This document shows, piece by piece, positions 1-64,000 of a stretch of 64,000 nt of DNA. The stretch is from Macrostomum lignano (lineage: Eukaryota). The position numbers and the translations under genes were made by a program. The DNA is taken from contig NIVC01002065.1 of assembly GCA_002269645.1 (NCBI GenBank), positions 62,001 to 126,000 on the forward strand, in the 5' to 3' direction. The notes beneath the pieces were generated by a model. The model saw nothing but the letters and a program-made list of their open reading frames with translations. It was not told the DNA's origin and did no database searches. Position 1 is the stretch's first letter, and every line of letters begins with the position of its first letter.

Positions 1-120
1 ATGTTCGAGCCAAGTGCGCTGAAAACATTGAAGGAGAGACTCAGTGAATGACGTGAAAGCGGCAATTGCACTGGCTTCATAAAATAAACTGTTTATTGCA
101 GAATCGGAACGAACAGAATT

Positions 121-3100
121 TCACTTTCGCTTGGGCAACAGGCAGCTGCTGGCGCATGGATCGCTGTCGCAGTCGGCCGCGTGCTGCTGCTGCTGCTGCT
201 GCGACATGGGCTGCATCGGCTGGCCCCCTGAGCACGGCACCAAGTAGCCGTCGTCATCGTCGCACTGTTCACCCGCCGGTGGATCGCGGAGCTCCAGCTC
301 CAGCAGCGCTCGCTTCTCCACCGGATCCGTGATGTACGCGTTGGCGGAATCGCCGTTGTTTCCGACGTCCGCGTCCGCGGCTACGACGGCGGCGGCCATA
401 GTTGTCTCCGTCTCGCCTTCGCCGTCGCCGTCGCCATCACCATCACTTTCGTTGACGCTGGCGGCTGCCGTGGCTCCTCCAGCCTCTCTGGTGCCGGCGG
501 CATTGTAAGCGATGTACTTCTCGGGAGCCTTCAGACAGTCCTTCATGGTGTCCGTCAGGTCCGAGAAGGAGGGCCGCGACTCCGGGAACGGCAGCCAGCA
601 GCTCAGCAGGATGTTATAGAAGTCCACGCTGCAGACGTCGGGCTGGCCGAGCCGGATGCCCTTGCGCAGCAGGCCCAGCATGTCCTCTGCGCTGCGGATG
701 CCGTATTGGCAGTAGGGCGACTCGCCGAAGGTGCAGACCTCCCACAGCAGCACGCCGTAGCTCCACACGTCCGACTGGTGGCTGAACAGGCCGGACTCGA
801 TGCACTCGAGCCCGAGCCACTTCATGGGCAGCAGGCCGCCACGGCTGGCGAAATCGCGCTCGCTGATGTTCAACAGGCGGGCCAGGCCGAAGTCCGTTAT
901 GCGCACCTGGAGTGCGATTTTGGGCGGGTGGCGGGTTGTAGTTTGGGGTAGACGGTGGGTGTGCTTTGGGGTAGATAGTGGGTGTACATTGGGGCAGATG
1001 GTGGATGTACATTGGGGCAGATGGTGGGTGTACATTGGGTTAGATGATGGGTGTACATTGGGGTAGATGGTGGGTGTACATTGGGTTAGATGATGGGTGT
1101 ACATTGGGGTAGATGTGGGTGTACATTGGGGTAGATGGTGAGTGTACATTGGGTTAGATGATGGGTGTACATTGGGGTAGATGGTGGGTGTACATTGGGG
1201 TAGATGGTGGGTGTACATTGGGGTAGATGTGGGTGTACATTGGGGTAGATGGTGGGTGTACATTGGGGTAGATGGTGGGTGTACATTGGGGTAGATGTGG
1301 GTGTACATTGGGGTAGATGGTGGGTGTACATTGGGTTAGATGATGGGTGTACATTGGGGTAGATGGTGGGTGTACATTGGGGTAGATGGTAAGTGTACAT
1401 TGGGTTAGATGATGGGTGTACATTGGGGTAGATGGTGGGTGTACATTGGGGTAGATGTGGGTGTACATTGGGGTAGATGGTGGGTGTACATTGGGTTAGA
1501 TGATGGGTGTACATTGGGGTAGATGGTGGGTGTACACTGGGGTAGATGGTGGGTGTACACTGGGGTAGATGGTGGGTGTACATTGGGGTAGATGGTGGGT
1601 GTACATTGAAGCAGTTGGTGGGTGTACATTGGGGCAGATGATGGTGTGTTGATTGTGGTGGGTACATAGGGGCGGGTTTGAGTGTACATAGGTGTGTAAG
1701 AGAATTGCTCACAGGTAAAAATGGTTATTAAGATAATTATTAGTCACGAGAGCACGCATGACTTACCTGATCTGGCGTCTGCAGCAGGACATTCCTAGCA
1801 GCCAGGTCTCTGTGCACAATGCCCTCCGACTGCAGGTACGCCATGCCTTCGGCCACCTGAAGCGCCCAGTGCAGCATTCTGTTGGCGCCAATCCGGCGGC
1901 GCCTTTCGCGCACAAAATCCAGCAGGCAGCCGCGCGGCATCAGCGCCGTGATGAGCTGCGGCTCCTGGCGGCGGCATGGTTGGGGGGGGGCTTGAGAATC
2001 AAATCAACTCATCCGAATTCTTCAACTGCAACGCGGGTTCGAATCTGTGCGTAGCTGCTTTAGTTTGAGGCTTCTGCTCGGAAACTGGCCTGGGGCTTGT
2101 CGTGAGATTCTCCCCCACGAGGGTCAACACCCTAAGGCACAGAGAGTCTACATGACTGACGATGAGGGCTGCTGTACACCTTGTGTGAGCGTGTGCCTTC
2201 ATACAGTATCCGTTTGGAAAGGTCAATTAACAACGCACCTGGGTGAGGCACAGCGCCACCAGTCGGATGCAGCACGGGTGTCGAACCCGGGCCAGCACGC
2301 CGGCCTCTTTGAGCAGCTCCTGGCCCAGCTTGGGACTACGGCCGCGCAACACCTTAACTGCCACGGGCAACTCGCGGCCGTGCGAGCGCAGCATGCCCTG
2401 TAATTGGGTGAAGAGGGTGGGACTGTTTGTACATTCATGTATTCAAATAAACTCGACCGATTTCTCTATCCCCAGTGTACACTCAGTCCCGAACGACTTC
2501 TCTATCCCCAGTGTACACTCAGTTCCGACCGATTTCTCTATCCCCTACACTTAGTTCTGACCGATTTCTCTATCCCCAGTGTACACTCAGTTCCGACCGA
2601 TTTCTCTATCCCCAGTGTACACTTAGTTCTGACCGATTTCTCTATCCCCAGTGTACACTCAGTTCCGACCGATTTCTATCCCCAGTGTACACTCAGTTCC
2701 GACCGATTTCTCTATCCCCAGTGTACACTTAGTTCTGACCGATTTCTCTATCCCCAGTGTACACTCAGTCCCGACCGATTTCTCTAAATCCAGTGTACAC
2801 TCAGTCCCGACCGATTTCTCTATCCCCAGTGTACACTCAGTTCCGACCGATTTCTCTATCCCCAGTGTACCCTCAGTACCTATTGTTCTCTATTATGCAC
2901 TTTAAAACCCTTGATAAATAATAATATACAGCTATTGCCCTCGTTTTAGTAAAAACAATAGCTGGTAGTGCAACTACGAGTATCGATATATTTCCTTTCG
3001 CTGCTAGGCTGGCACGGGGCGCTGCAGCTCATAAACAATAATTGTGAGTTATGAGTGTAGTTTGTGCTCTCTATCTCGAATCTGTTTCTCCGCTGTTATA

Positions 3101-6100
3101 TGGCCAGCCGCTTGGCTAAGCAATAAATCAACGAATCGTCACCTTCTCGCGACGTACATATGCAATTAGTCACTTTATTGTGCTACGTACGTATCGAGGT
3201 CATAGACTGATTTTCACCTTATCCAAACCCAAAATCGCTATCGCGTCAGGATGCAGTACTCTCGGCTCAAGGGCTCTCATCCAAGATCATAATCTTAACT
3301 CCGTCACGTGTTTATTCTGTCACGTCTATGTGAAATACGAGTACGCATTGCATCATAAAGCTGCTAAATCGTTAGTTGGTGTCTATAATATATTGTATAT
3401 TGTATATATTGGTAATATATGATCTATGGTGTCTATCAATCAAGCACATCTAAGATTATCTAGTCATGTCTAACTAACTAATTCACTAAGTTAATACTCT
3501 GCCATTCTGTAATTATGCCACAATGTCGCTATGTCACTCTTGTCACTCTTGTCACTCTTGTCACTCTTGTCACTCTGTCACTCCGTCACTCTGTCACTCT
3601 GTCACTATGCCACTCTGTCACTCTCTCACTCTGTCACTTTTGTCACTCTTGTCACTCCTGTCACTCCTGTCACTTTTATCACTCTTGTCACTCTTGTCAC
3701 TCTCGTCACTCTTGTCACTCTCGTCACTCTCGTCACTCTTGTCACTCTTGTCACTCTCGGTCTTGCGTTTGCCAACTCACCTTGAAGACAGTACCAAAGG
3801 CGCCGGTGCCAATCACCCGCTGCTTTGACACGTCGTCGTCGTTAACGATGAGCAGCTTGACCATGTCACTCGGATTGCTGGCATCGCGAAGGTACTCGTC
3901 CAGGTCTACGGCCTCGTAGCGGGTGATGCGCCTGCGATAGTACAGCACAGCCAGGGGCAGCGAGGCCGTCAGCAGCAGCAGCAGCCCGACACCGAGGCAG
4001 ATTCCGACCGCCACCATCACAGAGTAGCACCGACCGTTCGAGTCCGGCCGGTGGCCGCGGCTGCACTCGGACACGCAGACGCCGCTCTCGTTGAACCGGC
4101 GGCAGCTGACGCAGTCGGCCGGGCCAGGGCCGCTGCACCCGAAGCCGATTTTGCACTCGGCGTGGCAGGCGGCGCCGCAGGCTGTGGCGTTCCAGGCAAA
4201 CCGGTGCGCCTCTTTACAATCGGCGTAGCAGCTGTCGTTGACGCGGTAGCGAAGGCAGGCGACGCAGAGCCGACGTCCGGGGCCCCAGCAGCCGCCGGCA
4301 CACTGAGGATGACAGGCGGCCTTCACGCACTCGGCGCTGGTGTTGTCGAAACTGACATTTATTTCGGAGATTTCGAACCTGCAGGAATGGGGCAGTGCGA
4401 TTCGGATTCAATATGACTACAATTTTGATGAGCGCCGTCGGGCGCTGACCAAGGGCTTTAGCACCAAAGGGGTGCCAGCACCAAGGGGCGCCAGCAACAA
4501 GGGGCGCCAGCACCAAGGGGCGCCAGCACCAAGGGGCGCCAGCACCAAGGGGCGCCAGCACCAAGGGGCGCCAGCACCAAGGGGCGCCAGCACCAAGGGG
4601 CGCCAGCACCAAGGGGCGCCAGCACCAAGGGGCGCCAGCACCAAGGGGCGCCAGCACCAAGGGGCGCCAGCACCAAGGGGCGCCAGCACCAAGGGGCGCC
4701 AGCACCAAGGGGCGCCAGCACCAAGGGGCGCCAGCACCAAGGGGCGTCAGCAACATGGGGCACCGTGTGCTCTTTTTTTCTAAGCCATACATGGTCTTCT
4801 GTCCCACCTTTTTTGTCCTTTAATGTGCTGCTTGATTGATCAGCTCGAACTCATAATGTCTGACCCCTTTTTAGCTCAAAGGGTAAAATTCTGCTCAATT
4901 TGCAGTTTGCCTATATGATATAGTAAAATTATAAATCCAATAAATTTTACAATATTTTACAGGCTGCAACAATCGCTTCTGGCTTCTGGCCAATCAACCC
5001 ATTGAATTAGCATCTTCATCCTGCTCTATCAACTCCAGACTGTCCCAGACTCGAAATTATTTAAAAAGAATTGAACATAGGTCTGAAAATTGCAGGAAAA
5101 CCTGAAAGGCCCAAAATCTAGTGCGTGTTGCGTAGCGAGTGAAGAGAAAGGGGGTGGCACCCCAGCCCCCAGCTAAGCCGATTTGCTTTCCTCTTGGCCC
5201 GCTTGTGCCTAACTTTGACCTCTCTCCTTACTGCTCTCTCATTGGCTGAGCCAGTCTGGGCCAGACCCCTAAACTGAGTTTCTTTCGTCCGTCTAACTTT
5301 GACCTCTCTCCTTACTGCTCTCTCATTGGCTGAGCCAGTCTTTCTGCCCCCTACATCGAGTTATTTCTTACCCCGGACCACAAAAACCAGAGGAAGGAAA
5401 AGAAACTTTTGCTGCCACATTGAATTTAAATGACACTGTGCAGACATACTACTGAACAAAGAGTAGACGCTCCACTTTTTCACAAACGTACGCTCGTATT
5501 GTGCGATACATCTAGTTATTATGCTAGTATTAATGCTCGTACAATTAAATCTACTTTAGGCTCACTATGAGGGGTCAATTTAAGCGTTTGGCTTTTTAAT
5601 ACGTTCTGAACAAAATGCATCAGAAGCGCTGACCTTTCCCGCAGCTTGTTGATTCGCTCTGCCGGGTACCAGGCCTGGCACAGGCCGCTCACCCGGAACA
5701 GCGTCACAGCTTTGGCGCTCTGCAACGACGCCAGGCCCAGGTAAGGAGTGTTTGTCATCATGAGGCCCAGGTTGCCCGATACAAAGGTGAGGTTGGTCAG
5801 GAAGTCCAGGCTGCCCTTGACTCTCTTCACCACAAAGTTACCGTACAGGTAGCGCAGCTGACCGAGAACTTGCAGGCTTGCGTTGCTGAGCCTCTGAGGG
5901 TCGACGTCCAGCATCGGCTGCAGCTCGGAGGCCTGCCAGACGGGACAGCCGTCAGCCCGCAGGCGGTCAGCCTCGGCGTCCGTAAAGATCGCCGCCGACA
6001 GACGGCAGGCGCGGCAGTCGGCTGCTCGCTCGCAGGGCCGGCAGATTCCGTTGACTGGCAATTCGCCGCGTCGCCGATCGTCTCCGGGCACCTGGACCGG

Positions 6101-7150
6101 ACACTCGGACAGGCAGAACCGGCTGTCCGAGCTCTCTTGGAAGCCGGGCGGGCAGGTCCGGACGCAGATGTTGCCAACCTGCAGGGTGCTGTCGTTGCGG
6201 CTCACGATGACGCCCTTGCCCGGGTCGTAGTCCGTCGGGCAGGCGTTTTCGCACTTGCCATCGCGGCTGACGTCTCGGCAGGAGAAGCAGGCGCTGCGTC
6301 CACGCGAGCTGCAGCCGCCGAGGCAGTAGCTGTCGCAGCAGGCCTCCCTGCCAGCATCCTGGAAGCAGGAGCCGCAGCCGCTGTGGTCGCTGCTGCACCG
6401 ACTGGAGCTCTGACAGCCGTTGAGCCCGGCAGACCAGCAGATGCGCTGGCCTCTGTCAACGTCCAGTTTGTAGCTTCCGTGGCAGTTCAGCTGCGGATCG
6501 CCCGACATACAGGCATCGGACGTGTTCAACCGGACCTCAGAGCTGTAGTTCCCCAATGGAGCCACCGCGGTGACGCGGTCCTGCAGTCTCTGGCTGGCCG
6601 ATTTAAACAGCTCGTTCCAGGCGACGCTGCGGGTCAGGTGACAGTAGAGAATCTCGTGCAGCTCGCCGCTGAGCAGCACAGAGCCCTGCAGGATGGCGCC
6701 GAGGCTGGGCAGCTGCAGCTGCATGGGATAGGGCGACTGGCGAATCTCCAGCGGGTAGTAGGGCGACTCGCCCAACTGGTTGTAGCCGCGGATAGCCCTG
6801 AGACTGGCCAGGCGGAGCACGCGAAGGTTGACGCGGAACACGAGCAGGCGGCCGCTGATCTCCTCGATGGAGTCCAGGAAGTCGGTGCTCATGTTGCGCA
6901 CCTCCGTGTCCAGCAGCGGTGCCTCGTTCATGAGGTTCACGCCGATGTTCTTGATGGTGAGGTCGCCGTGTATGTACTGGCAGTTGCTGACCCGAGCTTT
7001 GAGCTCTCTGTACAGCCTGCCAGTGTTTCTATGCTGCTCAAAGTTGCCCTGTGTGAGCTCGATAGACTTGCATATCTTCAGGTCCGTAGCTCTGGCTGGC
7101 AGAATCAACAGGAGCAGCAGCAGTGGCGTCATCGCATTGGCCAGTAGCAT
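121..7150 (-). CDS. EGFR: EGFR/ErbB-family receptor tyrosine kinase, 5 coding exons (7150-5634, 4378-3781, 2397-2239, 1964-1767, 906-121), about 1085 aa
   Basis: Signal peptide (MLLANAMTPLLLLLLILPARA), L1-furin-like Cys-rich-L2-Cys-rich ectodomain, TM helix, kinase motifs GTGAFGTV, VAVK, HRDLAARN, DFG, SDVWSYGV. All four introns are GT-AG and phase-consistent (2,0,0,0); summed exons 3258 nt. Confidence 0.93.
955..1700. repeat. Minisatellite, about 23-bp unit (gggtgtacattggggtagatggt), in EGFR intron 4
   Basis: Directly visible tandem array; generates the spurious YTHHLPQCTP ORFs. Confidence 0.95.
2030..2210 (+). mobile_element. SINE-like dispersed repeat (B-box-like GGTTCGAATC plus 3' motif GCTGTACACCYTGTGTGAGCGTG)
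   Basis: About 120 bp aligns by eye with 30125-30250; the 3' motif recurs at 47347-47372 and inverted at 13759-13778. Confidence 0.55.
2455..2875. repeat. Minisatellite, about 34-bp unit, in EGFR intron 2
   Basis: Tandem ccgatttctctatccccagtgtacactcagtt units. Confidence 0.95.
3525..3757. repeat. 9-bp minisatellite (tgtcactct) in EGFR intron 2
   Basis: Directly visible. Confidence 0.95.
4465..4760. repeat. 16-bp GC-rich minisatellite (accaaggggcgccagc) in EGFR intron 1
   Basis: Directly visible. Confidence 0.95.
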
Positions 7151-7604
7151 TGTCCCAGCTTGTGTGGCATCGGTGCTGCGGGCGGCTGTAAGTTTCGTGA
7201 CTGTGTGTTTAAAAAAATAAATTTTCAACTGCACTGCCCCTGACTTATTGAAGGCTGGCGGAAAAATTTGGCTTGCATTTAAAAGCGTGCGCTTTATCTA
7301 GCCTGGAAGCCTGTTCGGAAATACTTACTGCACTGCCTGGCGGGCGAGTACAGCTTGGAGCCAATGAGCGAGTACTTGGTCAGCGCCAACCCCTCCTGTG
7401 CCCTTCCTGTGTGCGGTTGAAGGCCGCGCTCACACAGCCAGTGAAAATATACACTGCTGTTCATTTAGCACGGGCGCCCGGGGGTTTAGGGAGGGGGGCT
7501 GGGGACCCTGCGGTTCGCCCCCCCGCGGAGTGTGCGTGCACAGTGGAAATGACGCAGCTTAAAAAAATAACAATATCCTCTTTACTAGATCAAGAATAGT
7601 CCCC

Positions 7605-7975
7605 AGCTGACTCTCTAGCAATCTCTGTCCGACTCTCAAGCAATCTCTGTCTGACTCTCAAGCAATCTCTGTCTGACTCTCAAGCAATCTCTGTCTGACT
7701 CTCAAGCAATCTCTGTCTGACTCTCAAGCAATCTCTGTCTGACTCTCAAGCAATCTCTGTCTGACTCTCAAGCAATCTCTGTCTGACTCTCAAGCAATCT
7801 CTGTCTGACTCTCAAGCAATCTCTGTCTGACTCTCAAGCTATCTCTGTCTGACTCTCAAGCAATCTCTGTCTGACTCTCTAGCAATCTCTGTCTGACTCT
7901 CAAGCAATCTCTGTCTGACTCTCAAGCAATCTCTGTCTGACTCTCAAGCAATCTCTGTCTGACTCTCTAGCTATC
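7605..7975. repeat. 22-bp minisatellite (tctgactctcaagcaatctctg)
   Basis: Directly visible. Confidence 0.95.
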
Positions 7976-8451
7976 TCTACATGACTCTCTTTCTAGTAGT
8001 GCCTTCCTGCCTCAAAAACTTTTTCGATCTTTTTCCTGCCCGCCCTGTTCCTTACCTGACTGTATCGGCCTCCTCATCTTCAGACTGGAGTGACTGGCAG
8101 TCATTTCGCTCCCCTCTAAGTGTATTCACCCGTCCTGTCCTCAGACCCCTTTCGCAGTGGTTCCACCGTTAGGCAAAGTTTTTCCCGGTCACTGGCTGTA
8201 AATGCCAATTGGCCTCATTTTATCCCTGTCAGCCAGATTTGTGCGGCAGCTGTCAACATGGCCGGCTTGGGACTTTAACTGGGACAGCAGTCAGCATGCA
8301 GGCTGAAGTCTTCAGGCTGCGCTCAGTGCGGATCGGTTTTGATTTCCAACAGTTTATCTTGCCGCAGATTTTACCGCTATCTGATGCATAAAATCCCTCA
8401 GTACTGATGCACTGAACCTTTTACTTTTACGATACTGTGGAGAGGTACATG

Positions 8452-8667
<216 letters not shown>

Positions 8668-9134
8668 TTACAGTGAACTCTGTCCGCCCAATTTGCCAGT
8701 AAAACGCAGGAAATCAGAGCTACATGGCAGCCCGAATTTCACTCAGCTAAGCATGATAAGCATAAGGCTGCTATGAGCTTCCGGCCAAACGGCAGTGCAA
8801 AAATGATGCTGGGCGCCTCATCTCGCTAAGCCCGAGTGCGTATTTTGTTTGAATTTCGAGGCGTTACCGCCAGTGCAGATGCACAAATATGGAAGGCATT
8901 TGGCACAGTCAGTTTCGCAGCAGTGCCAGCACCCACTCATACTTGCCTAGCAGTTGCCGCTTGGATGTATTTTAGCACTGGCAGGCTAAAGGATTAACTA
9001 TTCGTATTGTTTGTTTACCTGCCCAGCAAAGTTTAAACATTTAGCCTTGAATCTGTGCAATGAAATTTGCTTAAATTCACTCGCTAAAAGATGGTGGGGT
9101 TGATATTGCTTTTCATGATCATTCTTCCAGTCTG

Positions 9135-9425
9135 TGTGAGGCAATGAGTGACCCACAGTCAGTCAGTCAGTATGAGGCAATGAGTGACCCACAGTCAGTC
9201 AGTCAGTATGAGGCAATGAGTGACCCACAGTCAGTCAGTCAGTATGAGGCAATGAGTGACCCACAGTCAGTCAGTATGAGGCATTGAGTGACCCACAGTC
9301 AGTCAGTATGAGGCAATGAGTGACCCACAGTCAGTCAGTATGAGGCAATGAGTGACCCACAGTCAGTCAGTATGAGGCAATGAGTGACCCACAGTCAGTC
9401 AGTATGGGGCAATGAGTGACCCACA
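9135..9425. repeat. 33-37-bp minisatellite with internal (cagt)n
   Basis: Directly visible. Confidence 0.9.
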
Positions 9426-9906
9426 GTCCAACAATACTAGCTTACATTAGCCTGTCTGTCTGTCTGCCTGTCTGTCTATAAAATCTGCAACACGTATATA
9501 ATAGTTCATTTATGACTGCCGTTTCACGGCTTCCAATTAACCAAGCCAGACCAACCATAACGCTTCTAAATACTGCTTATCACACGAAACGAAACATCTG
9601 GCCCATATCGTTACACTCCGATCATGACAGGCCTGGGAACTTTTCTAGGACTTTTTTCTGATGTTTTTCTTCTCTCCAAGTTCTTTTCTAGGTTCTGTGC
9701 GTTTAGGCAAGACAGACGGAGACCAGGATTTCGCCTGCACATGCAGAGCCTCGCTTTTAATGTTTTTTTATTTTTTTGGAGGAAAATATCTCAGCAACCC
9801 TACTTGTAAGTAGAAATAAACGAAGTTTAACAATTCTGGAATAAAATTGAAATAGGAATAAAACGGAGTGTATACAATCGGAAATAGGCGTGCAAGGGTC
9901 ACGTGA

Positions 9907-10377
9907 CTAATGCCGGACTGGCAGGCAGCGGCTGGCGGTCACCGGCACCCACTGGTAGGCGAATTCGCCCAGACAGGGCCCGAGAAATACTTCAGCCAGT
10001 TGGCGCCGCGGCTCGGGCACCTCCCGGCACCGCCGCGGATCCTCGCAGGCCTCCGTGACGTAGCAGGCCTTCGAAACGGTGCCGCCGCGGCACCGGCGAC
10101 CTTCGATTTGGTGTACGGACACTCGCTTGCAGCCGCTGACTTCGTGAATCTCGGCTGATGAACTTGTCGTCGAGTTGTTGAGTGGCATCGGCGAGGGCGC
10201 CTTGCTGTGGAGGTGGACGCGACCGGCGAGGCGGTCATCGCAGCCGACCAGGGAGGGCAGCGGCAGAGGGCAGCCGTTGGGCAGCAGGGAGCGATGAGCC
10301 CGAAGCGATGATGAAGCCAAGGGCAGCTGGGCCAGCTGCAGGAGCAGCAGAAGCAGAGCCAGGCAGTACCGATGCAT
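9907..10377 (-). CDS. Single-exon secreted Cys-rich protein, 156 aa, divergent cystine-knot (glycoprotein hormone/DAN-like) candidate
   Basis: ATG at 10377, clear signal peptide (MHRYCLALLLLLLQLAQLPLASS), GC-rich coding style, C-terminal Cys spacing GC-x11-C-x9-C-x5-C...C...C...C reminiscent of GPB5/GPA2. Confidence 0.7.
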   Translation of the reverse strand: MHRYCLALLLLLLQLAQLPLASSSLRAHRSLLPNGCPLPLPSLVGCDDRLAGRVHLHSKAPSPMPLNNSTTSSSAEIHEVSGCKRVSVHQIEGRRCRGGTVSKACYVTEACEDPRRCREVPEPRRQLAEVFLGPCLGEFAYQWVPVTASRCLPVRH

Positions 10378-10964
10378 GATTAACTCTTGCTTTGCAAACT
10401 TGCAATGCTCGAAATGAATCCAAAATGCGGCCTCTTCGGCCCATCTATTTATGACCTTCAAGTCGGCTCGGTCGCGGGAATCCCGGCTATTTTTAGCTCC
10501 AGCGCCGCCGCGGGTCGGGAGGGAATTCCCGAGCATAGGCGAAAACTGAAATTGTCATATACTGTAGCTGCGGCCCGTGTTGCCTAATTTAGGTGAAGTT
10601 GCTTCTCTTTGAGTCTATTCTTAGACTAGGCGTTCGAGAAACCGCCTTCAAGGTCTGAGCTTATTGTTGCTAGTTAATGGTAGCTAGGTAGTACCTAGCC
10701 AGTCAATGAGCTCAGCCCGTGCGTCATCGCGCATCTACGCAAGCGCCGCGTAGGCCAGAATGAATCATGGATCGATTTAGCGACTGCGTTGCTGAGAAGT
10801 CGGCTCTGAGCTGTTTCTTCAAAAATAGCAATGCCGTTTTCTTGATTTGCTATTTTGCTTTCTTGCGATCAAGGTAAAATGTGTATTTCAATAGAAGTTC
10901 ATCCACTGTGCTATAACATTGGGCACAGTTGACACCTAGTCACGGATCACTAAGTACCTAGTTA

Positions 10965-11065
10965 CTGGTGCTATCTGGTCACTGGTATCTGGTCACCGGT
11001 ATCTGGTCACTGGTATATGGTCACTAGTATCTGGTCACTGGTATCTGGTCACTAGTATCTGGTGA
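10965..11065. repeat. 14-bp minisatellite (tatctggtcactgg)
   Basis: Directly visible. Confidence 0.85.
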
Positions 11066-11320
11066 CACATTTAATCCATCGAGTTCAACTTCTGAGACGA
11101 GGAAGCTGCTATTCATAAGCAGTTATTCTCAAAAATACGTTGGGGCAACGAAAGGGGGAGTTGCAATGCTTAAGCGCCAGTCTCTCTATGGCCAAAGCTC
11201 ATTAATCTGAGTATAGAAGATTAAACTGGGAGAAGCTTTATTCTGACTTCCGATTTCCAGATCAATAATTGAGTACATCAACTATTAAGCGCTCAAGCCA
11301 GGTGTCTCCATCCCTCGGCC

Positions 11321-13635
11321 ATGGACACCCTGGACGAGGAGGAGCGCTTGGACCCGCGCGTGAAGCGAACCATCGGCATCCTGGACACCTGGGAGAGATG
11401 CCACCTGGACGAGATCAAAGAGCAAAAGAGGAACGCGGAGCAGGCGATTAGCGACTCTGAGATCGGCTTCATCCTGGACAGGATCGTCCCGGACGGTGGC
11501 ACGGCCTGGTTCCTTGTGGTCAGCACTTGGATCTCCAACGGCATCACCAATGGCGTGGGATTCGCCTACGGCCTGTTGCTATCCGGGATTGTCGACGACG
11601 TGTCCTCGGCAGCCTCGACCAGCTGCGGGCGGAATGCCACCACCGCAGCGGCCTGTGCGGAGGCTGCGGGCCCGAGCCTGCCGCTGCTCACCACGGTGGG
11701 CACGGTGCACAACTGCCTGCTGTACCTGACCACGCCCATCATTCTGCTGCACTCCAACCGGGTTCGCCGACTGTCCGACTTTGCTTTCATGGGCGCGTTG
11801 CTGACTGCGTTGGGCCTGTTCCTCAGCGCCCTCACCGACTTCAGGCGGCACAGCGGCCTGCTGCTCATGCACTTCAGCGTCACCGCCGGCTTGGGGCTGG
11901 CCATTCAGGTGTGGGATACAATGTGGAATCTGGGTGATGATGAGCTAGGCATTGGGAAGCTGGTTGGTGAGGCATTGAGAAGCTGGGTGATGAGGCATTG
12001 AGAAGCTGGGTGATGAGGCATTGAGAAGCTGGGTGATGAGGCATTGAGAAGCTGGGTGATGAGGCATTGAGAAGCTGAGTGATGAGGCATTGAGAAGCTG
12101 GGTGATGAGGCATTGAGAAGCTGGGTGATGGGGCATTGAGAAGCTGGGTGATGAGGCATTGAGAAGCTGGGTGATAAGGCTTTGTGGAATCTATCGGGTG
12201 ATGAGGCATTGAAGAATCTGGATGACGAGGCTTTGTCGAATCTTAGTGATGATGAGGCACCTGGGATCCTGGCTGATGAGGCAACTAGGATTCTGAAAGA
12301 AGATGAGGCATTGAAGAATCTGGATGACGAGGCTTTGTCGAATCTTAGTGATGATGAGGCACCTGGGATCCTGGCTGATGAGGCAACTAGGATTCTGAAA
12401 GAAGATGAGGCATCTAGGAATCTTTGGAGAGATTAGGCATCTCAGAATCAGAGGAGTGACGGGGCATCTGGGAATCTGAGAGGAGATGAGGCATTCAAGA
12501 ATCTGGGGGGGGGGGAGCTGGACAACAATGGTTCAGAGAACAAGAAGAATGTAGCAGCGGGAAGAATGGAGATAATGGCAGATATTCGATGAGATTGGGA
12601 AGATCAGGGAGGGAAGACGGTAAGGTTGAAGAAGCCCCGCATTTCTCCATCCCGCAGACCACGCTGCAGGCGACCATCCTGAGCCACAACTTCAACCGTC
12701 GCATGAGCACCGCGGCCGGGATCACCTCCAGCGGTAGCGGCATGTTCTCCGGCCTGCTGTCCATCGGCGTCAGCGTCTTGAATGCTCAGCTCGGCGTCCG
12801 GTTCTCCTTTCTGCTGCTGGCGGTCCTGTCCCTGCCCGGGCTGGTGTACACCCAGTTCTGGCGGGCCAACCGCGACTTCCTGCTGCTGCAGAAATGGGTT
12901 CGAACCCCGGTACCCCTGCTCACAGAGCTGCTCACCGCTAGGGTGCTGAGAAACCGTCGCTACCTGACCCTATTCCTGTCGGTACTGTGCCTGTACTCTG
13001 GCCTGTTCTACCCCTGGATGATGCTGATGGAGTGCGCCAAGGCCCGGCTCGCCAAGGCGCAGCTGCCTTTGGTTGCCTACGTCTACATGGCGCGGGGCTT
13101 CTCCAACGCGCTGCTCCGCTGCCTGGTCGGACTCGCCGCCGCCACCGACTGCATCCGGAGCCGCCTGCTGTGCGCGCTGCCGATCAACCAGTCCCTGCTG
13201 CTGTGGGGGCTGCTCACCCTGCTGACTGGCCTGCAGACAGCCAGCCTGCCCGTGCTGTTCCTGGCTGCCGGGATCACGGCCATCGGCGAGTCCCTGGTGA
13301 TCACCTCCCTGCCGACTCTGGTGGCCCGGCTGACCAACCCGGCTGACACGCCGGCTGGGCTGGTGCTGATGAACCTAGCCTTCAGCCTGGCCAGCCTGGT
13401 GCCGCCGACTCTGCTGTCCATTGTCACCGACAGCCTGGGCGGCAATTTCCTGCCCGCCTTCGTTGCCTGCTGCGCCTTCGCTGTGCTCGGCGTCCTGCTG
13501 TCGCTGACGTTGGCAGTCAGGCTGCCGTGCGGCGGTGGCGGCGGCGGCGGCGGCGGAGATGCGGCAGGCGTGGACGTTGGAGGAGGCGGAGCTGTCAGCG
13601 AAAATGAACGGTTGGAGGCTGGAGGCTGGAGCTAA
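11321..13635 (+). CDS. MFS transporter of the SLC16 (monocarboxylate transporter) family, 2 exons (11321-11908, 12658-13635), 521 aa
   Basis: PDGGTAW motif before TM1, NFNRRMSTAAGITSSGSG resembles the MCT F-x-K-R-R-x-L-A-x-G motif, about 12 hydrophobic segments, phase-0 GT-AG intron. Confidence 0.85.
11935..12420. repeat. 23-bp minisatellite followed by a 102-bp direct duplication, in the SLC16 intron
   Basis: ggtgatgaggcattgagaagctg units; duplicated block at about 12200-12420. Confidence 0.9.
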
Positions 13636-14299
13636 GGGCTCACTTGTTGCAGTGGCACCTTCATGAAGTTTTAATTATGGTTTTAGTTTGTAGCTTCAGG
13701 CATGGCTCACGGATAGTCAGGGCTTAGCTAGCTAGTCATGACCGTTCCGCTGGACCGACACGCTCACACAGGGTGTACGGTGTCCCTAAATTTGTTTATC
13801 GTTAGGAATGATGTACACTCTCTGTTCCTCGGGGGAACAGAACAGAACAGAATCGAACCTGGGATCGCGGAGCGAGAGTCAGATGCGTTTACCCCGCTGA
13901 GCTGCTCTGCCCCAGCAAGCACAGGTGTCTTCAGGCGTGGCTCCCTCTGTTCGCCTCTTCGCAGGTACATCGCACTGGACGCTTCAATGACTGCAACGCC
14001 GGCAACGCTGGGTGGCGGCGGCGGCAGCAGCGGTGGCGGCGGAGGCGCCGGGGCGGAGAACGGCGGCCGCAGTTTCCAGAGCGCCCCAACAGCCAGCCGC
14101 TCGATGACGCGAAGCCGAGTTCGCTCTGCCGCGGTGGGCACTTCGGTTGACGCGGACAACCGGTCAGTGAGCAGGAGGGCGGTGAAGCACAACTCCTACA
14201 AGGTGGCCGCCTGGAGACAGCAGGAGTGCAACGTCGGTCCGGAGTGCTTCGAGGACGGCGGAGGGGGGCGGCCAGAGCTGAATACATGTAGATGCTCAA

Positions 14300-14887
<588 letters not shown>

Positions 14888-15022
14888 GTAATCAGGCAGG
14901 CCGACAGAAAGGCACACTGACAAGCAAAGCGGGTACAAACTACTTACGGCTCGTATACGTGTTGATTACAACTCAAACCAGCTTGTTACTCAGTTTTTTT
15001 GTTGCAGTTGCTTCGTTGTTGT

Positions 15023-15196
15023 AGTGGCGTAGCCAGGAACATCCACAGCGCAAGTTGTTGCCGCAATGAAGGGATATCAAAGCCCATCCAGTTAAGGAGG
15101 GTGAGGCGGTGAATTGCCAAGTTCTTAAAAGTTCGACACTGAAAGCAGCCAGATTAGCACAGACCCCTTCCCCGACCCAATCCTGGCTACGCCACT
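15023..15196. mobile_element. MITE-like element with 16-bp terminal inverted repeats
   Basis: agtggcgtagccagga at 15023 and its exact reverse complement tcctggctacgccact ending at 15196; non-coding interior. Confidence 0.7.
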
Positions 15197-15429
15197 GATC
15201 GCTCACTGAGCATTTGCGGTGTACATGTATATATAGTTAATCCGTCAAAAATCTCATGCGTCGTTCACGAAAATTGCTGCTCACAGATGATCAAAGTCAA
15301 CTTCAATCATTTTTGTTTGATCGTTGTATCTGTATTTTAAATTAAAGTGCATCCCAGGTAAGAGGAAGTGCTGGCACACCATTCAAGAACAGTTTCGCTT
15401 TACACACGCTGTCCATAATTCTAGTCTCC

Positions 15430-15625
15430 CTCCCCTGGTGTCCTTACACCCTCCAGTGTTCTTCACCTGGTGTCCTTACACCCTCCAGTGTCCTTAAACT
15501 GGTGTCCTTACACCCTCCAGTGTCCTTAACCTGGTGTCCTTACACCCTCCAGTGTCATACACCTGGTGTCCTTACACCCTCCAGTGTCCTACACCTGGTG
15601 TCCTTACACCCTCCAGTGTCCTGCA
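15430..15625. repeat. About 25-bp minisatellite (cctggtgtccttacaccctccagtgt)
   Basis: Directly visible. Confidence 0.9.
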
Positions 15626-15828
15626 CCCGGTGCTAAACAAGACTACAAGAGAATTTCTGCTAATCTTAAGGCCCGCTGTAAGTGTGGAAATGTGTGCGCT
15701 TTTAAAGAAATCTTTAAACATTGTCTTCAATATTTGCTTGTCACACACGGAATCCCAAGCGGTGGAATGCGAACTTGTTTTTTCCAGCCGGTCTTTTTTT
15801 AAACCTAAGAAGCACAGTTTCAACAATA

Positions 15829-15842
15829 GTTGCCATGACAAC
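15829..15842. promoter_or_regulatory. RFX X-box-like palindrome GTTGCCATGACAAC
   Basis: Matches GTHNYY-AT-RRNAAC; a partial second site lies at 16834-16847, upstream of the scramblase. Confidence 0.35.
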
Positions 15843-16199
15843 GAGTGAGAATCAAGCGCTCAGGCGATTGGACCGAGTCGGGTAGTCTAACAAGTGCACT
15901 CATTGGAAGTACATAGAAAGGTGGGAGAAGCAGTGTGAAGATAAGCCCCGGTTAAAAGAGAAATGCAAAAAGAAAAAAATAGAAGTTTGAACGCGGGTAA
16001 CGTTGCTGAGCAATCTTTACTGAACGTCGATCGGTGAGAACCTTCGAAGATACAGGACATTGCGAACGGTGAGGCTAATAAGTGCTGTATAGTATGGTAC
16101 TCGCTACTTATACACCGTATATATTTACAATACAATAAACATCGATGCCAGACCATGGAATCGGTGGCCTAGAACGGTTTAAAATGGTCTAGAGTGGCT

Positions 16200-16600
16200 T
16201 CTATAGATCAAGAGAGTTCGAGCAAATCTTGAGGGAAGAAGAGGTCCCGTGCAAATGTGGGATGAGCTTCTATAGATCAGAAGAGGTCCCGTACAAATGT
16301 GGGATGAGCTTTTATAGATCAGAAGAGGTCCCGTACAAATGTGGGATGAGCTTCTATAGATCAGAAGAGGGCCCGTGCAAATGTGGGATGGGCTTCTATA
16401 GATCAGAAGAGGGCCCGTACAAATGTGGGATGAGCTTCTATAGATCAGAAGAGGGCCCGTGCAAATGTGGGATGGGCTTCTATAGATCAGAAGAGGGCCC
16501 GTGCAAATGTGGGATGAGCTTCTATAGATCAGAAGAGGGCTCGTGCAAATTTGGAATGAGCTTCTATAGACAAGGGGACCTGTGCAAATGTTGAGGCTTT
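16200..16600. repeat. 42-bp minisatellite
   Basis: tatagatcagaagagggcccgtgcaaatgtgggatgagcttc units. Confidence 0.9.
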
Positions 16601-17023
16601 TTCAGATCAACAAAAAGCCATCTAAAATAAAGTATTAAATCTGACTATATTAGGCCAGTCGATTGTTGTTGGAAAAAATTTTGACACAGAAGAGTTTAAT
16701 AAAACAAAATGAGACTGTTAAGGCAGCGTGGCTTGTGTAGAGACAAAAGGTTAAAGATCCACAAACTAACAAAGGGATTCTGACAAAGGACCGTTAGATT
16801 CCGTTAGCTAGTCAAAGGAAACTTTGTTGGCAAATTTCCATGACAACGTAACTCAAGCTGTTTCTAGACAAAGATTCTTGGCGTCGAAAATCCGTAGAAA
16901 TTTGATAGCGGCAAAAGGCTTGTTAGCACAACAGGCATCGCCATGAAATTGAGTTGATGGCCTTCGACTGAAGTCAGCCGATAACTATTTAACTCTGCAG
17001 CTCAGAAGCCGCTAGGAAAAGGA

Positions 17024-19396
17024 ATGGACAACAAGGTGCAACCAATGGCCCAGAAACAGCAGCAGCAGCAGCCGCAGCAACAGCCAGTTACCATACCGGC
17101 AATAACCGGTCAGCAAATGCAATGGATGTCCCAGCCTACAGCCGTGACAAGCGGTTGCCCAAACGGCCTTGAATACCTCACCGTGCTGGATCAGGTGCTA
17201 ATCAAGCAGAAAAAGGAATTCTTTGAAAGTGAGCTCAATTTTAATAATTCTTTTAAATAATTTAGTCCCTTATGCAAATCTTCCAATCCATCTCCCACGC
17301 CGATTGCAGTGATGTCGGGCATCGAGATGCAGAATAAGTACGTTGTCCGCAACTCAATGGGCCAGCAGGTCTACTACGCTAAAGAGTGTACGTTCTAATA
17401 TAGTTTTATGGCTCAATCATTTTCTTCAAGAGATGCCATGCCCCATCCCCAGATAAATAGAGCTCAATTTAAGCTGCAGAAAGTAAAAAACAATAATTTC
17501 AAGAATTTTTTTTTCTTATTCCATGCTCCCAGATGACGAAGTGGGAGAAACAATCCAACTCAGACCATTTATTGTCTCAGTCTCAAAATAGCCAACAATG
17601 GCCGGGTCGCAGCAAGCGGAACAATCAAAATTCACAGTCTGAGGGTAACAAGCCCTCGCAAATTCATAAAGCTACTCATTCAAAAGGTGGTCTTCGGCCG
17701 AACGGTGGTGAACCGCGGAGCGTGCAGCCTGCGGTGAACGCGGTGCGGCAGCGGGAACTTCAGCTTGCTGTCGTGGAACTGCGTAACGCAGGGGCGCTTG
17801 CAGTCCTTGGAGGCGATCTCCTTGATCTTGAGGATGTGAATAGAGGAGGCTCTAGCCCTGTGCCTGGCACCCATCTCCCGGTAGCACTGGGTGATGGCGG
17901 CGGCCGGGGTCATGTCCCGGTACTCCTTGTACATATTATGAGTGCCGCTACGCGAGTTGTAGCGCAGCCAAACGCCGTAGTTTTTCACGCGCAGGGCCTT
18001 TTTTGGCGGCACAATCTTGCACTGGAGCACCTCGCCGTGCATTTTCTTTAGCTTCTTCAGATGGCGCACAAAGTACCAGAATCGGGACTTGGCGGTCACC
18101 GAGTCGGTGGCGAAAATGCGCATCTCATAGAGCGGCGGCTGCGGCACCGCTTCGGAGGGCAGGCGGCGGCCGACAATGCGGTATTCTTTTAACATGCCTC
18201 GGGCTCGCATCCTGGCTCGCTAGCGTCTCGCATGCAGTATAATAGTTAAGACAAGTATTGCAGCAGGGTATTTTGAGTCGCTTTCGCCACAATGAAAAGT
18301 AAACATAGCTTCTTAGACAACCCTTAGTGAATAATAAGGGTTGATTAAATTCTAATAAGTGATAAGTGATTAAATTCTACTATTGTTCTCTCCGACTAAA
18401 ATTATCACAATAGATACTTTACTTTGAAAAGCAGCGTACCATTTTTTGTCGATTTTAACAAATATTTTTCATAGTCTGCCTCGTGTTAGACACTTCTAAG
18501 ATTTGGTTTTTAAAAATTTTAGGTTTTTTTTCGATTTTCGAGTCAAATTTCATAGCGCATCGCTTTGATTTGCTAAAGGAATTTATTGAAATTGCAGCCT
18601 CCGACACCTGCGTCAGGCAGTGCTGCGGACCACAGCGCCCATTCGAACTGGCCATCGAGGACAACATGGGCAACGAGGTGATCCACGTGAGCCGGCCGTA
18701 CAAGTGCATGTGCTACCATCAGCTATTCTCCTGTTGCAAGTGCTGCTTCGACGAAGTGACGGTGGAAGCACCTCCCGGTGTCAAAGTGGGCAAGGTGACC
18801 CAGGTGTACGGGGCCTGCCAGATCAGGTATAACATTATTGACGAGCGCGACAACACCGTGTTTATTATAGACGGGCCGTCCTATTGTAAGTGCTACTGCC
18901 CAGGAGACGATATACCGTTCAAGGTGAGCCACATTCAAACTTTCAACGCTCTAATGCTAACCAACTCGAATATCGATAATATGCATTCAATAATTGCAGC
19001 TTGTTGCCAAGGACAGCGGATTAGAAATAGGCCGCGTATCTAAACAATGGTCCAACCTGATGCAGGAATACTTCACGGATGCTGACAATTTCGGCATCGC
19101 ATTTCCCCTCGATTTGGACGTGAAGCTCAAGGCCGTAGTGCTTGGGGCCTGCTTTCTCATTGTAAGTTGCTTAAGCCTTCCTGGTACCTGAACTAACAAA
19201 TCAAAAAGCGGCTATGGCTATGCTAATTAACTAGCTTCACCAGTATGCTAGTTCTTTTGTTTAAATTTGAACGATCAAATTACAGAGACAGGCTTTCCTG
19301 TTCAGCGCGCATTTATTAACCAGAGCACTTTCTTCCACCGTTGCTAACCCGCAGGACTTCATGTTCTTCGAGCAGGGCGGCAGGTCTCACCATTGA
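17024..19396 (+). CDS. PLSCR: Phospholipid scramblase (PLSCR family), 5 exons (17024-17228, 17310-17387, 18598-18923, 19000-19161, 19355-19396), 270 aa
   Basis: [79 protein letters not shown] motifs; phase-consistent GT-AG introns (813 nt total). Confidence 0.95.
17680..18210 (-). CDS. RPL18A: 60S ribosomal protein L18a (eL20), intact, intronless, nested antisense in scramblase intron 2
   Basis: Unmistakable sequence ([37 protein letters not shown]); AATAAA on the minus strand at 17568-17573. Confidence 0.97.
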
Positions 19397-19739
19397 GGAT
19401 GCAAGGCCAATGTGCTTAGCGGAACTTTGCTAACTCTGATTATAACTAGCCCGACTGGAATATTATCATAACCGAACAGCACACTACACTGACACAAATC
19501 TCCTAAATAACGCACCCGTCTGAGTTTATAATTGCACTAATAAACTAACAATTAAACTCTTACTTTTGAAATAGTTCGCGCACTGATCTGAGCAACATCT
19601 CTAATAAATATAAAGCAGTAAATAAAAATCTAACAGAGAACTCCCGAGTTGAGCAAAATTATTAAAATCTTTTTTATTACACCTGCCTAATGACCAAGAT
19701 GTGCAACCGACAACTCAGCCGCAGCTATTGCCCGGCGCA

Positions 19740-19968
19740 TCTGAAGGATGCGTACGGCTGTTCAGTCCAAGGACTGGGGGGTCGCTATGTAAACCCTTAA
19801 TTACCCCAGCTAATGCTGGCACCCATTTTACAGCTGGGTGAACCGAAGCAATTCAGAGTTAAGTGTCTTGCTCAAGGACACAAATCGTTCCGAGTGGGTT
19901 GAGAATCGAACCCCCGACTTTCACTAGTGAGTCCGGCGCTTGTTGTAAACCACTAGGCTACAACCCCC
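19740..19968 (-). mobile_element. tRNA-derived CORE-type SINE
   Basis: A box TAGCCTAGTGG and B box GGTTCGATTC on the minus strand; cccattttacag...gagttaagtgtcttgctcaaggacaca resembles the MIR/CORE domain. A second truncated head lies at about 20426-20464. Confidence 0.75.
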
Positions 19969-20746
19969 ATCGATAAATATTTGCTCAGAATATTTCCCGG
20001 AGCATTGTGCTTGCAAAAGAAATCAACTGCCAAGACGAAAGAATTCGAGAGATTAACCAGCATTTAAGCCCGCTCAGACACACGCGACAGAACTTGCGCA
20101 GAAAATCTTCTAGGAGAAAATCAGAAAATTCAATTCATCCAACTGAAGCCAGTCTCTCTGGGCTCAGAAATGCAGGAAGCTGCTATCGATATGCCTGACA
20201 GCTGCACTAAGTTCGGGACTGCAAGTGCGACTCGCCTTCGCCGTCATTTTATGCTGTTTCTTAGAAATCTATTTGTTATAATTTTTATGCCCTTTATTTT
20301 GGGATCATTCTTCAGTGAGCGCGCGCTCTGTTGATAATTGATGCATAGGCGATTAACTATGCACAGCTGGGTAGAAACTCTGAGCCTCCGGGGAAAATGT
20401 GAAGCCTTCATGATTGCTGGCACCTTTAGTGAGTCCGACAGTCTAAACACTAGGCTACAACCCCTCTCAACATGGGAATATGCTTAATACGTGAGCTAAC
20501 TTAAACAAAGCTACTTAAACTACTTAAAGTAAAAATGCAAGCAAAAAATAAAGAAGACAAATTGAAAAACGTTTGATTCCGCAGAAGACGAGGGACAGCT
20601 TGTTTCAATTTACTTTTTTTTACCAATCAGTTCAACACGTGCACATCAGGGCACAGGCAGCAACATAGTGACTAACATCTTAGTCCACCAATCAGACATC
20701 CAGTCCCTTCCAATGAGCTATAGTTCAATCAGTTTAATCAGCGCAT

Positions 20747-21031
20747 TCAAGCGTTGCCAGCAGCCTTAGGAGCGCACGGTTTTGTCTGGCCAGTGCGGAA
20801 TCCATAGTTGAACCGGCGGTGCACAACTTTGAGATGGCGCATCCGCCCGGTGCCAGTGGTGCGCCTGCGCTGCGCCTTCTTGGCCCAGTTAAAGTGCCGG
20901 ATTCTGGCGGCCGGGTAGCCGCAGGAGGAGCAAGTCTTCTTCTGCACGTGATAGGACTTGCGGCCGCAGCGGCGGCACTGGGTGTGCGACTTGTTGTGCC
21001 GCTTTCCAAAACTGGTGGTACCCTTGGTCAT
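20747..21031 (-). CDS. RPL37: 60S ribosomal protein L37 (eL37), CDS intronless
   Basis: [23 protein letters not shown]...CSSCGYP zinc finger; splice acceptor with branch-like actaat about 35 nt upstream of the ATG. Confidence 0.97.
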
Positions 21032-21189
21032 TGCACTAGCTGCATGCGGGATGTTGGCAGGGATGCTGGATTAACCAATTAGTAAAAACTAAGGATTAAG
21101 TAAAAACTTTGAGCCTACTAAAAGTAGAGAGGTTGTTGTTTGTTTTTGATGAAACTTTTTCATGTACATAAAATTTTTTGACTTGATTT

Positions 21190-21720
21190 TAATCAAACAC
21201 TTGATTTATCATGTTTAAAAACTCTGAAGAGCAATCAAGACTCCAAAGTTCTACTTTTTTAGCCCTTCGATGATCAAAAAACGAAATTCAACAACACTCA
21301 TATGGTGTGGTGGCGATAGTGAAGCTAGAGGGTCAAGCTATTGTCACTGCTCAATGGTACACTGAAGAGAGCTTGCCAGTTCTGATTGACAATGTGACCC
21401 AGAGGGTGGCAAGGATGGGAATATGAGGGCAGAAGCTCATTACAACAATGTCCCCACCCACATGGCTATTGCAACTTGAGCATTCCTAGACCAAGAGGGC
21501 ATTGTCCATCACACTTACCCTACTTACCCCCCTAAAAGTCACTTAGGGGGTGCAGGTTTTAGTCCAACAAGGAGCTAGAGCAGGTGGCAAAGGAGGCAAT
21601 TGATGGCATCCCATTGAAGAGTTCAAGGGCCTTATGAACAAGTGGCTTTGAAGAGCAAACAAGTATTTATAGTTCCAAGGAGTCTACTTTGAAGGATTAT
21701 AATAGAGACATTTGGCAGAA
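21190..21720 (+). mobile_element. Degenerate mariner transposase relic (C-terminal part)
   Basis: Translated fragments IVTAQWYTEE, HYNNVPTH (cf. HHDNAPAH) and KWL*RANKYL*FQGVYFE (cf. W..R..KCI...G.YFE), with stops. Confidence 0.65.
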
Positions 21721-24700
21721 ATAACTTTAACTAGTCAAATTGCAAAACTTTTGGAATATCTTATATATGTAACTATTTTATTTTCAAAAAGTTGTATTGT
21801 CTGCTAACATATGGTAAAGGTAGCATATGAAATGACTATGTACCTATTGGGTTCTTATATATAATAGGCTAAAAGATATCATTTAGTAGCTAAATGATTA
21901 GAAAAATAGAAATAGAAAACTATTATTTAGTAATTTATGTTTTGAGGAAGCTAAATAAAGCACTATATTTGATAAGTCAATCACTAGGTCTTAAGTTAAA
22001 CCTGTTAGAGGAAAACTAGTTGCACTAATATAATAATTGACTAAGTTAGCAATTGAGTAGTAGGCCTTTTATTACCCCAATGTATATAATTTTAATATCT
22101 AGGCCTAGGCTTATTTCATGCTTGTATTTCATACATATTGGCCTAATTTACCTTTTACGAATCATAGGCTCTAGGACTAACCTAGCCACATATATGCCCA
22201 AGTATACATGCGCAACTGCTAGCCGACCTGGCCACTGTAAATTGTGGTGGACCAGGGGTAAGTTGCAAAAATGCCCACCCCAAAGAATACAGACGTAGTA
22301 CTAATTAGATGACAAGGCATTTAGTCCTTATTAGACAGTCATAGTTACTCCTGCCATTTACCCAAAATTGCATTAATTTTGCTTTAGGGTTTCTTTCACA
22401 GGTAAGTCACATTTTTGGTCAAAAAGTAAGTCGCATGGCCAGTGTAAATCAGGGGGGTTGCGCATGTATGTGCCTAAGGGTTTCTAGATCATTTATTGGA
22501 CTTCTTGAACTTTAGGGAGATAAAATAGTTTCAGTTTTGATACGATCATAATTTTGTCTCAATGAAGGTTTTTGATAGTGCTGATTTCAAATTTGAGCTT
22601 CTTTTTTTGTAGCTTAAAGCCAACCACTGGGGCATGGGGAATGGGGGGTTTTAGTGTGGGGAGAATATTCATAGAGAATGATTTTATACACCTAAACTTC
22701 AATAGAGGCATAGGGGTCTATTGTAGATTAGGTAGATAAATTTGGAGGCTAAGGGGAAAAAGCAAGTCTTAGAAGGTTGGATGGGAGTGAGGGGAGGCTA
22801 ACAACCACCAACAATAAGGCATGGGGAATGGTAAGGGGTTTGGGGAGAATCTTCATAGGGATTGATTTGATGTACCTAAACTTCAATAGAGGCATGGGGT
22901 CTATTGTAGATAAGGTAGATAAATTAGGAGAATGAGGAGATCTAGGAAGGAATTGTAATAAAGCTTAAATTAAAAATTCAGCAAGTTAGGCCTATCAAAA
23001 ACCTCCATAGAGAAAAATTATAGGCCTAATCCTATCAAACTATAACTAATTGATATCAGTAGCTGTAGTTATCTTTAGAATGAAAAAACAATGCAGATTA
23101 GTAGAAATAAGTATAGGTAAACAAGTAAAGAATGTCTATTAGGAAATATAAAAAGGGAAAGGAATGGGGTCAGATAGGAAATGGGAAAGGGAACCATTAA
23201 ACAATGTCTCTATACTCTGTTAATGACTAAAAATGCTATAAGTTCCATAATTTCAACAAACTACTTCATGGTATACATTTAACATCTGAAACTAATGAAA
23301 ATGAAACTATTAAAAAAAATTCAAAGATTTCACTGTCACCAAATTTGTTTATTGCCAAGTTTATATGTATGTAGGCCCCCTATCCATTTCCTAATAGACA
23401 AATGGTTTTAAAAAGAGAAACTTTTTGTCTAGGCTAGGCCCTACTTAGTAAACAAACTATTGGCAAACAAAACAACTGGCACCCTACCCAAATAGGACCT
23501 AACTAGAGTTCTGACTTAGTCTTTGACTTGAGATTCTCCACCTTGCTATAGGGCCTACCTTTATAGAAGTATATTCTGCTCATGTCATTTTAATATCACC
23601 TTAATAGTGCCATTGGAGCCTTCCATTTCTGCCCACAAAGGAGTGGTTAATGGGCCTAACATCCCACCTCACCATTGTCAATGGCATTGAAACAAATAAT
23701 TCTAAAATTAATTTTTGGGAGACATTCTATGCACCATCTGTCATGTATTATATGTGCACTATTTTCAAGCATGAATCTGCACTGCATAGGTTTAGGGCTA
23801 AAAATGCATTTTAAACAATGCTAGGCATTTCTTGAAAATGAAATTAAACAAATGTAAGTTAGAACTTAGATTAGGCCCCTAGGCCTTAGCTGGTACTTTG
23901 TGGCATAGAACTGAGGAGATGCGTGGGCTGCGCGCTGTGTGTGGCAAATAATCATTTCTGCGCTAGAAAATTTGGTGAGAAGCGCAACCTATGACATGAT
24001 GACAACACAATCAAAACTACTACTAGCCTAGGTCTAAGTTCAAGTTAACAAGTACAAGTAGGCCTACAGAGTGCAGTAGACCTACGAGCCGCAGTCAATG
24101 AAAAGCAGTTTATAGGCCAAACTGAAAAAATTAAAGGCTTTTACTTATTTTTCTAAGCTTATATCTATAAAATCCCCCCCCACAACGCCCCAAGTGTAGT
24201 ATATAGATTATAGAAGTTACAAAATATTCATTTACAATGGCAAGTTTAAAAAGTTGTAAAGATGGAATTTTAAAACAAATATTCGTAATAAATTTGGAAA
24301 AGATAGCACGATTAGTGCAAAAACCTGCTAAAGTCACTGCTTGTAAATATCATTTGACCCTATAGTTTATTCAGAAGTCGCTCGCTTAACTGTAAAATAA
24401 CGAATGGGTTCGTTTACATACAGAAATATGTAGCATCAAAACCCAGGGGCTCAATATTATTGTGTACAGAATCACAGCACAATTAAATTTGAATGACTGA
24501 AGTTAAAAGATAAGATTAATGAGATTTGAATAGTTTTTTACTAATATTTTGCCTGAGGACACACTTTTTCTCTACATTATTGATATGCAAAAATTGGTAC
24601 ATGTGAGTATAGTTTTGCTAAAAAATTTTATGCTTACAGAAATACTTTTAGCTAGAAGTAATGTAGTATAACATTTATAAAACAGTGGTCCTTGATTTTT

Positions 24701-25540
24701 AGCTCTAGGATTGAAGTGAGGAATAGCCGATTCGTTGTTCATCAATCGGGGAAAAAATCAAACCGCCGAAAACGTTAATTAAATTAGGCTTTTATTTTCG
24801 CCTTCAAATTTCTTATTCCGAATTCCTTCGCTGAAATTTGCTGGAACCCTGCGTTAAGCACCTCTTCATCATGACATAAATTCTTGATCAACTAATTGAT
24901 GGAACTACGTAACGTCTGAATACTGACAATGCATGTGCACTGAATGATCAAGGACGACTGAGGTAACTATGTGATTTAAAGTCCAATTGTGAATGATGAA
25001 TAAGAATCACGCATTGATTAATATTCAATTCCCTACAGCATAATTCAGTACCCTAAGTACTGCAGAAAGTACCACTAAAATTCCGGGTCAGAATTCAATT
25101 GACCTTTGGATATTGACTCGACTATGTTTTAAAGCACAGCTTGTTGTGTCTATATATCTATTCAGATATGCATACATCATGTTATGTAGTTCGATCATTT
25201 CTGGCGCATTAAATGGTGACGGAATACGCTCGTACATACGAGTATATGTTAAAAAAATGTTCAGTGCATCAGATATCTTAAGATTGCATTCATCACAAAA
25301 ACAGTTAGTTCTAAAGATGCACTTGTGTGTAAATACTAACTGACTAACTATAACTAAACGCAACGTACCTGCCTGCTAAATTATGTTACAAGTACACTGT
25401 ATATGAGAACCCTCAATATCAGTATGTACATGTATGCAGTACGCTCGTATTATAAATCTGCTGTACAAAGTACATGTACATTATGTTTCAAATTCTAGTT
25501 TACATGTATGCAACAATTAAAAATGTCTAAAAGTTATTAA

Positions 25541-27270
25541 CAAGGACTACTCAAGTAGACGGACGGAAAACAATGTTTCTTCGAAATTTTAGAAGGCTTC
25601 ACCGAAAAGTACATTATAGGAAATTGTCCGAAGTTGATCATTTTTCAGCACAAAAATCTGTAAATTGCTTTTGATAGGAGGCAGACTTATTGTTCGTCTT
25701 TTTATATGACAATTGCCTTAATTCCTATAGCTCTATTTGATAGCTCGCATTGATAGAGCTTTTTTGTTTAGAAAATTAGGATTCGATGTTAATTTCATGA
25801 ATCTTTTTATCATGAATGTTTTATTGGTTGTGTAACAAAATGGATTCTTTAACTATACAAGGATTCAACCATTCAGAGAGACTATTCTGGGCTATGCTTT
25901 TCTCATAGTACACTGTTTTAGCCTAATACATGTATAATTAAAGCATTTTATTCTAAACAAAAGCGCTACGAATACCAATAGAGCTATAAGAAGGGCAAGT
26001 ACATGTCAAAAGATGAACACTGTGTCTGCCTCCTATCGAAAGCAATAAAAAATCTTGTGCTAAAAATGAAAATTCTCCGTAATGAAGCGGCTTGCGTGCG
26101 GCGAGATGAAGACCGCTTGTCTTTTTAATAAAGTGCTGCGGCTGGGCCTTTTACGGCTCGAGTTTATTTGGGCCATAGACAGTTTGAGCAGCAGTGGCTG
26201 GCTCTGTCAAAAGTACATGTGTCCGCTACACAACTCCCCCCAGAGCCAGACAATGTTGTTCTTGTATTGTGCTCGTCGGGAGCTCAGCTGCTGTGGCAAA
26301 CGGCTGGGTCGGCTGCGATTACTTTGTCACTAACGCAATGGAAACGACTGGGTTGGAAAAGGGTCACCGGCAGTGGATGACCGGGTTGGGGCGTCTAAAT
26401 TGGTAATGTGAAACTGTTAGTAGCACAGAAATCGAAAGCGTGCAGAGTATTTGGCTGGCTCGATGGCAGTTGTTCAGGGACTGTCAAAAAGTGTGAGCAC
26501 TTCGCTGCTGATAGATCGAGCTGCGGGCCGGTGGCGTTGTGGGACAGTTGAGGTCATAGGCACCAGCATCCTCGAGGCCGAGGGCAGCGGCAGCAGTGGA
26601 TGGTTGTGCTGATGATGATGCTGCTGGTACGTATGCCATTGTGGTGGTGATCCGTCGGTAGCGTGGTGGGGCCTGAAGCGCAGAAAAGTGCACTGATGCT
26701 TCGTCCGACGTGTCCGCCTGTGCTGCTGGGACAAGGCGTTGCCGAGGTGAGCCGCATCGACGTCGCAGCGTCGGGTGGGGCGTTGCAAGCAAACTTTGGC
26801 AGGCGAGAGCCCTTTACCCGGAGTGCACTGCTCACCTACTGCATAACCGCAGTGACCAGGAATCGGTCATGGTCACTTTGATGCGGCTCCAGTCAGAAGC
26901 GCTGAGCCGGATGCAGGGATCGAGGTGGCCGATGGCTTTGGCTGGACTCGGAAAACCTGGTGGCCGAAACTGTGACGAGGCAACGGGCGAAAAGCTTGAA
27001 ATACTCAGCTACGGCTGAGTATAGTCGGGCTCACCACTGAAGCGGCTTGCGTGCGGCGAGATGAAGACCGCTTGTCTTTTAATAAAGTGCTGCGGCTGGG
27101 CCTTTTACGGCTCGAGTTTATTTGGGCCATAGACAGTTTGAGCAGCAGTGGCTGGCTCTGTCAAAAGTACATGTGTCCGCTACAGTAATGTAATTTCTGG
27201 TAAAGTCTGCCTCGTAATAAAAGTTTCCAAGAAACGACGTGGTTTGCCGTCCTTACTTGAGTAGTCTTTG
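25541..27270. mobile_element. Non-autonomous DNA element with about 50-bp imperfect inverted repeats, interrupted by the LTR element
   Basis: caaggactactcaagtagacggacgg... (25541-25590) is the inverted counterpart of 27221-27270. Class unresolved. Confidence 0.6.
26083..27184 (-). mobile_element. Non-autonomous LTR retrotransposon (TRIM-like), 1102 bp
   Basis: 148/147-bp LTRs (26083-26230, 27038-27184) with TG...CA ends differing by one T; 4-bp TSD GTAA; PBS TGGTGAGCCCG and PPT GGGGGGAG on the minus strand; no gag/pol. Confidence 0.92.
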
Positions 27271-27540
27271 CCAGCATCTAATATTGTTTAAATGGCTTTT
27301 GAAATTCGTGCAACCATCAGATACATGTAAATGTACATGCATATCATTAGTGCTCGTGATTGAAATGTCAATAAGTAATCAGATCATAATGTGCCATTTC
27401 ACCAGTTAAAAATCAAACTGATTTCAATATCGCATATTTGTATAAACTGCGTCATTTATGCATCAAGAACAGTTGAGAGAAGAAATGACCGAGTCAAAAA
27501 AGTGCAAGTAATTAAAATGACAAGCAGTGCAGCTGAGCAC

Positions 27541-30500
27541 TCATTTGTACAACTTAGCAACATTTCGCCGGGCCAGTTCCGGCTCCTCGGAGCTGAACAC
27601 CAGGCCGAAGTCCTGCCTGGTGACGAGGTGCTGCTCGGCCACCGGCAGGCGGCTCCGGAAGCGAATCGCCACCTCGCTGGACAGGCAGACGGCCTCGCGC
27701 CACAGGCTGGGCTTCAGCTCGGCAAGCACGGAGGTCTGGCAGCCCCAGGCCGGGTAGGCGTTGAACTCCAGCAGGTAGACTCGGAGCTCGTCGTCGATCA
27801 GAAAGTCGACGCCGAGGATGCGAAACGCGTTGCTCGGACAGTCGCGATCGTCGAGGAAGTAACGGAACACGGCCGACACGTAGCCCAGCAGGGCGCCGAT
27901 CTTCGGGTACAGCTCCCGCTTGGCCCAGTCGCGATCCCGCAGCCGGTGCCGCTTGTTGAAGTAGTCGTTGAGCTCGTCCGGAAACCAGGTGGTGATCTCC
28001 TTAAGCTGGCTGAACGTCCTGGTCTGCTTGGCCTGCACGCTCTGGTTGGTGAGGTGGACGGCCAGGTCCGGCGAGGCGGCGTCGTAGGGCAGCGAGCTGA
28101 ACCGCACGAAGCCCGGGTGCATGAAGACGAAGTAGCCCAGCTGACTGGCTGCGGATGCGCGCATGCTTGTGCATCAGCTGGGAGCCGGGCTAGACGGGAC
28201 TTTGCCATTTCTGTTGGGTTCCGATTCTGGCTTCCCCGTGGGGTTTTTAGGCAATTCCCTTTGGGCTATGGATTGGTTCGGGTTCACTTAGTTACCTCCG
28301 TTTGGGTTTCTTTTTTTAGTGATACCTTTATTGCAGATTTCCTTAAAAGGGTTCCCTCAGGTGGTTCCTTCAATCATTTACACCTTGATTTGCTTAAACG
28401 GAAGCAAAGTTTTCAAAGGGTATTGCACTAATCGAGCGTACAAGGTTTGAGACTATACCAGGTATAGTTAAGACACCGTCTGATAGCGGAGACAGACAGG
28501 TACGAGACTCGGTTAGGTAGTTGGGACACTGATAGTGGAGACGGACAGGTGAGAGAATGGGTCAGGTAGTTGGGACACTGATAGTGGAGCCGGACAGGTG
28601 AGAGAATGGGTCAGGTAGTTGGGACACTGATAGTGGAGACGGACAGGTGAGAGAATGGGTCAGGTAGTTGGGACACTGATAGTGGAGCCGGACAGGTGAG
28701 AGAATGGGTCAGGTATAGTTGGGACACTGATAGTGGAGACGGACAGGTGAGAGAATGGGTCAGGTAGTTGGGACACTGATAGTGGAGCCGGACAGGTGAG
28801 AGAATGGGTCAGGTAGTTGGGACACTGATAGTGGAGCCGGACAGGTGAGAGAATGGGTCAGGTAGTTGGGACACTGATAGTGGAGCCGGACAGGTGAGAG
28901 AATGGGTCAGGTAGTTGGGACACTGATAGTGGAGCCGGACAGGTGAGAGAATGGGTCAGGTAGTTGGGACACTGATAGTGGAGCCGGACAGGTGAGAGAA
29001 TGGGTCAGGTAGTTGGGACACTGATAGTGGAGCCGGACAGGTGAGAGAATGGGTCAGGTAGTTGGGACACTGATAGTGGAGCCGGACAGGTGAGAGAATG
29101 GGTCAGGTAGTTGGGACACTGATAGTGGAGCCGGACAGGTGAGAGAATGGGTCAGGTAGTTGGGACACTGATAGTGGAGCCGGACAGGTGAGAGAATGGG
29201 TCAGGTATAGTTGGGACACTGATAGTGGAGCCGGACAGGTGAGAGAATGGGTCAGGTAGTTGGGACACTGATAGTGGAGCCGGACAGGTGAGAGAATGGG
29301 TCAGGTAGTTGGGACACTGATAGTGGAGCCGGACAGGTGAGAGAATGGGTCAGGTAGTTGGGACACTGATAGTGGAGCCGGACAGGTGAGAGAATGGGTC
29401 AGGTAGTTGGGACACTGATAGTGGAGCCGGACAGGTGAGAGAATGGGTCAGGTAGTTGGGACACTGATAGTGGAGCCGGACAGGTGAGAGAATGGGTCAG
29501 GTAGTTGGGACACTGATAGTGGAGCCGGACAGGTGAGAGAATGGGTCAGGTAGTTGGGACACTGATAGTGGAGCCGGACAGGTGAGAGAATGGGTCAGGT
29601 AGTTGGGACACTGATAGTGGAGCCGGACAGGTGAGAGAATGGGTCAGGTAGTTGGGACACTGATAGTGGAGCCGGACAGGTGAGAGAATGGGTCAGGTAG
29701 TTGGGACACTGATAGTGGAGCCGGACAGGTGAGAGAATGGGTCAGGTAAATAAAGACGAACGCACCGTCGCCGCAAGCGGAATCGGTTCCAACTCGTTTA
29801 GCATTGATCACCAGCATGTAGACTCGCAGGTCGAACTTGCGCTTGTCGGCCACCAGCGGCCGCTCAATGTAGCGCTGCATGATGACTTGATCGCTGGGCA
29901 TGTCCTGAAACTCGCTGCTGGTCAAAAAGCTGAGCAGGTCTTCCCGGACGTGGTCGCGTCGGATCCCGACTAGCTGTATCTTGTTGCCCATGCTGCCGCT
30001 GAAATCGAGCGACACTCTGGTATTGCATGCGCACGTACGAAGCATGAGGTGCATACAATACCATGCACAGGTAACACTCAAGTCATTTGATGACTTGACT
30101 TGTTGACTACCTCAAAGCATGTCCGAGGGTTGTCGTGCGATTCACAGCCATGAGGGCCAACTACCCAAAGGCACAGCGAGGGCACATGCCTGACGATTAG
30201 ACAGTCAGGGCCGCTGTACACCCTGTGTGAGCGTGTGCATAAGTACAGTAGGCATTGGTGCGCTTGCATATGCCCAGGAGTCAGAGGAATGGGCATGACT
30301 GCTGGTCTACTCACTGCCTGCGGTTCGACTGTGGCCTTGAATCGCGGCAGCGCCCACCTCCCCCTCGACAAAGTAGCAAACTGACCGAATCCCAATTTTA
30401 AATAAACTCACGAAACTGTCTTCGCCAGGTAGGTGCCAGGGTGATTTTCTGCAAGAAGTTGCACAGATTTTAGTTTCAAGTCTGTATAAATGCCGTCAAA

Positions 30501-32126
30501 AGGGGATGCAACCTACTCAAAACTGATTCTAAATTATCGTCAGCCATGCTGACTGTGAATGGCGTGAACTCTTCGTGACTGAAAATGTCCCCGGATCCTG
30601 TTGAGTAGCTGAGGCCTCTCTGCAGCATCTTCTCCTCAGCCTGGCGAAGAGAGCGGACAAGAAGCCACTTGCTGCACATCCGGTACATGCGGCTGGTGTA
30701 CGGCCGGAGAATCAGGTAGTTAGGACCGTCTGACAGCGGAGAGGGACAGGTGCGAGACTGGGTCAGGTAGTTGGGACACCGTCTGATAGACGAGAGGGAC
30801 AGGTGCGAGACTGGATCAGGTAGTTGGGACACCGTCTGATAGATGAGAGGGACAGGTGCGAGACTGGATCAGGTAGTTGGGACACCGTCTGATAGCGGAG
30901 AGGGACAGGTGCGAGAGTGAGTCAGGCAGTTGGGACACCGTCTGATAGCGGAGAGGGACAGGTGCGAGATGGGTCAGGTAGTTGGGACACCGTCTGATAG
31001 AGGAGAGGGACAGGTGCGAGACTGGATCAGGTAGTTGGGACACCGTCTGATAGCGGAGAGGGACAGGTGCGAGACTGAGTCAGGCAGTTGGGACACCGTC
31101 TGATAGCGGAGAGGGACAGGTGCGAGATGGGTCAGGTAGTTGGGACACCGTCTGATAGCGGAGAGGGACAGGTGCGAGACTGGATCAGGTAGTTGGGACA
31201 CCGTCTGATAGCGGAGAGGGACAGGTGCGAGACTGAGTCAGGTAGTTGGGACACCGTCTGATAGCGGAGAGGGACAGGTGCGAGATGGGTCAGGTAGTTG
31301 GGACACCGTCTGATAGCGGAGAGGGACAGGTGCGAGACTGGATCAGGTAGTTGGGACACCGTCTGATAGCGGAGAGGGACAGGTGCGAGACTGAGTCAGG
31401 TAGTTGGGACACCGTCTGATAGCGGAGAGGGACAGGTGCGAGACTGAGTCAGGTAGTTGGGACACCGTCTGATAGCGGAGAGGGACAGGTGCGAGACTGA
31501 GTCAGGTAGTTGGGACACCGTCTGATAGCGGAGAGGGACAGGTGCGAGACTGAGTCAGGTAGCTACCTTCAGATAAAAACCAAGTAATCGAAAAAGTGAA
31601 ATACAATTTTAAGCGAAACACTCTTGTTAAAAGTTTTGGCTCACACAGCAGGGGGTGACTCTGGCCGGCACAGGTAATCACAATATTGAGTTTGTTTTGG
31701 TCCGCTTCCGTTGCCAGGTCATTGGAAGCTGTCTCGTCACCAGTCTGGGCGTAGCCGAGACTGTTAAGGGGTTCGCGGATCCTGTGAAGCGAAAGAAAGT
31801 ATTTGATCAATATTGAACTTGATACTCCACAATGCATGATTTTTAAAGCCACTGCCATCCCGTTTCGTTGCCAAATTGAAGATTAGGCTGCTTGGTGTTG
31901 GCACCGCTTAGTGCTGGGACATCAGCAGATTAAACTTGCGCAAGCTCTCCCCCATCCTTCGCACTCACGCACTGTCGCTCATGCTGCCAAGCAGGAGAAT
32001 CTTCTGCCTGGGCAGGGCCGCGCGCCCCACCTGAGAGCCGTAAATGCCTCGAAAGCTGGCGGCCCGGCCAGCCAGCCCGTAGGGCAGCGACAGAATCTGC
32101 GGCAGTCGCTCACGTGACAGCGGCAT
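27541..32126 (-). CDS. TTLL10: Tubulin-tyrosine-ligase-like protein, closest in motif style to TTLL10 (glycylase), 6 exons (32126-31969, 31781-31645, 30729-30517, 30448-30412, 29998-29766, 28148-27541), 461 aa
   Basis: IMQRYIERPL..RKFDLRVYMLV, VHLTNQSVQ, FRILGVDFLIDDELRVYLLEFNAYP; exon phases consistent (1386 nt). Subfamily assignment is by recalled motif similarity. Confidence 0.8.
28490..29745. repeat. 49-bp minisatellite, about 25 near-identical copies, TTLL intron 5
   Basis: ggtagttgggacactgatagtggagccggacaggtgagagaatgggtca units. Confidence 0.97.
30715..31560. repeat. About 53-bp minisatellite, about 16 copies, TTLL intron 2; related to the 49-bp array
   Basis: Shares ggtagttgggacac, tgatag and gacaggtg blocks with the 49-bp unit. 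Confidence 0.95.
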
Positions 32127-32287
32127 GACTCCTAAATTGTTCCGCTTCGCAGTGCAGTAGTGGCGAATCCAGGACGAATGCGCGGTTTTCGGGTGCGATC
32201 AATCAATCTGCTGCTTGCCACGGCCTGTGGTGCACTTTGAACCATAGAGTTCCACTGGAGAATGGAATGCTAATTATAATCCTATTC

Positions 32288-33350
<1,063 letters not shown>

Positions 33351-33830
33351 CATCATCTCTACACTAAAAAAACTATGCAGTCAGGTTTAACATATGATTT
33401 CCTATGACAGAGGAGAGCATGAATTCAAAAGCCAATAACCAGTGTATTAAAACTGAATCGAGCAGTTTAGCCTCAAAGTGTTTGAGCTGAATCAAAACTA
33501 CAGAATAGGACAAGAGAGCTCAGGGTTTACGCACTGAAGCCTACTAATTCAGCTATGATGTACTGTACTGTTGCATGGTGTCAATTAGATGGCAAAAAAG
33601 CAACGCAACTAATAATTTTATCTAGCGCAATATTTCGAAGCACGAGTTATAAACAGATGTCACATGCTTTTAAATTACTTGTTGAACACTTCAAAGCGGC
33701 TCGCTTTCTTACTTGCAGTAGTTAAAGGCTGAAATCAAGTATTTTGAAACGGTAAAACATTAAAAAGTTACTTAATTTATTAGTCGGCCCCTTCAAAACT
33801 ACATTCTCGCCTCAGACTCAAAGTAGCAGT

Positions 33831-36800
33831 TCAGCATCCCTGACTGATGAAGCTTTTGCGCAGCTCGGCGAGCATCTCCGCAGCCTGGTCCAGGTCCTTG
33901 GTGTAGGCGCAAAACAACAGCGCAGTGTTGGTCTGCGCCACCAGCAGACCCTCGGTGTCATCCTGGCTGACCCCGCACAGGATCTCTGGCGAGCTGGTCT
34001 CCTCCTGCAGCCGGTAGACGGTGCTGCCGACGCCGAAACCCGCGCTCAGCGCGCCGCCCCGACTGTCGAAATTGTCGCGCAGAGCCGCCACCTGGCTTGG
34101 CGTCGGCGCGAACGCTGTCGGATTGCTGGCGAAGACGCCGCCGCTGTCGAGGCTAGCGACCGCGGCCCGGCTGAAGACACCGGTGCCAACGAGGCTGTTG
34201 TTGACGATGTTCGTCCACATCTGCGAGTGCGGCCCGTCCTCCCACTGCAGGGTGGGGCGGGTGGGAGCTTTGAGTCACGTGACGATTGCTACTGTCAGTA
34301 GTGTCTTACTGGGGCGGGCGGGAGCTTTGAGTCACGTGACCGATTGCTACTGTCAGTAGTGTCTTTACTGGGGCGGGCGAGAGCTTTGAGTCACGTGACC
34401 GATTGCTACCGTCAGTAGTGTCTTTACTGGGGCGGGCGAGAGCTTTGAGTCACGTGACCGATTGCTACTGTTAGTAGTTTCTGAACTTAAAGAGTAGTTA
34501 TGTTCTACAAAGCACTGCAAAGCACAAAGACCTCTCTAGCAGGCAGCAATCGATATTGTAGCACTATAATTGTTAGAAGATTAATCAAGTTGCAATCGAT
34601 TCACTTACTAATTTTGGTTCTTGGTTTCATCTTTTAAATTATCAAAGACATCACGTGATACTATATTAGCTGTGAATTATGCAGGGATGTTGTTTAAGGA
34701 GTCCCTGTATGAGGTATTTGTTATGAAGAAAACTATTCAACTCCGTAAAATTGTTAACCGTGGCAAAAGCTTTCGCCTAAAAAACTGCACCAGCTTAACT
34801 GTCACCTCAATCGGACTCAGTAGGGTTAGGTTGATCAAGTCAGACAGTTAATCGTGAGCACACTTCACTCAAAGAGAATTCGCCGCACACTTTTTTGATG
34901 ACGTCATCAGCTATCGAGTTCTTACAACAACGGCAGCAAGAGCTGTTTCTTCATCAGACTGTTCAGCGTCACAGTCAGGAGTTACTTCAGGCTGTTCAGC
35001 GTCACGGTCAGGAGTTACTTCAGGCTGCTCAGTATCACGGTCAGGAGTCTCTTCAGGCTGTTCAGTATCACGGTCAGGAGTCTCTTCAGGCTGCTCAGCA
35101 TCATGGTCAGGAGTCTCTTCAGACTGTTCAGCGTCACAGTCAGGAGTTACTTCAGGCTGTTCAGCGTCACGGTCAGGAGTCTCTTCAGGCTGCTCAGCAT
35201 CATGGTCAGGAGTCTCTTCAGACTGTTCAGCGTCACGGTCAGGAGTCTCTTCAGGCTGTTCAGCATCACGGTCAGGAGTCTCTTCAGACTGTTCAGCGTC
35301 ACGGTCAGGAGTCTCTTCAGACTGTTCAGCGTCACGGTCAGGAGTCTCTTCAGGCTGTTCAGCATCACGGTCAGGTGTCCCCTCAAGTTGTCCAGTTTCT
35401 TTGTCAGGAGTCACTTCAGGCTGTTGCGCCTCTTTGTCTACTGCAGCCAGCTTGGACTCCTGCTCCGCCACGTGGTCTGGCTTGACCGATTCCTCATCAT
35501 CAACTTTCTGCTGCCCCGGCTGAGCCCCGTCACCGTTTTCCGGTTTTTGCATTTCTTTTACACACGAGTCCTGCGCCAGATAAAAATAATTTCAACAAAA
35601 ATACTATCATTTTCATGATTGCCTACTTACGCAGTAGAAAGTAGACCATGTATATGTAAATTAAAAATGTTGGCATTACTAAAATCGTCTGTAAAATTAT
35701 TCCTAAAAATAATGCTGAAAACCATTCCAGTCTACTGTGAGTAGTTTGCCAGAGTACTCAACAGAGAAATAATAGTGAACTTAAATGAACTTCTCACTTT
35801 AGCTGCGCATACGAGCTAGCTGAAGCATGCAAACAACAAAGCCTTTTCACGTGATGGGAGAGTAAAGGTGGACTGCAATGTCTGTCAGCTCACGCCTGTA
35901 TGACTGCGCGGCTATCCAAAGCATAATGGCCTATGTAATTAGCATGAGCTGTGAGTACCTACTCACCTTAAATTGCCGAACAGCTCATGCTTATACTTAT
36001 GCGAGAATAGGCGCAATAAAAACTAGTTAATTAAATGTTTTCCAATTACATTGTACATTACTTCACTATTCTGCAAGTCTACAAGGCACTTACATTGATT
36101 CTTTTCCATAGGTGATATTCTCCTCTACAAGTGAGATTCTCCTCTACAGGTGAGATTATTCTCCATAGGTGAGATTATTCTTTACAGGTGAGATTCTCCT
36201 TTACAGGTGAGATTCTCCTCTACAGGTGAGATTATTCTCTACAGGTGAGATTATTCTCTACAGGTGAGATTATTCTCTACAGGTGAGATTATTCTCTACA
36301 GGTGAGATTATTCTCTACAGGTGGAATTATTCTCTACAGGTGAGATTATACTCTACAGGTGAGATTATTCTCTACAGGTGAGATTATTCTCTACAGGTGA
36401 GATTATTCTCTACAAGTGAGATTCTCCTCTACAGGTGAGATTATTCTCTACAGGTGAGATTATTCTCTACAGGTGGAATTATTCTCTACAGGTGGGATTA
36501 TTCTCTACAGGTGGGATTATTCTCTACAGGTGGGATTATTCTCTACAGGTGAGATTAAGTCTTTACAAGTGAGATTATTCTCTACAAGTGAGATTATTCT
36601 CTACAGGTGAGATTATTCTCTACAGGTGAGATTAAGTCTTTACAAGTGAGATTATTCTCTACAAGTGAGATTATTCTCTACAGGTGAGATTATTCTCTAC
36701 GGGTGGGATTATTCTCTACAGGTGAGATTACTTGTATTCTCTACGGATGAGGTTTTCCTCTAATATGAGCTTCTCCTCTAAAAGTGAGATTCTTCAAGAA

Positions 36801-37090
36801 TATTTTACGCCAGCTGCAATCCTCACCTTGACCCCGGCCACCGGCTTGGCCTCCTTTTTTGGCTTCTCGATCGGCGCCTTCGAGGCGTCTCCATCGTCGG
36901 CCTCGGCGTCCGAGGCGGCGGCCTTCTTTTTGCGCCGACGAAACAGCCCGCCGCAGCCCAGCTTCACGGCATCATCCGGTCTCTTGGACTTGGACTTCGA
37001 CTTCGACTTGGACTTCGACTTGGACTTGGACTTCTCGTCCGGCGCTGCTGCAGCCGATGAAGCCGCAGGTTGTATCTCTGCGTCGGCCAT
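33831..37090 (-). CDS. Profilin-domain protein with a long charged N-terminal extension, 3 exons (37090-36827, 35570-34926, 34244-33831), about 440 aa
   Basis: The C-terminal 129 aa follow the profilin pattern (W..IVNNSL..., GF.VG...Y, LLVAQTNTALLF..Y). Both introns are GT-AG phase 0. TATAAA lies at 37166-37161 and AATAAA at 33781-33776 (minus strand). Confidence 0.75.
34255..34470. repeat. About 59-bp tandem repeat x4 carrying TGAGTCACGTGAC
   Basis: Directly visible in intron 2 of the profilin-like gene. Confidence 0.9.
36105..36730. repeat. 19-bp minisatellite (acaggtgagattattctct)
   Basis: Directly visible. Confidence 0.95.
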
Positions 37091-37439
37091 TGGTGGCGCA
37101 AAGGGAAGATTTTGAATCAGACTGAGGTCGGCTCTGAGCAGACTCAGCAACAGCCTCGGGTTTATAGCGCCCGCACACTGCCGCCCCAACCCACAGCTCA
37201 GACAGACCCCCCAGGCTATTGCGGACCCGTCCTGTGCTGCTCGCCCCTCCCCCCAGCGCACCCACCCCCACCAACAGAAAAACTCGAGTACTTGATCGTG
37301 TAGTGCGCAGTCAAGGACACCTTAAACAGAGCATCTGGATTGCAAACTGATATCAGTTATTAACGCAATGAAAATCTGTTTAGTTATGCTTACGAACAGC
37401 ACACTGTCATTTATTTTTTATTTTTTCACAACCTCTGCT

Positions 37440-37685
37440 TATCTGCTGAATAAATTTGGCTACAGTCTCCTGAACCATTTTGGCTTCAGTCTGCTGAATC
37501 ATTTTGGCTTCAGTCTCCTGAACCATTTTGGCTTCAGTCTGCTGAATCATTTTGGCTTCAGTCTCCTGAACCATTTTGGCTTCAGTCTGCTGAATCATTT
37601 TGGCTTCAGTCTCCTGAATCATTTTGGCTTCAGTCTCCTGAATCATTTTGGCTTCAGTCTCCTGAATCATTTTGGCTTCAGTCTC
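37440..37685. repeat. 24-bp minisatellite (ttttggcttcagtctcctgaatca)
   Basis: Directly visible. Confidence 0.9.
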
Positions 37686-38214
37686 TTAGGCAGAGTTATA
37701 TTTAACCGACATTTAATAAAACGGCTCAACTGTCTTTTTCAAACTTGCATTATTAGATAAGAAACGTTATGACCGGTAAACGCGTGCCCTGATAGAGATT
37801 AGCTATACTAGAGTGATTAATGATTCGAAATGCGATAATCCAGGTGAAAAACCAGACTGACTGAATGCGTGAGGGTGTTGACACTCCAGATACAGGTTTT
37901 TAGTTCTCCTTGACGAGCAACTGCTGTATTTGCCCTGGAGCAAAATCAGACAGAACCTATAGCGAGAGTTGGCGAATAAAAGATAGAGAAAACACTGTAT
38001 TGAGGTGAGTCAGGCCTCAGGCAGTCAAAAATAGTGTTGTTAAAAGGCAAAAGACTGGACGGAAAAGGCAGCAATAGAGAAAAACACACGTTTGAAAATT
38101 TTGTTATAAACTTTTAGTGTAACGAGTTTTTATTGTTTCAAAAATGGCGGTGACAGCGGCAGGGCGGCGGCGACTCAAAAGGAATTAACGAATTCTCAGC
38201 AGGGGGCATCAAGT

Positions 38215-38448
38215 ATGGACAGAGAGAGCGCCCTTCGGATAAGAAGCATGGAAAGTCGAGACTCTACAATGCCAAATGTAGAAATTCATTGGGCACAACA
38301 ACCCTCAGTAGTCTCTGGGTTGAGCTCTGCATTGCGAGCGATAGATAGGCGCTCACTGATAAGATTAAAACTGGCTACAGGCATAGCGCCAATGTCTAAC
38401 TCCCAAGTCCCAGCGTTTCCGGCAGTACTTTGTGCTAGTTTTTCAAGG
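38215..38448 (+). CDS. Possible first coding exon of an unidentified gene
   Basis: ATG-initiated 78 codons ending at a strong donor AGG|GTAAGT; no recognised family and no partner exon identified. Confidence 0.3.
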
Positions 38449-38611
38449 GTAAGTTGTATGGATAGTGAGAGGGGAGACAAGAAAGATTGTAAACAAATTA
38501 AATGGGCTAGCATTGCTGAGCACTGCTGAGCACTGCTTACTTGGCCTTGAGAGGCGCGAAAGTCTACTAACTTTACCGGTTGATTTGAGTTGAACAAATT
38601 GATTCAACTCT

Positions 38612-40870
<2,259 letters not shown>

Positions 40871-40914
40871 CAGATTTAATTAATTAGTCTTTTGATTTTT
40901 TTAAACACGCCGTG

Positions 40915-40936
40915 ACCTCTCTTCTCTCTCTCTCTC

Positions 40937-40973
<37 letters not shown>

Positions 40974-41200
40974 ACTTTCTACTTTCCCCCCTCTCTCTTC
41001 TCTCCCTCTCTCCCTTTCCTCCTCATCTCTCCTCTCTCTCTCCTATCCCTCATTCTTTTCCTTTTCTTCTACCCTCTCCTCTCTCTCTTCTGTCTCCTTT
41101 CACCTTCTCTCCCTTTCCTTCTCCTCTCTCCTCTCTCCTCTCTCTCTCTCCTCTCTCTCCTCTCTCTCCTCTCTCTTCTCTCATCTCTCACCCTCCCTCT
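40915..41200. repeat. Degenerate CT-rich low-complexity tract
   Basis: Directly visible. Confidence 0.9.
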
Positions 41201-41997
41201 ATCAATTTATTTTGGTTCATAAGAGTACATGACATTCTGTTGCCAATGCATTCTGTAGCAGTTTACTAAGCGCGATTCAGAAGCCAGAGAGTCAAATGAG
41301 ATAGACTTGAACGGTTGGTGCTTCAAGTGTCCTTTATTTAATTAAACGAAGCTGCAGTTCACGCGACAAGACAGGACTACTTGAGCCATGACCCAGAAAC
41401 TATGTTCTCATTTTCTCCAAACAGAATTATTTTTCTCAAATAGAGAGATTCGCATATTGGCTCAACAGGACCGGGGAAATCTCCAGTTCTCAAATGTGTT
41501 ATTTCAATGTTTCTAAAAAACCACCCCCTCACACACTCGCGCTCACTCTCGAATCCGTGATCCAGGCACGAAACGGGTAAAAATCAATAGCTTAGAATTG
41601 GACCAGGTTGGGAAAGCAGCCGCCTAAACAGCTCAATAAAATCACCGTTGTGCCCTGCGATAGCACTGCATGCCTGCCTGCCTGCCCTGGCCACCCCCGC
41701 TTTATTAGCAAATCTGCCCCCACCCTACCGAAAATGCAGCCGCGCACGTACCTGAAAACATTTTTACGATTCTGAGTAAAAAAATCGAGTACAGAAACAC
41801 TGAGGGGCGACAGCAGTGCCGCTTGCGGCTGAGTCAGCCCTGCTCAACTGGGCTGGGCTGAGAAGAAGGTGACTACACAGAGCAGGGTGAGAGAGTGTGG
41901 GGGGTATGGGCTAAACAGTGCTTGCATTTCCTTCATATGTAAGCTCTGTGCATGACGATTTATTGCGACAATTTTCAATTCGGAATATCTAGATGGA

Positions 41998-43082
<1,085 letters not shown>

Positions 43083-43418
43083 CGCAGACAAAAAAGAAAT
43101 GCATGGAAGAGCAGCTGCATTGGAGCTGGCAAACACATTTACTCGTATATTTAAATAACACAATGAAAGTAGGAAAATTCTAGGCCGGCTCGCTGAAGAA
43201 GCTTTCTGACTACACGAGCAGCTGCATCTTAACGACTTAGAATGCAGGGCAGAAATGCGAATGGTCTTACTTGAAGTACTACTGGTGGTTCCCTAGGGAA
43301 AAGCAAAAAAATAACTTTCAGGGGTTAAAATTGCAACCTGAGCGGTTCATGAAACGGAAGCCAAAATGATTCCTGGGACTGAAGCCATAAAACATGTGCA
43401 TAGAATGCGCCAGCTCTT

Positions 43419-49631
<6,213 letters not shown>

Positions 49632-49784
49632 CTAAAATGTAATAAGTACCACTAAAAACATACAAAGCAAAACAAAAGGGAAACATTCTTATACTATTCA
49701 CAGGTACTACATTTCAATTTATTTAAAAGAGATAATCAGAACTCGCGGAATATCGGACCTTAAGAGAGTCTGGGAATGAGAGCT

Positions 49785-50390
49785 TATAAGCTGGACCCCA
49801 GATCAGGGCACCATCTTAAACTGACTGCGTCTGTCTGCTGGTGTCACGGTGTGTTAGCTGGACCCCAGATCAGGGCACCATCTTAAACTGACTGCGTCTG
49901 TCTGTTGGTGTCACGGTGTGTTAGCTGGACCCCAGATCGGAGCACCATCTTAAACTGACTGCGTCTGTCTGTTGGTGTCACGGTGTGTTAGCTGGACCCC
50001 AGATCTGGGCACCATCTTAAACTGACTGCGTCTGTCTGTTGGTGTCACGGTGTGTTAGCTGGACCCCAGATCTGGGCACCATCTTAAACTGACTGCGTCT
50101 GTCTGTTGGTGTCACGGTGTGTTAGCTGGACCCCAGATCAGGGCACCATCTTAAACTGACTGCGTCTGTCTGTTGGTGTCACGGTGTGTTAGCTGGACCC
50201 CAGATCGGAGCACCATCTTAAACTGACTGCGTCTGTCTGTTGGTGTCACGGTGTGTTAGCTGGACTCCAGATCGGGGCACCATCTTAACTGTGTCTGTCT
50301 GTTGGTGTCACGGTGTGTTAGCTGGACTCCAGATCGGGGCACCATCTTAACTGTGTCTGTCTGTTGTTTACAAGGTGTGTTAGCTGGACC
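49785..50390. repeat. About 62-bp minisatellite, about 10 copies
   Basis: agctggaccccagatc...caccatcttaaactgactgcgtctgtctgttggtgtcacggtgtgtt units. Confidence 0.93.
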
Positions 50391-52284
50391 CTAATCAATT
50401 ACTGTTTGTTTACTTTGAAGTACGAGTATGAAGCGTAGAAGAAATGGTTGTAGTAGTTCAGCTGTTTAGGTCATGTAAAGCTCATCATTTTGTAGCTGTA
50501 TAGGAATTTCGAATCAAAGAAAAACATAAAGGAGAATTGTGTCCACAATATTTGTTCATAGTTTAAGTAAAGCGCAAAATCAAAAATTTTAATAACACGT
50601 TACAACAAAACTTACTGACTTGTCCTTAGCTTTTGTTCTAGGGAAGCACTTGCCTGAAATGTATAAAATAATGTAATACTGTATAAGTTGTTGATGCAAA
50701 TGTGCTATTGTTTGCTTTTGATATTGACATTGACTGTAGAGTATACTCGTAGCTTACCGCACTCAGAGTGCAGAGCCTTTAGGATGTTCTCAAGGATATT
50801 TTTTCGACTCCCATGTGTTTTTACTCCTACAAAGCATGTTAAAAATGAAAAGCAGTAAAGCCTTAAATTTTTTACAAGTTAAGTAGAATATTATTTAGAA
50901 TTAGAAGTAATTCTTTTTTGAAAATTTTCTTACCTGGGATAGCCAGTCCACTTTATAAAAAACTTTTTTTGCAGCACTTCTCAATCCTTTCGACGTAAAA
51001 TATTTTGGCCGTTTTCTACAGGATATTCTTCCTATACTTGCAGTTGCAATTGCAACGGGGCCTAAACAAACTCTGGTCTTAGTAAGTCTGGGTTTCAATG
51101 GACCTGATTGCGAGGCTTCTATAAGCAAGCAATCCCACGCCAATTTCATTAGACCTTTTCCTATTGGTTAGCGACATTCTGTGGCTGGCAAATGTACAGT
51201 GCCCATTGAGATACCCCACTGGTTGGCCAGTGTCTATTCGCACTGTACAGTCTTGAAACAGAAAATTCTAGAATTCTTATCTCCCGACATCAGCTGTTTT
51301 AATAAAAAGCAAACAACTAGTGTACATTGCTGTGTACAATGAGACAAGCAGTCATGCTAAAATAAGGGGGTAGAGATTAGTCTGTGCTACAGGACATCGT
51401 TTTAGGGGAACCACTGGAGGCCGCTATCTTTCAAGGAGTGTGAGGCTCCTTTAAGCATAAGAGCGGCTCACTTAGTCCAATCACACTGCATTTTCCGTCC
51501 AATGAATTTGGTTAAAGGCACTTAAATGTTCGGATAAGCTACGACTTTCAAAGATAGCGATACAAATATGGCTTTCGTTTTGGCTTTGACATAATAAGAT
51601 ACAGGTATATAGCTCGTACGAAACAGCCTGTTATCAATCATTACTTCATAGTGTGTGATTGTGTAAATACATCATTCCCTGCAGCACGGGTGGCCAGTTG
51701 CATCACTTACAATTGCGATCTTAGAGGAATTTTTAGTAGCTCAAGGTGGAGAGGAGACTCAATGCTGTGATGCAATATCGTGATTTTTTATAAAAATTGT
51801 CTTGAAATTAATAGCATATAATAGTTCCGTCTTTGTCGTCCAAGCCTCAAATCCATTATATTGTTGCTTACAAATTTGTTATTTTATCGCAAAAAACAAT
51901 TAACGTTTTCACGATTACAACAAATCGACAAATTTAGCTACCAATTTACCTAACAGACACAAAACAGACACCAAACAGACAGTTTTTGAAAATGGGTCAT
52001 GTGAAATTTCGATTTACGTGGACCTCGAAAATCGGTTTAGGTGGACCGAGTAAAAGGTCCAGGTAAACTGAAACCGTTGTAACTTGGAACCAAAAGAACT
52101 TCGAGTGAGCAACTTTAGGGACCACGATCGTTTTCTGCTAGACTCCATCATAGGTCTATGTAAAACATCTTTAACCTTTCATGTAGAAATATATATGGTG
52201 GTCCACGTAAGGGGTCCGGTTAAAACGGGTGGTCCATGTAAGGAGGGAAAAATACTGACGAAAGGTCCAAGTAAACACAGACAT

Positions 52285-52495
<211 letters not shown>

Positions 52496-53129
52496 GTCGC
52501 ATGGACAAATCATTTGTATTTGCGTTCCTATCTGTTATTCAGATTTTGCTACCCACCGTCAGGCACTTTCCGCCAGCTTTAAAACAATCGCCAAAAACAA
52601 GCACGCGGAGACGGGGAAACTGCATTTCGAAGGGAAAGAAATGAAATCCGGGATGGGATTCAGACAGCTGCGTGAGCTCCTGCTGGGCAATGCCGCCCCT
52701 CCCTCCATGACACTGGAAACCCCTTCCCAACAGCAGAGCAGCTCCCTGTGGCGATCATCTGTGGTCAGCTGGAATTGTATTGAATGCGGAATCCACCCCT
52801 CAGCCTCCCAGGGGTGCCGCGCCCGCCCACTTTGTGTCCGGGCGCGATAATTCTTTCAAAACTACTTTTCCAGACTTTGGCCTTCGTCTGCCCCCCTCCC
52901 CTCCTCCCAGTTCTCGCGTTGGTCAAGCGGTGCGCCAAATTTTAATTACAATCCTCTGTTAGAATGGGGAAGAGCTGCCTGAAAGCCCATAGCTGAAACT
53001 AGAAAGACAGAGTGGAGAGTCTGGAAGAAGATTACGTGCAGGGAGGAGTATCGGAGTTGAAGAGGAAACCTCGGGAAATTGGCTTTTGCTCCCAGCTGAG
53101 AGACACAGGGCGAGCCGGAGGAGCGAGAC

Positions 53130-53164
<35 letters not shown>

Positions 53165-53298
53165 TTCGCGAGCGGCGGTGCGGGACTGGGTGGAGACGAG
53201 AGGACTGAGGGGTTAAGAGCAGAGCAGAAAGCAACTTACAAACTGGGCCGCTAAGCCTACAGTAGCGTTCTGTGTTTTTCCTATTCTAAGAAACCTCA

Positions 53299-56200
53299 AT
53301 GCAGACGGGCCCGGCCATTCGCTGGCTGTTCATTGCTGCAACGGCCTGCATCGTCGCTGGTTTCGGTGCGGCTCTCGACAGCTGCCGCAACCTCAGCAGA
53401 CCGGCGGCGGCCGCGGCAGCAGTGGCGCCGGTGAAGCCGCTGCGGATCCGGCTGTTTCCGGCCCAGGGCGCGACGGACTCGGACGAGCTCAACGCCATGC
53501 TGCTCGGCGGGCACTACCAGCCAGACGGTGATTACGTCATCGCCGTGCTGGCCGAGTCGGGCGCCAAGCTGCGCGCCTACACAGTCGGCATCAGGCCGCA
53601 CCGGACTGTCGGGCGCGACGTCGGCCGCCTGCTGGCCAGGGAGCCGCTGACCGACGTACCGGACGCCGACTGCGTCTCTTTCACCTGCGCCGCCGACTGC
53701 TGGAGAAGAGGACGGCGGCAGCGCAACCAGCTGGAATTCGACTGGACGGCGCCGTCGGCGGCGAGCTCCGACACTGCCGAGTGCGTCGAACTTCGCGCTC
53801 TGGCCGAGCTGGAGACCGATGGAGCTGGCCGGGCAGGCTGGTGGGTCCGCGACAGCCGGGTGCTCTGCCGGGCTCCGGTGCTGGGGGACCCGGCCCTGCT
53901 GCGCCTGCCCGCGGCCGAGTGCTGCGCCTGCGGCTCGGCCAACTACCGGCTGCAGTTCCAAAGCCTGGCGCTGCCCTGGCGGCTACTGCCGTCGGCCAGG
54001 ACTGCGGCCCGCCTGGCCTGGTCCCAGCTGCTTGGTGAGTACTGCTTTGATGTCGACTCCTGCTTGAAATTTCAGTTGGGCTTTCGGTTAGATTTGCTGT
54101 TGGATTTCCGGTTGGGTTCCTGCTGTGATTTCCGGTTGGGTTTCTGATTGTAGTTCCGGTTGGGTTCCTGATTGGAGTTCCGGTTGGGTTTCTGATCGGA
54201 ATTCCGGTTGGGTTCCTGATTGTAGTTCCGGTTGGGTTTCTACTGGGATTTCCGGTTGGGTTCCTGATTGTAGTTCCGGTTGGGTTCCTGATTGGAGTTC
54301 CGGTTGGGTTTCTGATCGGAATTCCGGTTGGGTTCCTGATTGTAGTTCCGGTTGGGTTTCTACTGGGATTTCCGGTTGGGTTCCTGATTGTAGTTCCGGT
54401 TGGGTTCCTGATTGGAGTTCCGGTTGGGTTTCTGATCGGAATTCCGGTTGGGTTCCTGATTGTAGTTCCGGTTGGGTTTCTACTGGGATTTCCGGTTGGG
54501 TTCCTGATTGTAGTTCCGGTTGGGTTTCTGATCGGAGTTCCGGTTGGGTCCTTACTTGGATTTCCGGTTGGGTTCCTGCTTGGAATTCCGGTTTGGTTCC
54601 TGCTTGGAGTTCCGGTTTGGTTCCTGCTTGGAGTTCCGGTTGGGTTCGTGGCTGGATTGCCGGTTGGGTTTTAAGTTCCACCTCCGGTTCGTTTAGAATT
54701 CGATCGATTTCAAACAAGGTACCGCTTCAGCCAGGTGCCCGCCTACCTGACAACCATCCCGCAGGCGTGACTCACGACCGGAGCTACACCATCTGGCAGG
54801 CCGGGGGCTTTGCCAGCCCCGGTCTCCGGGCCCTCACCGAGTCCGGACTGGTTGGCCAGCTCGAGAGCGAAATCAGGCAGCTGAGCAGGAGCGGAGTGCT
54901 CACCGTCATCAAGGCTAAGTGAGAGCTGGATAAGTGACTCATTCTCAAATTAATAAGTGACTCATTCTCAAATGGATATGTGACTCATTCTCAAATGAAT
55001 AAGTGACTCATTCTCAAATGGATAAGTGACTCATTCTCAAATGGATAAGTGACTCATTCTCAAATTAATAAGTGACTCATTCTCAAATGGATAAGTGACT
55101 CATTCTCAAATGAATAAGTGACTCATTCTCAAATGGATAAGTGACTCATTCTCAAATGGATAAGTGACTCATTCTCAAATTAATAAGTGACTCATTCTGA
55201 ACTGCATAAGTGACTCATTCTCAAATAGATAAGTGACTCATTCTGAATGGAATCCACGTTCATCACATTCACCAAGTGTGAGACTAAGCAGTTCAAACTC
55301 TATAGCTGGTATGAAACTTGCAAACATAGCCTCGTGATGCATCTTTCTCTGTGAGCACTGTTGACTCAACGCCTAACTCTGAGGAATTGCTCGTTATATA
55401 ATGACACCATCAGCTGCTGTGAGACAGGAAAGCATTGGCATCAGCTTTTGTGTGCACAAGGAAAAAGCAGATAGCTGTAGCTAACATGCAACTTAACACA
55501 GATTCGGGCAAGCATTCTGAACTCTGATTCTGCACTGGAATTATAGTGGATCTTGTTTCCTAAACCTCATCAAAGACTTCATACGGCAATCTTCAATATT
55601 ACCTAAAGTCTATTCTGAGGTTAATCGTCAAATTAATCGTTTAGTCGTCTTGGAAAAGCTTAAAATCATAAAATCGTGTTTTTTACTAATTGTTTATTAG
55701 GCCATTCAATATTCACAAAAGGCGAATCAAATAAAATGACACCCAAGTCAAATGAAATGGCGCCTCAATCAAATTGAAATGGCACTCCAGTCAAATGAAA
55801 TCACGCTGTAGTAAAAAAATGGCACTTTAGTCAAAAATGGCGCTTTAGTCAAATGAAATGGCACTTTAGTCAAATGAAATGGCACTTTAGTCAAATGAAA
55901 TGGCACTTTAGCCAAATGAAATGGCACTTTAGTCAAATGAAATGGCACTTTAGTCAAATGAAATGGCACTTTAGTCAAATGAAATGGCACTTTAGCCAAA
56001 TGAAATGGCACTTTAGTCAAATGAAATGGCACTTTAGTCAAATGAAATGGCACTTTAGCCAAATGAAATGGCACTTTAGTCAAATGAAATGGCACTTTAG
56101 TCAAATGAAATGGCACTTTAGTCAAAAATGGCGCTCTAGTCAAATGAAATGGCACTTTAGTCAAATGAAATGGCACTTTAGCCAAATGAAATGGCACTTT

Positions 56201-58358
56201 AGTCAAAAATGGCACTTTAGTCAAAAATGGCGCTTTAGTCAAATGAAATGGCACTTTAGTCAAATGAAATGGCGCTTTAGCCAAATGAAATGGCGCTTTA
56301 GTCAAATGAAATGGCGCTTTAGCCAAATGAAATGGCACTTTAGTCAAATGAAATGGCGCTTTAGCCAAATGAAATGGCGCTTTAGCCAAATGAAATGGCA
56401 CTTTAGTCAAATGAAATGGCACTTTAGTCAAATGAAATGGCGCTTTAGCCAAATGAAATGGCGCTTTAGTCAAATGAAATGGCGCTTTAGTCAAATGAAA
56501 TGGCACTTTAGTCAAATGAAATGGCGCTTTAGTCAAATGAAATGGCACTTTAGTCAAATGAAATGGCGCTTTAGTCAAATGAAATGGCGCTTTAGTCAAA
56601 TGAAATGGCACTTTAGTCAAATGAAATGGCGCTTTAGTCAATGAAATGGTTTCCAATCAAATTTAATGACGGCGGCCCCGAATCAACGCAGCCCTTGGTT
56701 CAAGCCCATTTTTAACTTGATTTGAGCAATGTTTAACAAACAGAGCTACAGGCGGTAATGCGAACCGGCTTCAGCAGTGAAAAAGTTGCAGCAGGTACAA
56801 ATTTCAGGTCAGTGCAGCCAGTGGCCGGCAGAGCCGCCAGAGACAATTAGCGAACTTATATGGCTCTGGCGCCATGGACCCCCTACGGAGGACTTAACAT
56901 GTAACGCAGGCTGACGGGACTGTAAAATTAGGCAATTGTGGAGAGCTCCCAGTCTGCAGTGACGTCGACAAATTATTGCAATCCCATCAAGCAATTCTTA
57001 ACTACAAGAGCGAGGCTACACTCGTATGGCTAATTTAAAGGTTTTCGACCTTCGACTTGACTATTAGAAGGGGGATTAGCGTGCAAACCATGCAGCCCCC
57101 TCCCCAGCAAAATGGAGGAAATATGACGAGGGAAAAAGTATATAGGGAAAGCAAAATTCCTAGCGGCTTTAAAACCATGCAGATTCTGCTACAGTGGTCA
57201 GGTAGTGGCTAATTACTAAATAACACTAATAATGTGCTGATGGCTGCTGGGACATAAGACAAAACCTTGGACATAGGACATAAGAATAATGGTGGATGTA
57301 TATGACACGTACTTTTTGACCGCTTTGGAGTTTTGATTCAATGGAACTCTAATTGCAGGGGCGGAATGGGACTTGGCACAATTACATGCAAGCGTAAAGG
57401 TTACTGATTACATGTACATCTACAGTGTACATTTATGTACCAGAGGGCATAGCAGCTCGCCGCCTTCAAGAAAGATAGTATGCAACTAGCGAGTCACGTA
57501 GGGGGGCACCGCGGCCTGTCGCAATTGCAACTGTACTGTTGATTGAGTAAATTTAATTGGAATCTAAAGACAATAATTAAGTACAGTAAAAAAGGCCACT
57601 TTCAATAACTAAAAGCCTCGACAATTCAGTTCCTTCATTGTACTAAATTGGATGACCGAGAAATCCGTTAGAGTCAATTCAAAATCGCTCTAAAGCTTTG
57701 GAAGTTTTTTAGGGAACGCTGCTAAAATTGGATACAATTTTCCGCGAGGGCGCCATAATTCTTGTCAGCCTATTGAATAGGGAAGGGGCGCGGACAGGAC
57801 CCCCTTGCCCCCCCCCCCGCGACTTAGGGCCAACAAATGAAAATCATTTTCTAGCTATAGGTAATACGCTTCAAGTACAGTGGATGAATGTGCATGTACA
57901 TGTACAGTGGATGTAATGAATTACATGTAACTACATGCAGAAACATTTTATAGGAGTATTTTGCTTAATTCTACAACCTATTCACATGTCACAGAGACGT
58001 GCCACCCTGGACACCGCTGGACCAGCACAGCAGGTCGGCCATCCTCACTGTGAACACCAGCCACCATCTCGTGACGCTGCTGTCCCGTTTGGCGCCTTCC
58101 CAACCAGGCGCATTCGTTGGCGCCTCCCTGCTGGACCTGTGCCTAGCCAACTGCAGCTGGTCAGAGGGCCTGCGCTTGCCGCTGACCGTCTGGGACGCTG
58201 GTACGATCGGCCGAGAGCCGTTGCGCCGGATTCGGCCGCAGAAACTGGCCGGGCCCGTGCCGGACGGCCGGCTCATGCGAGGAGGGCCGCTGGCCATGCT
58301 CTGGCTGCATCGGATTCCCCCGGTGTCGGGGACGCCGAATGACGGATCTTGTTCATAG
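53299..58358 (+). CDS. F-spondin-like secreted protein (Reeler + Spondin_N only), 3 exons (53299-54034, 54765-54918, 57995-58358), 417 aa
   Basis: Signal peptide, Reeler-like FDWTAP...CVELRA, CCACGSANYRLQF, IWQAGGFASPGL...LTVIKAK, DLCLANCSW, VWDAGT; phase-consistent GT-AG introns (1254 nt). Confidence 0.85.
54100..54690. repeat. 24-bp minisatellite with a 120-bp higher-order period, spondin intron 1
   Basis: ttccggttgggtt(c/t)ctgatt units; a five-unit block repeats about three times. Confidence 0.9.
54930..55245. repeat. 23-bp minisatellite, 14 copies each with TGACTCA, spondin intron 2
   Basis: TGACTCA at 54935 + 23n (n = 0-13). Confidence 0.95.
55740..56650. repeat. 21-bp minisatellite (tcaaatgaaatggcactttag)
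   Basis: Directly visible. Confidence 0.97.
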
Positions 58359-60514
58359 CTTCACCCGATCCATGCACTTGCGTGTACAAATCTCCGGGAT
58401 ATGAGAGTAATTATACAAGCTGTACACTTTTCAGTCAAATGGCTGCGCGATAAAACAAGACTACTATAAAGCATATAGAATAGTTATAGTAATTGTTAAA
58501 TAGACAAAACTGGCAATCATCTTGTACTCGTAGGACCAAGGTGCAAAAGATTGGTGGTGGCTAACATTAAGTTTTTAGCTTATACTATTTGAAACAAAAT
58601 TGTGAATTCCATAAAAATCCCATTAGTTTTAATGTGTCAATTGGAGGATCGATCCCATATATACAGTACGCTCGTATACATTGCTATATAGTTGTCCCAG
58701 GACTTTTACAGTCGGATAAATGTCCGAATGGAAACCAAAGCGTGTTTGCGGATATGAAGTTCTACCAGTACATAGCTATAATTGGTGCATTTATGAGTTT
58801 GTGTTGCCGACTTGCAAAGCCATTTGCATACTAGGTTTTAAGAAATAAGCAATTTCCGCGACCATTAGTCCGAGTAGTAACTCGATCTATCAGAACTCTT
58901 TAGACAGAGTTCTCGGTTGTAAAAAAATAGGCATAGCTATATAGTTGCTAGCTAACTCTCTACTTGCAACTCAAAAAAGCATAAGAACCCGCTTTGAGTA
59001 AAAGTTTGACTTCAACTCACAACACTGCAAATTACCATATAGCTAGTTCTCTTCACCTAGGTGCGCTATTCAAGCTGCTGGAGTGGGTCTTTATCCCGGA
59101 GAAGGGTCAAGACCCAGATGAGGCCGATGAGGAGCTGCATGGCTTGTTCTTCGGCAAAATCCACTTGCCCCCCACCATTAGCTATAGTTGGCTACATTTT
59201 TAATATTGATTTTCATGTACTTGTTTTTCTCATTCAATTCGCTTTGAATAATTGCTTTTCAACAATTAGTTGTTCGAAATTTCTTTATGAAAATTGTATA
59301 TATAGCCGTCGTCTTTAAAACGCTTGCAATTAATATACGTGTTTCATAATCATATTACATCATTGGATTTCATGTGATGTTACTCTATACATACTAAAGT
59401 TAATTAACATTTATAGCCGGAATCGAAAATGTGTCAATCTTGATTTAAAGCTGCTTGTCTTTTTGTCAAGCAAACCAATATTTTCATAACTGGACATCTA
59501 CAATTGCATGACCATAATTAAGTTTTGTCAGACTGCACTGCAGAGAGCCAATAGCAGCCACTCTCACAAGGTTGAAACTTCATAAGCTCGAAACTCCACG
59601 TCGAAAATTTAATATAACAAGAACTATGCAGTATAGTGTTCGGCCCTTGCTAAAGTTTTCGACATTGTGAGTTCAATTGCGACGTCAATCTGCCAGAGAC
59701 ACCACTATCAATAAATTTCTCACATCGTAGCTATTATTTTTTTACTTAGACTTCGTTTATTACGGTGGTTTAGTCAGAGAGCCGTTTTGAGTTTTGAGAC
59801 TTTGTCACTTGTTTTACTTTATTCAATGTTAAAAGTATTGTCCGCCAAAACTCTCAGTCACAGAAACTCAAGCTTGTTTGATGTTGAGATGAGGTTTGAG
59901 GTGTGTCTGAGAGCTCATTCTAGCCCTATGATACAGGTATGAATTCAGTTCTCCGTCACACAAACTACTGTTTGGGGATGCTATCAGGGGTGATTTTCAT
60001 TGGATGGTTGAGATGATCTTTCCTCCCTCTTCCACTTCCTTCTGCCCCCCATCCTCGTGCCCTCCCTCCTTGATCCCTTTCCTCTCTATTTTCCCTCTCC
60101 TTTCTCATTTTAACTTCGCGAGCGGAGACCCGCACTAATGATTCCGGGGCAATCGGGGGGGGGGGGGTGGCAGCGCCCTCCCCTCGCTAGTGAAAAGGCG
60201 TAATCTTTTTGTAATTTTCTCAGATCATAAATCTATCCACTAATCTGTACAAATCTGAGCTTCCATCTTGACAATTGATCCCTCTTATGGCTTATGGAAA
60301 TAGATATGCAGAATTGACAGGCAGATATGACATCGGTGATTAATATTAAGCTTAGCGCTATGCATCATCAGTTGGATGAACTTGCCGTTATCCTTATAAT
60401 TATGAATGTGACAGAATTTCTGGCTAAATCGATGACAAAATTAGCTCAACACAAGCAACAACTGTTACAGCAGCAGCAGTAAATGCGATTTTCAGCATGC
60501 CGGTCTCTTCGTTT

Positions 60515-62177
60515 TTAAGGTTGCTTCTCCGACAGCACGGACCAGATGAAGTCTTTTAAGTCGGCCATCTCCTGAAATGGATATTTATATAGGCTTTACA
60601 TGTGTATAGAATGAATAGCACGTCAATGGTCGGTGATCAAAACTGAAAATGTATAGTCTGTATTCTCAGTCTGAGTTGAATCTATAAAAGCCTAGCTATA
60701 AGGGTTCAGGTGAAATCCAGTGAGTCAACTAATTATAAATACATGTAGCTGTATTCGTTCATTGGGGATGGAAACGGTGCATGAAGATGGACGCTCAAGA
60801 AGGTACGAGCTAATTAAACCGTTGCGGTACACTGCATGGTAGCTACAGGTATGTACACTGACTGATTTTCTTAAAGTTGCACAGACACGATTGAACCAGC
60901 TACAGGTACAGGTCTCGCTTTGCACAAGACTACAAGAGATAGAAAATAGGAAGAGAATGAACAAGACTAAAATAATGCAACCTTGTTGCCGTAGTTTAAT
61001 CTGCCATGCAGGGTCAGGGGGGTCAGAGGATCAAGAGACAATCTTAACGGCTACATCGTTGGCTGCAGATTGACTACAGCCAGAAGTTGCATCTACCTTG
61101 CACATTGGTTAAAATAGCAAGCAACGCCAGGAGGTTGAGAACTCGCCTGATTGCCATTGCAGTGCTCCAGTCCTGGGTAGACGTGATACCGCAGATCGGT
61201 CACGCCCAGCTTCTCCCGCATCAGCTGGCCAGCTGTCCGGCTTCTCTCTGGCAGCACAACTTCGTCGGCGTCGCCGTGGGCGAGGAACACGGGCGGCTGC
61301 GACTGGCCGCTGCCCGAAGCGACACCGCCTGCAGAGTTTGTAGCTGTGGATTAGCGATTGCAATGCCGCTCTCCGACATGGAGCATTAGTACAGCGGTCC
61401 TGACTTTCTCGTAGTAAAGGTATTCATATTTTAATGATTGCGCCATATGGGACAACGCAATTGGCTTTGTTGCATTTAAAATTGATAGAAGATCGAACCT
61501 GGGTTTAGATTTAGAAATAAGATTTGAAGAAGTGTATGGAGAACAAGTATTTGATGGAGAATTGGAGATGTTTGAAATTATTATGAAACAGTGTAAAGTA
61601 GTATTACACTCATCAACTATCAAAAGACCAACTCTCACTTTCACCTGGTTTACAACTCTACATCTAGCTAATAAGCCCCAAGCTATACGAACGAAACTGC
61701 CCTTTAGAGAGACGTTTGTTCAAGTGGCGATCTTTGCCAATACCCTTAAGCTCGTGTTATTCCTGCAGGGTGAAAAATATTGAAAATGCAGATCGAAAAT
61801 CGAGCCACGTCCTGACTCCGCTTTTACCCTATTACTGTTATAATGTAAGGCAAGAGCTCATTGGGAACCCATTGAACACAGTAGGAACACCTACTGAACC
61901 AGTCAGAAAGGTTATCTAAAAGTTAACAAAAAATTAAACAGTCGCGCCTACACTCAGTCTTGCCGTCCGCCTGCTCCATCAGCGGCAGGTAGCAGGACAG
62001 GCCAACAAGGCCAGCCAGGCGGCAGCTCAAACCTCCAGCGAGTCCCGCGTACAGGGCGAGCGCGCCGCCCTGGGAGAAGCCACCAAGGAGTAGCCGGCCG
62101 GTCGACGGCAACGCGGCGACTTCGGCTGCTAGCAGCCGGTTCAAACTGCTGACAGCTTCGGCTACGCTGGATGGGTC
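60515..62177 (-). CDS. LYPLA: Acyl-protein thioesterase / lysophospholipase (LYPLA1/2 family), last three exons (62177-61964 or 61952, 61328-61147, 60571-60515); 5' part upstream
   Basis: LLLGGFSQGGALALY, GLSCYLPL, FLAHGDADEVV, YPGLEH, EMADLKDFI; Ser-Asp-His triad present. Confidence 0.9.
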
Positions 62178-62296
62178 CTGGATCGAGTTTACAGGCATGG
62201 CAACAATCAGGTGGAAGCGCAAAGCGGGGAAATCGACCAGAGAGTTACCAAGGGTCTTGTGGATTATTGGTTTCTAAAGCATTAAAAATGGAACTA

Positions 62297-63667
62297 CGAG
62301 GGGTGTCCAAAAGTAGTGATACTTTTAACCGTAGCTCTAGTTCTATAGTTTCCTGTGATTTAAAGTTTTATGAACTGATAGCGGCAAATCTCTTCTACAG
62401 ACTGCTTTTTGAATTTAAAAAATTGATACTAGAGAACAAAAGTTATATCCTACCTGTACCATAGATTTACACAAACTATATCGAAATTTATAATAGTCAA
62501 CTTCTGCACTCATTCATTAAGAAGGCATCGATAAATGTCTTGTTTAAGCAAAGCCCAACTGCAAAATGATGCTCACTGTGACTGACTGAAATTTGTCTAT
62601 GGACAAGATCATGCGCAGAAAAATAAAGCATTTAATTCATTACTTTACTTGCAAACAGAGGAGCTTGCATTTTGCGATTCGTTCATGATTTCATTGCCCA
62701 TACTCGACAACACACATGGATGTGCACTCAGTTGTTGCTCAGCAAAGTTGACAATCGATATGAGAAAATGGACAATCAAAATGAAAACAGCCGTAGATCT
62801 GCATGCAGCAGCTCAGCTCAGCTTCGCAGCAGCTGCGGCTTAGGCCATAGACTTTTGACGATCGAAATGAGAATTGGACAATCAAAATGGCAACGCGCGG
62901 TTAGTTTAGCGAGGCAGCACATTTAAGCATTAGCCAGCCATCTTTCTTAGCCATCTCTCCAGTTTGCTGGTGATGGCACCACCTGTGAATCCAGATGACA
63001 GACGTCGGCTCATCGAGGCACACCGGTCAAGGACGCAGCAATAATCCTTCAGCTGTCAAGTTCAACTGCTCATCGCATCGTGAGGCTGTACAGGAATGCA
63101 TACAGATCTACGGCTGTTTTCATTTTGATTGTCCATTTTCTCATATTGATTGTCAAAACCAATACCATCTTCACTCTTTGGGGCGCTGGCCATAGAGCCT
63201 CAGAAATTCACGCAAAACTTTGCTCTGCGCACGGATCCTCTGCGGTCAGCAAAATGACAGTTTATCGATAGATGGAGCAGTTCAGCAAGGGAACGACTGA
63301 CTTGGCAGATCAGCATCGGACGTGGCGGCCATACGTTCATCGACCTGATCTACTGGCGGACTCCATTCTGGATCTTCTTGACCATTAGAGAGATCGCTGA
63401 CAGGTTGGACAAGCCGAAATCAACAATTCATCGAAGCTTACTCGGCATGGATCTCGTGAAACTCAGCCTATAATTTGTGTAACTCTATGGTACAGGTACT
63501 GTTTCTTTCGTGGGTATAACTTTTGTTCTCTAGTATCAATTTTTTAAATTCAAAAAGCAGTCTGTAGAAGAGATTTGCCGCTATCAGTTCATAAAATGTT
63601 TAATCACAGGAAGCTATAGAACGAGAGCAACGGTTAAAAGTATCACTACTTTTTGGTACTTCCCTAC
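62297..63667 (+). mobile_element. Internally deleted mariner element in a LYPLA intron
   Basis: About 150-170-bp TIRs (62297-62464 and 63485-63667) starting TA|CGAGGGGTGTCCAAAAGT; HTH relic ASEIHAKLCSAHGSSAVSKMTVYR*...DQHRTWRP. Confidence 0.85.
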
Positions 63668-64000
63668 TACTACAAATGCTGCTACATCATCAAAAATAAC
63701 AATCAAGTAATAAGTTTCTGCAATTCAGACTGTAATTTTACTCAGCAGCGCCTTAACTTACGCTTACGTCATGCGGAACGGAAGTTAAGCAATGCCATTG
63801 AGGATTCAGTAACGTGTAAATAAAGGTTAATGACTTCTGTGCCTCTTGATAGAACAAGTAAATTGAGGGGTTGCTGAGTATATTTAATATCTCATGAAAG
63901 AAAACAGATTTCATAAAGTAGCTACTCATTTGAGGCTGTAGCAAGAATTTTCAGATGAATTCAAGCTCCCAAAGTCTAATACTTTTCGAGAGGCAGGAGG

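What the first reader, a model, noticed from the sequence alone, without database searches (positions are those of the whole stretch)
33831..37090. Giant profilin: basic (KS)n/RRRKKK head, acidic 11-aa repeat spacer and a divergent profilin domain in one spliced ORF
Seen: three ORFs listed separately join through two canonical phase-0 introns (AAG|GTGAGG..GCAG|GAC; GTT|GTAAGA..GCAG|TGG), bounded by a TATA box and AATAAA. Known: profilins are about 125-140-aa single-domain proteins whose poly-Pro site uses W3, Y6, W31 and C-terminal aromatics; here only W3 is kept (Y6 to I, W31 to F, terminal Y to C). Inference: a tethered, non-canonical profilin. LGCGGLFRRRKKK could be a palmitoylation/polybasic membrane anchor or an NLS, and the oppositely charged segments could fold back or phase-separate. 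Its position next to a TTLL10-like gene hints at a sperm or cilium role.
Basis: partly seen in the sequence, partly recalled or inferred. Interest (0 to 1): 0.78.

Follow-up and report, generated by a model that had tools for sequence, protein, structure and literature searches.

The report
Tethered long profilin of a flatworm
This flatworm (Macrostomum lignano) gene joins a basic, cysteine-bearing head and an acidic repeat spacer to a divergent profilin domain. It belongs to an undescribed clade of N-terminally extended profilins in flatworms and ribbon worms that probably no longer work like ordinary profilin.

Summary
Three minus-strand exons (37090-36827, 35570-34926, 34244-33831) join through two GT..AG phase-0 introns into a 440-aa ORF. 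The last exon is a profilin domain (Pfam 59 bits; AlphaFold pLDDT 90; TM 0.81-0.88 to Acanthamoeba profilin).

The window is Macrostomum lignano contig NIVC01002065.1. Three paralogous M. lignano loci, annotated from transcripts, have the same three-exon plan, the same 137-codon last exon and the same head motif RPDDAVKLGCGGLFRRKK. Similarity between paralogs starts exactly at the exon-3 acceptor. Two paralogs have Ile where this gene has Met34220, so the fusion is the ancestral product.

Nemertean and metatranscriptome relatives also carry N-terminal extensions, often with a hydrophobic-Cys-polybasic motif. The clade (97% bootstrap) is separate from canonical profilins and from profilin-4.

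All members lack Y6 and W31 of the poly-proline site. This gene also has Ser at H133 and Glu at R74, and its domain is acidic.

Best reading: a membrane-tethered (palmitoyl/polybasic), disordered-linker, non-canonical profilin module. Exon 2 is probably an optional cassette. The TTL-neighbour argument for a sperm or cilium role has no support. No transcript data for this locus were available. I found no literature on such proteins.

The parts
37161..37166 (-). TATAAA box, 71 nt upstream of the start codon
   Evidence: Read directly from the sequence. Function is inferred.
36827..37090 (-). Exon 1 (coding part): 88-aa basic head, net charge +10, pI 9.9
   Evidence: ORF and donor AAG|GTGAGG. tblastn to M. 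lignano paralog exon 1 gives E 1e-10 to 7e-12. Charge. The paralog head is predicted disordered, pLDDT below 50.
36983..37034 (-). (KS)8K low-complexity run, aa 20-36 (coordinates are the TRF array, about aa 19.7-36.7)
   Evidence: TRF period 6, 8.5 copies. The paralogs have other basic segments at this place.
36923..36982 (-). Conserved head motif RPDDAVKLGCGGLFRRRKKK (aa 37-56; Cys46 at 36953-36955). Proposed S-palmitoylation plus polybasic membrane anchor.
   Evidence: P38, D40, A41, G45, C46, G47, G48, L49, F50, R53 and K54 are invariant across three paralog groups, while the flanks diverge. Related Cys/hydrophobic/basic motifs occur in the L001 tandem copy, in Tubulanus isoform X2 and in P0011. 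Lipidation itself is inferred.
35571..36826 (-). Intron 1 (phase 0, GT..AG), with a 19-bp x 32.6 minisatellite at 36110-36730
   Evidence: GC is 0.375, against 0.63 in exon 1.
34926..35570 (-). Exon 2: 215-aa acidic spacer (net charge -64, pI 4.05). A 64-aa unique part is followed by 13 in-frame TPDRDAEQPEE units (33-nt array at 34954-35425). Probably a cassette exon.
   Evidence: It is the only frame open across the whole exon and it is flanked in phase by AG and GT. It is positionally equivalent to the acidic, repeat-bearing exon 2 of the paralogs. Paralog mRNA P0001 skips its own intact exon 2. Caveat: GC3 is 0.37.
34245..34925 (-). Intron 2 (phase 0, GT..AG), with a 59-bp x 3.9 minisatellite (34253-34482) that carries GTCACGTGAC and CCCGCCCC and abuts the acceptor
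   Evidence: The repeat unit occurs nowhere else in the window. The intron of paralog L001 has a different repeat and no CACGTG. A role as an internal promoter is only a possibility.
33831..34244 (-). Exon 3: 137 codons plus stop; divergent profilin domain (aa 304-440, net charge -8)
   Evidence: Pfam PF00235, 59 bits. PDB 1acf E 1e-6. AlphaFold pLDDT 90.4, pTM 0.86. Foldseek TM 0.81/0.88 to 1acf. The last exon has the same 137-codon length in the three annotated paralog loci. DNA similarity to the paralogs begins exactly at the CAG acceptor.
34218..34220 (-). Internal Met312 at the canonical profilin start position. Possible start of a short isoform.
   Evidence: It aligns one residue before the conserved Trp. 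Paralogs P0001 and P0002 have Ile here. The 8 codons between the acceptor and this Met are conserved as coding.
33776..33781 (-). AATAAA polyadenylation signal, 50 nt after the stop codon
   Evidence: Read directly from the sequence. Function is inferred.

Best explanation
The locus is a Macrostomum lignano gene for an N-terminally extended ('long') profilin, with three phase-0 exons.

Exon 1 encodes a disordered basic head. Its conserved core, RPDDAVKLGCGGLF followed by a polybasic run, most likely holds the protein on the cytoplasmic face of a membrane. The basic and hydrophobic residues would give initial affinity for acidic lipids, and Cys46 would then be S-palmitoylated.

Exon 2 encodes a fast-evolving, repeat-built acidic linker. 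It can probably be skipped without changing the frame, giving products of about 440 aa and about 225 aa.

Exon 3 encodes a well-folded profilin domain whose N-terminus is blocked by the extension. Its poly-proline groove is degenerate: only the W3 equivalent survives, the Y6, W31 and Y139 positions are I, F and C, and the H133 position is Ser. Conserved basic actin-contact positions are acidic or neutral (R74 column to Glu, K/R88 column to Gln, Acanthamoeba K115 column to Glu).

The domain therefore probably does not shuttle actin to formin or VASP the way ordinary profilin does. It more likely serves as a membrane-tethered profilin-fold binding module with altered partner specificity.

Shown: the exon structure, the fold, conservation of the fusion, the clade, and the residue states. 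Inferred: lipidation, membrane location, and loss or change of ligand binding.
For: Gene model:
- Frames and splice sites are as described.
- Three paralogous M. lignano loci have the same three-exon, all-phase-0 plan, and the last exon is exactly 137 codons.
- Their models come from a transcript-based annotation that cuts transcription units at trans-splice sites (PMC5730564).
- The head motif is invariant across paralog groups.
- DNA and protein conservation begin exactly at the exon-3 acceptor, 24 nt upstream of Met34220, and P0001 and P0002 have Ile at that Met.

Family:
- An exhaustive phmmer search found only 11 relatives. Most have the profilin domain at the C-terminus of a 150-415-aa protein.
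- They come from M. lignano, the nemerteans Tubulanus and Lineus, and unnamed sources.
- One is a single uninterrupted ORF on a metatranscriptome contig.
- The clade has 97% NJ bootstrap support.

Fold: pLDDT 90.4, and TM 0.81/0.88 to 1acf.

Head: predicted disordered. Cys-hydrophobic-polybasic motifs recur in the L001 tandem copy (LGFCGLLHRTKRR), in Tubulanus X2 (GLFSCCPCVSGGKKKK) and in P0011.

Ligand sites:
- Y6 is Ile in 9 of 9 clade members and W31 is not Trp in 9 of 9, whereas canonical profilins keep W/Y/W in 8 of 8.
- Glu sits at the R74 column in three independent alignments.
- The domain has net charge -8 and pI 4.3.
- From established knowledge, H133S and R74E are the standard poly-Pro-deficient and actin-deficient mutants of human profilin-1.
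Against: - No RNA data for this locus could be consulted. Six guessed product forms are absent from the protein collection, although the genome's annotation is included there. This paralog may therefore be unannotated, weakly expressed or spliced differently.
- Exon 2 has atypical GC3 (0.37) and no sequence similarity to paralog exon 2.
- The R74 column is not universally Arg even in canonical profilins (Gln in Arabidopsis PRF1 and in P0010; Ser in the Drosophila profilin). The loop alignments are gappy, so loss of actin binding is not proven.
- Lineus and P0008 heads lack the Cys.
- A polybasic run could equally be an NLS.
- Palmitoylation cannot be predicted reliably from sequence.
Confidence: 0.6

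Rival explanations
1. The real product is an ordinary stand-alone 129-aa profilin translated from Met34220. It would be expressed from an internal promoter in intron 2, or by spliced-leader trans-splicing onto the exon-3 acceptor. The upstream ORFs would be a separate gene or non-coding.
For: - Met312 sits exactly at the canonical profilin start.
- The AG acceptor lies 24 nt upstream.
- About 39% of M. lignano genes are trans-spliced (PMC5730564).
- A local 59-bp repeat with CACGTG and GC boxes abuts the acceptor.
- The fused product is not in the protein collection.
Against: - The 129-aa product is not on record either.
- The 8 codons upstream of the Met are conserved as coding across paralogs.
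- P0001 and P0002 have Ile instead of Met.
- The transcript-based models of three paralog loci keep head and profilin in one mRNA, despite a pipeline that cuts at SL sites.
- The head motif would have no reason to be conserved upstream of every paralog's profilin exon.
- This scenario may still exist as a minor additional isoform.
Confidence: 0.12
2. The head is a nuclear localisation or nucleic-acid-binding signal ((KS)n and RRRKKK), making this a nuclear profilin-like protein rather than a membrane-tethered one.
For: Strong polybasic clusters are present in the head. From general knowledge, profilins are known to enter nuclei.
Against: - The invariant part is G-C-G-G-L-F, not only the basic run.
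- A Cys or Cys cluster next to hydrophobic residues recurs in distant members, for example CCPC in Tubulanus. This is typical of acylation sites, not of NLSs.
- The (KS)n run is not conserved in the paralogs.
Confidence: 0.15
3. This particular paralog is a silent or decaying duplicate in a recently polyploid genome. Its intact-looking ORF is not expressed, and exon 2 is merely an intronic minisatellite.
For: - The product is absent from the collection that holds the genome's other annotated long profilins.
- Exon-2 GC3 is 0.37, with 88%-identical young repeats.
- M. lignano carries many duplicated copies.
Against: - 1,320 coding nt are open across three exons with canonical in-phase splice sites.
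- GC3 is 0.78 and 0.86 in exons 1 and 3, like other genes of the window.
- The head motif and the fold-determining residues are intact.
- TATA and AATAAA signals are in place.
Confidence: 0.1

Closest known systems
Canonical profilins (for example Acanthamoeba profilin I, PDB 1ACF; yeast PFY1; human PFN1)
   Same: They share the Pfam family and the fold: 27% identity and TM 0.81/0.88 to 1ACF. W3, the LVGTG motif, the KAA motif and the helix-sheet-helix order are shared. The long-clade profile is nearer to canonical profilins (hhalign score 136) than to PFN4.
   Different: Canonical profilins are 120-140-aa single-domain proteins with a free N-terminus. This one has a 303-aa extension. Y6, W31, H133/Y and Y139 are replaced, the loop between the last strand and the C-terminal helix is 2 residues shorter, basic actin-contact columns are acidic, and the domain pI is 4.3.
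Mammalian profilin-4 (PFN4)
   Same: It is also a divergent profilin that lacks the poly-Pro aromatic cluster. From general knowledge it is reported not to bind actin or poly-proline, so the two may be functionally analogous as non-canonical profilins.
   Different: They are not the same clade. hhalign gives 74 for the long clade against PFN4, 136 against canonical profilins, and 150 for PFN4 against canonical profilins. They are separate groups in the NJ tree. The PFN4 sequences compared are 128-140 aa with no comparable N-terminal extension; most are 129 aa. PFN4 keeps the R74, K88 and K115-type basic columns that the long clade lost.
M. lignano paralogs PAA65709 (227 aa), PAA84161 (373 aa) and PAA62789 (415 aa); nemertean XP_074642852 and isoform X2 (Tubulanus) and XP_064624722 (Lineus)
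   Same: They have the same architecture of head, variable spacer and C-terminal profilin. The M. lignano paralogs also share the intron positions and the GCGGLF-polybasic motif.
   Different: Identity in the profilin domain is only about 53% to the M. lignano paralogs and 26-31% to the others. The spacer sequence is unrelated, and the window gene has the longest and most acidic spacer. All are labelled only 'hypothetical', 'uncharacterized' or auto-named 'Profilin'.
GAP-43 / MARCKS / BASP1-type lipid-anchored, acidic, disordered membrane proteins
   Same: This is an analogy only: an acylatable or hydrophobic residue lies next to a polybasic cluster at the head of a long acidic disordered chain.
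   Different: No sequence homology was detected. The motif is internal (aa 44-56), not at the extreme N-terminus. A folded profilin domain sits at the end of the chain.

Membership tests
Profilin (Pfam PF00235) | Sequence match above the curated threshold | tested here: met
   59 bits against a cut-off of 25, E 6.6e-16, covering profile positions 2-126 of 127.
Profilin (Pfam PF00235) | Profilin fold: N- and C-terminal helices packed on one face of a central antiparallel sheet | tested here: met
   AlphaFold pLDDT 90.4, pTM 0.86, with the expected H-E-E-H-E...E-H order. All 50 Foldseek matches listed are profilins or a poxviral profilin-like protein, with TM up to 0.82/0.89.
Profilin (canonical, functional sense) | Small single-domain protein (about 120-140 aa) with a free N-terminus next to the poly-Pro groove | tested here: not met
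   The spliced product is 440 aa, with 303 residues preceding the domain. The extension is conserved in paralogs.
Profilin (canonical, functional sense) | Aromatic poly-L-proline site (human W3, Y6, W31, H133, L134, Y139) | tested here: not met
   The window residues are W, I, F, S, F, C. Y6 is Ile and W31 is not Trp in 9 of 9 clade members, against W/Y/W in 8 of 8 canonical sequences. Actual binding was not assayed.
Profilin (canonical, functional sense) | Conserved basic actin-contact residues (R74 column, K/R88 column, Acanthamoeba K115 column) | tested here: inconclusive
   The window has E, Q, E at these columns. However, the loops align with gaps, and the R74 column varies even among canonical profilins.
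Profilin-4 (PFN4) | Closer to PFN4 than to other profilins | tested here: not met
   hhalign score 74 to PFN4 against 136 to canonical profilins. The NJ tree places the long clade apart from PFN4.
Spiralian long-profilin clade (unnamed; defined here) | C-terminal profilin domain that groups with the extended proteins of Macrostomum and Nemertea | tested here: met
   97% bootstrap for the clade and 100% for the Macrostomum subgroup.
Spiralian long-profilin clade (unnamed; defined here) | N-terminal extension with a hydrophobic/Cys/polybasic motif | tested here: met
   LGCGGLFRRRKKK in the window. It is invariant in the core across M. lignano paralogs. Variants occur in the L001 tandem copy, in Tubulanus X2 and in P0011.
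Spiralian long-profilin clade (unnamed; defined here) | Phase-0 intron directly before a 137-codon profilin exon (M. lignano members) | tested here: met
   L001, L002, L003 and the window all have this. The nemertean loci could not be fetched.
S-palmitoylated peripheral membrane proteins | Cys acylation and membrane association | not testable with these tools
   There is only a motif-level argument.

The most novel reading that the evidence does not exclude
Flatworms, ribbon worms and some unidentified relatives may share a third, undescribed clade of animal profilins, beside the canonical profilins and PFN4. In it the profilin fold has been converted into a lipid-anchored, membrane-tethered module. 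It would have lost poly-proline binding and probably canonical actin binding, so it would have a new ligand. The linker length would be tuned by a rapidly evolving, alternatively spliced repeat exon.
Probability: 0.35. Interest if true: 0.65.

Novelty: new variant of a known kind. Interest (0 to 1): 0.55.

Why it matters
Profilin is a standard example of a small, free, single-domain actin regulator. Its function depends on an unblocked N-terminus, a poly-proline groove and an actin face.

A conserved clade in which the domain is permanently fused behind a probable lipid/polybasic anchor, and in which both classical ligand sites are altered, would have two consequences. It would show that the fold has been re-used for something else at membranes. 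It would also provide natural equivalents of the H133S and R74E separation-of-function mutants.

Macrostomum lignano is transgenic and RNAi-tractable, so localisation and function can be tested directly.

The result also flags an apparently unannotated paralog and an un-called tandem copy in the M. lignano assembly.

Tried and rejected
- **Word-index homolog searches.** The search with exon 3 returned nothing. The search with the family profile returned only five proteins and missed the M. lignano paralogs. The exhaustive search was needed.
- **PFN4 orthology.** A first comparison looked promising: hhalign E 1e-12 to PFN4 against 9e-6 to human PFN1. I rejected it once real PFN4 sequences and non-vertebrate canonical profilins were compared as profiles and in a tree.
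- **Synteny with the TTL-family neighbour.** No flanking similarity was found between the window and L001.
- **Exact look-ups of the window gene's product.** I tried the 129-aa, 440-aa, 225-aa, 346-aa, 307-aa and 98-aa forms.
- **Nemertean loci.** They are not on record.
- **Bacterial-type promoter/terminator scan.** It is irrelevant for a eukaryote; its hits are the 19-bp repeat.
- **Rfam.** Nothing was found in the window.
- **Pfam on the head and spacer.** No significant family was found.
- **Literature.** Searches for profilin in Macrostomum, for extended, anchored or palmitoylated profilins, and for the M. lignano gene IDs found nothing relevant. The Fasciola profilin paper concerns an ordinary 14-kDa profilin.
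Full report
**What is in the sequence**

On the minus strand, three reading frames at 37090-36827, 35570-34926 and 34244-33831 are each a multiple of three in length. They are bounded by AAG|GTGAGG...GCAG|GAC and GTT|GTAAGA...GCAG|TGG. Joined, they give a 440-aa ORF.

In-frame stops lie a few codons outside each proposed splice site. TATAAA lies 71 nt upstream of the ATG, and AATAAA lies 50 nt after the stop. The exons are GC-rich (0.63, 0.54, 0.66) and the introns GC-poor (0.375, 0.44).

- Intron 1 holds a 19-bp x 32 minisatellite.
- Intron 2 holds a 59-bp x 3.9 repeat that abuts the exon-3 acceptor.
- Exon 2 holds a 33-nt x 14 repeat that reads as thirteen TPDRDAEQPEE units.

The product has three segments:

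| Segment | Net charge | pI |
|---|---|---|
| Head | +10 | 9.9 |
| Spacer | -64 | 4.05 |
| C-terminal domain | -8 | 4.3 |

**The C-terminal exon is a profilin**

Exon 3 matches Pfam Profilin at 59 bits against a cut-off of 25. Its best solved relative by sequence is Acanthamoeba profilin I, at E 1e-6. An AlphaFold model built from a family alignment has pLDDT 90.4 and pTM 0.86, with the profilin order of secondary structure. Foldseek against the PDB lists only profilins and a poxviral profilin-like protein among its 50 best matches, with TM 0.81/0.88 to 1acf.

**Source of the window**

The intronless RPL18a ORF of the window is encoded exactly on three contigs of the Macrostomum lignano assembly GCA_002269645.1. 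One of them, NIVC01002065.1, is 100% identical to the window over 4,531 nt. The other two are about 97% identical homeologs.

The window is therefore M. lignano, and record coordinate = window coordinate + 62,000.

**Is the fusion real?**

An exhaustive HMMER scan of 1.84 billion representative proteins found only 11 relatives. The best three (about 53% identity) are M. lignano proteins of 227, 373 and 415 aa with the profilin domain at the very C-terminus. Their alignments start upstream of the window's Met34220.

Their N-termini carry the same motif as window exon 1: RPDDAVKLGCGGLFRRKKR against RPDDAVKLGCGGLFRRRKKK. P38, D40, A41, G45-F50, R53 and K54 are invariant across three paralog groups, while everything around them diverges.

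I fetched their loci and mapped the exons. All three have three exons, two phase-0 GT..AG introns, an exon 1 ending in ...VK (two loci) or ...SP (L003), and a last exon of exactly 137 codons, as in the window.

A DNA alignment of the exon-3 acceptor regions shows no similarity upstream of the CAG. Clear coding similarity starts from the first base after it, including the 24 nt that precede Met34220. In P0001 and P0002 the residue at that Met is Ile, so no stand-alone profilin can start there in those paralogs.

The M. lignano gene models were derived from a genome-guided transcriptome. Its pipeline (TBONE) cuts transcription units at experimentally mapped trans-splice and poly(A) sites (PMC5730564). 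Head and profilin staying in one model therefore argues against a dominant SL site between them; this is an inference.

In a more distant relative, P0008, the extension and the profilin domain form one uninterrupted 298-aa ORF on a metatranscriptome contig.

I conclude that exons 1 and 3 belong to one mRNA with high confidence (about 0.9).

**Exon 2**

Its inclusion is less certain (about 0.7).

In favour:
- It is the only frame open across all 645 nt, and it is in phase with both neighbours.
- The paralogs have an acidic, repeat-bearing exon at the same place.

Against or limiting:
- Its sequence is unrelated to theirs.
- Its GC3 is 0.37 (0.31 in the repeat), against 0.78 and 0.86 in exons 1 and 3 and 0.70-0.76 in paralog exon 2.
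- Differences among repeat units (11 synonymous, 15 non-synonymous) show little constraint.

The annotated mRNA for P0001 skips an intact exon 2 in its own locus. All introns are phase 0, so skipping preserves the frame. I read exon 2 as a young, rapidly evolving, probably optional linker cassette.

**The family**

Other relatives are nemertean proteins, annotated only as 'uncharacterized protein': Tubulanus polymorphus LOC141900045 isoforms and Lineus longissimus LOC135486120 isoforms.

All pass Pfam's Profilin threshold, and no other domain is significant.

Profile-profile comparison puts the long proteins nearer to canonical non-vertebrate profilins (score 136, E 8e-24) than to vertebrate profilin-4 (74, E 1.5e-12). 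PFN4 itself scores 150 to canonical profilins.

In a BLOSUM62 neighbour-joining tree with 200 bootstraps, the nine long proteins form a clade with 97% support. The Macrostomum members have 100% support. The clade is apart from both canonical profilins and PFN4.

The PFN4 and human PFN1 sequences were first recalled from memory and then verified. The PFN4 sequence recovers named profilin-4 proteins at up to 96-100% identity. The PFN1 sequence is identical to PDB 4x1l. The yeast, Acanthamoeba, Drosophila and Arabidopsis sequences used as canonical controls are from memory. Three further canonical controls (P0010, P0028, P0029) come from the databases.

M. lignano itself has at least three paralog groups. 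It also has an un-called tandem second copy in L001 and L002, with a diverged head (RPADDSVKLLGFCGLLHRTKRR) and an EKTPD-repeat spacer.

**How it probably works**

*Head.* AlphaFold gives pLDDT below 50 for residues 1-88 of P0001, with only a low-confidence basic helix. The extension is therefore disordered.

Its conserved element is a small hydrophobic/Gly segment with a Cys, followed by a polybasic run. The same theme recurs:
- as GLFSCCPCVSGGKKKK in Tubulanus isoform X2;
- as FFTCGLCSRG in P0011;
- as LGFCGLLHRTKRR in the tandem copy;
- in Cys-less hydrophobic/basic versions in Lineus and P0008.

From general knowledge, this is the usual context of S-palmitoylation of otherwise soluble proteins (GAP-43, PSD-95, SNAP-25). 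I therefore favour a membrane anchor (about 0.5) over an NLS.

*Profilin domain.* Y6 is Ile and W31 is not Trp in all nine clade members, while eight canonical sequences keep W/Y/W. In the window protein, H133/Tyr is Ser, L134 is Phe and the terminal aromatic is Cys. The N-terminus, which borders the groove, is blocked.

Three alignments place Glu at the column of human R74. The K/R88 and Acanthamoeba K115 columns are Gln and Glu. The loop before the C-terminal helix is two residues shorter.

From established knowledge, H133S and R74E are the standard poly-Pro-deficient and actin-deficient profilin-1 mutants. Canonical poly-proline binding is thus very likely lost. Canonical actin binding is doubtful but not disproved, because the loops align with gaps and R74 is not universal.

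The acidic domain is unlikely to bind phosphoinositides itself; the basic head may take that role.

**What is not supported**

The neighbour at 27541-30081 is a TTL-family gene. However, nothing flanking paralog locus L001 matches the window, so adjacency gives no functional hint.

Charge-driven fold-back or condensation is not a conserved feature. Spacer charge ranges from -64 to -7, and the spacer can be skipped.

**Open points**

I could not consult transcript data for this locus. None of six plausible product forms is in the protein collection, although the paralogs from the same assembly are. This paralog may therefore be unannotated or weakly expressed.

A short isoform from Met34220 remains possible. 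The 59-bp CACGTG/GC-box repeat next to the acceptor is unique to this spot and is absent from the L001 paralog intron.

I found no paper describing extended or anchored profilins, or these M. lignano genes.

**Verdict**

The gene is a member of an undescribed, lineage-restricted clade of N-terminally tethered, non-canonical profilins. It is a new variant of a known kind, of moderate interest, and can be tested directly in a tractable model animal.

Noticed in passing
window 15680-20210 (equals L005): The window is Macrostomum lignano GCA_002269645.1 contig NIVC01002065.1 (record coordinate = window + 62,000). Two homeologous contigs are about 97% identical in this stretch, consistent with the known hidden polyploidy.
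   Followed up: yes
window 121-7234, minus strand: An EGFR-like receptor tyrosine kinase gene: Recep_L and Furin-like domains at 5519-7234, GF_recep_IV at 3751-4326, and the kinase at 121-1308. The ORF that contains the kinase exon is extended at its 5' side through a PQCTPT-type repeat, probably intronic.
   Followed up: partly
window 17680-18210 (-) and 18483-19043 (+): An intronless RPL18a ORF and a scramblase-domain ORF lie head to head, 273 bp apart. This may be a bidirectional promoter.
   Followed up: no
window 27541-30081, minus strand: A TTL-family (tubulin tyrosine ligase-like) gene lies downstream of the profilin gene. The subtype (TTLL10 or other) was not tested, and the adjacency is not seen at the paralog locus compared (L001).
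   Followed up: partly
window 34253-34482: A 59-bp x 3.9 minisatellite carrying the palindrome GTCACGTGAC (E-box) and CCCGCCCC ends at the exon-3 acceptor. The unit occurs nowhere else in the window and is absent from the L001 paralog intron. It could be an internal regulatory element.
   Followed up: partly
window 33000-33358, 36110-36730, 37442-37685, 38443-40471, 47692-48468, 54088-54922, 55769-56656: The window has a very high density of micro- and minisatellites: (ATCT)90, a 19-bp x 32 array, a 24-bp x 10 array, RE/GE-rich arrays, and others. They create long spurious ORFs in several frames.
   Followed up: no
L001 14951-16599 and L002 14135-15630: An un-called tandem second copy of a long-profilin gene lies 4-5 kb downstream of the annotated one in M. 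lignano. It has a diverged head (RPADDSVKLLGFCGLLHRTKRR), an EKTPD/EKTPE repeat spacer, and a profilin exon 92-96% identical to its neighbour's.
   Followed up: partly
window 11321-13635, plus strand: A Major Facilitator Superfamily transporter gene. The Pfam MFS_1 hit is on ORF 12589-13635, which ends in a poly-Gly tract. The upstream ORF 11321-12001 is presumed to belong to the same gene but was not scanned.
   Followed up: no
L007 (JGI 3300030583, Ga0210262_1015540): A metatranscriptome contig from an unidentified organism encodes a 298-aa long profilin as one uninterrupted ORF. The extension is lysine-rich and carries a hydrophobic/basic motif (SGFLSAFMNIFRTKKK).
   Followed up: partly
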